Shown in pieces: positions 1 through 64,000 of a DNA stretch of 64,000 bases. Numbering within the stretch: the stretch's first letter is position 1; each line of letters starts with the position of its first letter. The notes under the pieces are model-generated. The model had not been told where the DNA came from, made no database searches, and saw only the letters and a list, made by a program, of their open reading frames with translations. The stretch comes from Octopus bimaculoides (Eukaryota). The stretch covers positions 115,323,065 through 115,387,064 of the forward strand of contig NC_068982.1 in assembly GCF_001194135.2 (NCBI RefSeq), in the 5' to 3' direction. The translations under genes were made by a program, and so were the position numbers.

Positions 1-425
1 TTATACATTTAAAAATTTTTTTCATGAACCTAATTTGAGTTGTTTTAAAGGTTAATATTGGATAATAAATGATTTGTGAAGTGGTTTTGCACAGAAGTTT
101 ACTTGCAAAAGCACAAGAAAAACTGTAAAACTTGCTCATTGCAGTCAATTCTCTTTAGTTCATAGGAACTAGAATTACTACCACACAATGCAAAATTCTT
201 TTTCCAACCACACCTCTGGATTGTGGCAGCTGCAAATAAGCTAAATGCACATCTGTTGCATACATAATACTCCACTTATAGATTTCATTGTGACAGTTGT
301 ATTCCACCTGCCCATGGCAGGGTTTATATTTGCCTCTGACCACATTGCTTATTATTTGGAGATACTACCCTAGACAGTTTCTAGATCTGACTATTGAAAT
401 ACACCGATTTTGCAGTCGTCTAGAT

Positions 426-658
426 CAGGGGTTTTCAAACTGGTCCGCAAGGGCAAGATAGGGGTCAATTTGATTTTATATATGTTTTTCATGGGCAATT
501 TGATCTTATATATGTCTTTTAATCAAAATCTTTTGACAATAAACCTATTTGTTAAATAAATAAATGTAAAAAAAAAGTTATTATAAGCAAATATTTATGT
601 ATAAATTTCATAAGCGTTTATAAGGGGATCCGCAAGTCAAAAAGCTTGAAAACCCCTG
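426..658. mobile_element. hAT (Charlie/Buster-like) MITE, 233 bp
   Basis: 13-bp perfect TIR CAGGGGTTTTCAA (426-438 / 646-658); 8-bp TSD gtctagat (418-425) vs gtctaggt (659-666), matching the nTCTAGAn-type hAT target. Confidence 0.88.
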
Positions 659-1979
659 GTCTAGGTGACAAGCTTGACATGGAAGAAAACTTGATTTTTC
701 ATTGCCTTTCACCATATCCATCTCCCTATTGCTCTTGAGTAATTTAGTGTTTTGACAATTTAGATGCAATTGAGGTTGATATCAACTAAACTCTTCTAGA
801 AAAGTGTTCCAGCATGCCTGCTAACTAAAGCGAGTAAAACATGATCCATGCACAGCTTTCTAATGCCACTCTCACACTAACAGAACTCTTGTTTGACATG
901 ATATAAAGATCATGAGGATACATTGTAGAAGTGATTTTTATGTTATATCACTTCCACATATTTAAGATATTGATTCCTGAACATGGATTTTCCGCTCCAA
1001 ATCTCAATTTATATTCCAGTAATCTCAGCAAACTGTACGATAATTAGAAAAGCATGATAAGATATGCCTTCATCTACTAAAGTTGATAGAATGGCACGCA
1101 TCTCCTTCATCCCAACACAAATGCCTTCAGGAGAAAGCTGAAGAAAATTACCTAACAGGTTTTGTTCAGTTCAAATGTTTTGTGAGGTTTACATCGCTGT
1201 ATTGAACAGTAACTCATGTTCAGAATTGATAACAATCACACTTAATATCTCCCAGTCCAAATTCTCTAATACTTAACACCACTGAATTGTAATAACCACT
1301 ATGATGCACAAAACAAATGCATGTGGTGCAAAGAGGAAGGGTCTTTCTAAAATGAGGCCAAACTGTTTCTCATCTCGAACTTCTATTATAATTGCAATAT
1401 ATGCCACAGAAGAAGAAAAACTTTGCATGTCAACTGATAATTGTCCATTGATTATCACCAAAATAAGAAAATTAGCAATCAATGAACAAAGATCCTGGTA
1501 AGTATGTGTAAATTTATTTGGGTCATTTCAGTTATCTTGAAATGTAACATGGGTGCGTCTCAACAATATTGACGAAGCACATGGGCAGGACCATCATTGT
1601 AATTTTATCAATTATATAATTAAGTCTCTCATCCTTTAGGGGTCAATAAAATAAGTACCAGTTGAGCACTGGGGCCAATGTAATTGATTTTTCTCCTGCC
1701 CCTAAATTGTTGGCTTTGTATCAAAATTTGAAGTTATCACCACTAGTGTGTCAGCAATTGCTTTTTTTTACACTTCATTGAGACTGACTTTCAACATTTT
1801 TTATCATGATCTGCAACAGTAGTGAAGAATGATTGAGCACTTAATAGAAATATGCGGATAGGCCTGTGCTTAGTTCAGGAGTAAAAGTAATTTATGCATT
1901 GGCAGAGATGAATGGTGTGACGCTAGGAATGTTTGTACACCAGTGCTGGAGATCAGGAATAAAATCTCCTTGTTCAAAA

Positions 1980-2900
1980 ATGTGTACTTCATCTTGGATT
2001 GCATATTTTGGCAAAATGTGAGTTCAGTTTGAGATGTAGCAATTTCTAATAACCTGACTATTGTATACTGTAAGTCAAGACTTTCTGAGAGATGTCTGTG
2101 CTGCTGAAAGAAACCAGTTCAATTGCAGGAAGCTAATTAGCACATTTATGACCATTTGATCTTTGCTCAAGTAAAATGTACCATGGATTACATTATCCAA
2201 TGTGTCAAAGATATGTTAATATGTTCAGCTATTTTAGACCAAGATGAAAGCATAGATAACTGCTCAGTAGATATGATACTGCAGGCAGTATTCAATGAAG
2301 GAAACTAAAACCCATGAATTTTGTTGCAACTTAGAATAGTCTACAATTGCCTTTCACTTGAACTGAATGCCTGACCTCTCAGCTATCATATTATATATAA
2401 ACTTTCAACTGGATATATTACCTTTTAATGCTGCTTCTGTGAAAGCCTTATGTGTACACATTACCACTCCTTTGATGGGTTGCATACTTTTCATTTAACA
2501 CCATTTGAAATTTAAGATGTTCATACATCAGCAAGATTTCTACAAGTGACCGCAATTTCATAGTCACAAATCTGAGAACATCCATATATTCATGTTGTGT
2601 ATTTCAAGTTGATTACAAAGTTATTTCATGCTGAGGTGTACCAACATCGAACAAGTGGGTTGGTTAATTTAAATAACAAAATATTATTTTACCCAACTCA
2701 CCAACTGCTGAATAATGTCAAATACTCAGACACTGATTGGCTTGTCATACTTACCATGAAATATAGAAATATGCAATCGAGTATGGCAACCTTCCCAATT
2801 GCACCACCTTTTAAGTGATGGAAACAATTATTCAACACATTTTGAATTTCTGACCAAACAGCTACCATAATCATTCAGTACATTCTGTTGTCTTTCATCA
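1980..2900 (+). pseudogene. Heavily decayed hAT (Buster/ZBED5-like) transposase remnant
   Basis: Colinear fragments ISNN(x)TI (~2040), DESID..AQ (2243-2270; cf. DESTD..AQL), LFHAEV (2621-2638; cf. LLHTEVRWL) and DTDWLVIL; stops and frameshifts throughout. Confidence 0.5.
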
Positions 2901-5900
2901 GCAACTGCCCACATTTACTGAGCGAGGAGGATGTGTCAGCACTCAATAAGATTTTACTGTGTACTCTATAATCCTCTAAAGCTATAGAATCTGGAACATG
3001 ACAAAGCTGCCTAACTTTACACATCATCACTCTCCACTCCAACTATCATCAATCACACTTCTCTACATTGACAGCATTGAAACATCAATAAAACATCCAA
3101 CAATGGAGATAATGTCACACATACACTGAATTGTATTTCAATCTGCATTACATCTTTTGAAATGGAAATTTTTACAATTTGAATATCTAAGGACATCCTG
3201 TGAAGATGTGAATTTATTTGCCTCACTTTGTTACTCAGTTTTAATTCCATTTGTTGCAGTGTTTCTCTTTTTAACATTAAGTTATCTCAGAATGTTCTCA
3301 TTAATACTATATTGCCATCCCATTGACACATGCACAAAGAGAAAACCAACCACCTTCGTTCAAATGATATTATCAATCTAGATATTTGTATTTTTTATGA
3401 TCTCTAGCAATGCCATCTTATGTTGGTTATCAGCTGCATTTCTAATTTCTGTCATTTATCAGAACATATTTCTTTAGCTTCAAAATTGAAGGCTTTGTAA
3501 ATCATCTGTACACTAATTTACAGATATTTCCCAGGGATTAAACACAATTATCTACTAAATCTATAAAAGCAACTATGCTGCAGTCTGCCTAAACTTTCTG
3601 TTACCACATTCCTGTTATCTTATTGGTTAACCTCATGCAAAAATCAGGTCAAACGAAACGGATAAGCCAATCAAAAGTATAAGGACAGTTTGTTGATGCA
3701 GAGACAGGATTCCTATGCTTGTCTACCAGCATTTTGTGTTTTTAATATTTTTTTTTCTATTCTTTTAAAGCCAAAAGAACAAGGTATAGAGTGTTTACCA
3801 CTAATGTAGTCCTACAAGATCCATAAGATTCTGATAGAAGATGAATAATAATATCCAGCAGATGACCCAGACTGCCTTGATGATAAAAGTTTTATTGTAG
3901 AAAATGCTAAGAATGTACCTCAAAGGAGGTGGTGTTGCAGGCTTACTCTAACATAATTTGAGAAACATAAATTTGAATTCTTCTCAAAATTCTAAACAAA
4001 AACTGAATTGTTGAAGACTTAAACACTAGGCTCATTCATTCATCATTTAATATCTGTCTTTCATGATGGTATGGATTGAAGGGTTTGATAGCAGAGGGCT
4101 GCACCAGGCTCTATTTGTTTGGCTAGATCCCCTACCTAATGCCAATTGCTTCAGAGTGAACTGAATGCTTTTATGTGGCACAGACACAATTAGATGAAAT
4201 CCAAGCATTAACTGAACTGACTGTATATAGAATGTAGGACTTTCACACCTGAACTTTAGGTTATAATTTGGTTATTTCCTTGCTATGCAGACACTTCAAC
4301 ATGTTACTAATGACAAGAGCAAAACAAACACTGGAAAATAAATAGGTGCATCCAATGATAAACAGCTTGCTACAAATTTAGATTGTATTATATTAGGCAA
4401 ACACAAGGAGTAACTTAATTTCTTATTTATATACTATTTGATCACTAAGCAGCTTTTAATGACTAAATGAGGAACAAAATCTATTATGCTACATGTAGCA
4501 GCAACAGGATAGATTCTCAATGTTGCATCATTCACTAAAATATTAGATTTAGTAAGAAATAATGTCATCAGATGTCCATTTCTTGACAAAACCTACACCT
4601 TTGTTTGTGGTTTACCAACTCCTGAATGCCCAATACAAGCGAAAGAAAAGAAAAAAAAGAAGAAAGAAAGTAAACAAGGAGCTGAAACACTAAAGTGGCA
4701 CTGTAGAAAAAAAAATCTACTTTATATATGAAACTATCAGTCCAATGTAGCACATCTATATTTACAATGCATTCACAGGAGGTTGTGACAAAAGCAAGTT
4801 GGTTGAGCTCCACAAAAAAATGAAGCTCACAAGGTATGGTAACAGCCATTTTAAGATTTTTTTTTTTGAATGCTACAAATCCTACATCTTGTTAAATGTC
4901 CTCCAAATAAATATTTCATTAGATTCATCCTAATAAATTTATCAATCATAAACAATTGCTGTACAAGAAACAAACAATAAAAGCTTCTTGTAACAGGCCT
5001 TTAATCACAAAACCATGTGTTAAATGTAGTGAAAAGGAAAAAAGTACAAGAATAGTCCTAGTGTAGTACACAAAACTAATCCTTACAAACTAAACAAGGC
5101 TACCATTTCATACTACCTGTGTAAAAAACATCAGTACATAAAAGGTCCCACCCCCTTGTATACGGTTGACATGATTAACAGAGCAGACTAGTTAAAGAAA
5201 TTCACTCTAAATATATATATATATTAGACTTCACCCTTGAAATGTAAGCTCTATTTCGAAAAATGTTTTGGTGCAGCCGTTTCTGTTGGCATAATTTTCA
5301 TGATGTTTGAAATGAGCAGAATAAACACTACTCTTACAAATGATGTTATAGGTAGTAGATTGCTGATTTAATTTTATGAAAATCAGCAAATTCCATTTCG
5401 CCAATATTAAGGCATTGACAAATGCTGTATCATCGACACAGCCGAAACTCAATTCTACAGTAATTTGAATTAAGTCATTCTCAACACGAGCAGTTTTCTA
5501 GTATTGTATTGAGTTCCCTGCCAACGTCATGCTCTTCAAAATCTGACATAATAGTAGTTTTTCATAAGGGCTGCTCTCCTTACAACTTAAATCACCTTTA
5601 ACAACAGACTAGTTCAATGACTCTGGAATCATCTCATGGCAAGCTTACATGTTGCCCATTTCAGATATACTAGGTGTATGTGTATTTCAATTATATTGAT
5701 GGAAATTTTCAAAATTTCACCTACTTTTCCAAAGTAGGTGAACAAAGCTAGCAGTAAAAAGTTGTAATAAAAGAATAACAAAATCTGTGAAATTTGCAAT
5801 CCTCCTCGCATTACTAGTAATCAAGAAGTTTATTGCATTGGAAGTAGAACATGAATCAGTAGCTCTCAGTGAGAGTCAGATGGTTCACTTAGGTAACTGT

Positions 5901-6594
5901 AACAGCAAGCACATTCCGTGTATGGATGTCTCGAGCTTTGTAAAGGATTAGCAACTGATCAGGTATGAAATCATTTCTAGCATTGAAAACCATTAACATT
6001 TTATTGGAGGCTCCTATGAGCAGGTAAATCTGAGGTATTTTTAGCTAATCTTCCTGACACTATGTACTCATACCCTCAGCTCAATATTTTCTCTTTCTTA
6101 TCCATCTAGGAGAGGAAGAGCAAAACACACATATAACACAAAAAAAGTGGAGATCGGCAACAAATACCATGTTTGGAAAGTAGGAAGAAATAAAACACAC
6201 CAGATCAGACCATACAAAATTAATCACTGCATCATGTGCAGATCTGGAGTTATGGGGCATGGTTGTTTGGCCAACTATTTATTACACCATAAGCAGCTGT
6301 AAGCACGATAATAACATATTACTAAGAAACTACACAATATATAATTTTAGAGTTAGATTTTTGACAGAACAAGTAAATATGGAGTAAAGTTTTGCACAGC
6401 CTATAACAATACATTCTTGACAGATAAGTACAGGTCTAATGGTAAAAAGAGTCAAACATATTCTTTAATGACATTTATTATCTAAAAGTTGTAAATTATC
6501 AAAATAAATCTTTGGTGATACAGTGTATTTGTGTTGTGTATATGATGTAACTTTCATGGAGACTAAAAGCAAGGTACAGTAAAGTTACCTTCTG

Positions 6595-6662
6595 AGGTCA
6601 TACCAACTCATAAGGGCTGATTTCCCCAGTTTCATGGCGTATATATATATATATACATACAT

Positions 6663-6704
<42 letters not shown>

Positions 6705-6860
6705 CCCACTTGAACAGGATACTGGTCCGTTTCAGGATTACCCATTTTTGCTAGTTGAGTGGACTGGAACAACGTGAAATATTCTGCTCAAGAACATGTC
6801 ACCTGATCTAGGAATTGAAACCACAATCTTACAATGCAATACCCTTACCGCTAAGCCACC
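6595..6860 (-). mobile_element. tRNA-head SINE fragment interrupted by a (TA)n microsatellite (~6649-6701)
   Basis: Minus-strand head with A-box-like tggcttagcgg and B-box-like gtttcaattcc, followed by the gtggactggaacaacgtgaaat core. Confidence 0.55.
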
Positions 6861-9800
6861 ACTTTCATTGAGACTAACTCATGACGATGTCTCTATTAGG
6901 AGCAGTTTGACAAGCCTGTTCTCAGCTCAGAATTATATATCTGGATTTATATAGAGCTGTTAAAAATTTTTTTTTTACAAGAACCAACTTCTTTTGTATT
7001 AGCTTATATGGAGAAAATACTATTCCACAAGAATTTCTACATAAAACAAGTTGACACTGAAATGGCACTTCCTTCTCAAAATTCAAAGAAAGCAGTATGG
7101 GTACAAACACACTGATGGCATTGCATAAGCCGATGTTGTAAAGCCAGATAGTCAAATTATTTTGAAATCCTTTAAGTGTTAATTACAGTATATAGCACCC
7201 TTAACATCTATGACAATGATTTATGACTATAAACATACATTAGGCAGAAATGAAATAGAGAGAGAGAGAAAAAAAAAGCCCCAAAACAATACAACCCAAT
7301 GTGAAAGAGATAAAGTGTTCCCTTTAAGCATTGTAGCTGTAATACCAATACAAGGTAAATATCCCAGTGATAACAAGATTAAATAAATAGAAAAGAAGTA
7401 ATTTGTGGGCAAAGAGGAAGATATTGGTTTACAATTTATTTCATATATATATATATATTATATATACATACATACACACACACTTCAACAAACAAACGTA
7501 AGTGGTGCAACAACAGATGGAACATTCAGAATAAGTAAGGACCTAAATGCTGCAAATCAGCTAACTCAACACCACATAATTTAATGGAGTGGAGTGACGG
7601 ATGAGAGGAAAATTTGGAAAGACACATGAATTTCTAAACATTTGGTCGTACTTTGACTAAGTAGTACACCCAATGAGGTATTGACTTAACTCAAATATTA
7701 ACAATATTTCAGTCTGCGACTGAATATTAGGAAACTCAAGGTTAAGTATGTTATGCCAATACATGTTAAGATTTGATATTAGAACAATATGTAGCATTAT
7801 ATTGAAAATTAGGGAAACATGGCACTAAACCTACGAAAGTAAAGCATAAGTTTAACAGATACCAATTCCTGAAAGAAAAGTACAATTGTGAAGGGATCCT
7901 ATATAATGTATGATGCAGTTTGAATAGCTTGCTTTGACATTTACTATCAGCACTCTAAAGAGAAAAAAAAAATAAACAGTGGCAGTCTAAAAGATAAAAA
8001 TATTTCCAGCAGTTTCAATTGCTACAAAAAACAAAACTATGAGGAGCATTAAATTCCAGTGTTAAACCACTTAATTTTGACAATCTTTCAAAACTTAATA
8101 TCCCTGTATAAAGCAATTTCAGCAAAAACACAGGTCTTCAATCTGTTACAAATAGCGAACAAAATCACCTTCAAATCATACCTCGATCATCCAACAAAAA
8201 AGTGAGCACAATGCAGTCCTAGATACATAAATAGATGGAATAGCTTCACCTGAAGCACTGTTGATGCCAATTGTACTATGAGCTGATTGGGAATTAAACA
8301 ACAACAACCTAACATTTATCAATACGGAGTTACTTTCTGAAAGAATTTGCAGACCTGTAGAACATTGCCAAAAAAATTACTTATAACCCGGTTAACATGA
8401 TCTAAAATAATCAATACTTTTCTCATCATTAAGAAAAGAAATTTTAAAAACCCCACCACAATTATTTATAAGTGCACTGCATGTTGACCTACACGGAAAA
8501 ATATCCATTCAATAAAATACAATGCTCTACATTTTGTTAATACATCAATCTCTTAAACGAGTTAAGCTTTTGCACTTTTATCTATAGCAGGCAGGATGAA
8601 CCTCTATTCACAATTGCTTAAGAATAAATACAAAACTGTCAGAACATTATTTATACAGACTGTCCAAGGAATTCTAAACACTTTTACATCTCACATGTGT
8701 GCATGCACAAATATGCAGAGTAACACGTGAGAGCTGGCTCTCATGAGAAGTATTTGAAATACCAAACCCATCCAGCAAATCCCACAATTATAAAAAAAAA
8801 GAGAATCATAAAACTTAAATAAAGACACACACACAGAAGAAATTCTACCAATTCTGATGAAACAATAGAGGAAGAGAAAAAAAATTAGAGCAATGACAAT
8901 ACTGAATACAATCAAAACCAAGATTTACAACAATAAAACTACTGGCAGAGATAACTTTGATTTCAAATAAATTTTTAATCACTACAAAAGCAAATTATTC
9001 TTTTGCCACTAATTATCCCTTCCCTAACTTACTGGACTATAGAACAAAATCAAGAGTACATCAGATAAATATCAAGAGCTCTTTTCCAACAATATTGCTC
9101 ACAGGACATGCCTATATAAGTTAGCATATTATGATCACCACCAACCAGGCACTAATAAAATTTAATTGCTGATTAGTGCAGATTTTAACATGCAATAACA
9201 CTGAGATCCAAAAGCCATGGTTTGGCAGTTTTATAGAAAATGAAATGATGCACCAAAGGAGATTTAAGGGGCCAATAAGATATTACAAATGGGCATTTCT
9301 TCCTTTTTCTTTTATACGAGATGAGAATGTGTATAAAAATCATATATTTCTTATAGATATTTGGTTTTAATTTCAACTGAAAATTGAAATCTAACTAAAA
9401 CTAGCTAAACTGAAATTGTAATAAATAGAATACAAGAAACATAAATAAGTAGCACATTTTGGTTGGTTAAGTGTTGTGTTACTTATCACATCATTAAATA
9501 GTAAAGAAAATAGCACATTGCTGCCAGCAACAGAGACTTTGCGAAAGTGCTGAACACTTTGCTAACCTGCAATTAATTGATAAACAACCTTTACTACAGC
9601 TGTCAATTAAACATCTCATTTCTTTTCTAGAATCTAGCCCACATTTAATGACACTTAAAAAAATCTAATTTAAGCTAAATAGAGAAAATTAATTTGTTCA
9701 TTTTATTCTTAGCTATGACATATCTTTTTGCTAATACAACTTTCAAAATATTGTTTACTATATCCCTTCAATATAAAGATAAGTTACAAACTGAAAGGGA

Positions 9801-12800
9801 GAGTAAGAGAGTTTTCAAAATTTGTATTTGACACTGTATGGTGCTCTTAAAATACAGTGGAATTTATTATAAATTAATTGCACAAATAAATTTTTAATAA
9901 ATAAACTTCATCACTTTGCAGCAGGGACAGAGAGGAAATAGAACTACCGTAGTAAAATTAACTGAAACTATCAGTAGCCTAGTGATGGCCTCTGTTAACT
10001 TCAATTATACTGAACCAGTGTTGTACATTAGTTGAGAGCTCTTTTTTGCAAAATAAAACAAAACATTGGGAGGACTTTTTTTTTTTTTTTGTTACTCTTG
10101 GGAATCTCCCTCTCTCAGATCTATCAACATACAACTTTCTTTTTGTCCTTAAAAACTGAAAGGTGTTACTAATGTTATTAGAAATACGTTACTTAAATAT
10201 TTTGCTCAATATTTAAGATATCAAAGCGAATGCAAGGATAACTTACACAAACACTCATTAATATCCAATCTATATTAATATCTAACAAATTATAATTTGG
10301 CATGTGTATCCTACAAATAAACACTGGAGAAGAGAGAAAAGCTACTAATAATATTCTAAAAGAAAATTTTAAAAATTGAACCCACAGCCAGAATAATAGC
10401 AAATAATTTAAAATTACATTGAAAATATAAGTAGTAAGGATGTGTATGTATGTATATATATATATATTTGCATGTATATAAATAAAAAGTAAATAATAAA
10501 TAAAATGGTAGAATGAGTCATTTTCAGTTGAAAATCAAAAATTCCATGTGCTTCAAATCTGAACAAAATTTTGGTGAAATAAATTAGGCGATTCCCAATG
10601 TGAGTCAATAAAATGCAATAAAGTTTTTCATGTGACAGTTGTATCAAGGTACAGGTTTTGAATGCAAGTGCATATTATTATTGTATGATTGAGAATGACA
10701 GGCGGTGACTGTAAAAGTCAAACTACACTATATTACATCACCCAACTATTGGAACACTTAAGTTTGCATGAAACTATTTAAGGTAAATATAATCCTCCAG
10801 TTTCAAATAATGTTCATGATAGAATGAAAAATATCCTGTGAAACAACATAAGGATATTTGATTTTAATGGAGATTGATTATATACAAAAGTTGTACAATT
10901 AAACTAAACCCGAGGTTCCATTAATTTATGAAAGTTTAATACTTATTTATTGAGATTAATAATGGGAAGTGAAGGAAACTTAAGGAAATACAGCCTTATC
11001 TTTTTAATGTATGGGTATTAACAACTGTCACATGGTCAACTAAAGAGAATCCACATAAATGAATGTAAGTAAAACTCTGAATAAGGAATTCAGGCTTTTA
11101 TTTCTGAGTTTGATACAAAAATAGTCATGCTGAGAATAACTAAAGCTGATATCAGTGGATGCCAAAATAACCAATGTGTGGAAAGAAGAGAAAGAAAATT
11201 ACTCATTCTTTATACAGGGGTGGACTTTAAAGTGAGACAAACTTAATGAAATTATATTGTCTAAAATCGATTTAAGTAATTCCAAATCATTTAAAAATAA
11301 TATTTAAACATTTTCTCTCTTCCACCATTGATTTTTTTTTTAAAATTTAAATTAAATGCTTTTGAATATTTACAATATTCTAATAAATTCTAGCAAGGGT
11401 TTTTTAAATATACTAATTTTTAACTTTTAAAAATATTCCTATCACAGAAAGATCATTGTCCCATGATAATAGCTAAGCAAAATTTCACAGGTCAACTAAT
11501 TTTTAAAAAAATCCAAATAAATAACTTTGCTATACACAATAACATCACAAGTTTATCAAGCATGTTTTTAATATCCCCCTTTCCATCTCATTTCTCAAAA
11601 AGTTTTATGTCATGCGACAACTAGCTCCATTTTTGTTTAAATAAATCTACGAAATTTTCTTGAAAACAATATTTAAACTGTTCGATGTCAACTAAGTATA
11701 CACAGCCAGATTCAGATAAAGGCTGTCATTGTCGACATGAAGGAATACAAAATCTAAGTTATAAAAATATTTAGAATACTTGGTACTCACCATGTAGCGA
11801 GACACTAATGTCATTGCAAACAGGGAATAGTTTACATTGTCTGAAACAGGGCACTCAATTCCAGAAACATAATTCATGCATGTTAAACAAATATATACTG
11901 AATTCGAATACAATATGGTGTATAATGCCCACCAATTACTTAAGCATGAGATACACTAGTGTTTGTTGTAAATATCCAATGATATGGCTTACACAAATGC
12001 AATTAAAGCCAAAACAGCACATGAGAGGAGTGATAAGATTGCAACCCTGCATCATGCAAAATAATTGGTATAAACAATAAAAAAACAAAACAAAACAAAA
12101 CAAAAAAAAAACAGTAAATACTAGCTTAATTATCAAAAATATTTAAATTATAAAGAATATCCAGTTTTATTCTAGATATTTGCACCATGTATATTAAACA
12201 GAGCCTACAACATAAACCTCCAATGCTAAAACTAGGGAGATGAAATCATATTCATGTTTTGGGAAAAAAAAAAAAAAAAATTACTGTTACTACAGATAAA
12301 TTGGAAAAAGGATATTTAGATTAACTAGAGCAATATACAGTTGACAAAAACAGCATATAATAAAATAATTTAATATTAAAAAAATTTTTAAATGCATATC
12401 AAATGTCTGCAATAATCCATCTAATTGATAGTATCTAGACATTCAAGTAAATTACATTTATATTATTCAAACCACACATGAAATGCGTACTACAGAATTA
12501 CAATTTACCCTTAAAATTTTTTAAGCAATCACCTATATATTTAAAAAATATTTTAATGTTAAACAATCTATATAGCAAATAAATATATGTAGACAATAAA
12601 ATATATCAAAGTTAGAGAAACCTTAGAAACATACCAAGATATTTGTGGTTGTGGTTATAGCATCAAGGTTCCAATGGGTTCTTTTAATCCAAGCTAAGCA
12701 TGGCTCCACTAGATAGTGAACAGCAGCCCAAACCCACTGGTTGATGTGCTCTAGATACACCAGCAAAAGGGACCAAGGCATCTTCTACTGTTTAGTAGGA

Positions 12801-14309
12801 GTGGGACCATTAAAAACAATTATTACAATGGCTTTTTACATTAACCACTAAACAATTGAGAGGAATACATGTCACATGTGCAACATTTATATTATTCAAT
12901 TTTCAAAACGTTTTACTAAAATAATCACCTAACAAAACAAAAACAACATAGCTGTAAGAATGATAGATATATTGTAATCTCAAACCATGATTGACAGGGG
13001 TATAAAAATCAGACATTTTCTAGTGAAATAAGAAATAACATCAAAAACAAACCAGACAGTAGCAATACAAACATCCTAATCACTTAAACTCTGCAGATGA
13101 ATGAATAAATAAGTCAAATAGTTCAGCAACCAATATCAAACATTGCATATTCAAGTAAAAATAAATATAATAATGCAAGTCTAAAGAGAAAGTGATCAAT
13201 ATTAAAACATCCAAATAATTGAAAATTAGCATGAAATAAAAAGTGGAAAGTTGTAAAGGAAGAGCTAAGCTAATAGCAGTTGCATATATCTTAAACTGTT
13301 TAAATGAGGGGGTAAGAAAAAAAAAAAAAAAAAAAAGTGGGCAGAAAACAATTCCTTCCACTTCTATTCCAATACTTTTTAAATTTTTGGATTAGCATAA
13401 TCATGATAGAACAAATAAGATCGGAATAACTCAAAGAGCAGTAATATTTCAGTAGGTAGTAATAATTCAAGTTCCAATCTAAAAAATGCTCACCTAATAA
13501 TAACATCTAATTTCATATAGACTCAAAAGTCAATGTGCACCGCATTGATTTTTTTTCTTTTTCTAAAAGTAATTTGGGTCAAAATGAAGTCAATAAATGA
13601 ACAACGTAAGACATTTTGACATGCAAGAGAAAGAATATACAGCATATAACACACCTTGGTTTTGCTGATAATTATTCATGAATTATGGAATACTATTCCA
13701 ATTCACAAAGACTCAATTGATTTTAAAATTCATCAGATCCTAGCAAAAACAGAACTTATCAGATCTTCAAATCAAATATTTTTTTTTGCTTGACTAAGTT
13801 TAAAAAAAGAAAAAAAGAAAAAGAAAAAAAAAGAAAAAGAACCAATAATTTTATAAAACATGTTCATATACACACACACATTATGTTCATACACACACAC
13901 ACAAAATAAAATAAACAAAAATAAAAATTAAACAGTTAATAGAGACCAGGAAATAAATATATATTGCACATACTTAAATATATAAAATAGATATACATTC
14001 AAAACAGTTCTTTTAGTGATTCATATAGTTACAGTTACTGTAATCTTAAATAAGTCAGATACTTAGTTTGTCACTTTTTTTGCAAGAAAAAAGTAATTAA
14101 CAATGCAGTCGGTAATTGCTTTACCACACAATACTGTATATACATGCAATTAAACAAACCTGTAATAGTTACCAAGAACACAAAGCCACCTCTAACTGCA
14201 CCACACCTGACTAAATAAAGGAGCCATCAAACCATATCTCAAAATCAGGCTAATGTAACCTAACGTATATACACAATACTATCCAAATTAATAATTATTG
14301 CTAGCATAG

Positions 14310-14492
14310 GCATAAGGCCTGCATTGAGGGGGGAGAGGGAGGTGACTATATTCATCTCAACAGTTCACGGGTACTTTATCAATCCCAAAAGGATAAAAGG
14401 CAAAATTAACTGGCAGTATTTGAGCTCAGAATTTAAGGAGTTGAAAGAAATACTAGATGATATTTTGTCCAACGTTGTAACTATTTAACAAA
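14310..14492 (-). mobile_element. Decayed SINE fragment
   Basis: ggcataaggcctgc...aaaggataaaaggcaaa...tttgagctcagaa pattern; shares segments with 57477-57626. Confidence 0.5.
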
Positions 14493-17174
14493 TCCACTGC
14501 CCTAATAAGCCTTTTTTTCCCAAATTCTTGATGCCATGTACAGCTCTTTTGCTAATTATTTTTTAGTAGCCAATAACTATATTACAATTTAAGCACACAC
14601 AAATGCATAATTAAATAATCTTCCTTCTTAACATAAGTCACCTAAGTGACAACTGTTTTCATCTATGAAACATGTAAGGCAGGTGTAAGTTTTTTCTCAT
14701 GTGCAAATCCAAACTAAAAATGACAAAACAATATATTTTACTAAACTATATTGGGAGAGATTAATCAACGTTAAAGAACCTTCAAAGGTCTACAAACAGC
14801 AGGATAACAAAAAATACAGCAAGCGTTAAGCTACAAAAACTCTTACACTAAGTTCTAGTAGAATTTCAAGATACTGTCATCCTATTCATAAAAATTTAGC
14901 TGTCAACGAGTGTGAAGAAGATATATATTTTAGAATCATATGTAGATAAATGGGAAAAGAGAGAGAAAGCACAGTCCTTAAATACACTTGCTGAAAGAAA
15001 CTTTTTAATACTGTCTGATTTAGTATAGTATTATTGCACATACGAGCTCAGTCATCAAATTGTGTAGAGCCTTAATATCTTGAATAATAGAAATTGAGAA
15101 GTAAGTGAATAGAAAATACGTTCAAAATTGATCAACAAACAAGCAATTAACTGTTTTTGATAACTCAAATAATTTTATGCTTAACTTCATATCATACCAA
15201 AAAACGTAACTTGTAATAAATTTTGAGGAAGTACTTTTAGCGCATACAAATAAAAGACTAAATTGTCAATATTTCAATATACATGTAATTAAAATGGCAT
15301 ATGAAAACACTGAAATAAGATTTTTGGCAAAGAATACTTTTCAATAGTACAAAGGTTGTTTTTTCTTTTAAAATATAAAGTTCTAACCAAAATATTAAAA
15401 TGTTTAGTGTGATACTTTTGAATACTATAACTTTCTGTGTAATATACTCACCCCACAGACAACGATGATTAACAATTTGTAGAAATTATACTGGAAAACT
15501 AATAACTGTTACAACATTAGAGTTGAGTCAAATGGATTAATGTTGCAACTGAAGATATCTGACGATACAAATAAAAGGAAAATGAGGCAAAGCTTAAAGT
15601 AACTGACACCAAAGAGATGACAAATCTAAAAGTTAAAGCATTTCTGTAACTCATTTAAGTGATAAAAGTTTGACAAGCATAACCATCAATTATATATGGT
15701 TTCTGTCACACTGCCATTTATGTAACTGAATTATGACAACAGTATGAAATACAGTTAAATGGAGCATAAAAAGAGATTAAAACAGGTATGAAAATAAAAA
15801 TGTCAAGCCATATATATATACATTATACATATGTTTTATATATATGCAATATATATGTAGAGAGAGGTAGAGAGAAAACTTAAAAGCATATGGTACAATA
15901 TAAAAAAAAAACTGTTATGACAAATGGTACTTTACATTAATATGCACAATATACATGGAATTAAAACAGCACTTTCAAAAATGAAATATCTCAAAAACAT
16001 AATGAAAAGGTTTACGTAACTAACTAATAATAGAAACAGAAACATCCAGAACTTATATTCGTTAAAGGAGAAAAGAATAAAAATTTTGTAGCAGACAGCC
16101 ACCTTCAAAATAAATGAATAAATAAAGAGAAAAAAATGCAAGTCACATGATTCACACACACCCTTTAAGTGAAAAACAACTGTTCGCTATATCCCTGGTA
16201 ACAAATGAATTGTGATATTATGAGTATGGCAATTAGTTCTGAATGAAGTTGACGTAAAGGGGTTAGACCTCGCTATCATATCTACAAGCTTTCTCTTACA
16301 TACACATACGCACATTATTTCACATGACCGACAATGATGTTGTAGAAACCCCATCTTGGAATTAGAAAAATATATAAACTATCAAGATGCATTTGATTTC
16401 AATTAAAACATGTGCTAGAAATTACATGTTCTATGTTACAAAGACTGTACTTCATAGAAGACATAAATACGATGGTTCATTAAGATTCAAACATCTAAAC
16501 ATTATGCTGTAAAATGTGCTACCTGAAAATAACTTACCTGACATGAGGGCAGGTTAACAGGAACTTAACACAAACACAAGTCAATACATGAAGAAACTTT
16601 ATTGCAAATCATATTTCCCCAATGATCTTACCTTCAATCAGCTGCTATCCTTTCAACATTGGCTGAAAAGCAGCACTGTATATGTTGCTAATCACACAAG
16701 GCCATGTTGTATGAAAAAATTCAAGATCTCTGATGAATATTTTACATGTACAAAAATGAAACTTATTCACAATGGTCACTGATTAATGACACTAACAAAC
16801 TATGTTAAAAATACTCATGGCTCTTAAATTACTAGATCCACAAGTTACAATGTTATACTGATGCCTCTCTGCTAACAGATGTGGAAGGGCAGGAGAGCAA
16901 GAACATATAATGATTAGGAAGATTCCACTTTCATGAAACAGCATGACTGAAGTTGGACAACACTCACGGAAGCTGCAAAATGATGGTACTCTATTATAAG
17001 TATGCTCCAATTGTGAACATAGTTTAGAATGTGCTGCAATTCCCTCCCAAACTGTTTGAGTATCTAAAGTGAAATGAAATTGCACCTCAGCACATGGAAT
17101 GTTCAAACAAATCTATAGGAAATCCAGTCCAATTTGAAACCTATAACGATAATACATGCACATACACACAGTTT

Positions 17175-17216
<42 letters not shown>

Positions 17217-17232
17217 TATACATATATATATA
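17175..17232. repeat. (TA)n microsatellite
   Basis: Direct reading. Confidence 0.95.
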
Positions 17233-17432
17233 AAACTCAGACAATACACCAATCAAAAGTATGTACATGAGTGTATACATGTACACACACACACACATAC
17301 ATGCAAACACACCCTGTTATTCAACATAGGACCACTAAAGCATGTCATAGAATCGTGGAAGTAGCAATACAACTTTAGGCTGCTTCATCAAGAAATCCAG
17401 TAGAGTCGATACATTTTTTTCCTTCAGGGATC

Positions 17433-17823
17433 CTGTGTGAAATAAACAAAAGCAAACTATTTTTGCATGGTTCAAATACGGTTCTAGTCATTTAAGAAAA
17501 CTTAGAAAGATTGTTGTAAATTAAAAATGTAAATGTAAAATGGCGAGTGGACATATAGTATAGGAAAGAAACGTCTGATATTCATAGCCATTTGATGCAC
17601 AGCAGATAAGTAACCTGGAATCCAAAAGTCAGAAGGTAACTTTAAAAAAAGATTATCCCCACCCACCTTTAATTTTGGATAAGTCATTACTTTAACAAAA
17701 TATGAAAAATCCATCAAAATGGAAGTTGAGTGATTCAAGAGCATATATATATCCAGGTACCACATAAGTGAAATAAATGTTTAATTTAAGTAATTATGTA
17801 AAATACTCACCATTAATACTTAC
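17433..17823 (-). other. Candidate second 3'UTR intron with two alternative donors (gtaagt at 17823, gtgagt at 17810)
   Basis: ATA|gtaagt and ATG|gtgagt 13 nt apart; acceptor tttgcttttgtttatttcacacag|G with AG at 17433-17434. Confidence 0.45.
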
Positions 17824-18030
17824 TATTCCTTGGAATCAATGATGAATTAGAATGCACCATCCATGTAATTACTTAGTTTAGTTTAAGAGTAATAAACTGT
17901 ACATACAACCATACCCCTTCACCCCTCAATATACCAGAAAGAAATAAGTATTACAGTACAGACTGAAAATTACAGGTTCAAGACAATCAGTCAACAGGAA
18001 GATCACCAGTTATAATGAATTTTTCTCTGG

Positions 18031-18036
18031 TTTATT
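18031..18036 (-). promoter_or_regulatory. Candidate proximal polyadenylation signal (AATAAA)
   Basis: AATAAA on the gene strand followed ~30 nt later by a U/GU-rich stretch (tcttcctgttgactgattgtcttg); further AATAAA at 18598-18603 and 18743-18748. Confidence 0.35.
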
Positions 18037-18945
18037 TTTTCAATCAAAACCAAGTTATAAACAGAAACACAAACAAGTGTGTAGGTTGCAATGCTAACTT
18101 GACAAGTACATAAACTTTGGTTAGTTCACATTTACTTAAAAGATTTTTGGCATGTATGATTACACATTTGTTATTTGTACTAAGATAAATACAAGGAAAC
18201 TAGACACCCTTACAAAAATGTGCTAAATTTCTTTTTAATATTAATGTAGTTCTTAGTAAATTAAATACTTTAAACTTTAATTTGGTTTTATAAATCAAAT
18301 GATATGTCTTCATAAATCCTAAGCAATATCTTTTAAGTTGCAATATGTTAGGCAAAGAAGACTATTCAATGAGTAATGGAGTGAGAATTACAAATATCTT
18401 AACACAATATATATTTGTTGAGCAATATTACACACAAAAACGTTTTTCTACAATTTAGGATTAAACTTAACATTGCATTAACTTACACTATGTTAACTAC
18501 TATAAATTTTTAAATGAAAATGACATAGACTGGATACAATCCAACAGGTTTAATAATACAAAAATGCTGAAACTATAAATAATGAACTACAATTACTTTT
18601 ATTTGTTTTTTAGCCACCACGAGTAGAGCAGTATAAAGTGTATTCTAACATTAAATGGTTTCATTATCCTACAAACTCTGATATAATTATCATAATATAA
18701 GTATTTTGATGCCAACTCTGTGCAGAGAGGTCAGGTGTTTAGTTTATTTTCGAAGAAAAATGCAATTAGCAAAATTCATTGATGTTACTCTATTATACAA
18801 TACTATATGTGTAATTAATAAAGTCTGTAGCAATATTCACCAGCATATTACATCACTAAATTCTTCCAAATTCTTGGTTAGTCTCAAAATTAATTGAAAA
18901 GGTGCCTCTTATTGAAACTATGAAAAATACAAATGTTAATCAATT

Positions 18946-18950
<5 letters not shown>

Positions 18951-18980
<30 letters not shown>
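18951..18980. repeat. (TG)n microsatellite within the probable 3'UTR
   Basis: Direct reading. Confidence 0.9.
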
Positions 18981-18985
<5 letters not shown>

Positions 18986-19070
18986 ATATATGTAAGGTAA
19001 AATTGTACAATATAAAAAAAAATTTAGGGACTAATTGGGATGGTGCATTCTTCTCCATTGGATCTGGAAG

Positions 19071-19132
19071 CTAGGAAAAGGGAGACATAGAAAGAGAATG
19101 GAAAGATGAGAGGAAAAACAGTTGACATTTAC
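19071..19132 (-). other. Candidate 62-nt 3'UTR intron (alternative AG at 19064-19065 gives 69 nt)
   Basis: TAG|gtaaat donor 43 nt after the stop, then an AG-free, almost pure pyrimidine tract ending cttttcctag. Confidence 0.55.
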
Positions 19133-19175
19133 CTAGTTGCTGCCATAGGTTAAAATGAAATGAATCAGAACATCA

Positions 19176-19342
19176 TCACTGGGGTTGAGGTTGTTGATTG
19201 GCCTGACCTTGGCTTCCCACTTGACCTTGTTGTTGTGCTGCTTGTTGTAATATCATATTTGCATGATAGTGCATCCCTTGTTGACGATAGTATTCTGCCC
19301 AAGCAGCACTGTAATCAGGTTGGCCAGTTTGGGGGTTGATAG
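19176..19342 (-). CDS. FUBP1-like: FUBP last coding exon: [23 protein letters not shown]...QPQPQ* (second Tyr-rich box; TGA followed by a second TGA)
   Basis: ORF 19176-19409; ttttccttag acceptor; [12 protein letters not shown] is the DUF1897/Psi A-B-box-type motif. Confidence 0.96.
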
Positions 19343-22300
19343 CTAAGGAAAAAAAGCCACTCAATTCAAAAAACAGTGCAGAAAAATTCTGAATCCACAA
19401 TGTGATCATTTAAATAACAAATTAATACTATATGGAAAAAATTTTTGGAAGAGTAATTTTATATAATTATTTTATAGAAAAAAATTTACTTAATAATAAT
19501 AATAATAATAAAACTATCACCTTTACACAAAACAGGTAAAAATTATTTTACAGTAAATTTATAAAAATATTAAAACATCTCAAGCAAATCTGCCATAAAT
19601 TGATTTAAATGATATGATTTCTGCTTCACAGAATTAATTGTTCCTGGGATATTTGTATTTAAAAAGATCATAGACTTTTTAGAAATTACATATGAACTTC
19701 ATATATAGTAACAGTAACTAAATTTGAAAGACTTCCAAGTGCAGGAAATAATAATAGTGCAAGAAATGGAATTAGAGGCTGCAATTTCTCAATGTAAACT
19801 CAGCATACAACTACAATGAAACAATGATTTCCATGAAGAGAATGCGGTGAAAATTTTACAAATATTTTTCTTCCAAAATTTTCATAAACCAAAAACTGCC
19901 AGTCATCCTTATGCTTCAAAACACATTTACTTGCTTTTTCTAGTTTAAGTGTTCATATAGTCCATGCTGGTTGACAAAAAGCATGGCACTTCACATTTAC
20001 TGTGTCCTGATGAAATAGTCATGATATACAAGATTAATATGTTATTTATTGCTGTACCACCTTGATCAGTATTTATACTCATGTAATGTTTAACCCCAAA
20101 GACATTATGATAAGCTAATTTTAATGTGTGTTTTAAGCAAAATGCACGAGTGGCTCAATGTCCAGAGTCTTATCACTATCAACACTTTCAAGGAAAAATA
20201 ATAAAAAAGGAAACATGAATGCAGCAGCAGTTCAAGCTGTCGTCATCACCTTGTCTACCTTACAACCGCATGGCAAAATAGGTGATGTAGCTGTAACAGT
20301 AAATCTCTAACAGAAGACTGAAGTTGGCAGAGAGGAATGTGGACTATTTTGGAATGGGGGAGAAAAAATAATTACTAAGCATATGTGTGAGTGAGCCTTC
20401 ACTTTGCACTGCAGTATATGACAGCTTAAACAATGCATGAGAACCCAAAGAAACATCAAAACTGGTTCCACTGTGAGAATGCATCCCTCTTGTCTCACTC
20501 TAACAACAATGCAGTAAAGCCCCCAACACTTGTTCAAACTGTGCTAAAACTGAGAAATCAAGAGATTGTAATCATACATTTTACAAGATCAAGTAGGAAT
20601 GATGGGAAAACAAAGCCAACAGGTTGCAAATGTCAGACAGATGTTATACATGGACCTCCAATGAATCAACAATGTTTTGGGAAAAGGAGAAATACTTGAG
20701 TACTTTGCATAGTATTTCCATCGAAATGCTCAATGCACCAAAGAATGTCAACAGGGAAATTCTGGAAAAATATAACACATTAAGACGATCCAAGTACAGA
20801 AGAGGTGTTAGTCTTAGTAAAGAACCAGGAATAAATGAGATCCCAGCAGAAGCATGGGAAAATGGAGGAGCTTACCAGTTTCTTGATTCTAGCATCAGTT
20901 GGTGAAAATATTCCACAGAACTGGAGGGATTTTACCATTGCCTCCACAATTATGAAAGCTGACGGGAATCACTACAGAAACTTAAGGAACTTCTTTACTT
21001 GCTCTTGCAGGACTGTTGCTCAACAGTCTGAGAGAGAAAAAAATCATGAAAGTTCTGAAACTCAATGTGAGTCTAAAAGAGGAAGAAACACCATGAATAT
21101 GGTATTTGGTCCATGACAAATGTGAAATAATGCAAGACACTTTATGTGATCTCCCTGTTATTTCACAAAGACATTCAAAATAGTAATTCAGTTGGGCTTA
21201 AAGCTTCAGAAAGTTCACTCGAACAACTAAGTACCTACACACTGGTATGAAAGCTTGGGTTATGCTACCACCAACATTAATCTTATCTTATCCATCCACA
21301 TACAGAGTAGACCTCATACTCACATCCTTATGATGTTGCACTTTGAAGCTAAGACTAAGAACATATGTTAGTGAGAGATATGTTTTAGAAGAACGCTCTA
21401 ATCTTCATTGTATGGAGAGCCTGGAGAATGTTGCTGGTAGTACAGCCACAAAATTCCACTTTACTATTAACATCCAGAAGTCCAACACAATCAACCAAGC
21501 CTTAATGCCAACAAAGTTACATAATCAGATCCCATCATCATCATTGAGCAGCAGAAGCCAGTAGAAGGTTAACCACTTTACCAATTTAGCAAGTACACAA
21601 TGTGACATCAAAGGATGAACAGCTTCATATTGGTTGAGAGTTGACAAATGAACAAGCAAAAGTTCAGAGAAATATACAGATTAGAGGAAAGTTGCAAAGA
21701 CATTTTCCCCGCCCACACATGAATATTAAATGCAAATTCCAAGCTTCCAAAACCAAGTTTATGCTGTAAATATAAACCAATCTAAATTTTTAATTTTGCT
21801 GTTTGAAGGTCAATAGAAACATATATTTCAAATCTATTACATGTTCAAAAATGAACCTCAATATTCAGATTGTGAATACAAACACTCTAAAACATTAAAA
21901 TATTTCCAATTATCACTCACCAGGTTGCTGCTGTTGTTGGGGTTGCTGTGCAGCCTGCTGCTGCGTCTGCTGGGGTGCAACTTGTTGCTGAGGCTGTTGC
22001 TGTTGGGGTTGTTGTTGTTGGGGCTGCTGTTGAGGTGGCTGCTGTAACTGGGGTTGTTGGGGTGCTCCTGGGCCAGTTGGTTGGCCTGGCTGTTGAGGGG
22101 CTCCTTGGCCTCCTTGCTGGGCCTGGTACTGACCATATTGACCATACTGTGCATAATACTGAGCATAATAAGCAGCCCATGCGGCTGCATTAGCATCTTG
22201 AGCCTGTTTATCTGGAAAAGATACTATATATTGAATGTAAGGTAAGAAGCTTGAATATAAAATCAACTTGAGAATCAGAAGTTATCTAAAAATACAGACT

Positions 22301-22629
22301 TGCAATGGGAACAATTTAAAATTCTTATGTAAATCCACAGAGTTTTAGTTTACAAACTATTCTAATTGAGGCACTTCCACTCACTTGTAATCCCTTTCTC
22401 ATATAACATACTTTTGTCCATTCCTAAATAACCATTGACTTGACATTTCAAGAACAATAACCATACTGACCTCACTGGTCCCTGAGGGTATGTGAAGGTC
22501 ACAGGCACAACCCTGCCTCCCAGGTTAATACAAATATAGTACAACTAGTTTAAAAGACATCCAATAGAGCAGCTTTTAATCCAGTCATACCCCAATGATG
22601 AACATATTTCTAACCCAAAAATCATTACC

Positions 22630-22660
<31 letters not shown>

Positions 22661-25600
22661 ACTGGATTTCGCAATTAATTTCAATTGCCGAAAGCAATCG
22701 CAGTAATGAAAACTTGGGAATCCAAAATTTCAGGATTGTGAGTTCAGATTCAGCCTGGAATGTTTGTAATTTACCCACAGATATCAAAATAATATTATAT
22801 GTTTGGTTACAGCCTCTAAGAGCAAAGTTGATAAAGTGTGACACTGACATTCGCACTTACTCTGTTAGATGATGTTATACAAGTATGTAGCTTCCTAAAA
22901 CACACTATTTTCATGGGGAAAAATTTTGTTGAACCCATACTGTCATGGTAATGCTGATGCAAAAGGACTAGTACTTCAGTTTAGTACTTATTTTACTGTT
23001 GTCTAGTTTATTGTATGTTCCAATTCACAAGCTTTTAAATTGCATGAATGAACACCGACAACATACAAATGACATGCTTTAGCAGTTTCTATCTATATAA
23101 TTTTATTAATAATAATATAGATTTAATCAAAAGATTAAATGTGGTACTTAAAATGTTTGAGGCACCAGAATTTGGTAGGATAAAAACCAAAAACAAAATC
23201 AAGAGATTTGGTGAATAAATAAATAATTTTCTTAAAATAACAGTCAAAGTATAATTGAAGTCATTTGCATAAGGTGTCATATAAGAACTAAACAGAAATC
23301 ACATACTTGTGAAATAAACTCCTTGACTATAAAAACCACAATTTGCCCATGTTTGTTACAACCCAAAACAAATCCCCCCCCCCCAAAAAAAATAAACTTT
23401 AATGCTAGTAATGACATTGCCTACATACTAATTTTGATTTTTGTGCTGTGTAAAAGTGTGAAATTAAAAATTTACTTGGATCAGCTTGTTGCTGCTGCTG
23501 TTGTGGATAACCTTGCTGATATGCTGCTCCCCATGCTTGACCTCCATATGGCTGCTGGCCAGCTGGTGCTTGCTGGCTGTAATGATAGGTGGATGGAAAA
23601 AGAAACATGGATTTTTACACATAACCCAAACTTGAAGTCTTTAAAGACATCAAATGGAAATAAAAAGACTACATACCTTGGTTGAGCATACTGTCCATAC
23701 TGATCATACCCTGCCCCAGCTGGAGGTACACCTGGTGCATTAGGTCCAGAAGGAGCCCCAGGAGCACCATGGGGACCAGCACTCCCAGGTGCTGGAGGAG
23801 CTCCAGGTGCACCTGGTGCTCCAGGTCCAGCTGGTCCATTAGGACCTGGTGGTGGTGGTTGCTAAAACAAACAAATTTTACAAATTAAATAAAAACTAAA
23901 ATTTTAATATCACAAAGTGAAAAAAATTTTTTTTAAGTCAATATATATCTACAACTTACCAAACCTGCTTTTTCACATATCATTTGTATAGCATGCTGGA
24001 TTTGTTGTGGACTACCTCTGACATTAAAGATCTTTTCATTGGGATTTGGTGGAGGCTGCCGCTGAAGCTCAACATGAGCACCAGACTGTCGTATAATTTC
24101 TCTGATTGTTTCTCCACCTAAAACCAAGTGTAACATAAGTAGTGAGCAAAACGTATAACATAAGATATTGAAAAAGGATTTTATTAATTACATCTTAGTA
24201 ATAGATATTACCTTTGCCAATTACTAAACCACATTTGTCAGCAGGCACAGCATAAGTAGTTTCATCTTGAAAATTTGGATCAAAGCCACGTCCCATTCCT
24301 CTACCGCCAGGACCATTTGGACCAGGAGGACCAGTCATGTTATTAAAAGGGCCACCACCTCTACCACGACCTCTACCTCGGCCCATAGGAAAGCCACGAC
24401 CAATACCGCCTTGTTGCTGAAAAGTATAATAATCAAGTAAAAAAAAAAGTCAATGTACCAAGCAATTATACTCATGCTAGTTATGTTACATAATATGGTG
24501 TAATAGAAAAACTATTTCACAATGATATTAGATTTATAAAATGAAAATGTCAAAATGAATCAATGGGACAGAATGTTATAAGACAAATTGAATCAAATTT
24601 GTCTCCCAACAAAATAATGAAGCCAGCCAGCAACATTTTTCTTGATGCTGCTAAAATATAAAATCCTCTCATTTACTACAAAACAATTCAATCAAACCAG
24701 ACACCAACCCTTGAGGCTGCTTCCAAATCCATGATATAAAACCCCATTATAATGCATTTGTATTCAATAACATTCAAAAGTCTTAAGAACCAACTAAGCC
24801 ATATATTAAAAGCACCAGTCTAATAAAAAAAGATTGGTAAAAAATAAATAAATAGATAAAGAAAAGAAATCTGCCATAATTCTCAATTACTTCCAAAATT
24901 CTGGAAGATTTTATCTAATATTACATTATATTTTCCATTGAAATTGCAGTAACAATTAATTTAATAGGAAACTTATCATTAAAGAGTTAGATAAAATTAT
25001 CATTCAGAACTTTTAATCATGGATGTGCAGTTAAGAAACCTGCTTTGCAGCCATGCGGTTTGGAGTTCAGTCTCATTGTGTGGCACCTTGGACAAGTATC
25101 TTTTACAATAGCTCCAAGACAACTAATGCTTTGAGTGATTCTGGCAGACAAAAACTGTGAGAAACGTCTATATGGGTGTGTGCGCACACACATAAAGGAA
25201 CCTTAGTTTATGAACAATTTTTTGAACATAAATGTTTCAGGTGATAGAGTAATGCAAACCAGGAACAATGGTTGGTGCAAGCTGGGAATATCACTTGCTA
25301 CCTTGCTTTTGCTAAGTACAAAATCCTGCTTGAATAAAGTTTTGGTTTATGAATGACCTTCAGAAACAAAATTAAATTTGTAAACTGACGTTATATATCA
25401 TTTAATGTTTACGTTTCCCTGCTTGCATGGAATTTGTTGAGGCAGATTTGCTACTTCTTGATGCCAACCCTCACCTGCTTCCAGGTAACACTCCACCCTT
25501 GGTCAGACACGTTTCTCATGGAAGACTGACAACAAACATCACTTCTCCAACAGTGATGCTTATTTACATATGATACCATGACAAGGGAACACACTCAAAC

Positions 25601-27757
25601 AGGTTTCTTTCAGATTCCATTTACCAAATCTACTCACAACATTTTGGTCTGGACAATAAAAGATACTTGTCCAAGAGAAACAAGCTTTTTAACCATGTAC
25701 CCACACCTGTGCCTATATGTACATGTGATCACTACTTGACAGCTGGTGTTGGGTTATGTCACTGTAGCTTGGTTCAACAAAAGAGACTGATAGAATAAGT
25801 ACCAGACTTGAGTAAGTATTTGGGTTGATGTTTGACTAAACCCTTTAAGGCAGTGGCCTGGCATGGCCACAGTCTAGTGATTGAAACACAAAAGATTGAC
25901 TAGTGAAAATATGAAAATTAAATTATTAGAGTATAAGTATACTGATTAGTAGACCAACAAACTAAAGGTCATTTGAAGCAGCATGTAGCAGACTATAATC
26001 CTCATCTAAGTTCATGTTATATGCTAACGTATAGGACTGTATTGTACTCCAGTGTCTCATCTGGTGCGGCTCCCATGGCCAGATGCTCTAACATTAGCCA
26101 ATTTACAGTCTGTATTGATTTAATTTTTTCATGCCACCAACACTATGAAACTCAAAGGAGAAGCTTTAGGCTACATGAGAGAAGAGGCCAGACCAAATCA
26201 GTTATCTTACATGAAAATTTACATTTAAGAAGAAAGTGTAGGAGAGATTGGGGGAGGGGCATACAATAAAAATGGAGTGATGAGGTGTAAAAGTGGAATG
26301 TCAAGGTACAAACTGGGTGGAAATGAATGGGACAGAGATGCCATAAGTGTTGAGTAGGTGGAGATTGCATGAGTATGGGGAATGGGTGAGGGAAGAGGAG
26401 GTACACAATACACAATGAAAAATCAATGTTGGTGAAGAGTAGATCATTAATGGATGAAAGAGGTAAAACAAGCAAAATGGCTGTAGGTAGTAAAGATAGA
26501 CAGTATAAAAGAATTGAAATAGTGTATGCAGCATAAATGCAAGGTTGTCAAGGAGGAAAGGGCCCAGTCTGCATGCACACACTGCTACCAGAGCTCAGTT
26601 TTGCCAAAGAGAACCACATATTGTCATTCCTCCAAGTCCTTTTCATCTACTCTGTTCAAATGAAGCCAGAAACCTTTCAATAACTTTCTTTGTATAAAGC
26701 ACTACGTACAAGGTCACGAAGCCTTACAAATGTAAGGTGTGGGAATCCTTCAAGAAAAAATTTACACCNNNNNNNNNNTTCTTGGAAACTTCAAGTGGCA
26801 ACTCTTATTTGAAGTACACATTGCCAACAGTTATATCTTTAATGGGATAAAATTTTAAAAATCATTTAAAGCCTTACATTTGCATTCCCTAGTATTTCAT
26901 TGATCATATTTGCAGCCTGTTGAACTTTATCCGGAGGACCCATTATAGTCAGTAACCTCTCAGGAGATGCACCATCATCTACAGAAATTTAAAAAATGTT
27001 TATACAATAAGGTTATTATCTGTTGCTTTCAAAGAACTGTGCTAGTATATTCAAAGTAAGCAACATATTCAGTTTTAACAGTACTTTTGGATATAGATAG
27101 TAAAATAACATTATATATTCTATTTATAAGATTTGTACTGTAATGTTTATCAGTTAAAATGAGAGCTAGCCTGATGCTTTCTACAGAAAAATAAGCATTC
27201 AGCAACTTTCAATGGACACAACTATTGCACCTTTTAATAGTATATGATCACTGTTACATAATCAACCAAAACAAGGATGGAGAGGGAGGGACTACATTAC
27301 ATAATTACCATCTCTAACCAGGCCCACCCATTGAACATCAACTATTAAGATATCATAGGTCTCAGTGAAAGCCATGTGCACACACCTTTGGCCTAAAATG
27401 AACCATAAATGTGTAACCAAAGCATGAATTTAAATAGTAAACTAATTTTTAGACTACAAAAAAAAAAGCGAAAACATACCTGCTTTAAATTGCAATCGCA
27501 CACCAGTCTCATTTTGTACACGTTTTATAGTCTCCCCACCCTTTCCTATCACAATACCCACAGCAGGTCTTGGAACAGGAAACTAGGAGGGAAAAAGAAA
27601 AGAGAGAGAAAAAAAAAAAGAAAATCAGCATAAACATTTTACTAACAGAAATTCATCTAAACTCGTAATCTCCATTTACCAGCTTCATCCGTTGGAATGA
27701 GGCTATACCGTCAAGGGTTTACTTGATCATATCAACCCAATACTTATTTCAATCTTG

Positions 27758-27799
<42 letters not shown>

Positions 27800-30700
27800 A
27801 AAATAAAAGTTGATAAAATTACTTTCGGAAAAGTGTTGTTATTATCTTTCCACATTAACACAAATTCTGTCACATATATCGTAATATATGGCACAAAATA
27901 AATCCTATTAAAACAGACTAGATGATTATTGGGTGAGTAGTAATAGAAATTCTGAAAGAGTAACTTTTAAAAGATTTTGGTCATATTGCAATATTTGAAG
28001 ATCAATACAAACCAAAATATATAGAAATTCCAATATGGAATATCAGATGTTATCTCATTGTTAGTGAAATAATTATTGGAAGTTTAACAACTATCTACTA
28101 TGTCTTGCATATATTTTACATGTAAACCTGTGAAATATATTATGGATATATTGATTTGATTGGCACTGCTAAAATGCATGTGGGGTTAATGAACTCTAAG
28201 TAAAAAAAAAAATTTTTTTAAACTTTACCTCAATCATTTAAATAATGTGCAGGAAGTTAATGAATTTATGCAGAATTACCATCATTCCCATTCAGGACAA
28301 AAATGACTAACAAACAGAAGAGTTGAAAAGATAGCCCAAAGTAATGTTGCATGTGCACGCATGTTATTATTTAACATTCACTTTCCATGCTGGCATGGGC
28401 TAGACAGGATCTGGTAGGTTGGAGAGTACATCAGGTTCTGATTTGATTTGGCATGGTTTCTACGGGTGGATACCTTTCCTAACACCAGCCACTTTGAGAG
28501 TGTAATGGGTGCACATGACACCAGCAACAGCCAAGCCACAAATATGATTTCACAGGTGCCATTCACATGACACTGGCAACAATGATGACTTCACTTGACT
28601 TGACAAGTCTTCTCATATATATATATATATATATAATTGAGAATATGTGTGTATGTGTACATCACTAAAACTTGATAACTACCCAGCTGATTTCATTCAA
28701 TTTTTCACATGCCTTACTTAGGGTCCAGGCAGTGTCATGGCTCCCCAAAATTTCCAACTTCTTGCTTAATGCGAGCCAGAGCAATCTCTTATCTCTTACA
28801 CTATTTCAGTATTACATGTCAAAAGTGAAATAATATCTATTGTAATGTGAGATAATACTTTCAGTTTTAATAGTGAAACTTAAGACTTTCAATATGTATA
28901 TAATATATACAGAATGAAACTATCAATACTGACACTATTATATCACATATATACATATCTGTGTATTTTCTGCCTGACTTGCATGTACCAGGCGGCCTGG
29001 ATCTCTGGAAAGAGTGGAAATTAGGAATGATAATTCCAATTCACAAAAATGGAAACAAGAGAGATTGCTATAATCATAGAGAAATCTACTTCTTAAGCCA
29101 CCGTGGTAAAGTCTATATTGGGTGTATGGCAAAGAGATGTAGGCATGTTGTCAGGTCCAAGCTAGCTGACACTGTGGTTTTCACTGACACAGCACAGCCA
29201 ACCAAATAGGCATACAGTGTAGATGTTTGAGAAATCATCAAGGTATGGCCAAGAGGTTTATGTTTGTTTCGTAGACCTTAAAATTATATACAACTGTGTT
29301 TCACGGAACTTGTGGTAAGTTCTGCAGGAGTATGATAGATGAAGTGGTTTTTTGTTGCTTTTGAAGTCCCTATACAAATGGTCTAGTATTTGTGTTTAGA
29401 TTAAATAAGTCAAAGCTATTCAATGTGGGTGTGAGACTGCCAAGAGTGCATAATGTCATTTCTATTCATAATCATGAAGAGGATTGACATGCACAGCCAG
29501 GATAGAAGTGCTATCAAGACCAGTGGGTGTGGGATCTGTTGGATAGAATTTGCAAATGACATTGTACCTCTTGACTCATCAAGAGATGATCTGTGATGTG
29601 CACTTGATAGGTTTGCTGTCAAGAGCTGCTTGGCAAAAGACAGACACATATCCTCTAAAAGAAGCCTGCACAATGCGCTCTACATGCGAGTTCCAGTGTA
29701 GCAGGTGGGGAAGCTCAAGTATTTTGGGGCTGTTTTCACCAATGATGGAAGGCAGGAGCTGATGCAGTAATATACCAGCTTCAGCATTTGGTCAGAAGAA
29801 AAGGAGATGTAGGTGTAGTCTACTCTTACATATGGTCAATGAATATTGGGTAATGACTGAAAAAAATACATCTGTGATATAAGAGATGGAGATCCTTCAA
29901 AGGGGTTTTGGAGTAATGTTACTTCATAGAGTGCATAGCCCAGAGGTCACAGAAATGTTCCAAGTAGAGCTGTTACTTCTCTGAACTGAGATTTCACAGT
30001 TCGTATACTATAGATGTGTGATAAGCATGCCCCAGGAAAGAATTACAGAATGCTTTACAACTACCAAGGAATTCACTGAGTAAACTCCATGTGTGTGCGT
30101 ACACACACAATCTCTCAGTGAGAAAAGTGGGGAAACCGACCCATGTAAAATTTATTTAAAGCATAAAACTGTATAAGATTTCTTTTAAATAGAAAAAGCA
30201 CTTTTGTGTAGACAGGCAAAAACAATTCTTTTTATATGCAAATCTGTGAAATATAAGGAGTTTTCTTTTTCACATGTTAAATTCATGCTTTCATTACAAG
30301 TGAGAGCACTTGTGCATGTGTGTTTTTGTTGGAAGCATCACTTTGAATACTTTTTCTAATGGAAATTGTTCATCTTCCTGCTGTACAAGCAACTTACCTA
30401 GGAAAGAAGTAATTCCAAATAAAAACCAAAACAGAATAGAAAGGTATCATTAGACTAAAAGCAATGAGGGGAGATGCATAGAAATGTTAAAGGACTAGGA
30501 AAAGTGGCAATACACTGTGAGGTCCATCCAGCCAAATGTTAGCAGAGAAAAGTGGGAGTAAAATAAGAATTTTCAACCTCACTACATTAAACATGTATAA
30601 GATGCTTATGAAGATTTTAATTTATTTTATTTTTGACATACTAGTCATCTGCATATTTATTGCTTGCAGAGTTTTAAACAAGAAAATAGAAACTCGAGTG

Positions 30701-33700
30701 AATACAAAACTACTTACGTCCATTCCACTGCCACCTGAAGCAGCTGCTCTAACACCACCTCCACCACCGCCGCCACCCCCACCATTATTATTGCCAACAG
30801 AAGAACCATATTCATTTGTCTACAGTAAAAATAGAAATAACACTTAATATGAGACAAATACCATGCGAATTAGTGAATCAAGAGGTTTAAAATTAAGAGT
30901 TTGTTAAAATTTGTTATTTACTACACTTAGCAAATTTTTATTGAAAATCTTTTATCAACCTGTTCACTTAACCTCATCAAAATTATTTATGCACCTGATT
31001 ATAAAACAATCATGCACTTGAATGGTTGATATAATAGCTATATCAACCATTACATGTATATAATCATCATTGGAAATGTGCTGTGCGTGAGAAGACCCGG
31101 CAAGCCAAGTAAGATCGTTGCCAGTGCCCCTGGACTGGCTCTTGTGCGGGTGGCACATGAGATGCACCATTTTAAGCGTGGCCGTTGCCAGTACCGCCTG
31201 ACTGGCTCCCGTAGGATTTTCGAGTGAGATCGTTGCCAGTGCCCCTGGACTGGCTTGTGCAGGTGGCACATAAAAGACACCATTTCGAGCGTGGCCGTTT
31301 TCGTGCGGGTGACAAGTAAAAGCACCCACTACACTCTCTGAGTGGTTCGCGTTAGGAAGGGCATCCAGCTGTAGAAACTCTGCCAAATTAGATTGGAGCC
31401 TGGTGTTGCCATCCGGTTTCACCAGTCCTCAGTCAAATCGTTCAACCCATGCTAGCATGGAAAGCGGACGTTAAACGATGATGATGATATTTATATTACT
31501 GCAGCATGAAAGGTGTTTATAAGCCATTTAAGAAACACAAAAAACATTAGATTCACTTCAACATTTAAATTTAATTTGCCAAAATATTTTCGTCGCTTTG
31601 AGACCATGACCTGTTCACTGACAAAATTCCGTGCTGCATCTCTTATATCACAGAATTTTGTCAGTGAACAGGTCACAGTCTCAAAGCGACGAAAATATTT
31701 TGGCAAGTTAAATTTAAATGTATAAGGGAATCTAACAGTTTTTGTGTGTTTCTTAAATGGCTTATAAACACCTTCCACGCTGCAATTGTTTTCGTTCTAG
31801 CATACGATCTCAGATCAGGTCGCTTGCTATGCAAGTACATCTCTGTAATACTTATATTATTTTAGACAGAAAAAAAACATACAGCTAAATAAGATGTAAT
31901 TGATATTTAAGAATGATCACTGTAAGAGTGAGTCAGATATGAAATAAAATTTATAACTTACCATTGTACCATCTTTGTCTGCTAACAATTGCATAACCAT
32001 ATCCCTGGCTCTCTAAAATATACAAAAATCCAAGTTAGAAATACAACCAAAAGTAAAGTAAACATCATCTTTCTTTGCATTAATTGCAATTCAGACAACT
32101 TACCCCACATCTTGAAGGCTCTCCAGTGATACGTAATGGCTTGTCGTGTGCACTGGGTAGACTACTGTCCTGAATCATCACCATTTTCACATTAGCCTGG
32201 TCCTGTAACAAGAAATTACGAGAAATATTAACTATTAAGATTTCGAAATTAAAATACAAATTTATATATTTTGCACATTTATGTGAAATGTTTTCATTTC
32301 ACTAACCTGTTAGTAAAACTGACAAGCATAAACCCTTGCATTACCAACCTGGTTGGATATCTTGGGTAATCTGCTTGAAAATGGCCAACCAAAATATCCT
32401 AGTCATTTATTTCAGTGCAAATCTCTTTAGTACATTTGTGAAAGTTACGAATTCTTGGAGAATTTTTTTTTCCCACATTGATTTTCCTAAGTGTTTCCTT
32501 ACAGATGCCAAGTGGATATCAGATTTATGATGTCAAACAGCTGAGGCTGAATTCAAAGTATTTTTGAATAATAATAATAAAAAAAAAAACAAAAAGGGAA
32601 ATATCTAAGAAAATATATGGCAAACATGAAAACCAAACGTGTGATTATGAATCAGACATTTCTTTTTCTGAAAATGAAACTATCTTAACAGTTTGGATAG
32701 TGATAATAAAAGGGGGGGAAGAAAAAAAAAAAAAACAATCAGAAATTTATGCCTGCACATAATAAAAATTTAATAACTGCTTATCTTAGTTATTTTTAAG
32801 GAAGATATTAGACCTAGTGACAGTCTTTCCAAGGAAACAAAACCATTGGATTTTTTAAATTTATTTTTTCCATTGAAGTGGCTGATTTACAAATATTTTA
32901 TTTCAAATTTAATGTGGTTTGCATTAGGAAGGGCATCCAGCTGTAGAAACCAAGCCAAATCAGATTGGAACATGGTGCAGCTCTCAAATTGTTCAACCCA
33001 TGCCAACATGAAAAACAGACATTAAAGGATGATGATGTGTGTGACAGATTTTGATTTTGAATCATTATATGTTAAAGGATGATGATGAGGTGTGTGTGTG
33101 TGACAAATTTTGATTAATTTCGATTGTGAATCATTATATGTGTTTCTGTGTATTTATATATGCGAGTGAGTTTATTTCATTTCCTAGTTTTCTTCAAAGA
33201 CAAGTTCCAATATTTTGTTTTAACTTTATGATACACATTGTCTTCTATGCATTAAGCTCATCTGATACATGATCAAGTAATTTCCACAATTCTTCTCTAT
33301 AAAAATTTGGTTGCATACCCATTGAGTATTAAATAATTCATTTTTTATGCTGATGTATAAATAAAAATTTTTCTTTTTCCTTTTACCTATAATTAGATTT
33401 GCTTTAAGACAAAAATTGTGCAACTGAATTAGCTAAGAACCTTTTGTTAAATTGGGTTCCAAAAATCACATTAATATCTTATCTTTTATTGGTTTCACTC
33501 ATTTGACTGCAGTCATACTGGGGTACTGCCTATGAGGGCTTTAGTCAAACAAATCAACCCTAACTCTTATTTAAGCCTGGTACTTATCCTATCAGTCTCT
33601 TGCCGAACTGCTAAGTAATGGGGACATAAACTAACACCAGTTTTCAAGAGGTGATGGTGGACAAAGACACAAGCACAGAGATATATACATATATGACAGG

Positions 33701-36700
33701 GTTCTTTCAGTTTCCATCTACCAAATCTGCTCAACGCTTTGATCAGCTGTAGTAGAAGAAACTTGTTCAAGGTGCCATGCAGTGGGACTGAACATGGAGT
33801 CAGGTTTGGGGAGAAAGCTTCTTACCACACAGCCAAGCCAGCACCTATATAATATGTTGATAAATAAGAAAGCCTTGATTTATGAAACCAGTCTAAAATC
33901 ATAAATATTTTAAAATTAAATTGAAATACCATAAGTAGTGTATTTTGGTTAGAAATATAGTAACGAAAAGGTTAAAGAGATAGTATTATTACTTAGAAAT
34001 ATACTATACATAACCATGCGTACTCAACAAATGCCATAATTCTTAGATATCTAGATTGATAAAATGTAGAAAGTTTCCAACTAAGAATGAAAATTGGATT
34101 TGACATTCCATTTGTAGGTATGCACATCAGTAGTAAAGTAGAATTTTTGCTATAAATACAAGAGAATGCTACTTAACTAGTAATCAAAATCAACCATAAC
34201 CCAGTTGATATCATTTATGCACTAATTTTTAAAAAACAAATTACTTACTTGTAATTGGCGTATTGTTTCACCACCTTTGCCGATGATTAAGCCAACTTTA
34301 TTGCCTGGAATCAGCATTTCAATAACATTTTGACCTTCAGGGACAGTAGTCTGATCTAAAGGCAGTGTTGCACTCTGTGCTTTGTCAACTATTTTTTGCA
34401 TTTGCTGTTTACAGGCACTAAATAGAAACACAGAATAAGGTGATTAAATATGCATCAAACTATTAATTATAAGAATAAATTTTAATACATTTCATGTAAG
34501 TTGTTTTTGTATGCTATATTTCAGATAGTTGCATTAGGTCAACACCTAACTATTGTGGAGTATAAGACTATTTCTGAATTCTTAGTGATATTGTTTTCTC
34601 CTTATACAACATTTACACATTAACCAAATGTATATTCTACAAATGGACTTAACAGCATATGAAAAGTTTTCTGGCCTATGTCACATGAGAGAGATGTACA
34701 GCTTACAAACTGGAGAAGCAGACCATCTAGAATAGCAATCGTCATACTCCTTTTAATGATAGTGTTAGACAATTTGGTCTGATCTAACAGGTCTGAGGAC
34801 TATATTGTGTTCCAGTATCTGCTTTAGTAAAGCTTCTATGGCTGGATGCTCTTCTTAATGCCAACCATTTGACAATGTACTAAGTGTTTTTTTTCAGGCC
34901 ACCAGCACTAGTGAGACCATCATGCAGCTTGTAAAACTGAGATCCCCTCTAAGTGAATAACTGAATACAAACTCAGAGTACATGATAATCTGAGCATCCA
35001 GTCAATGGTGTACAAAGGTTGGTTATTAGGAGGACAGTCACAAATTCAGTGCAACAACCAAAATTACCTTAAAGCAACCGGATTTTAAGGCTACCACTCA
35101 TGTTGACATGTACATGTGTGCTGAGTACAAAGGAGATGGATGAGACAATGAAGACTCTTCCCATGGCTGGTTAAAATGAATGGAATATGTTTAGTAGGGA
35201 TACTACTAGCAGAAAAAGCAAGTATGTCAGAGTAAGTGACAAAATTAAGCTCACACTGATTCAAACTGATAACATCAATAACGATTTCTGCTCCTCTTTC
35301 AGTCATGAATTATAGATAAACTACAAATTCATTCTAACAAGTCTCTCTTACCCATCAAAAGCTATTTTATCAGTTGGTGTCTTTTCAAACAAATTGAACA
35401 AAAGAGGATAGCGACTCTGAGACGCATGGCATGAGAAATGAACCTTGATTTGCTAGTATGACAGAAAGAAAGAAAGAGACCCTTAAACACCCACGTTGAA
35501 AATGTGATATAACAATGCCATTGGTTCAAGAAATGATACTGGGATGCTGTAGCCGACAGGTAAGCAATTTTGTAAAAAGATTCACATGTTAGATGCAATT
35601 GAATACTTTTCTGATGCAGAATGCAATGATCTTATCAACAAATAACTCAATGATGTATCGTCTCTTCTGAATCAACCTCATGCCACCTACATTTGCTCCT
35701 ACCATGGATGTAAAACTATAGTATGTATGTGTATTTTGCAGAAGTAAATTAATACAAGATAAAATATATTAAGATACCTTATTGCAGCTGGTGCACCTGT
35801 CAAAGAACAGACTCTGTCTGGCAAGCCTCCACTATCTGAAAATTACAGAAATAACTATTTATAATAACACAAACTTTTCTTGACTTATTAAGATAGAGTG
35901 GTGCAGAGTACCGTCTTTTGATCATTTTTCTTTTTTAAAGAAAAATGCCACTTCACAAACAAATATAGCAAATGCAAAAATATTTTTCAGTTCCATGTGT
36001 AATTACATTCTTCTTTGCAAAGAATAATTTTAAAATTTGTAAGGTTTTAAAATGCTTCAGCTGGATTACTATTTTCGACTTGTGTCAGATAATACTGAAA
36101 TTTCAAAGTAAACAATCATATAACTGTCTTTCGAAAGAGGAAGATTATTCCAAGTTATTCAAGGTCTACTGACAAAATTTAGTTGACTACTAACTGAAAA
36201 TTTAAGAGTAGTCTCATACTAAAAGTGAATTGTTAATTGAAAATTAAGAAATTTTGTTAAACGTTGACAATTTTCATTCATTTTTCAATAAAATTAATTG
36301 TAAACATGTATAACATTTACCACTAAAAGAATATGTAAACTAACTTAAAAAGAATCAAAAAAATCCCTACATCATAATCATCACAATATTTGCATTAAAT
36401 ATATATATATAACATTGAATAGCATATTTGGTAAAATGGTATTAAAAACGAAGCCCTGAAAAAGAATTGCATACCATTGCACATATATTCATTAAAACAC
36501 CATTATCTAATTATCATAATCCATAAAAAAGAATAAAAATACTAATTAACTTTAATGCAGAAGCAAAACTATAAATAAATAAATAATGAACTGTTAAATG
36601 ATTTGATAATCCTAACTACAAAACTGCCAACTTGTACAGCCTTGACATGTAAGAAAAATCCGGAAGTTTGTTTATTAATACTATTGTCTTAACAAATTGA

Positions 36701-39700
36701 CTGCAATTTGATAACCATAAAATTGGCTTCAATTCACTTATTTGATTTTCTATAACAATTTTGTCAAAGAACATCTAATCTATTCTGTATTTCCTTGCCT
36801 TGTTCAGAAGCATCAACAGCACCACTGATATTTTTAGGGACAGGGACAACCAACCCACTCACTTTTTTCGTAGCCATTTCAGTTAAGGTAATTGTGGAAA
36901 CAAAATTCTGTTGTCCATCTTTTCTCCTGAGAAAAATGTTTCATTTCTATGGACACCTCAATATTTCACACATCTCAGATTAGAAGCACGAGTTGTGTAA
37001 ACACATTGTATATTTTCTAATGTGAACATGTAAAAGAGTAAAGCAATTCTTGCAAATGGTTCTGCCTACCCTATATATCCAAAGAAAACTAGGCGTCTTC
37101 AACCCCCAATTTGCAAAGATAATGGCCTGAACTGCTGATGGCTTACCTATACACATTTCAGTTGCATGTAGAGGAACCACTGATTATTAACTCATCTATA
37201 TTAAATATATAATATAAAAATCTCTTTTTTCAAAACCCAGTCAAAATTTAATACTGAAGCATAACGTTGTAAACCCTAAGTCAATAGCTAGTTGCAGAAG
37301 TTTGTTACTTTAATTTGTAAATGTATTCGTGGTTTCTCTGAAATAATCTGCACACCTGAAATTCAATCGACTTGCACTCAAAATGAAGACTGAATTTTGC
37401 AAAGGTATTAATCTAAATTTTATATTTAGAAACATATTAAAAATAACAAAGATTAGGAACAAAACCCTTCAAAATCTATTTGGAATGCTGAGTAACAAGA
37501 AGATATTACTATCATAACTGAACCCCATTAGGCACACCAAGCAAGTGTAGACCCATGCAAACCTAGTTACATATTAAGAAACATGAAGAAATTTACCAAC
37601 GAAGATTAAAACAGATCTTTTAATTGAATTGCAAACCCAATAATATATTTTAACATGCAATACAAACAAGATTCCAAAATATATCTATCACATTTAGAAA
37701 ACAACATATAAAATTAGTTTGAAATTCAAAGCCTTTACTTGAAAAAAAGTCATTATTCATCAGCAGTTTAACGAACAAAATCTACATTTCCTAGACCATA
37801 AATCAAGTATTAAATTTCATATCAAACAGTACTTTATGCAGTGTGAGTTGTAGTCAGCATATGATGATCTGGTTGAATCCAAATTTACAATGTATCTTAA
37901 CCAAAGTGATTAAGTTACACAAGGAAATAATGTTAAGGATTCAATAATACTTTTCTTTTTATATGGAGATAATAGCGTAAGTTGGGAACAAGGTATTGAA
38001 TGGGTATGGCATGAATAATGTGTGTATATTATAGTAAGTGAAGAGAATTTTCATAATGTTAATCTGCTTATATTAATACCCATCCACATAACTAGCTCTA
38101 AAGATGCCACCAGCTCATGCTGAAAGCTAAGCCAGGTTTTTCAAACATAAGCAACCTAATTATACACACATCATTGCATATGATGTAATGAAGGAGTTTG
38201 TATATGGTCACTAAACATGCTGGAAACCAGTCAAATCCCTTCATAACACATACTTCTGCTCAAAAAAGGAACATATTAAAGGATGTCCCAAGTTCTCTGC
38301 ACAATGGAAAAAGATAAACCAATAATGTCTAGAAAACTTTTGATCAAGCCTAACCTGGAGCTGAACATCATTGCTTAAAACTCACTGAAAAACTTTGTGT
38401 CCTTTTTTCCTTCTATTTGAGACAGTGTTCAGGTGTTTTGAGAGATGGGGTATGATCATGCCCTTTGTGAGAACTGTGTAATTGTTCTGCATTAACTGTT
38501 TTAAATTAATGACAAGAAAATCATATGCAGAGTGGGAATCCAGAAGATTGATGACTTGGGATTGGAGGTGTGGACAGTATGGATAATGGTAAAAGGATAG
38601 GTAGACAGTATGAGGATAGGTAGACAAAATAAATTGGATGAGCCCAAGTTAAGTTAGCAGCACATGAGCAACACTAGTGGCCATTCTTTGGATGCAGTCT
38701 AGGATGTGTAGCAGTAGCACTATTCTGGGGTCTCAACTGAACTTTGTAAGGGGCTGGTAGTCATAATGGGGTCAAATATTTTCTAGATCTCAAGAGCAAG
38801 TGAAGTCTTTGCTATATTGAGGAAGAGTATTCTTCAAAAGAAATCCTCAGCTGTGATAAAGTCTGGCATTTTCGGCTACTTTAAGGGTTCTTGTTATATG
38901 CGCGTGCACACATGGAGTTAATGCTTTTTTGATGTGTAGTGATTGTGACCCTTCACTGTCAAAGAAGACAAAACTGGCATAAGGCCACAACAGAACAAGC
39001 AAGATCTCTATTCATTGAGTAAATGCAGATTTGGCATATTTGGGTTGCATGTGGATGCTGCCTAGGTGTAGAGGGTTAGTGAGGAGTGAATGATTGAGTG
39101 TTATGGAAGGTAATAGAAAGTAAAATGATAAAGCAATCCTTGAAGTATAGCAGAGCTCTATTGAAGTGCAATGGTAAGAAGCCATCGAGTCACGAGACAG
39201 GAAATAGATGGAACTGAGTACAACTGTGTTGTAAAACTTCCTTCAGCTGAATTCCACAGATGGAGAGATTTGTGAGATCAACAAAGCTGAGAGCTTTGCT
39301 AATTTTGAAGGCAGTATCAGTATTCAACTAATTTCTTGAGTGAGAGTGTGTTGGTTATAACTTGCTTTACAAAAGCCATACTAGGGCATTAAGGAGGGAG
39401 AGATGTTGAAGAAAATTGCCAACATGTACAGCCTTGACATGTAAGAAAAATCCTGAAGTTTGTTCATTAATGCTCCTGTCTTAATAACATGATGGCGCAA
39501 TTTGAAGACCATAAAACTGGCTGTAAATTTACTCTTGATTTTCCACAACAATTTCTTCAAAGAACATCTAATCTATTCTGTATTTCTTTGCCTTGTTCAG
39601 AAGCATCAGCAGCACCACTGATATTTGTAGGGGCAGGAGCAACCAACCCACTCACTTTTTTTCCCCGAGTCATTGAAAAAAATTGTTTGGCAGTGAAATA

Positions 39701-41807
39701 GGGTGATAGCTTGGAACACCAGAGGGTTTGCCCTTTTTGGGAAAGAAACTGTTATCTCTAAACACTCAGATATATCCCTGTAGAGTGAGCAACAAATTGA
39801 AGAGTTTGGTGAGGTTGAAGGTTAGGTCTGGAGCATATTGTTTGAAGATTATTAATGGAAAGAGGGAAATAATATTGCCAGGGTCAGTGGCCTCGACAAT
39901 ATTATGTCTTCAAAGTTTTATGGTCTTCAAATTGCGCCATCATGTTATTAAGACAGGAGCATTAATGAACAAACTTCAGGATTTTTCTTACATGTCAAGG
40001 CTGTACATGTTGGCAATTTTCTTCAACATCTCTCCCTCCTTAATGCCCTAGTATGGCTTTTGTAAAGCAAGTTATAACCAACACACTCTCACTCAAGAAA
40101 TTAGTTGAATACATGTAGTGGAAAGGGATGGCCTTAGTTTTACCTAGTGTACAATTTTTCTCTATGAATGTACTACATACAGAAGCAAAGTAAAAGGTGC
40201 ATTCAGTGAAATGGGTAGATCTTTTTGGTAAGTGACTAAAAAATATGGGCTGCAGTTAGAGAGCTGATGAGGATTTGCAAAGTGGCACGCAAGAGATGGC
40301 TGATGATGTAGTGCTGAGTAAGAGCCATCCAGTTTATAGGAGAAAATGATTTTTCTGAAAGCATTTTAGGCTGTACTTTTGTCTGAACTAATGCATCATC
40401 ATCTTTCATTTTCAGATTAATTTTATTTTATTCCTACTATGTCACACTAATTTTTGCATATTTACATGAGTGATAATTTGGAGTAAATGTTTTAGTCTTA
40501 TATGTAAACGGTCCTTCTCCTGCTAACCACACAAATAGAATCTACAGCGATAAAACGAAGGCAATTGAATTTTTATGAAAAATGGCCTTTTAGATGAAGA
40601 AAATGTTGCACCATATCATCATTGTGGTGGAGAAATGAATGAAGCTTGAAGAGAGAAAAGGGGCAAAATTTCCCCAATTTTTCCTTTAGAAATTGAAAAG
40701 TAAACTAAAAAGTAACCTAAAGTAATCACCCTTTCAGTTATAGATCACATGCCATTGTAGCACTGTCTGTTTTATTTATTCAACAAAGCAAACAGGAGAA
40801 AGTAGCATTACATACATTGCTTGGAGTGAACAACAACAGTAGTATGACCTAAGCTGATATGGTCAGTGTTCCAGCCATTTTGCCCGGCAAAGATTTATTA
40901 TTACTTTTGCATTGTGCTATAGATGCCAATGTTATTAACCCAAGTTTTAATAACAAAATAGCTATGATACATGAAATTTCCACATGAGCATGACTTGGAA
41001 GGGATCATTACAGCCCGAATAAGTTCCTTTTAAGGGTTACTTTTCCCCAATATGGATCAGAGGACCAAGCCTCTTACACAATTCCTCTGGCATAGTTTCA
41101 ATGGATGCGCTTAGTAATACTGACTACTTTACAGTACTCAGTACATTAGATAGGTGTTTTCTTTACATTGTTCTTTCATTTACCAACCACTTCACAAAGT
41201 GTACCTTGGAAGACCAAAGCCTCCATTCACTCAAAGCAGAAGATGAATAGAACAAAGAATACAAATGCAACAATTCAAAAACTCTAGGATGATAGGAGAG
41301 CGAACAATGGAAGAAAGATAGTGATAGGCAGCTAAATGCTGGGGTGGATAGATGGGATGATGCAAAAAAATAGTATGTGGAGGAGAATAATCTAAGTCAC
41401 CAAAGAATAAAAAAAGGATAATGGGAAGTGAAGAGACTAAAGCATAGTAATGAAGGTTGGTGGTGAGTGTCAGAATCTCCCACCTTTTTTTAATGCAAAT
41501 TTTTTTTAAATAAAAGACAAGTGCACAATTTTAAAGAAACTTCCAAAAAATGCCTTCATCCAATACATTTTTGCAGTAGAAATTATTTTTTTTCAAATGG
41601 CAATTTCTATATCTTATAGCCCAACCACTCTTGTTTCTCGCAACCAGATGCATTGTGCTACAGTGAGGACTTACTAAGAATAGCAAATTCTTTACGAACA
41701 CTTTATTAGTGGATTTATTTTGCTAATGTGTAAATGTCTAACAAATTCAAAAATGTTTTGCTATTATCAATGTTTTCATTGTTAAGCCAGTACAATTTTG
41801 TTATATA

Positions 41808-41896
<89 letters not shown>

Positions 41897-42125
41897 CTGA
41901 AACCATCCAATTCCAACAATGACTGACTGTTCACCCAAGCAAACCATTTGAAGATTCTATTGATGACACGAATAAATATTTCCGAAATATTTCCAATGCG
42001 GGTAATATTGGGGAAAAGGTAAGGAAATAATGAAAACAATGCACCATACATATATAAACCAGTTCCACAATGTAAACAATTTTTCAGGAACAAATCTGGA
42101 ACCCACACAGTTGGGTTAGATTTAA

Positions 42126-42156
<31 letters not shown>

Positions 42157-43940
42157 AAGAAAAATATCAATAGAAAAAGAATTTAACATCTATATTCAAG
42201 TGCATTCAGTACATACAATACAAACAAGGATGCTGCATTAATAGTGATGAGGAAAAGATATTGCATTTATATAGCTACGAGAAAAAGATTCTTGCAAATA
42301 TAGCAATGAAAAGTAATTCAACTACAGTTTTACCAAACTAAATGCCTGGAAAACAAATCTATGGAGAGTTGAAGATATTTTAAACTTCACATACATTTTA
42401 AATTTAGTGAAGGTTAACGTGATCATATTTTACTGAAACTGACAATGATGGGTAGCCCAAATCTGACACAATCCAGAAAACTGCCTTATTTTAAGAAAGA
42501 AAAACAACAGCAATTAACCATAGGCAAACATTCATTTTATGGAAATTACAATTCAGGTTATAATATAAATTTCCTTTTTACAATTATTAAAACTGTGAAA
42601 AGAGGAACCATGGCATATAAGGTTAGAGCCAACAGCAAAGAAATAACAGAAAGAAATAAAAACTCAGACAAATGAGAAAACATTCTATTTTTTAAAGAGA
42701 TGATGAAATACAATTCTTTTCCCAATAAAACTTGTAAATATTGTGCACGACCAAAGCCAGTGATTACAGCATTCAAACCATCCAACATTTCTAATATCTA
42801 ATTTCTTAATCATAAATGCTTCAATTCCTTTTGTAGGTCTTTAAAATTCTGTACCTAACAATTAATTAACTATACATCATTCTAAATACCAGCTTTTCAG
42901 AATCATTAGCAAATTATGTATTATGATTTAAAATTATCACATGACTTTAAGTGACCTGTGTACAGTTGTTAAAAATCAATAAAAAAAATATAAAAACTGT
43001 TTATAATATACTAGAAACGTATTAAACACCATAACTAGGGAGCAAAACTGATAGTAATCAATTCTACTGTTAGAGCAGCATATTACAAAACAAAATGTAA
43101 GATTTAAGAATTTTGTTAGAATTTATCAAGATATTTTTGCCAGAGACAGTTGATACCAATAAGTACAAAAAAGAAAAAAAGGAAAAAAAAATGCTCTAAC
43201 TACAATATCCATTACTTTAAAAAAATACAGAAATTTACTTAAATATTTACAAAGAAAATCTGTGAATGAAAACGTTAAATTTTTTTTAAATACTTCTTTT
43301 AAATGCAGTTTTAATGATTGATCAATTAAGGAGGCAATTTTAAAACTAATAGTTTTGAAATAAAACAAACAAATGGAGGAAGGGAATCAATTTCTGAAAT
43401 TTTCTTAATTATGAATTTATGACAGTTATGCCAAGCCAATTAGTAACAGTGTCTTTATTGTTGCTCTATATTGTATTTAAATTAAACCAAATTAACTGCT
43501 ATTAAATAAGTTTTACCACACACAGTCATTGATAGAAAGGTGAGGGGAATTTACCGTAGAATTTTATGCAAATAAGTCACTTAGAAGCACACTTATAGCA
43601 AATCAGAACATGTAATTAATCTTATGCTTACAATTTAACCTGTAATCTTTACCAAAATATCAATATATAATTTTTTGTTTCACCTTTCTTTCAATGTTCA
43701 CCTAATCTAAAAGGATTTCATATTCTACCATTTATCAAAAGGAAGGCATCCCCAACCACATTGCATAGTGACTAAGTCTATATCAAAATATCAATTTCAG
43801 TGGAAATCTATTTTGTGGTCAAAGGTCATTAGTGACAAGCAGTTTTCCATATCAATATTAGCCCATTTATTAAATATACCAATATAACCCTTATCCTGCA
43901 GAGAGATTTACAGATATATAAAAATATTAACAAAAACAAA

Positions 43941-43984
<44 letters not shown>

Positions 43985-44906
43985 ATTTTTTTTAATATGA
44001 AAATATTTTAACATTCAAAAAACATTCTCAAATTGAAAAACATTGCATCTGAATAAATTTTTATGTAAACTAACTTCTTAATTTAGAGGGTGATATCTTA
44101 AAATCCAGGCTGACCAATAATTCAATTATTCTGAACTTTATTATTACACCAGAACAAAAAAATAAATAAATAAAATAAATTTTAAAAAAGCCCATTAATT
44201 ATACTTAAAATCCAAACAAATTTTGATTAAGATTCCAAACTACTTGTTTACACTATCAGGAGCTAACAATGGTTGTTAATTCCGCTAGAAACAAACTAGT
44301 TTGAAAATCAGCAGGATAAGGGTTAATGCCTTCCTGTAGGATGCTTTAGGGTAACTGATATGGTCAGGAGCTAAAAAACAAACCTACCTGGTGCTATTTG
44401 AATTTTACAACTCGTTTCTGCTTGTAACCTTGATATCTGTTCACCACCTTTTCCTATAACTAAAAAAAGGACATGGAATGGTTTTAAGAATAATTCTACC
44501 TTTCTCTATTAATTTCTAAGTGTAAAAACAACTATACAAAAGAATTATTTTATTAAACTACTAGAAAGATAGTAATCAATTAAGGATGTGCTGGAGTAAA
44601 ATAAATTTTGGTAAATGACCATATAAAGTAAAGAAAGTTATATACCTCAAGATAAAAATAGACACTTTATTTTTAAAAGGAAATAGCCTGGTGAAATAAA
44701 AAGTCGACTTAAAAACCTCAAATCCTTTCACACTAAAATCAAATTTCAGAAACAAAGATATGAATAGGAAAAATAATTTTAGTTAAGCAGAATAGAAAGC
44801 TTGATAGAAATAGAACTCCATAATTGAAAACAAAAGACAGGAGAATAAAACAAAACAACGCAGATATGAAAACTGTATGGTAAGAGAATAATATTAAAAT
44901 ATATAT

Positions 44907-44947
<41 letters not shown>

Positions 44948-47900
44948 TTAAACATTATTCATTTGGAACTTACAGTGGAATGAGTATAATAATTAGATTA
45001 TGAAAAGTTTAATGAATTTATCAAAATGAATTAAACGGATGGGAAAAATATATAAAAAAAAATCATTCCCTTTATCTAAAAGATTAGCTAAAAATACAAA
45101 AATATATGCATTTATTTAAATACCAAACCTTTTCCAATAAGAAGTGGGGGAAAAAATTCTGATGGTCTCTGAAAATATTGTATGCTGATTTAATTAGACA
45201 TGAAGAATTCCATATTGTATCAATGCTTCCCAATTCTAAGTAGAGAAAATATTTTCTATTTGTTCTTTTAAAATTTCAGATACTAACTAACATGCTAGCA
45301 ATAAAGAAACTAGAAATGTAATCCAAGTGTAGCAATGAACCAATTTTAAAATTTATATAAAGCAATTAAATATCAGCTGATGAAAGTTAAAATAAAACTC
45401 CTCAGCATGTTAAATTTACAGATCTCAATAAACTATAAATCTGGTGTAATTAATTAGTCAGCCTACAATGACAAACAATTTACGAGGTTTGGCATGTCAG
45501 AAATTTCTAAGAAGTTTCATTATCTAAGGACTTTCACAGCCACATTGAAATTTATGACTTCATCGATAGACAATAGCAAATAGATATACAAATGTAACTT
45601 ATAAAAACAAACATCAAGAATTTAATTAAAAACTGTCACCTGCAAATATTTAGATACTAGCAATATTGATAACATTGTTCAATTTGAATAAAATAATGTT
45701 GGCCATACAACTAAAATGTTATGCAACTCAACTCATTCATCAAATTGTTATATGACAACATAGCCCTCTCATTTCTTTAGGAAGGAATACTTTTACAAAA
45801 ATCAGATTTGTTTCAAAACCTCCCCAATTTTATATGCTACTATTAGTCAATAACTATGTAACAAACTATGAATAAATGTACAAGCATGCATCAAATTTAA
45901 GAGCATGCTACACTTGCTTTAAAATGAAACTGGAGTTAACCACAAACAATTTTGTAAATTGAGAAACGTATATTTTCAAAATGTAAATACACATCTTTCC
46001 AATGATGACAAATGCTCAGAAAAGACATAGCAAACACAATATATTGTTTTCTGGTAGTCATTATTAAAAGAAGATTAAATAGTCCTCAGCTACAGAAACA
46101 CTGATCCAAGAGCAAATACAGTAATTTCTATACTCATGGTAGCATAATATATAGATTAGGATGTAAGATGTGGGTTAATGATATAGAGAACCAATAAGGG
46201 AAAAGCAAAAACTTAAAAAGAACTATGATAAACTGAACAATATATAGGAAATCAATTATAAAACTTGACATAAATTTACAATTGCTCAATATTTCTTTAT
46301 CATCCATTACCATCAGTTAAGCATTCACATTTTTGCACTGGTGTATGTTGTGTATATCTTTGACATTTCTTTAGTGATTTCTCAGCTTGCACTCAACTGA
46401 TGGTACCCATTTGTGATATTAGTATTATATATCTACTCCAGGATGGTCACTTGTCTTGCAATATTAAAAGTGAAGCAGTCTGCATTTTAAACTGTGCTGT
46501 TTCTGAAATTTATGCTGCATACACAACAGACTACATCTACCTTATTCCCTTCTAGTTATTATAGAGCAAAATGTATTTTCTGTAAAAAGAGCAGACTTTG
46601 CTTCTGCAGTTTGTAGTTGCTAACCAACCACACTGCCTAGTTTAATACCAACACTTGGTCCTTGTGTGCTTTTAGCAAAGTTCACTGTCGCAAACATTCA
46701 GAAATTCTTGTTTTTTTTGCTAGATATTCAGAATTGGTACCAACCTCTTCATATGGAAATGCCTACTACCTGACTAAGTTTTGCAACAAAACTAATTATG
46801 TCATCACTCGTATAAAAGATAGCTTCACACTACCAGCAGTATCGATATTTTGTGGTAGTTTTAAATACAGCAGTACAAATACTGTCCTGTAATGATGCTT
46901 CTTACAGAACAGAAATGAATTAGAGATAGGGAGATTAGAGTTTTCTCCCTTCCATTTGAGTTCTTCACTTCTTTCAAACTGTGTAAACAAGGTTATTTAA
47001 GCATTATGCATTCCAGAACTGGCTGACTGGTGCAATCCCATGAGGTACAGTCATACAAGAAGGTAAGAGTTAAACCCATTCAGAAGTCCCTAGACTGATC
47101 AAGCAGATAAAACCAAGCCAGCTAATAAAGAACTCATTTGAGTAGGGGTAAACAGTCCCACCTGCTGTGTGTGGGGGGGGGGGGGAATAAAAGAAGGAAA
47201 AAAATTTTTTTTAACACGTGTCTAATCAGAATTGTAAAATATAACCAGCTACAAATCAAAACTGTATACCATCACCCACCATGAATTTCCGTAATTATTA
47301 CTAACACCCCTAAAACTTCACTCTCTTGTGTATCAGATTTATCTATGATGCCAATGGTGCTACTGTTACAACTGTACATACCACTTAGCAAAACTGGTTC
47401 CAATGAACTTTAATGACAAAAAAAAAAAAAAAAAACGCCATCTTCATGGTAGACTCAAATCTGTCAAAATAGTTAATGCAGTGAACATCAAAAATCTAAT
47501 TAGAAATAACTATATGTTGAGGGAAAGACATCATTAACTCATGATGAAGTCTATGACTAAAATATAAGCCAATATATATGTGATACCAGTTGTTCTGACT
47601 TGTCATAACTGCCCAGCCCTCTCAATTGATAGTATACACATGACAGTATACTCATGACACTTTCTCCTCATTAATAACAAAAATTATTTCATCTGACATC
47701 CTAATGCACCTAGATTTTACGTTTTTACACACAAGAGAAAGAAAAACTGATAAATATTCTTGTTGATAAAACCCACATTTATGAGTTTCTTTGCTACGGC
47801 CACTTTCTTCTGTCTATTATGAAGCTGTATTTTGTTGACAAATTACCTTAACCCCACAATCATTTCAGTTAGTCTCAAAATATGAAATCCAAAAAGACTA

Positions 47901-50900
47901 AATAGAAAGACACAAAAGTTCTGCTTCAAAAAATAAAATTATGTTTAAATTTAACTTGTAAATTATTTTTATTACTGGCTATATCAATGGTTTCATAAAT
48001 AATATTTACTTTAGCATATGGTTCTTTATCATAAGTTATGCTGAAAATGTGGAGTGAAATAAAATGAAATTAATGTGTGTCAATGTAACACCAACTACAC
48101 TGCCATTAGTTCAAGTACTTTATACTGCATTAAATGGCCTTGTCCATATCCTAAATTTCATTTAATCACAATTGGATAGAGAAGTCATACAGATATAGCT
48201 GAGTACAATTTTTCAAATATTAAAATGCACATCAGGTTTTTGACATAAAAAACATACACATGAAAAGAATGAAGATTTCCAGTCTTTCCACAAAATAGTT
48301 TATTTTGCTTGAATCTCAGCAATGTGCTTCTTTTGTAGGACAAGTATCACACTTGCTACATTTGGTAGCAAAGTCTAAAAATCTATATGTATGAATTCAA
48401 AAAATATCAACTAATTTCAGTAATATTTTTAATATTGCTTTCAGATTATGTAAACAGTTTACATAATCAAGAAATATTTATATAGAATTTCATATTAAAT
48501 ATGCTAGAGTTTTGAGAATATCCAGGAAAATTCAATATTTTAACCCAATAATGGGTTGAAAGCTATGAAATTTACAATGTGTAATGAGATCCTTTTCGAG
48601 TTCATAAAATTAACCACATTAAAAATATTTGGAAAAGTTTTTACTGCTAAACTAGCCAAAGTTTTTAAAAAAGAAAAATGTAAAATAAATTTACACAACA
48701 GATTTAAACATGTCAATACACATTTTCAAACGTGAAGAATCTAGAAATAAAGCAATAAACCAGTTAATTTAAATGAAACTTAAATGAGATTCAACATGTG
48801 GAAAAGATGATTGCCATCAATTACTATTCCTAAACTATATTGTTGAACCAGTCACTTTAAATAATTGTTTTTTTTTATTGTCTAATTAACTCTTAAAATT
48901 TGCGAGCATAATGATCTATTAAATTTATATTGATATATGTCATAAATATCAGTAACTGCAACTGAATAGATAAATTAATGTCTCTTTATAGCTGAGCACA
49001 TTTTTGTTTTTTTATTAAGGATTATGTATAAATTAATGCAAAATATTTAGGATGGTTTTGGTATCACCATCTATATAATACAAAACTGAAATATAAAAAA
49101 ATTTTGACAGACTACTTGAGAAATTAACGACAAACACAACACACAATTGAAAGCATCATTACATATATTATAGAAAGATTATCTGTGCAGGACATCAGGA
49201 TAGTTAGTTGCAGCAAACAGAAAAAGAGATGAGAGGAAAGAAAAATGAAGTTATGAAATTAGTGTTCACAAATTCAAGGAAATAATTTTGACTCAAAATA
49301 AAATCAGATTGTTTACTTCATTCTAAACATTCTTAAAGATTATCATCGTAAAACAAAACTGATAAATCTGCAACTGTTCGTCTTGAATTCAACTGGCTGA
49401 AAGCTTAACACAGTAATCCAATATAAATTATGATGTACAGCTGAGAAATTCATTCACTGAAAAACAATAATTTTTTTATAACATTCAAACAATCCCAATA
49501 CGTGCTTTAAAAAATAGGACATTAAATGTACTTACTCAATCCAACAAGTTTATCAGGCACTTTATATTCTTCAGAAGCAACCATTTCCATTGATGAATGT
49601 GGGCCTGGGCTTGTGACAGGAGAGGACTTTTGCAAATTTGGATTAGAAACACCTAACTGTTGATTAATACGAGCAGCTGCTTCCTGTGCTGCTTGAGCTG
49701 CTTGTGTTGCTTGGTTAGATCTAGAAAACAAAAACATTCAGACAAGAAACAATAAAGCAAAAGTTACAATAACAGAGGAACTGGTTGTGGGTTCGACCTT
49801 ATGTTTGTTTTCCTATCAATACAAGGCAATATGATTTTGCTAGCCACTATATCACTGAACTGAGAGCATTTTCATTTACATGCAATTGGTTAGGGTATTG
49901 AATAATAAAATCAATTATTCCAACACATATGCATTGTCCAAAATTTTTTTAATTAAGGTATGTAATAAACAGAAAAAATCTTACCTCTGTTGTTCAGCCA
50001 TAGCACGCAACTGAGCACCAATTGCTGCAATCAGAAAAGGAAGAGTTAAAGTTTCAAAAAAGAAGTTAGATACAATTACAATATTTCATGTAAATTAAAT
50101 TCATCAGTCCACTAAGAATAAGTCTGTCAATTCAGTTATCTCATTAAAAATTTTCCAACGCTTTGCTGATTGCATATCTTAAATGACAAGGAGCCAAAGA
50201 ATTAAATCAACAATATATAATTTTAAAATTATAAACATAAAAAAATAAACTTGCATTGTTCACAATGAAGTGACACTGATTATAAATAATAAATCTGGAT
50301 AAGAATATTAAAAACCATAATTTTGAAAGATACGAGACTTGAAACCTCCTGCCACTACCACCACCATAGTTCATGAATGAGTGAATTCAAAATTTATTAG
50401 TAAGCAACGAAGCCCCATAAAAACCACTGAGGTAGACTGATCAAAATTCTGAATTTCATTAACAGATTAATAGATGACAACAAAAATTTATTCAAACTAT
50501 TTTTATGTTAAATGCAAATGTATATGATTTGATGACAATGTGTAAATACAAAATAAAACCAAGACACTAAGAAATATTTCAGGTAGATCAATGAAGAACC
50601 AGTACAACTTTATACACTAATACATTGTGGTATTAAAACTTGAAGGAATGAAGATATCTAAATAATTTAATAGGTAAGAGTGCAGCTTGTAATTGAACAT
50701 TTGAAGTGTTGTGAAAGCATTATAAGCTCATTCTAAGTTGCAGGTGTCAAAACAAAAACCACTAGTTGGCAGATCAATTTGGCAGACAATTTATATAATT
50801 ATCTAATAGTTTAACCCTTCTGATACCAACCTTACTGAGACTGGTTCTATGATACAAACCTCATGTTTAAAAGCCATTCTAAATTAAAACTTTATGTCAA

Positions 50901-53900
50901 AATTTCATGCTAATTTGTTCAACACACCAGTTTAGTAATCACAAAGTTATTTTACTAAATTATTTTCAAAACTAATTAAAGCAAAGGCAGTGTATTTCAA
51001 TATAAATAGAATAACAAATTGATTAAGGACTAATTCCATAAATAAAAAGTAAATGAAAGAAAAAAGCAGGAATGAAATCAATACAGAATAGTTAATTCTA
51101 AACAAGAAGATGTAAAAATAAAAATATAAAGTGCTTTAAAATAGTGCAACTAAATTAATTTGCAAAAATAATGTACAAATGTCAAACCAGCCTAATTCAA
51201 AATTTCTTAGTAAATATCTTAATTGCATATTAAATGTTGTTAAATGATTTCTTTAAAATACTTCCTCAAATGTAAAATATAATACAGAATAAAAGTTAAA
51301 ATACAGTATCAGAAAAACCTGCAAATAAAAATACAATTAAAATGGTAACACTTCAAAATAAAACATTGCACCTATTTAAAAGGCATATAGGTTCTATAAG
51401 GAAAGGGTGGGGGTGTAGTTTTAAAAAAACCTTAATATAAACTACAATGTCTGATGGTCCACAACACCACAATATGATTAACTATATTTTCTCAATAATT
51501 AACCTATGCAATACTTAGTGGCTGATGGAAAATGCAAAGAAATAACTACTGTGCAACTAATAACTTACGATCATTTATCGCAGCAGGTGTCTTCTTTACA
51601 TCGGGTTCACCTGAAAGAAAATTTTTGAAAGCAATTTAATCAATTGCCTTTCAAGTAATAATTAAAAAAAAAATTATGTAAACAAGAATTATTTTAAATC
51701 TATTACAAGTAACTGTTCATGAAAACACTAATGATTGCGTAATGCTAAATTTGCTGATTAAAGAAAAATACTTGGATTATAAAAATCTATCTCAAGAAAA
51801 TTTTTGACGAAGCTAGTCATTCAGTTGAACTAATAATTATAATAAATGGTAATAAAGCTTCTTTATAAACTCTGTTCACCTAGTCCAAATACTGATCCTC
51901 TCCAGTCAAGGCAATCTGTTAACATAACACTAAGAAATACACACTAAGTGTGACATGAATATAGATACAATATAGATATTCATAAGAACAATCTGCAATA
52001 AACATTGCAAATAACAATAATCAGCCACAACTTTTGATATCACGGCTCTCATCATTTAACTTTCATGGATTGAACAGTCTGACAGGATCGGATGACCTCA
52101 AGAGGTACATTGTGCTTCAGCATCAGCTTGGTCTCTACAGCCGGACGCCCTTCCTAATGCTACCCACCTTACAGTATATACTAGATGCTTTTTTCACGCT
52201 ACCAGCACTAGTGAGGCTACAGAGTATTTTACAAGACCATGAACCCCAATGAGGTAACTTTATACTAGGTGAGTGGTGAGGGAGGAGAGAGAAGGGGCCA
52301 GAGCAGAACAGGTTTTTCATTGCACAAGTGCTACATGACTATATTCATTTTTGAAGAGAGGGCGGAAGTAGTGAAATGGAGCTGGAAAGAATGAAAGAAA
52401 AATTTTTATTTAATAAAAAGTTAGGGTGAATCTTTAGTGTAAGGTGGATAGAAATGAGTGGGACAGAGGGATCAGGGAAGAAAGAAAATTTGGTGGCTCA
52501 GTGGGAGAGGTGGTCAAAGTGCAAGTGAATAGTATTAATGGATAACCAGTGAAATAATTCTAGAATGAAAGAAAATTGGACAGAGGTCTCCATTTTGTGC
52601 ATGTGTGTGTACACACAGAGTCTACCAGAATTGGGCTTTGCCAAAGTGAACAGGCCATGAGAATTGCACATTAGTCATCCTCATCCTGTCATCACATCAG
52701 TGAAGTTCTAGGTCCTGAGGCTAGTCTTTACCACTTCATTCCATGTCTTCCTGCCTGGAGATTGTCTTATGCAAGCTCCACCCGCATGAAGTGAAACTTT
52801 TTTTTTTTTAATACAGCTGTCCTATTATTAATAGTAAAATTATATTCCGCCATTTAGGAATGTACAAATGTCCCAAAAGTCAGCAAGGTCTTTGAAAAGG
52901 TCAAGACATCTCAGAATTTTTCATACTCATTTCTTTTTCAGAATATGGTAAAACTTGCAACTAAACAAAAAACCAAAATCATGGAATTTTAAGTTTAACC
53001 AGTCTACCATTCCACACTCAAAAGAATATTGCAGACATTTCAATGTCAAAAACCATGTGATCTGATTTGTCAGTTGAATCAACATTTTAGGCAATATGGC
53101 TCAGTTACTTACTATGAATGTACAGTCAGTTCAGATAAATCATAAACATGTAAGACTGTTGAAGAACCAGAAACATCTTTTAGCAAATGCTCTGACCTGT
53201 TGAGGAATAGCTTGATGTCATAGCATCGCATTTTGAGAGATGATTTGTACTGCTTCCATTAAAATATAATTGATACAGAAACTGTAAATGACAGATCAAC
53301 AATGCTTAAATTACAATCTAAATTGAAAGGCTGGCTAATGATAAATTTGTTCAGAAGCTGATGAGTGATAAGGTTCATTTCCATTTGCTTTTTTAAAAAG
53401 CAGAACAATGGGACATAGGATTAGCGAACTTCTAAAAGTACTCATCAGCATGATTTGCATCCTTTCAAATGCATAGACTGGTGTAGTGCAACTTCAAAAA
53501 ACACTGGACCATAACTATTTGAAGATACAAATGACAATATAAGAAAAATAACTAGTGAGCACTTTTGGGTTCATGATCAAGTCTTTTTTGTTACTAGCAG
53601 AGCAGAACAAACCTGAAATGTGGTTTCAACAAGCTAGAGTCACTGCTCACATGACCTGGACAATGATGGAGTGTCTAAAGCAAATTTTTTATCAAATAAT
53701 TTAAACAAAATCCTCAGATTTTATGGACATGATGTCTTCTGATCTGACCCTCATCCCCAATTTTCTTCTTTCAAGATATTTCAATGAGTCTGTTCGCATC
53801 AATTAACTCCAGGCAAGTCTACAACTTAAGGATAATATCTGTGCAGAAATTCACCAGCCAAATTTTATTAACTAGTGTTATGGTGAATGATATCAACAGA

Positions 53901-56900
53901 GCACATCTGTGTCATGTAGTAAATGTAGGACATTTATGTTGTATAATATTTCACAATTAAATGATAATATATTTAGAGTGTTTGAATTTTCAAAGATTTC
54001 AGAATCACTAGGTGGCCTCTGGGACACCCCATAAAATGCTTGGAAAAATAGCTAGCATGGAGCTTGCCTTTTACATGACAAGATTCTTCAAACATATATA
54101 CATGTTTACCTGTGTGCTATACACACTTATGAATTATTGCATTACATTCCCAAAAGGCCTTGCAAAAAGCTTGTATGCATATGTAAATTAACTGATATAT
54201 ATATATATATATATATANNNNNNNNNNNNNNNNNNNNNNNNNNNNNNNNNNNNNNNNNNNNATATATATATGCACAACTTTCATACACACAAAAACAGAT
54301 ATGTATGTACACACATGAATACAAAACGAAATCTGAACTTGTTGCCTCTCATGGGAAAATTGACAAGACTTTGCTGATTGGTGACATACTGTGTATGACA
54401 GAACCATCCAACTAGGTTAGCCAAAACAAATAACACGAGTGTATATATGGCATCATTTTATACATCCATGTCCAAGCTGCCAGAAGTCTACATCACCAGC
54501 TTCTTTGATAGTATCACATCCCTCAAATACAGGTTAGGTTATCTACATCCACCTCCATGTCCCTCAAACTATCAATGCCTTTATCTCTTATGCCCCTACT
54601 GCTCATCTCTCAATTACACCCTACACTTTTCAATCACATTGTTCTACCACCGTGCTGCCAGTGTGACTAACAACGGCACTGCATCTCCTCTTTTCATTGT
54701 ACAGAGTTTCCAGAGTAAATAAGGATGCTACTCCATCTCCCTTACTCACATCAATATACTAGGCACCTGTCGTCCTTGTCACTCTAGCAGTCTTATCTAT
54801 CTTGAGTCACCAGAAGTCTCTTCAACATGATTCACAATAGATATCCTACCTATACAACTCCACTGCCTAATTGCTATAAATATCCATTATTCAGCCTCAC
54901 CATTTATCCACTCCTTGCTGTCCATTCACATGTTCACTCTATTGTGTTTAGTATGGAGACAAAAAGACTTCAGTTTTAAACAATTTGCTCGCTCTGTAAA
55001 TTGGTGTTAGGAAGAGCATCCACAAATCAAGTCATTAAATAAAACTTGTGAATAGGATGTAGTAAACTAGCCCATCATGAAGTTTATCAACACCAGTTCA
55101 ACCCATCCCAGCAAAGAAAGCTGACATAATAAAGTTGTGTATGTGTGAATATGATTTTACATACAAATACACACAAACATCATTTTAATGTCCACTTTCC
55201 CATGCTTGCATAGAGTTCTAGACAAGTTTTCTATGGTTGGATGCCCTTCCCTTTGCCAACTTTTACTCATTTCCAAGTACACAAACATATACTTGCAGAC
55301 AATGACTTTGGGCTGCCCAAGGAGCTATCACCTGAAGCACCACTGAGGTCCTGTGATAGGCAAGTGAACTTTTTAACCACACACGTGGTGTGTATGTGTA
55401 TAGTGATAAAGGGTTTAAGAAATCCAGATGAATATCTCAGCACTCCAAAGAAAGAAAGAAAAAAACGGTCTGAGAGGATGTCAAGTGAAGATGGGTCATT
55501 CTACACAAACTCTAAGTTCAACAAGATTCACCAATCAATTGTGTTAATTGTAAGAGTATAATAACAATCAGACTAAAAAAATTACATTGTTACATAATTT
55601 TATTCAAAGGTTATGATTGCTTTGAATGGCTAGAGGAACTTCAGTAAATGGAAGTTGTAGATAACTAAAATATCAAATTACCTTCTTTGATTTAATATAA
55701 AACTTTCCAATGCTATCATACCCAATGACGAGCATAGCAGAATAGAATTACAAGGGTATCAAGTCACAAAAGTTAGAGTTATAGATCAGAATGGATGAGA
55801 TGTGTTCAGAAGTACTCTTGATGCCCCTTTTTCTTGTAAAACAGTTGCAGATGTATTTAGTTAAGTAAGCCAGTGTATGTGGCATTCACTGACTTGGAGA
55901 AAATCATCAATAGGGTCATATTAGCTGTGATATGGTGGTCACTGAAGAAGTCAGATAAATGGTATGGTAGAGCCATACAGGGATGCTTTAGTCAGTAATG
56001 TACAACAATGAATTTAATTCACCAGGAGACCCCCTCCTATTCACCATGGTCCACAAGGCCATAAAAAAGAACTTTAAGATCAGTTGCCTTCGGTAACAAC
56101 CACATACTGATGACTTCATAGTGGAAAATATAGTAGAATTAGAAAAGGAATACCTGGAATCAAAGGGCCTTATGAAGTTAACATAGCAAAGACCAAAATT
56201 CTAGTTGGCAGGAAAACAGACAAGACTCTACTCCCTTCAGGAAAATAACCCTAATCAATGTGTAGGAAAGGCATAGGCATAGGTAGAAATTCCATATGGT
56301 GTATTCAGTGCAAGTAATGGAGCCAAGAAAAGCAGTGGAATCGGAGAAAGGGTGAGAGAAGAAGACTATGAGGCAGATGTGAAGAAGCAACAAATACTAT
56401 GAACACCTGGGAAAGATTTTCAGAATGCCCAGGATGTAATAGATAATTTCTATTACATAGGTAATCTAATAAGCAGAGGATGTTCTGGAATAAAAACAGA
56501 AAGGAAAGTTCAGGAAGCTTTTACAAAGGGTCTTTTTCTCTGATGAAATGTACATTGTATATGAACACATTATGTAGTTGTGGAGATGGGAATGCAGAAA
56601 GGAACAGAATACTCTGTAGGATGTGCAATGTCAGTGTGTATTTAAGTAGTGAAGGATGATAAAGATGAGACAAAGGACTGAGATGATAGTCAATTTGCTG
56701 AGCCTAAGAAGACCCATCCAGCACAGTAAAAGTGAGACCCTAAAAGTATTATGTTTATACACTTACTGTCCCCTGTTCCTGCTCCCAATCTGTCCCTACC
56801 AAGCCCTCACTACTTCTCAGCTTCTAGCATCCATTTCTCTGTCAGTCTTCTAACTAGCTGCTGTAATCATGAGAGCAGAATTTGCACAGAATTCATTCCT

Positions 56901-59900
56901 TTTAGTACAACTAGTTAACTCTTCTTAGAACAACTTATGTAACTCATCCATGTGCATCACATGACTAAACCATTAGTCTTCTCTCAAGCACATATCTGAT
57001 TCCTCTTATGCCTAACTATTCTTTCAATACAAAATATAAAAAGCTAATTAAGCCTTACTTTTACAGCATGGAGTACTTTACACTCAAGGAGGTGGAATAA
57101 AACTAAAATGAATAGAAACATCAAAGTTGTGTTCTTTATCTTCATCATTTCAGGTTTTATGCTGGTATGGGTTAAATCTATGTATATATGTAAAGAAAAA
57201 CAAATTGGACCCAAACCTATAATAAAGGAAAACAGGCTCATGCAAGCATAGAAAAATGGTTGTTAAGATGATATTTTATTTGTATCTGTTTAATTTATAT
57301 TGTATTTTGCAGTTAATGAAGCTTCTATAGCTGTTTGCATTTTTTTGCTTTTGGAATTGTCAATTAGTATATCCAATTTCATTTTGCATACATTATGAGG
57401 TGTGACATGACCTTGTTGCAAATGCATCTCCAGCTGATGTATAGAGGCTCTGTATTTGAGTGCCTAATGTAATAATGGGTTCGAATTTTGGCACAAGCCC
57501 AGCAATTTTGGGGGAGGAGGTTAATTTAATCCCATCAACACCAGTACTATTCGAACAACATAAAGATGAACAAAATGCTACTAAACATTTTGTCCAATGT
57601 TCTAAAGATTCTGCCACCCTGCTGCCTTGAGTGCCTAATGTAATAATAATAATCTCTTACTATAAAAAAAAAAATTTTTTTAAAAAGCTGGCAGCTATAA
57701 AATAATGACCCAATTATGTCTTTGTCCAATCCATGCTAGCATGGAAAGAAGAAAGCCATCAATATGTCTAATTTATTAGCATGTGAAGCTTCTTGAAAGT
57801 TATTCCGAAATTTAAATGAAATACTTATGCATATGCCTGAAGACATGCAGAATGGCAATATTTAAGCAGAAGCATATTAGCTCATTTGTTACTATGGCAG
57901 CCATGGATGGCCGAGAATTTTATTGGTGAATGTTGCCAATTCAACCAATAATGGCTGAACTAACCTAGTTATATTTAAATGAAAATTTCAGTGCAACTCT
58001 TGTTAGTACATTCGTGAAAACATAATTTCACAATGTAAAATGAGTCAGTGTCCAAAATTATTTCATATTATATCTGAGTCCTGCAAATTTTTGTAGTTTT
58101 TTTTTTTTTCCCCTATTTTTTTCTACTTCGATTTTCTAGGATGTTTCACTATGAATGAAAACTGGATGCCAGTTTCATGTTGTCAAGCAGTGAGTTTGAA
58201 TCCGAAGTATTTGCAAAAGAAAACATAGGAAAGTCTAAGAAAATATAAGGCAAACATAAAAACCACATGTGTGATTATGAATCAGATATTTCTTTTTGGA
58301 AAGCAAAACAATTCTGACAACAGTTCCAATAATGATTGAAAAAATTAAAAAAATTGTACCTGAATATAGTAAAAATCTTTTTAAAATGTTTATCTTTACC
58401 AGGTGGTGCTATTAAGTTAGGCATGGCCTAGATCTATACTGGCCGAAAGTTACCTTTTCGGTTATTATATATTTTTTTTTTTTTACTTTTGCCTTTGAAG
58501 CAATTACTGTGGAAGCAAGACATTATGTAGAATATAAAGATGAAAAAAAATATAGTTTGAAGTTTCCCACATACTTGGAAGAAAGAAATCCAATTATCTT
58601 AGGGATATTGTGTGTTTGTGTGTGTAATTCAATTTCAATAATTTTGTTGAATTTACCTTTAATTAGATTTGCTTTGAGACAAAAATTATGAAACATTTGG
58701 TAAAAGAATTTTTTGTTAAATTATGTTCCAAAAATCACAATGGTTGTCTTGAAAGTGGTCTTATTACACTATTTTAGAATTTAATAGAAACATTGAAATA
58801 TGATTAATTTCAGAGATATGACTGGGTGCACCCCCACCCCATTCATCTTTTCCAACAGGAGAACAATCCCTCACAATCATGTGTAAAATGTACATAACTA
58901 CTGCAACCCCCAACCCTGAGCCTACTATATTTCTCTCCATCATTTGCTACAGTCACCTCTATCCTACTGACTCAACCAGTCCAAACCTGTGTCACTCCAC
59001 TTATTCTCATCACACGAAATTCCTCAAGTTCATGTCCTGACACATCATCATCTTTCTAACTATTCCTACCTTACTCTCTAACTGGAGTATCCATGTATCT
59101 ACTCTACAATAAGACACATCCCTGTTCCTCTAAACTCTTGACATCTCATCAACTGGTACAAAGCCAACCCACTCAACAATACTCTCCCCTCCTCCCTTGT
59201 AAGTTATTTGGTGACCCTGTCAGTGATGGGGCCATGTAAAAAGCACGTAGTACACTGTAAAGTGGTTGGGCTAAGAAAGGAATCCAGCTGAAAATGTTTA
59301 GTTTCCATACTAGCATAGATTGGTTGTCCAAGTCAGTTTATATCAGAGTTGGTACCCTTGAAGATGGGTCAGAGACCTGTACCTCACTTGAACATTTTAC
59401 TTTTGGCTTGGTATCCTCAACTAGGTGGCCTTTCTATGGTTAACAACTTCACACTGTCCTAGGATCATGTCCATAAAATTAGTGAGATTGCATTGTACCC
59501 TTATCACTATGATGCTTTCACTCACTCCAGGTTAAGTGGCTGAGATGAATAGAAGCAAGAGAGATGACAGAAGAATCAGGTGGATGAGGGGAGCAAGAAT
59601 GTGATGTTATTAGCCTAAAATACAATAGTTATATGGGAGGAGCTGATCAAACAAATCAGATGAGCCATTACCTGGTTGGTAATGACTAGGTGGTGATACA
59701 TGGTTTGGTATATAGTAAACAAGAATATTGTGAATATGTTTTTACTGTATATCAAATCAGGAAGGGATCAAAAGCAATTCGACCATCTGCAATTCTAAGT
59801 AGATGCACCAATGGAATTGAAGATAAATTATCCATCGAAAAAATAACTGTTGGGGAAAAAGGCAAAAGCCTGCCAGAAGTACATCTCACTGACTTCAGCC

Positions 59901-61228
59901 TATCTCCATCAAATAAAAAATCTGTGCACTGAATGCCAACATTAGAAAAGGGAAGCTCCAGTGAACAATCACTTGAAACAACTGTTTTAGTGTGCATTCT
60001 GCAAGGTTCTGCATTATGCAGAGTGAGATATATTGTAAGTTTCCATAACAGGAGGAATGTATAATTTGTATTTAGTTAATTTTGAGTTTTATAAAATACT
60101 TTTTCAAATTTAGTATTTATTTATTTATTTATTCTATTTACTTGTAAGCTGAGTGACTACTTCTGATTAATTTATATTTGTGAATAATTATTGCATATGT
60201 ATGCATTCATGTGTGTGGATAGTTTTTGTAGTTTTCTTTAGTCCTCAGTTCCAATATTTTGTTGTATTTTTACCTTTATGGTACACCTGTTTTATGTATA
60301 TTTTTAGTTGAATTGAAAATTCTATAATATGCACAATTCTTCTGTATTGAAATGTATACCCAGCTTCAAAAACAAAGTTCATAATTTTACAATTTGCTGA
60401 ATTTACCTGTAAGCTGATTCACTTAAAGAGAAATATTACATAATGGATTTTGAAACTTTTTGTGCTCCAAAAATCATGTTCGCAAGTCAATAGATAAAAA
60501 TGTTATAGCTGTTTATGAAATTGGTCTAAATTCATGACTATTTTAGAATTCAATTGAAACACATGGGGTGTCTATTTTCGTTAGACTATAGTAACGAAAG
60601 GACTTAAAAAAAAAAAAATGAACCATCAGACAAAGCAATTATAAAAAAATTTTTTAAATGAGGTATAAATGAAATGTCATGAAGTTATCTTATTTTCCAG
60701 TTTACAATGTTACAGCAAAGGATTTAAGAAACTAAGACGATTAGGTAAACCAAAAAAAAAAAAAGACAACAACAAAAAAACCCCTTAAATTCACAAAGCA
60801 AAATAATGAAATCATCCCCATTTCAAATAAAATTGCACAAATAAGCTTGACTTAGAACTATTGTTATAAGTTTCTTATTTTGCTCTGATAAAATCACATT
60901 ACATACACAAAAAAATCTTTATAAAACTAGCTAAATGTCCAACCATAACTATTTTCAATCAATTTTAATCTACATAAGTATTTGAAGAATTTTGCCCAAT
61001 TAAAGTCTACAAGCAATTACAATGAAATATTTAATTGTTGCTTCTTCAGAAAATAAGTTGCTTTGTGCTGAACAGTAATATAGTTTCGAAAATATTTCAT
61101 AAAATCAAGCCATGAATATTAAGGACAAAAAAATTTTTATATGAATACTTACCATATCCAGCTCCATCTTCAAAGGGTCTCTTGATACCCTGTCCATCTC
61201 CAGCAGGTTGGTTTATTTTGGCGGCAAT
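19176..61228 (-). CDS. FUBP1-like: Far upstream element-binding protein family gene (FUBP1/KHSRP/FUBP3 co-ortholog, Psi-like); 18 coding exons, 5'-incomplete (exon 1 outside window)
   Basis: Manually spliced exons give an uninterrupted 734-aa frame: N-terminal IAAKI...KRPFEDG, four KH domains with IGKGG loops, an RG-rich KH3-KH4 linker, a Pro/Gly/Gln-rich tail and two Tyr-rich boxes ([26 protein letters not shown]). All introns are GT-AG with matching phases. Confidence 0.97.
20480..21720 (+). mobile_element. Decayed RTE-clade LINE reverse-transcriptase fragment
   Basis: [17 protein letters not shown] (cf. KAPGxDGIPAE), IPQNWRD..I, ETQC, later [11 protein letters not shown]; many stops. Confidence 0.75.
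21921..22211 (-). CDS. FUBP1-like: FUBP exon (291 nt, phase 1-1): first Tyr-rich box ([13 protein letters not shown]) and Gln/Pro low-complexity tract
   Basis: ORF 21913-22266; ttttccag acceptor, CTG|gtgagt donor; CAA/CAG-rich. Confidence 0.96.
23476..23576 (-). CDS. FUBP1-like: FUBP exon (101 nt, phase 2-1): [34 protein letters not shown]
   Basis: ORF 23405-23608; cattacag acceptor, gtaaat donor. Confidence 0.93.
23677..23861 (-). CDS. FUBP1-like: FUBP exon (185 nt, phase 0-2): Pro/Gly/Ala-rich [16 protein letters not shown]...[10 protein letters not shown]
   Basis: gttttag acceptor, AG|gtatg donor; open frame of 61 codons + 2 nt. Confidence 0.94.
23960..24117 (-). CDS. FUBP1-like: FUBP exon (158 nt, phase 1-0): [53 protein letters not shown] (KH4)
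   Basis: ORF 23933-24136; ttttag acceptor, gtaagt donor. Confidence 0.97.
24212..24416 (-). CDS. FUBP1-like: FUBP exon (205 nt, phase 0-1): RG/RGG-rich linker and KH4 start ([14 protein letters not shown])
   Basis: ORF 24195-24386; ttttcag acceptor, AAG|gtaat donor. Confidence 0.97.
25020..25190 (+). mobile_element. tRNA-head SINE 5' fragment; an oppositely oriented family fragment lies at ~25600-25720
   Basis: gagttcagtctcattgtgtggcaccttggacaag matches the head of the SINE at 33478-33840. Confidence 0.6.
26769..26778. other. Assembly gap (10 N)
   Basis: Run of N. Confidence 1.
26878..26978 (-). CDS. FUBP1-like: FUBP exon (101 nt, phase 1-0): [34 protein letters not shown] (KH3 end)
   Basis: ttctgtag acceptor, gtaagg donor; DDG..PE...IMGPPD family motif. 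Confidence 0.96.
27480..27582 (-). CDS. FUBP1-like: FUBP exon (103 nt, phase 0-1): [34 protein letters not shown] (KH3)
   Basis: cctcctag acceptor, CAG|gtatg donor; KH GxxG motif (missed by the ORF track). Confidence 0.97.
28950..30070 (+). mobile_element. Decayed RTE-clade LINE reverse-transcriptase fragment
   Basis: [34 protein letters not shown] (cf. IIPIHKKGD..C.NYRGISLLS..GKVY), FVDL, EFANDIV (FADD position), LKYFG. Confidence 0.88.
30718..30819 (-). CDS. FUBP1-like: FUBP exon (102 nt, phase 0-0): Gly-rich KH2-KH3 linker [13 protein letters not shown]10[12 protein letters not shown]
   Basis: actgtag acceptor, gtaagt donor; GGN-repeat tract, in frame. Confidence 0.92.
31060..31488 (+). 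mobile_element. Interspersed SINE-like repeat with internal tandem duplication and (GAT)n tail
   Basis: Duplicated gatcgttgccagtgcccctggactggct blocks; ttaggaagggcatccagctgtagaaac core; ends aaacgatgatgatgat. Related copies at ~32915-33035 (+), ~34790-34920 (-), ~52100-52230 (-), ~55180-55300 (-). Confidence 0.75.
31500..31784. mobile_element. Fold-back (MITE-like) element with ~135-bp inverted arms and a 15-nt loop
   Basis: Arms 31500-31633 and 31649-31784 are reverse complements at roughly 90% identity; this explains the mirror-image ORFs in the track. Confidence 0.9.
31962..32012 (-). CDS. FUBP1-like: FUBP exon (51 nt, phase 0-0): [17 protein letters not shown] (KH2 end)
   Basis: tattttag acceptor, ATG|gtaagt donor. 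Confidence 0.94.
32104..32202 (-). CDS. FUBP1-like: FUBP exon (99 nt, phase 0-0): [33 protein letters not shown] (KH2)
   Basis: ttgttacag acceptor, gtaagt donor; VKMVMIQD...DKPLRITG motif. Confidence 0.97.
32330..33975 (+). mobile_element. Decayed piggyBac-like non-autonomous element hosting two nested SINEs; related copies at ~57880-58830 and ~60050-60605
   Basis: Ends aaacccttgcattac ... gtaacgaaaaggTTAA; internal blocks (gtgattatgaatcaga, aattagatttgcttt.agacaaaaatt, gttccaaaaatcac) recur in the other copies. Confidence 0.55.
33478..33840 (-). mobile_element. Near full-length tRNA-derived SINE
   Basis: Head ggctgtgtggtaagaagc (A-box-like) and gttcagtccc (B-box-like), cac...gcaccttgaacaag core, 3' tail gaaaccaataaaagat. 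Confidence 0.75.
34249..34417 (-). CDS. FUBP1-like: FUBP exon (169 nt, phase 2-0): [12 protein letters not shown]...[24 protein letters not shown] (KH2 start)
   Basis: ORF 34222-34431; tatttag acceptor, gtaagt donor. Confidence 0.97.
35778..35835 (-). CDS. FUBP1-like: FUBP exon (58 nt, phase 1-2): [19 protein letters not shown] (KH1 end)
   Basis: ttttcag acceptor, AG|gtatc donor; DSGGLPxRxCxLTG family motif. Confidence 0.96.
36625..36868. repeat. Unidentified ~245-bp element, copy 1 (paralog at 39416-39662)
   Basis: Direct alignment: two highly similar blocks separated by a more diverged middle. Confidence 0.85.
38400..39900 (-). mobile_element. Fragments of CR1/L2-like LINE(s), rearranged
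   Basis: 39690-39900 reads KQYAPDL..LTKLFNL...PKKGKPS...YHPISL (RT N-terminal motifs); C-terminal-like remnants at ~39000-39400 and ~38400-38800. Confidence 0.7.
39320..40112. repeat. Perfect 199-bp inverted repeat (39320-39518 / 39914-40112), 395-bp spacer
   Basis: Base-by-base reverse-complement identity by eye; both outer and inner boundaries sum to 79432. Confidence 0.92.
41811..41894. repeat. (TG)42 microsatellite
   Basis: Direct reading. Confidence 0.97.
43888..44322. mobile_element. piggyBac-like MITE (435 bp) containing a (TA)n tract
   Basis: 12-bp perfect TIR CCCTTATCCTGC (43888-43899 / 44311-44322); flanks ATAA (left) and TTAA (right). Confidence 0.75.
44388..44459 (-). CDS. FUBP1-like: FUBP exon (72 nt, phase 1-1): [24 protein letters not shown] (KH1 GxxG)
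   Basis: tttttttag acceptor, CAG|gtagg donor; classic KH1 sequence. Confidence 0.97.
49536..49720 (-). CDS. FUBP1-like: FUBP exon (185 nt, phase 2-1): [23 protein letters not shown]...[12 protein letters not shown] (start of KH1)
   Basis: ORF 49522-49737; ttttctag acceptor, gtaagt donor. Confidence 0.95.
49985..50024 (-). CDS. FUBP1-like: FUBP exon (40 nt, phase 1-2): [13 protein letters not shown]
   Basis: ttgcag acceptor, AG|gtaa donor; GAQL motif; phase joins both neighbours. Confidence 0.88.
50812..51020. mobile_element. Decayed piggyBac-like MITE
   Basis: Begins TTAA|cccttctgatacc; right end degenerate. Confidence 0.45.
51569..51610 (-). CDS. FUBP1-like: FUBP exon (42 nt, phase 1-1): [14 protein letters not shown]
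   Basis: tttctttcag acceptor, gtaagt donor; resembles the PDAKK..ND family motif. Confidence 0.88.
54218..54260. other. Assembly gap (43 N) inside a (TA)n microsatellite
   Basis: Run of N flanked by TA repeats. Confidence 1.
55700..56760 (+). mobile_element. Decayed RTE-clade LINE reverse-transcriptase fragment
   Basis: AFTDLEK...IWWSLKK, TDD at the YADD position, [15 protein letters not shown]; frameshifted. Confidence 0.75.
57477..57626 (-). mobile_element. 150-bp SINE fragment flanked by a 21-bp direct repeat (probable TSD)
   Basis: ttgagtgcctaatgtaataat at 57456-57476 and 57627-57647. Confidence 0.7.
61153..61228 (-). CDS. FUBP1-like: FUBP exon (first in window, 76 nt, phase 0-1): [25 protein letters not shown]
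   Basis: tcag acceptor and gtaagt donor; matches the IAAKI...KRPLEDG N-terminal family motif. Confidence 0.92.
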
Positions 61229-63699
61229 CTGATGAATAGCAAAATTAATGTTATACATATTTGGCATACTTTAAAAAATACAACAAATTAAAACATTTTT
61301 ATACATGTGTGTGTATATGTGCAGACATGGTTATATAGTTAAGTTTGCATTATATATAGAGAGATAAAAACATACAGGCTCTGTGATATCCTCAACACCC
61401 TATCTAATACATGTTTCAACCTGTGCTAAATTGCACTTCCAACCAGCACTCACCCCGGGTTACCGTTACGAGCTCAAGACTGGAGATTTCAAAATGTTGA
61501 TTGTCTCTAAATGTTTATTTCGCTGCCATTTCTGAAAACTATGCCTGAGCCAACACACTAAAAAGTAGACCAAAAGCTTAATGGCATTCTGGAATTGGAA
61601 CATTTGCATAAATGGTAGGTGAACAGTGTCAAAATTTTACTAGTCAAAAACTCCCAAATTGTATATTAAAAAAGAAAAAGCTTGAAAATGTTGATTTAAA
61701 AAAGAAAAAGGATATTTTTTAATCCAAAGGAAAGAAAGAGACTAAAGTATGGGTTTTATTCAAACTGTGGGGATTTGGGAGAGGGGGAACTTTGTTGTTA
61801 GCAAATTTATCCGGAAGAAGTTACTTGACAAGAACTACAATGCAGAAAACCTAATTCATATCTAGCCCTTAGATTTGGATTTAATATAATTAAGGTATCA
61901 ACTTCTTTCATAGGTTCTTCCACATGTCTAAAGGAGCATTATCTTGTAGAATGTCCTCTTAGAATGCAATTTTGACACCATGGTAGAGCTCGTTTCTGTA
62001 GCTGGTTAACTTCATCACACAAAATCCTGGTTAATGTGTCTTCTTGAACTTGCACATAGTATGTGTAATGCTGATCTAATTTTGTTCTGCTTGAAGGAAT
62101 AGACAAAGCCCAGTACATTATACTTTGGTAATGTTTAACACTGATGTGATCATTAGTATTAAGGGTTATGAGAATAGTGGCTGAGTGTCAAAAAATTTCA
62201 ACTTCCTCTGATCCGCTTTTTTTATTCTTTCAATTTAATATGTACAGCACTGAGACTTCACAATGATCTAGAATGAGACTTCAAGCTTTAAAAAAAAAAA
62301 AAACTTTTTAAGATTATATTAGTCTAATAAATTAAGATATAGATCCGTTTCTTATATTCTGTACACATAAGTTATTTATGTGAAACCCAAAATGGAAAAC
62401 CAACTCTATTTCTGCCATAAAATCATAAAGATCTGAGGCATTTTACCAATATCAAATGAATAACCATCACCATCTGTACCAATACAAACATATAAACCTT
62501 ATTTTATTTCAGAAGTTCTTGTCTGCAAAAATTACAGTAAGCATTCCATTTCAATATTCTACTTGCAGTTTAATTCTATCATCTAAGTATTCATTTTGAA
62601 AAAATTGCTACAGGTGACTACAACCATCTCATTACAACTTTTGTCTTTCAAAATTACTCGATGCATTTGAATCTTTCACTTGCAAAGATTGATACAGACA
62701 TCAGAGTTGGCTATTTTCTACCGTCTTGTAAGGGATTGTTTATGTTACATTACAAAAAGTATACACTTATTACAAAGACAGTATGCTACTAGACTAAACT
62801 ACTGAGCAACCCAACAAGTTTTGTTACTGTGAAATCCAGGTATATTTGACAGTTCAATTATCTCCTTAGTTTGCCAAACTGTGGTGTCAGAATATCAAAA
62901 TATCTACTCAAGATAGGTCAAGTTACTTTTATACTTTACCCTCTCTCATCACTTCACATCTCTGCACATCTATTCTTCTTCAGTCATAAGGACCACTTTC
63001 AGCTTTAATCCTGAAAATTTCAAGATGCCCTCTTTATAGTTGGTGCCACACACAAAAGCACTCTAGAAAGTGGTTGGCATTAGGCAGTGCATGAAGCTTT
63101 AAAAGCTGTGCCAATACAGATATTGGAGCACAATAAAATCCTTTAACAACGGATCTTATCAAGCTGTCCAACCATGCATTTTGCTATGCTTGCATGGCCT
63201 GATGCCCTTCTCGTTGCCAACTCTCAAATGGTTTCACCTAAGGTAATAATTCCTTAAGTCCTTGAAACAAGCAACCTATCCGTCAAAATATTGCAAACAA
63301 ATGACACTGCTTGTATGACTGGTAGCTTGTTTACAATTATCATACAAATATCAAGATGAGGGCAAGGCACACAGGCATACAAATGACAAGTTTTCTACCA
63401 ACATCTTTGCAGCAAACTGAAGTAACAGGGATATAAAGATGAGCACAAAGCTGGGGGAAGGAAGAGAGAAAAATGAAACATCTGTAAATGTATATATTAT
63501 AAAGATCGTTGAAACGGACTAATGCAGTTAGATAGACAAATAAATAAATGGATGAAAAAGTTCAAAATTTAAAATTGGAGGAGGGGCGAAATTTGAGCCC
63601 TTTATTAAACTTTATAACATTAATTATTAAACAATGTTTGAAATGATCCATTTCTAAATCTGAGAGAGACTTAAGCAGCAGTGTTACGATAAAGTAGTT

Positions 63700-63900
63700 G
63701 TATACTGTCAACTTAATGTGACAGTCAGGGACATGTCCCTGAATGCAGGCTAAGCTGGCTGGAGGTGCTTGTCTCCCCCTTGTAAACACAAGGACACAGG
63801 AAATGTGTCAAGGCCGACTGGAAGCGGTCCAGCTTCCTAGGGCTAAATAGCAGTAGTATGATTCCCTTATTAGGACTGTCACGTTAAGTTGACAGTATAC
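63700..63900. mobile_element. MITE with 27-bp TIRs (possibly Tc1/mariner-type, TA-flanked)
   Basis: gtatactgtcaacttaa(t/c)gtgacagtc at 63700-63726 and its reverse complement at 63874-63900, one mismatch. Confidence 0.8.
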
Positions 63901-64000
63901 TACTTTAAACAATGTTTGTTTCTCATAAATGATTTACTTTCTATTAAATTTCGATTTGTACATGTTCGTCAATACGCTACGATATCTTTAAAGTAAACAA

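Follow-up and report, generated by a model that had tools for sequence, protein, structure and literature searches.

Twin 5' splice sites and a predicted long-range RNA duplex in the stop-proximal 3'UTR intron of a molluscan FUBP/Psi gene

Introduction

In the TARDBP gene, which encodes TDP-43, a 3'UTR intron is normally retained, and excess protein leads to its splicing together with a change of poly(A) site. The silencer of the Drosophila P-element third intron works through PSI and the U1 snRNP, with tandem U1-binding pseudo-5' splice sites located near the regulated weak donor; to our knowledge, this pseudo-5'-splice-site mechanism is known only from the P element. PSI, the orthologue of the FUBP gene studied here, is, like FUBP1 and KHSRP, a general regulator of splicing and mRNA decay, and the FUBP/KHSRP/PSI proteins act in splice-site recognition and contact the U1 snRNP. 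A literature search returned no paper on the control of FUBP1, KHSRP or PSI levels via a 3'UTR intron, and EJC-dependent NMD and unproductive splicing have, as far as we know, barely been studied in lophotrochozoans.

Autoregulation of hnRNP D (AUF1) and hnRNP DL proceeds via 3'UTR poison exons situated in an ultraconserved element (Kemmerer et al. 2018, PMC5824352), and the introns of zebrafish hnrnpd and human HNRNPD have been catalogued as stop-proximal (PMC7310861). FUBP1, FUBP3 and KHSRP are not among the entries listed from the tables of this catalogue, which for the portion so listed is weak evidence that the canonical vertebrate transcripts of these genes lack such an intron. Concerning RNA structure, exons that are looped out by long-range pairing are skipped more often (Kalmykova et al. 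2021, PMC8052449).

The FUBP gene of Octopus bimaculoides resembles hnRNP D/DL in being an RNA-binding-protein gene with the stop codon just upstream of a 3'UTR intron, putative alternative splice sites inside this intron whose use would put a junction far past the stop, and extreme sequence conservation around the element. In contrast to hnRNP D/DL, where the alternative is a short cassette exon equipped with a good acceptor, the conserved alternative sites of FUBP are tandem 5' splice sites, the module includes a long-range RNA duplex, and the switch is a predicted one. Although TARDBP, chosen as the model in a first-pass annotation of this DNA, likewise has a 3'UTR intron of an RNA-binding-protein gene tied to mRNA fate, the FUBP intron is normally removed (as in cuttlefish contigs) with a predicted NMD-safe outcome, and its internal poly(A) signals are not conserved; hnRNP D/DL is the closer analogue (PMC5824352). 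With the introns of the vertebrate catalogue (2020, PMC7310861) it shares a start less than 50 nt past the stop, a conserved position and membership in a set enriched in RNA-binding-protein genes; the catalogue covers vertebrates only, whereas the FUBP case concerns molluscs and other invertebrates and comprises internal regulatory elements.

Long-range RNA bridges (PMC8052449; ATE1, PMC7797038) likewise consist of conserved complementary intronic boxes, hundreds of nucleotides apart beside splice sites, with a stability comparable to that of the FUBP duplex (-32 to -35 kcal/mol). The FUBP bridge differs from them in residing in a 3'UTR intron, in connecting a weak donor with tandem decoy sites, and in a topology that cephalopods and oysters share although their arm sequences differ entirely. 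The P-element silencer, finally, is matched by the tandem 5'-splice-site-like elements, which in FUBP are predicted U1 sites; however, the P-element sites are exonic and within ≈ 30 nt of the real donor, whereas those of FUBP lie 1.3 kb downstream and come near only via the predicted duplex. Pseudo-5' splice sites of the silencer type, i.e. in the exon immediately upstream of the donor, were not found at FUBP.

The stop-proximal intron and its removal

The window analysed, to which all positions refer, is a stretch of 64 kb of O. bimaculoides DNA, matching the locus of this species at 100% identity; the FUBP/Psi gene, coding for an RNA-binding protein, is situated on its minus strand, as are all features described below. 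The last coding exon (19176-19342), with the FUBP_C motif, is in frame in the spliced model; it shows 80.5% nucleotide identity between octopus and cuttlefish, and the translated C-terminus is identical to O. bimaculoides XP_014784355. The stop codon TGA (19178-19176) is followed by a 3'UTR stub of 43 nt (19133-19175), which is seen in the cuttlefish transcripts L005-L009 and contains the element TTTTAACCyATGGCAGCAA, kept in cuttlefish. The first donor, CTAG/GTAAAT with its GT at 19132, opens an intron of 1700 nt (17433-19132) that ends at 17433 with the acceptor TTTATTTCACACAG.

Direct information on the removal of this intron comes from cuttlefish. Five independent RNA-seq contigs (L005-L009) join a donor 39 nt past the stop straight to the orthologue of 17432, with the junction ...GCAGCAATAAG/GATCCCTGAAG..., and in the cuttlefish genome (L010, 31283-32432) a GT-AG intron of 1150 nt splits the two halves of this junction. 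Octopus has conserved the two splice sites as well as the exon flanks on either side. Because five cuttlefish contigs carry the orthologous junction, the octopus 19132-to-17433 intron is taken to be real and its direct splice to be the default product. All motifs named in the first-pass annotation were recovered at their positions on the minus strand upon recomputation. The direct splice, there listed as one of three outcomes, is better described as the default; the annotation's claim that a junction 43 nt past the stop escapes NMD agrees with the geometry of the molluscs compared (12-43 nt in four lineages). Use of the twin donors described below was seen in none of the transcripts found, the direct splice being the only form in 5/5 cuttlefish contigs. 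Exact look-ups with isoform X2, the 104-aa ORF contained in the distal exon and ten small ORFs of the octopus and cuttlefish intron or middle segment, some of which started at GTG or TTG and so could not match, yielded no octopus RNA contig and are uninformative on inclusion isoforms. The end of an oyster transcript contig (L012) coincides with the donor, as expected for a branch of the assembly graph.

The 3' part of the intron (17433-17804) is strongly constrained. Between O. bimaculoides and O. vulgaris the identity over 17823-17433 amounts to 97%, compared with 86-91% for the coding introns and 92-94% for the middle segment, and ≈ 110 nt upstream of the acceptor are still alignable to cuttlefish. 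The middle, looped segment is conserved barely above ordinary introns and is unalignable to cuttlefish. Rfam covariance models run over 10500-19500 gave sub-threshold matches to microsatellites alone, and a snoRNA or miRNA host intron was ruled out for want of any Rfam match.

Beyond the acceptor, the distal 3'UTR exon (16580-17432) runs as far as the first poly(A) site that is conserved; the site comprises an AATAAA at 16603-16598 and a GU-rich stretch at 16578-16567. Near the exon start, a block of 69 nt (17386-17318) shows 100% identity between octopus and cuttlefish, and the first ≈ 120 nt are more highly conserved than the coding exon between the same two animals. With this identical block, the conserved acceptor flank and the 97% Octopus identity of the intron 3' part, the region has the features of an ultraconserved element. 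RNA structure was rejected as an explanation for the 69-nt block, the folding of which was no better than that of shuffled sequences (z = +1.3, +0.2).

Distance between stop codon and donor

The distance from the stop codon to the donor is 43 nt in octopus, 39 nt in cuttlefish, 12 nt in oysters, 30 nt at locus L001 and 41 nt in a gastropod, such that the intron begins less than ≈ 50 nt past the stop in all these loci and its position is conserved across species. In 29 (66%) of 44 metagenomic FUBP contigs the first 60 nt past the stop hold a donor match of 7/9 or better, versus 15 of 176 control windows (9%), and the strong donors of these contigs lie 6-54 nt past the stop. Over many invertebrates, the stop-to-donor distance stays at about 6-58 nt. 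A donor within ≈ 60 nt of the stop is, as observed, widespread among invertebrate FUBP genes. The gastropod locus, from a caenogastropod (L017), has the stop-proximal donor, and neither the twin motif nor an alignable island was found there within 10 kb; the twin motif was not found in the metagenomic FUBP contigs either. The second decapodiform contig (L011) ends short of the 3' end of the gene, and its downstream ORF contains an internal stop.

Twin 5' splice sites

Within the 3' half of the module, two consensus 5' splice sites, GTAAGTATTAATGGTGAGT (17805-17823), follow each other at a distance of 13 nt: ATA/GTAAGT with its GT at 17823 and ATG/GTGAGT with its GT at 17810. In the linear sequence this 19-nt element is 1309 nt downstream of the first donor. 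The pattern GTRRGT-N7-GTRRGT occurs once in the window on both strands, with 0.03 occurrences expected. Every FUBP locus compared from octopuses, cuttlefish and two oysters contains the motif exactly once, always on the sense strand of the stop-proximal intron, as GTAAGTATTACAGGTGGGT in cuttlefish and GTAAGTATCACAGGTAAGT in C. gigas, with constant 13-nt spacing. Single GTRAGT motifs are marginal evidence when taken alone (3 in the 1.7-kb intron versus 0.45/kb in the other introns of the gene). Because the twin donors are both deeply conserved and unique, the data suggest that they are real U1 sites; splicing from them would leave a junction some 1.29-1.35 kb past the stop. Two other interpretations of the element were rejected: a recursive splice site lacks the AG before the second GT in octopus and a pyrimidine tract in any species, and a local hairpin masking the donor at 17810 in octopus (z = -1.8) is absent from cuttlefish.

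The long-range duplex

A predicted duplex (19060-19038/17862-17837) links the surroundings of the first donor with the twin donors. Its 5' arm (19038-19060) has the perfect core AGAATGCACCATCC at 19051-19038 and belongs to the longest inverted repeat of the intron; the 3' arm (17837-17862) has the core GGATGGTGCATTCT at 17862-17849 and ends 13 nt upstream of the twin donors, with 25 nt from core to first GT. The duplex would loop out ≈ 1.2 kb and bring the twin sites to roughly 130 nt from the weak first donor. RNAduplex energies are -32.0 kcal/mol in O. bimaculoides, -31.8 in O. vulgaris and -35.1 in cuttlefish. In octopus and cuttlefish no perfect inverted k-mer of the intron is longer than that of the duplex, and shuffled sequences matched or beat it in 7/300 cases for octopus and 4/300 for cuttlefish; among all intron windows, the pairing of the first-donor side with the twin-donor side is the best in five species. 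This structure had not figured in the first-pass annotation.

The core is identical in three octopuses and cuttlefish (5' arm core at L010 31340-31352). Oysters have a 17-bp duplex of the same topology, with arms unrelated in sequence to those of the cephalopods and located inside blocks in which C. gigas and C. virginica are 100% identical; its statistics are weaker (5-6/300 shuffles). Between cephalopods and oysters the arm sequence has turned over completely, with the topology preserved. The compensatory changes comprise one A-U to G-C pair and differing extension registers, too few lineages for statistics, and covariation is limited to this one pair and the cephalopod/oyster replacement because the arm sequences are conserved within each lineage. 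On account of their conservation from cephalopods to oysters, the twin donors and the duplex are considered to be functional.

Proximal acceptors and internal polyadenylation signals

Close to the first donor, a pyrimidine tract with tandem AGs (19064-19120, 97% identical in O. vulgaris) is of uncertain role. The 50 nt of 19120-19071 are 86% pyrimidine and end with the AG at 19071; a second AG follows at 19064. The tandem AGs are 62/69 nt from the donor in octopus, 37/46 nt in cuttlefish and 31/32 nt in oysters, and even the 62/69-nt mini-intron is shorter than any coding intron observed in the gene (94-100 nt). In cuttlefish one proximal AG lies inside the predicted duplex, and a good pyrimidine tract is missing upstream of the proximal AGs. 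The three AATAAA hexamers (18748, 18603 and 18036; span 18031-18748) are judged incidental: their density of 2.4/kb, versus 1.14/kb in other introns, corresponds to 3 observed and ≈ 1.4 expected, O. vulgaris and O. sinensis keep the hexamer at 18603 and have lost the other two, and the equivalent segment of cuttlefish and oysters contains none. The internal AATAAA signals are at chance level, and both cleavage at these hexamers and the mini-intron stand outside the conserved mechanism; competing internal poly(A) sites of the TARDBP type were not found in the intron, given the background density and lack of conservation.

This bears on the remaining proposals of the first-pass annotation. Cleavage at an internal AATAAA, giving a short stable mRNA, receives no backing from density or conservation. 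Inclusion of the 1.25-kb segment with downstream splicing to an NMD target retains its downstream half, the unique and deeply conserved twin donors; its upstream half is impaired by the mini-intron of 31-46 nt in cuttlefish and oysters, and a twin-spliced transcript was not found. In the comparison with orthologous loci that it had called for, the first donor, the acceptor and the twin donors proved to be conserved, the AATAAA hexamers and the length of the mini-intron did not. Since the twin donors are conserved and the mini-intron is reduced to 31-46 nt in cuttlefish and oysters, a choice between 5' splice sites, rather than a cassette exon, is the more likely conserved alternative.

A possible switch and its alternatives

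The reading we prefer, to which we give about an even chance, is an unproductive-splicing switch similar to that of hnRNP D/DL, built on an RNA bridge and a choice among alternative 5' splice sites. Orthologous transcripts and conservation show that 19132 is normally joined to 17433, which leaves a sole post-stop junction 43 nt from the stop, and that the mRNA ends at the conserved poly(A) site near 16580. The terminating ribosome would strip the exon-junction complex 43 nt past the stop, and because the complex is removable at this distance the direct-splice mRNA would be productive; it is predicted to be NMD-immune if the 50-55 nt EJC rule holds in molluscs. The twin donors, much stronger than the first donor, would together with the duplex make up the 5'-splice-site switch. 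Splicing from the twin donors, or retention of the upstream part of the intron, would give an unproductive mRNA destined for NMD or nuclear holding, and how often each outcome arises would depend on the duplex and on U1 occupancy. Given the part that FUBP/KHSRP/PSI proteins play in splice-site recognition and their contact with the U1 snRNP, the FUBP protein itself is probably the controller, which would close a homeostatic loop. We infer both NMD sensitivity and FUBP autoregulation, and the conserved architecture points to what may be an old, built-in control of FUBP's own mRNA.

Alternatively, the intron may be constitutive and never switch isoforms; the role of the twin U1 sites and the bridge would then be limited to securing accurate and efficient removal of an AT-rich intron. 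Bound U1 would keep the transcript from being cleaved and polyadenylated too early at cryptic signals (telescripting), and pairing in the duplex would make the intron effectively shorter. The occurrence of the direct splice alone in five cuttlefish contigs, the eight PAS-like hexamers in the octopus intron and the proposal that long-range structure suppresses intronic polyadenylation (PMC8052449) all agree with a constitutive intron, which we regard as possible, if unlikely. Yet the twin sites and the duplex are kept in oysters and cuttlefish, where the segment from the first donor to the twin sites has 0 AATAAA and 0-2 ATTAAA; the exact 13-nt tandem spacing across classes exceeds what telescripting needs, and the extreme conservation of the intronic flanks and the exon start is typical of regulated events. 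The full three-way switch, with internal AATAAA cleavage, a 1.25-kb cassette leading to NMD, or direct splice, can draw on the presence of all motifs, on an octopus-lineage pyrimidine tract that is unusually strong and 97% conserved within Octopus, and on the one AATAAA (18603) kept within the genus. It appears distinctly improbable in view of AATAAA signals at background density, two of three lost in congeners and none present in the cuttlefish or oyster segment, of a mini-intron (31-46 nt in cuttlefish and oysters) below any coding intron of the gene, and of a middle segment conserved little better than ordinary introns.

The looped segment might also give rise to a stable non-coding product, either a circular RNA formed by back-splicing between the twin donors and the proximal acceptors, brought next to each other by the duplex, or a lariat-derived RNA. 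While the arms, 3-12 nt inside the proximal AGs and 13-25 nt upstream of the twin donors, create a geometry friendly to back-splicing, the looped sequence is poorly conserved and cannot be aligned to cuttlefish, whose proximal AGs have no good pyrimidine tract, and we consider such a product very unlikely. The view that the 3'UTR is an ordinary, unspliced one whose splice-like motifs arose by chance hardly deserves any weight: single GTRAGT, YAG and AATAAA motifs are frequent in DNA of 29% GC, but the duplex is conserved, and the spliced orthologous transcripts and a twin motif with 0.03 expected and conserved to oysters refute the idea.

Returning to the preferred switch, a more specific version of it can be formulated, albeit as a rather improbable one. 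Here FUBP/PSI would gauge its own concentration through a sensor that molluscs have had for more than 500 million years, made up of the bridge and the twin U1 sites and read out via U1 loading onto decoys. Contact between FUBP/PSI and U1 would load the tandem decoys, which the duplex would hold beside the weak stop-proximal donor; once loaded, the decoys would draw splicing away from the NMD-safe junction and towards an unproductive one. If true, this would be an ancestral version of the pseudo-5'-splice-site mechanism, one directed at the protein's own gene.

Significance

The donor that stays close to the stop codon across many invertebrates provides comparative evidence for the "50-nt rule" shaping gene structure outside vertebrates. 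The FUBP module would, in addition, be a natural example of RNA structure coupling competing 5' splice sites. Kept from oysters to octopuses, it would offer a directly testable lophotrochozoan case of homeostatic control.

The Stop-Proximal 3'UTR Intron

The minus-strand gene, with exons obtained from an ORF listing and tblastn, encodes four KH domains and an FUBP_C motif; in-frame splicing of its last six coding exons leads to a stop codon at 19178-19176, and Octopus far upstream element-binding protein 1 was the top match in a protein search. Over the 10 kb that follow the last exon, the loci of O. vulgaris and O. sinensis show ~93.5% identity to the window. Upon recomputing positions, all motifs that the first-pass annotation had listed behind the stop were located, each on the minus strand: a first donor CTAG/GTAAAT (GT at 19132), 43 nt past the stop; a pyrimidine tract of 50 nt (86% pyrimidine) ending in AG at 19071, with a second AG at 19064; three AATAAA hexamers (18748, 18603 and 18036); the twin donors GTAAGT (17823) and GTGAGT (17810); and the acceptor ...TTTATTTCACACAG/ at 17433. 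Singly, such motifs are common in DNA of 29% GC (the FUBP coding introns hold 1.14 AATAAA and 0.45 GTRAGT per kb by motif count), so that the question becomes which of these elements have other support.

Within the coding part, the Q-rich penultimate exon (21921-22226, minus strand) carries tandem acceptors 12 nt apart, giving ...ADPISFPDKQ... or ...ADPNKQ..., and is wholly skipped in the annotated O. sinensis isoform X5 (XP_029632950.1, ...QQADPTINPQTGQ...). Some isoforms among the cuttlefish transcripts (RNA-seq contigs L005-L009) and annotated proteins (P0292, P0171) are without the first KH domain (...AAINDHSGGLPDR...), and a similar deletion occurs in O. vulgaris isoform P0290 (...VGLNSGGLPDR...). 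Runs of X in the ORF translations at ~26790 and ~54200-54250 of the window correspond to N-filled assembly gaps.

The direct splice from 19132 to 17433, one of three outcomes proposed earlier, is a real junction, because cuttlefish contigs are joined at the orthologous sites. Five Logan RNA-seq contigs, each from a different run, encode the cuttlefish FUBP protein P0292, and all of them read ...CAGTGA TGACTGATTAGCTTAATTTTAACCCATGGCAGCAATAAG/GATCCCTGAAGACAAAATGTATCGACTC... at the junction. In the genome of Acanthosepion pharaonis (L010), GTAAAT follows the left half, and ...TTTATTTCATGCAG precedes the right half 1150 nt downstream; by alignment, octopus 19133/19132 and 17433/17432 are the orthologues of both cuttlefish splice sites. 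The direct splice dominates the assembled cuttlefish mRNA, and joining of 19133 to 17432 would be the default in octopus as well, as shown by the orthologous transcripts and by conservation. The oyster first donor, CCAG/GTATGT, lies 12 nt past the stop, and the oyster acceptor, ...CTTTTGTTCATTTATTTCATCTAG/GA, is similar to that of the cephalopods. A single oyster transcript contig terminates exactly at the post-stop donor, short of the junction itself, an end that an assembly-graph branch at the splice site would give.

A donor close to the stop is widespread among invertebrate FUBP genes. It reads ATAG/GTAATT, 30 nt past the stop, in one molluscan contig (L001) and GGAG/GTAAGC, 41 nt past the stop, in a caenogastropod contig. 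A scan of metagenome contigs yielded 80 loci encoding the last FUBP exon, and 44 unique genomic contigs were scored against CAG/GTRAGT. A donor matching at least 7 of 9 positions within 60 nt of the stop was present in 66% of the 44 contigs vs 9% of control windows, and one matching at least 8 of 9 in 34% vs 0.6%, a pattern that is clear even though many contigs are interrelated; the strong donors sit 6-54 nt past the stop. The productive octopus junction would lie 43 nt from the stop, and under the 50-55 nt rule known from vertebrates such an mRNA should escape EJC-dependent NMD. The comparative constraint on donor position supports the relevance of that rule here.

Conservation of the Intron and the Distal Exon

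Between octopus and cuttlefish, the last coding exon is 80.5% and the 43-nt stub past the stop 79% identical, the bulk of the intron does not align, and the final ~110 nt of the intron together with ~900 nt of the next exon (17540-16521) are 74% identical. At the start of this distal exon, the conserved block holds 69 nt (17386-17318, minus strand) identical in octopus and cuttlefish, a conservation exceeding that of protein-coding sequence; no structure was predicted for these 69 nt (z = +1.3 and +0.2), which probably serve as a single-stranded binding platform. Between O. bimaculoides and O. vulgaris, identity amounts to 86-91% in the coding introns, 92-94% in the middle segment (18900-17824), 97% in the intron part 17823-17433 and 98-99.6% in the distal region 17000-15000. 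At 92-94%, the middle segment therefore behaves nearly as an ordinary intron; the acceptor flanks and the stretch past the twin donors are under strong constraint. An AATAAA at 16603 and a GU-rich element lie within a block that shows no difference between octopus and cuttlefish; the probable extent of the distal exon is 17432 to ~16580, and longer 3' isoforms are possible.

The AATAAA at 16603 is flanked by two motifs resembling the 5' splice site consensus and kept in cuttlefish (16521-16635, minus strand), GAAG/GTAAGATC ~28 nt upstream and CAG/GTAAGTTATTTTCAG/GT ~50 nt downstream, which may reflect U1-controlled poly(A) site choice or an additional 3'UTR intron. Farther along the minus strand, 12700-16560 contains one PAS-like hexamer in 3.9 kb vs ~9 expected from the intron rate, is 94-98% identical to O. 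vulgaris, and looks like a long 3'UTR extension with selection against premature polyadenylation; further islands conserved in cuttlefish lie at 12713-12598 and 11882-11755. Of two repeat areas on the minus strand (17200-17260 and 18950-18995), the microsatellite within the intron consists of (CA)n in O. bimaculoides vs (TA)n in its congeners O. vulgaris and O. sinensis. In octopus and cuttlefish alike, the conserved first part of the distal exon gives way to a (TA)n run, at which the cuttlefish contigs stop.

Twin Donors and a Long-Range Duplex

The pattern GTRRGT-N7-GTRRGT occurs once on both strands of the 64-kb window, vs 0.03 expected. A tighter form, GTRRGTAT-N5-GTRRGT, has a single copy at every one of nine loci, each time within the post-stop intron and in sense orientation; these are the loci of O. 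bimaculoides, O. vulgaris, O. sinensis, cuttlefish and C. virginica and four contigs of Crassostrea gigas type. With the sequences GTAAGTATTAATGGTGAGT in Octopus, GTAAGTATTACAGGTGGGT in cuttlefish, GTAAGTATCACAGGTAAGT in C. gigas and GTAGGTATGGCAGGTAAGT in C. virginica, the twin donors are an old and unique element extending from cephalopods to bivalves; the motif was not found in the caenogastropod contig, within 10 kb, or the metagenome FUBP contigs scanned. Their match to U1 is better than that of the first donor: positions +1 to +8 pair in GTAAGTAT and GTGAGTAT, and the GTAAAT of the first donor is without the +5 G. The twin donors are also nearer to the acceptor, yet the mRNA contigs do not use them.

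In the octopus intron, the longest inverted repeat, which the first-pass annotation did not contain, pairs 19058-19038 with 17862-17842 and includes a perfect core of 14 nt (AGAATGCACCATCC / GGATGGTGCATTCT); the cuttlefish intron has the same core, at 13 nt, as its longest perfect inverted repeat (L010 31340-31352 / 31867-31879). RNAduplex energies are -32.0 kcal/mol for O. bimaculoides, -31.8 for O. vulgaris and -35.1 for cuttlefish, with predicted helices of 22-25 bp including extensions. When each intron was dinucleotide-shuffled, an equal or longer perfect inverted k-mer arose in 7/300 octopus and 4/300 cuttlefish shuffles. Outside the core the octopus and cuttlefish duplex sequences differ, one position changing from A-U to G-C. 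The top long-range repeat of C. gigas (CAGCAAATCTAGTAGCT / AGCTACTTGATTTGTTG, L013 5798-5814 / 6683-6699; 17 bp with one mismatch) shares the topology, its arms lying ~80 nt past the first donor and ~45 nt before the twin donors, both within blocks 100% identical in C. virginica. In all five species the 150 nt past the first donor pair most strongly, among all intron windows, with the 100 nt before the twin donors, a pairing matched by shuffled partners in 1, 0, 0, 6 and 5 of 300 trials. The cephalopod duplex is considered real and its oyster counterpart probable. The pairing would loop out 1.2 kb in octopus, 0.5 kb in cuttlefish and 0.9 kb in oyster and would place the twin donors close to the weak first donor.

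A local octopus hairpin (17780-17890, minus strand; z = -1.8, 8/200 shuffles), in which UUCAUCAUUGA can pair with the second twin donor, was not seen in cuttlefish; its UCAUUG also extends the long-range duplex, and both structures would therefore compete. Between the twin donors and the acceptor, the C. gigas intron (L013) holds a conserved hairpin at 6922-6969 (CTGGAAGCAA...TTGCTTCCAG) and, at ~6885, a conserved UGCAUG inside GGGTGCAATGCATGTGAGTG, possibly an Rbfox-type site.

Productive and Proposed Unproductive Splicing

Cleavage at an internal AATAAA, proposed as another outcome, found no support: by motif count, hexamer density in octopus does not rise above background, 18603 is the only one of the three kept in O. 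vulgaris and O. sinensis, and cuttlefish and both oysters have zero AATAAA between first and twin donors. The remaining proposal, inclusion of a cassette joined through the twin donors to give an NMD target, divides. The twin donors, unique and conserved to oysters, are relevant; the 62- or 69-nt first intron that the cassette calls for falls below the 94-100 nt of the gene's smallest coding introns. A conserved mini-intron of this kind is not supported, as the equivalent AGs lie 37/46 nt (cuttlefish) and 31/32 nt (oysters) from the donor, distances too small for splicing to be a conserved event there; the second cuttlefish AG falls within the predicted duplex. The strong pyrimidine tract is a feature of the octopus lineage, and a cassette-exon mode limited to Octopus is conceivable. 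Part of the first-pass annotation stands, namely the intron, its NMD-safe junction and the twin donors as relevant sites; the mini-intron and the branch through internal poly(A) signals do not.

Conservation points to a function of the twin U1 sites and the duplex, which would offer an alternative, unproductive route next to the direct splice. Use of either twin donor (17823 or 17810) with the acceptor at 17433, or retention of part of the intron, would leave a junction ~1.35 kb past the stop, and such RNA would be degraded, which would explain its absence from the assemblies. Looped-out segments are, as a general rule, skipped (PMC8052449), and by that rule the duplex should act in favour of the productive splice. 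Opening of the duplex, or U1 loading on the twin sites, should push toward the unproductive one. PSI and FUBP1 contact U1 snRNP, and for this reason, and by analogy with many RNA-binding-protein genes, FUBP itself may be the regulator. Among the latter, hnRNP D/DL, with autoregulation through a 3'UTR poison exon, is the closest known system (PMC5824352); TARDBP is unlike the FUBP module, having another default state and depending on poly(A) choice. The FUBP intron falls into the class of stop-proximal 3'UTR introns described in PMC7310861; FUBP1, FUBP3 and KHSRP are absent among the human 3'UTR-intron rows listed from that source, which is weak evidence. Rfam returned no family match, and the literature search found no paper on such a module for FUBP, KHSRP or PSI. 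The FUBP module gains an unexpected depth of conservation, from cephalopods to bivalves, and a structural element, with the regulation itself as a candidate.

What the first reader, a model, noticed from the sequence alone, without database searches (positions are those of the whole stretch)
17849..19051. 14-bp perfect long-range complement joining both ends of the putative UTR exon
Seen: GGATGGTGCATTCT (19038-19051) is the exact reverse complement of AGAATGCACCATCC (17849-17862), ~1.2 kb away, and it is GC-balanced in very AT-rich DNA. In the transcript the arms sit 19 nt inside the 19071 acceptor and 25-38 nt before the twin donors. Pairing extends imperfectly outward (CAAUGG/UCAUUG, then UUCC/GGAA) almost to the splice sites. 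Inference: the helix would loop out ~1.2 kb and juxtapose acceptor and donors, affecting exon definition, skipping or back-splicing. My rough estimate is that such a match is expected by chance only a few percent of the time in a 2-kb region; its position adds to the signal.
Basis: partly seen in the sequence, partly recalled or inferred. Interest (0 to 1): 0.7.

Follow-up and report, generated by a model that had tools for sequence, protein, structure and literature searches.

The report
Conserved long-range helix in FUBP 3'UTR intron
A 14-base-pair RNA helix joining two sites 1.2 kb apart, just after the stop codon of a cephalopod FUBP/KHSRP-type gene, is kept almost unchanged in a distantly related cuttlefish together with the splice-site-like motifs beside it, so it is probably a real splicing-control structure, but it lies inside a 3'UTR intron rather than in an exon of the main mRNA.

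Summary
In detail: AGAATGCACCATCC (17849-17862) and its exact reverse complement (19038-19051) are there. Within this one genome it is not compelling. Shuffles give about 1.6 such inverted repeats per window and the real window holds 16.

The comparative evidence makes it convincing. The minus-strand gene is a cephalopod FUBP/KHSRP orthologue whose stop codon is at 19178-19176. Five cuttlefish RNA-seq contigs splice 19133 directly to 17432. Both arms therefore lie in a 1700-nt 3'UTR intron (19132-17433), not in an exon of the dominant mRNA.

In the Acanthosepion pharaonis genome the orthologous intron (1150 nt) is otherwise unalignable, yet it keeps both arms: 14/14, and 13/14 with a single G-C to G.U change. 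It also keeps the tandem AG acceptor-like motif 11-20 nt upstream of the helix and the twin consensus donors 24-29 nt downstream. The loop differs in length (1175 vs 512 nt) and in sequence.

The helix folds with probability near 1 in both species. My best reading is a selected helix that clamps a pseudo-exon's ends together inside the 3'UTR intron, as a poison or decoy exon. There is no compensatory covariation (two species only) and no transcript evidence of inclusion or back-splicing.

The parts
19038..19051 (-). 5' arm of the helix (RNA: AGAAUGCACCAUCC), 81 nt inside the 3'UTR intron
   Evidence: The cuttlefish has AGAATGCACCATCT at L088 31340-31353. A 15-nt exact shared block, GAAGAATGCACCATC, covers it.
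17849..17862 (-). 3' arm of the helix (RNA: GGAUGGUGCAUUCU)
   Evidence: It is identical in the cuttlefish at L088 31866-31879. A 16-nt exact shared block, ATGGATGGTGCATTCT, covers it.
17433..19132 (-). 3'UTR intron (1700 nt; GT at 19132-19131, AG at 17434-17433) that contains both arms
   Evidence: Cuttlefish mRNA contigs L082-L086 join the orthologous flanks directly. Both splice sites are conserved in the window. This is inferred for the window species and observed only in the cuttlefish.
19133..19342 (-). Last coding exon of the FUBP/KHSRP orthologue. The stop TGA is at 19178-19176 and the exon ends 43 nt after the stop.
19064..19125 (-). Pyrimidine-rich tract ending in tandem acceptor-like AGs (AG 19072-19071 and 19065-19064), 19 and 12 nt upstream of the 5' arm
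   Evidence: The cuttlefish has tandem AGs (L088 31318-19 and 31327-28) 20 and 11 nt upstream of its arm.
17803..17824 (-). Twin consensus 5' splice-site motifs (GTAAGTAT, then GTGAGTAT 13 nt later), 24 and 37 nt downstream of the 3' arm
   Evidence: this is the only GTRAGT pair within 20 nt on either strand of the window. The cuttlefish has GTAAGTATTACAGGTGGGTAT with the same 13-nt spacing, 18/22 identical.
17863..19037 (-). Loop closed by the helix (1175 nt). It is not conserved and contains a (CA)n run at about 18945-18990.
   Evidence: The cuttlefish loop is 512 nt. Identity is at shuffle level.
17433..17542 (-). Conserved 3' end of the intron (branch, pyrimidine tract and AG region)
   Evidence: Exact shared blocks TGCAAAAATAGTTT and TTTGCTTTTGTTTATTTCA. 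Identity is 0.80 against 0.62 for shuffles.
16580..17432 (-). 3'UTR exon 2. It is deeply conserved, with a 69-nt identical block at 17318-17386, and has AATAAA at 16603-16598 inside a 47-nt identical block.
   Evidence: The 3' end near 16580 is inferred from the conserved poly(A)-signal block.
19265..19277 (-). Coding-exon box GGGAUGCACUAUC (codons for G-M-H-Y-H). It is the second-best partner of the 3' arm in the whole pre-mRNA and so a possible competing helix.
   Evidence: -19.5 kcal/mol here and -20.0 in the cuttlefish (L088 31142-31154). It ranks second of 22,697 and of 11,791 windows, and the third-best partner reaches only about -17. Its role is unexplained.

Best explanation
**Setting.** The two arms form a selected long-range RNA helix in the pre-mRNA of a cephalopod FUBP/KHSRP (Drosophila PSI) orthologue. 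The helix lies inside the intron that interrupts the 3'UTR 43 nt after the stop codon.

**Proposed mechanism.** The helix closes off a variable, unconserved loop (1175 nt here, 512 nt in the cuttlefish). This places a conserved acceptor-like element (pyrimidine tract plus tandem AGs, 12-19 nt upstream) next to a conserved pair of strong donor motifs (24-37 nt downstream). The result is a compact pseudo-exon whose effective length is about 45-50 nt instead of 0.6-1.25 kb. Splicing factors assembling on this pseudo-exon would compete with the normal removal of the whole intron. Normal removal uses a weak GUAAAU donor and gives a junction close enough to the stop codon to escape nonsense-mediated decay. 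The pseudo-exon would divert transcripts to a non-productive fate, either a poison isoform with a far-downstream junction or a retained intron (decoy exon). This would tune the level of this RNA-binding protein.

**Shown:**
- the helix sequence;
- its conservation and that of the flanking motifs;
- the intron in cuttlefish mRNAs;
- the in-silico stability of the helix.

**Inferred:**
- that the window species splices in the same way;
- that the helix forms in vivo;
- that the motifs bind the splicing machinery;
- the regulatory outcome.
For: **Gene context**
- The gene is identified by the FUBP hit from A. pharaonis, E = 2e-177, and by the exon map.
- Five independent RNA-seq contigs (L082-L086) splice across the region. 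The donor GCAACTAG|GTAAAT and the acceptor CACAG|GATCCC are conserved in the window.

**Conservation**
- Between the two orthologous introns, the exact shared blocks of at least 12 nt are the 5' arm (15 nt), the 3' arm (16 nt) and the 3' splice-site region. A 10-nt block covers the first twin donor. All are collinear.
- Shuffles give a maximum shared length averaging 11.6 nt and 0.63 blocks of at least 12 nt.
- The loop and the post-donor stretch are at shuffle-level identity.
- Of the 14 pairs, 13 are invariant and 1 changes C-G to U-G, which still pairs.
- Spacing of the AGs and GTs relative to the arms is conserved: 19/12 vs 20/11 nt, and 24/37 vs 29/42 nt.

**Folding**
- Helix energy is -23.9 kcal/mol here and -22.2 in the cuttlefish.
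- It is in the minimum-free-energy structure with base-pair probabilities of 0.76-1.0 in both species.
- The net gain is about 12 kcal/mol.
- The 5' arm is the best partner of the 3' arm across the entire pre-mRNA in both species.

**Literature context**
- Functional long-range splicing helices of -15 to -20 kcal/mol are known (PMC8052449).
- Decoy exons are described in PMC6097662 and PMC7373989.
- Conserved poison exons in splicing-factor genes are described in PMC12632421.
Against: - Only two species could be compared. There is no double-sided compensatory change, so base pairing itself is not demonstrated by covariation.
- No transcript that uses the internal AGs or the twin donors was seen. 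All five cuttlefish contigs skip the region. However, decay-targeted or nuclear isoforms would be rare in assemblies.
- No RNA data from the window species could be retrieved.
- The acceptor-like element is much weaker in the cuttlefish, where the pyrimidine tract is short.
- Thermodynamic prediction of 0.5-1.2-kb-span helices ignores kinetics and bound proteins.
- The window holds 16 comparable inverted repeats, so without the orthologue this one would not stand out.
Confidence: 0.55

Rival explanations
1. The two conserved blocks are selected for reasons other than pairing with each other. They could be two copies in opposite orientation of a binding site for a protein, either on the DNA as an intronic enhancer or on the RNA. 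They could also be independent splicing enhancer or silencer elements belonging to the acceptor-like and donor-like motifs. Their complementarity would then be incidental to function.
For: - There is no compensatory change; 13 of 14 pairs never vary, which says nothing for or against structure.
- Conserved sequence extends a little beyond the helix on each block: TGGNGA upstream of the 5' arm and AT before the 3' arm.
- PMC8052449 warns that inverted transcription-factor sites mimic conserved complementary regions.
Against: - All 14 positions are identical between the two inverted copies in both species. That is longer and stricter than typical protein sites.
- The only change is the one transition that keeps pairing.
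- The blocks are each other's best partners across 24-45 kb of pre-mRNA.
Confidence: 0.17
2. The helix is real but acts only as an intron 'zipper'. It shortens the effective distance between the true 5' and 3' splice sites of the 3'UTR intron, from 1700 to about 525 nt, and so helps the intron's removal. The nearby AG and GT motifs would not be used.
For: - Both arms lie in the intron that cuttlefish mRNAs remove.
- The loop varies in length while the arms are fixed.
- Looping-out helices that aid splicing are known (my own knowledge of yeast intron stems; PMC8052449).
Against: - This does not explain why the twin donors are conserved (18/22, same 13-nt spacing) or why the tandem AGs keep their distance from the arms.
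- The 3' arm is still 415-553 nt from the 3' splice site.
Confidence: 0.13
3. One reading: 19070-17825 is a genuine UTR exon that is included in mature transcripts or back-spliced into a circular RNA. The helix would promote exon definition or circularisation.
For: - Splice-site motifs are conserved at both ends, and the helix juxtaposes them.
- The adjacent upstream intron is too short for easy linear splicing. This would favour back-splicing if the sites are used at all (inference).
Against: - All five cuttlefish mRNA contigs skip it.
- The upstream intron would be 37-46 nt in the cuttlefish.
- The arms are 14 bp and lie inside the exon. Known circularising repeats are at least ~30-40 nt and lie in the flanking introns (PMC4201285).
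- The exon interior is neither conserved nor coding, and the reading frames differ between the species (read).
Confidence: 0.1
4. Chance complementarity, or a relic of a transposon or inverted duplication, with no function.
For: - About 1.6 such repeats are expected per window by chance and 16 are observed.
- The window contains obvious transposon-type inverted repeats at 39320-40112 and 31510-31774.
Against: - Both arms are conserved at orthologous, collinear positions in an intron that is otherwise unalignable.
- There is no target-site duplication next to the arms (GATGAATT vs TCTCCATT).
- There is no other copy in the window.
- There are no Rfam hits.
Confidence: 0.05

Closest known systems
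Pairs of conserved complementary regions and 'RNA bridges' in pre-mRNAs (long-range helices that regulate splicing; Kalmykova et al. 2021, PMC8052449; IRBIS, PMC4174434)
   Same: - Two short complementary boxes hundreds to thousands of nt apart in one pre-mRNA.
- Both boxes are conserved in orthologues.
- The energy is in the range of validated cases (-15 to -25 kcal/mol).
- The boxes are positioned next to splice signals.
   Different: - The known catalogue is human/vertebrate or Drosophila; this one is in a cephalopod.
- Here the boxes sit just inside a pseudo-exon's two ends, so the helix loops out the exon's interior. It does not loop out an exon with its splice sites or bridge a protein site.
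- There is no covariation and no experimental support yet.
Decoy exons that promote intron retention (SF3B1, OGT; PMC6097662, PMC7373989), and conserved poison exons or 3'UTR splicing in splicing-factor genes (PMC12632421, PMC11632617)
   Same: - A conserved, non-coding, normally skipped exon-like unit with good splice-site motifs inside a larger intron of an RNA-binding-protein gene.
- The predicted outcome is non-productive (retention or decay).
   Different: - No isoform evidence here.
- The unit is long (0.6-1.25 kb) and would need the helix to be recognised as an exon.
- It lies in a 3'UTR intron only 43 nt after the stop codon.
Inverted-repeat-driven back-splicing (circular RNA biogenesis; Liang & Wilusz 2014, PMC4201285)
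   Same: Complementary sequences bring a downstream donor close to an upstream acceptor.
   Different: - Known repeats lie in the flanking introns and are at least ~30-40 nt; these are 14 nt and lie inside the exon.
- No back-splice junction data are available.
Pseudo-5' splice sites bound by U1 snRNP, including the PSI-dependent silencer of the Drosophila P element and ultraconserved pseudo-5' splice sites (PMC7776569, PMC4647562, PMC13100119)
   Same: - Tandem consensus donor motifs that are conserved yet apparently not used in the main mRNA.
- The host gene is the orthologue of PSI, which works through U1 at such sites. This parallel rests on my own knowledge plus PMC13100119's citation of Wang et al. 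2016.
   Different: No evidence that the FUBP protein binds here. The sites lie in the gene's own 3'UTR intron and are coupled to a helix.

Membership tests
Conserved long-range pre-mRNA helix (PCCR type) | Two complementary segments in the same primary transcript | tested here: met
   The match is 14/14. Both arms lie in the 3'UTR intron of one gene.
Conserved long-range pre-mRNA helix (PCCR type) | Both segments conserved at orthologous positions | tested here: met
   14/14 and 13/14 in A. pharaonis. These are among the few exact shared blocks of at least 12 nt in the intron.
Conserved long-range pre-mRNA helix (PCCR type) | Compensatory (double-sided) substitutions | tested here: inconclusive
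   Zero double changes and one one-sided change (C-G to U-G), from two species only.
Conserved long-range pre-mRNA helix (PCCR type) | Pairing shown in vivo, or by disrupting and compensatory mutations | not testable with these tools
   Only thermodynamic prediction is available.
Poison or decoy exon | Exon-like unit with conserved acceptor and donor motifs inside a larger intron | tested here: met
   Tandem AGs and twin GTRAGT motifs are conserved with conserved spacing.
Poison or decoy exon | Isoforms that include it, or retention of the host intron | tested here: not met
   Five of five cuttlefish contigs skip it. Rare isoforms could not be searched.
Poison or decoy exon | Sensitivity to nonsense-mediated decay, or nuclear detention | not testable with these tools
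   Only the geometry is known. The default junction is 43/39 nt after the stop, and the alternative junction would be more than 1 kb after it.
Inverted-repeat-driven circular RNA | Repeats in the introns flanking the circularised exon | tested here: not met
   The arms lie 19 nt and 24 nt inside the candidate exon.
Inverted-repeat-driven circular RNA | Repeat length of about 30-40 nt or more | tested here: not met
   The core is 14 bp and the extension is not significant. The threshold is taken from PMC4201285.
Inverted-repeat-driven circular RNA | Back-splice junction reads | not testable with these tools
   No read-level data are available.
DNA transposon or MITE with terminal inverted repeats | Target-site duplication flanking the repeats | tested here: not met
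   The flanks are GATGAATT and TCTCCATT, with no direct repeat of 2-8 nt at the junctions.
DNA transposon or MITE with terminal inverted repeats | Further copies in the genome | tested here: not met
   No other copy in the window with up to 2 mismatches, apart from one chance-level hit. Only 64 kb was searched.

The most novel reading that the evidence does not exclude
A three-box RNA switch in the orthologue of a splicing regulator. The 3' arm (17862-17849) can pair with either of two partners. One is the intronic 5' arm (19051-19038). The other is a look-alike box in the last coding exon (19277-19265, the codons for G-M-H-Y-H), which is its second-best partner in the whole pre-mRNA in both species.

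Pairing with the exon box would loop out the stop codon and the weak normal donor. It would also bring the strong twin donors to within about 90 nt of the exon's acceptor, defining a long exon that leads to nonsense-mediated decay. Pairing with the intronic arm would prevent this. The choice would set FUBP output, possibly under feedback by the FUBP/PSI protein acting with U1 snRNP at the twin donors. Such a device would have been conserved since the octopus-cuttlefish-level divergence.
Probability: 0.15. Interest if true: 0.8.

Novelty: new variant of a known kind. Interest (0 to 1): 0.58.

Why it matters
**If the helix is functional**
- It would be a clear invertebrate (cephalopod) example of a deeply conserved long-range RNA structure that controls how a 3'UTR intron of an RNA-binding-protein gene is processed.
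- The geometry is unusual. The stem lies just inside a pseudo-exon's two ends and collapses a 0.6-1.25-kb interior of free sequence and length, so the splicing machinery could treat it as a short exon.
- That would add a structural route to exon definition of very long exons.
- It would also be a candidate homeostatic circuit for the FUBP/KHSRP/PSI family.

**Methodological point**
- The single-genome statistic was uninformative, with 16 similar repeats in the window.
- One orthologous locus turned an unremarkable repeat into a strong candidate.

Tried and rejected
1. **Transposon reading.** There is no target-site duplication, no other copies and no internal coding remnant.
2. **Longer imperfect helix reaching the splice sites.** Flank-shuffle and random-flank tests were not significant in either species.
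3. **Known RNA families.** Rfam gives only sub-threshold microsatellite-derived miRNA-like hits at 17150-17320.
4. **Analogous helix-plus-donor arrangement in FUBP 3'UTR introns of other phyla.** None was found in 80 metagenome-derived host loci. The one long repeat (L040, 24 nt) looks like a MITE with internal sub-repeats.
5. **More cephalopod orthologues or transcripts of the window species.**
   - Exact-protein look-ups of window ORFs failed, except for one 55-aa ORF without contigs.
   - The ENA contig L087 ends before the last exons.
   - L089 is too short.
   - Cuttlefish intron ORFs are not on record.
   - The 50%-identity library collapses the cephalopods into P0004.
6. **Alternative coding use of the internal acceptors.** The reading frames after the AGs differ between the species, so the segment is not coding (read).
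7. **ADAR editing substrate.** Fourteen base pairs is short for that, and it could not be tested.
8. **Global MAFFT alignment of the two introns.** It mis-anchored and was replaced by local and anchored alignments.
Full report
**Observation**

The sequence is as described. AGAATGCACCATCC lies at 17849-17862 and its exact reverse complement GGATGGTGCATTCT at 19038-19051. There is no other exact copy in the window.

- An AG at 19072-19071, and a second at 19065-19064, lie 19 and 12 nt upstream of the 5' arm. They are preceded by a roughly 50-nt pyrimidine-rich tract.
- Two consensus donors, GTAAGT (17824) and GTGAGT (17811), lie 24 and 37 nt downstream of the 3' arm.
- This is the only GTRAGT pair within 20 nt on either strand of the window.

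**Chance within this genome**

Shuffled versions of the window give 1.5-1.7 non-low-complexity perfect inverted repeats of at least 14 nt within 2 kb. The real window holds 16, several of them transposon-like. This genome has ten times more.

At the exact offset of the focal pair it is the strongest duplex of 4163 sampled pairs (-37.1 kcal/mol against -30.2 for the next). That offset was chosen after the fact.

The outward imperfect extension of the pairing is not beyond chance:
- Window: p = 0.045 with shuffled flanks and 0.14 with random genomic flanks.
- With 40-nt flanks in both species, p is 0.1-0.2 with shuffled flanks. With random genomic flanks the cuttlefish reaches 0.013-0.026, which I put down to flank composition.

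On single-genome evidence alone I would have called it unremarkable.

**Folding**

- The 14-bp core is worth -23.9 kcal/mol.
- In the 1246-nt and 1361-nt contexts all 14 pairs are in the minimum-free-energy structure, with probabilities of 0.76-1.00.
- Forcing the 5' arm single-stranded costs 12 kcal/mol.
- This shows the helix is competitive at equilibrium. It says nothing about kinetics or bound proteins.

**What the locus is**

The minus strand carries a KH-domain gene of the FUBP/KHSRP/PSI family.
- The best hit is FUBP of the cuttlefish Acanthosepion pharaonis, E = 2e-177.
- Exons run from about 61230 down to the last coding exon, 19342-19133, which holds the FUBP_C motif and the stop codon TGA at 19178-19176.
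- Both arms therefore lie downstream of the stop codon.
- The window species is a cephalopod other than this cuttlefish. Coding exons are about 75-93% identical and intron interiors do not align. Which species it is I cannot say; an octopod is a guess.

**Transcript evidence from the orthologue**

The 90% cluster of the cuttlefish protein contains a 641-aa Logan protein. It is encoded on five RNA-seq contigs from five different runs (L082-L086).
- In all five, the sequence 39 nt after the stop (...GCAATAAG) is followed directly by GATCCCTGAAG....
- In the window that second sequence lies at 17432 and below, right after ...TTTCACACAG.
- Mapped on the cuttlefish genome (L088), the junction defines a 3'UTR intron, L088 31283-32432 (1150 nt).
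- The window equivalent is 19132-17433 (1700 nt), with donor CTAG|GTAAAT and acceptor CACAG|GATCCC.

That the window species does the same is an inference from the conserved splice sites and flanks. No RNA data for it could be retrieved.

The downstream UTR exon is strikingly conserved. It has a 69-nt identical block at 17386-17318 and about 1 kb at 74% identity. A 47-nt identical block carries AATAAA at 16603.

**The decisive result**

Both arms are present in the cuttlefish intron:
- AGAATGCACCATCT at L088 31340-31353. It has one change, C to T, opposite a G, so G-C becomes G.U.
- GGATGGTGCATTCT at L088 31866-31879, which is identical.

Between the two introns the exact shared blocks of at least 12 nt are:
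- the 5' arm (15 nt);
- the 3' arm (16 nt);
- the 3' splice-site region (14 + 19 nt).

A 10-nt block, GTAAGTATTA, covers the first twin donor. All are collinear. Shuffles give a mean maximum shared length of 11.6 nt and 0.63 blocks of at least 12 nt.

Anchored segment alignments show:
- the loop (1175 vs 512 nt) and the stretch after the donors at shuffle-level identity;
- the arms at 13/14 and 14/14;
- the twin donors at 18/22, with the same 13-nt spacing.

The tandem AGs are 20 and 11 nt upstream of the cuttlefish arm, against 19 and 12 nt here. The donors are 29 and 42 nt downstream, against 24 and 37 nt.

The cuttlefish helix (-22.2 kcal/mol) is also in the minimum-free-energy structure, with probabilities of 0.77-1.00. 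In both species each arm is the other's best partner across the whole pre-mRNA, 45 kb and 24 kb respectively.

The formal pair count is 13 invariant, 1 one-sided change and 0 compensatory. The case for pairing therefore rests on joint conservation of two mutually complementary islands with a free loop, not on covariation.

**Mechanism**

The conserved unit is [pyrimidine tract, AG..AG]-(12-20 nt)-[helix]-(24-29 nt)-[GTAAGT..13 nt..GTGRGT]. It sits 62-69 nt (window) or 37-46 nt (cuttlefish) after a conserved weak donor (GTAAAT, lacking G at +5). It lies 380-520 nt before the conserved acceptor.

With the helix formed, the acceptor-like and donor-like motifs are about 45-50 nt apart through the base of the stem. 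That is the size of a short exon, whatever the length of the loop. I therefore think the helix serves to make this long, sequence-free segment recognisable as an exon-like unit.

Ordinary cassette inclusion from the adjacent donor is doubtful because the upstream gap is so short, especially in the cuttlefish. More likely outcomes are:
- A decoy complex that hinders removal of the whole intron (PMC6097662, PMC7373989).
- Use of the twin donors with the distal acceptor, which puts a junction more than 1 kb after the stop.

The default junction is only 43/39 nt after the stop. That is inside the distance usually tolerated by nonsense-mediated decay (established 50-55-nt rule, my own knowledge).

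This would be a homeostatic device typical of RNA-binding-protein genes (PMC12632421). All of this paragraph is inference.

**Rival explanations**

- The blocks are conserved protein sites that merely happen to be complementary (a caveat raised in PMC8052449).
- The helix is a plain intron 'zipper'.
Against circularisation, known circularising repeats are at least ~30-40 nt and intronic (PMC4201285).
- Chance or a transposon relic. This is now strongly disfavoured. There is no target-site duplication, no other copy and no Rfam hit, and both arms are conserved at orthologous positions.

**An unexplained extra**

The second-best partner of the 3' arm in the whole pre-mRNA, in both species, is a box in the last coding exon.
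- It is GGRAUGCACUAUC, at window 19277-19265 and L088 31142-31154.
- It forms 13 bp with 2-3 G.U pairs, at -19.5 and -20.0 kcal/mol. The third-best partner reaches only about -17.
- It resembles the 5' arm, and its differences from that arm are transitions that keep wobble pairing.
- This could be coincidence or a competing helix. I give it as the most novel reading.

**Limits**

- Only two species were compared.
- There are no read-level data.
- The splicing pattern of the window species is inferred.

**Verdict**

However, the segment is a pseudo-exon inside a 3'UTR intron, not an exon of the main mRNA. It is a new variant of known long-range splicing helices and of poison or decoy exons.

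Noticed in passing
window 16566-17432 (minus strand); L088 32433-33349: The 3'UTR exon downstream of the intron is far better conserved than the coding exons. It has identical blocks of 69, 47, 44 and 26 nt and about 1 kb at 74% identity. These include a block with AATAAA (16603) followed by a GU-rich run, which is probably the main poly(A) site.
   Followed up: partly
window 19265-19277 (minus strand); L088 31142-31154: A coding-exon box (codons G-M-H-Y-H) resembles the 5' arm. It is the second-best partner of the 3' arm across the whole pre-mRNA in both species (13 bp, about -20 kcal/mol).
   Followed up: partly
window 44323-44519 and 49522-49734 (minus strand); L088 18661-18856 and 17002-17212: Two exons encoding most of the first KH domain are skipped in all five cuttlefish mRNA contigs and in P0004, but are present in P0173. 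The 44323-44519 exon has about 93% identity extending into both intron flanks, which is typical of a regulated alternative exon.
   Followed up: partly
loci L001-L081 (other invertebrate FUBP orthologues): In many of them a consensus 5' splice site (for example CAG|GTATGT or GAG|GTGCGT) follows the stop codon within about 10-50 nt. A 3'UTR intron starting close to the stop codon therefore seems to be an old feature of this gene family.
   Followed up: partly
window 39320-40112: A perfect inverted repeat with 199-nt arms separated by about 395 nt. It looks like a transposon or foldback element in an intron of the gene.
   Followed up: no
window 31510-31774: A near-perfect long hairpin, with 30-nt and 29-nt perfect sub-arms, that looks like a MITE. 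A further 18-nt inverted repeat pairs 29871-29888 with 31637-31654.
   Followed up: no
window 18945-18994 and 17264-17312: On the transcript, a (CA)n microsatellite in the intron loop is complementary to a (GT)n-rich run in the downstream UTR exon (49 nt, 78% complementary). The cuttlefish has (AT)n at the second position, so this is not conserved.
   Followed up: no
window 16187-16354 (minus strand): This 55-aa ORF inside the conserved 3'UTR exon is the only one of ten window ORFs tested that exists as a protein entry in the public collection (UniRef/MetaClust). It is probably an annotation artefact of the source genome.
   Followed up: partly
window 11755-11882 and 12598-12713 (minus strand); L088 40823-40955 and 39471-39588: Two further conserved blocks (79-83% identity) lie 4-5 kb downstream of the poly(A) signal. 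One ends in CATG|GTGAGT. They may be exons of a neighbouring gene on the same strand.
   Followed up: no
window about 54190-54250: A run of 54 N, which is an assembly gap flanked by (TA)n-like sequence.
   Followed up: no
L040 453-476 and 1014-1037: A 24-nt perfect inverted repeat in the 3'UTR intron of an unrelated invertebrate FUBP orthologue. It has many internal sub-repeats and looks like a MITE, not an analogue of the cephalopod helix.
   Followed up: partly
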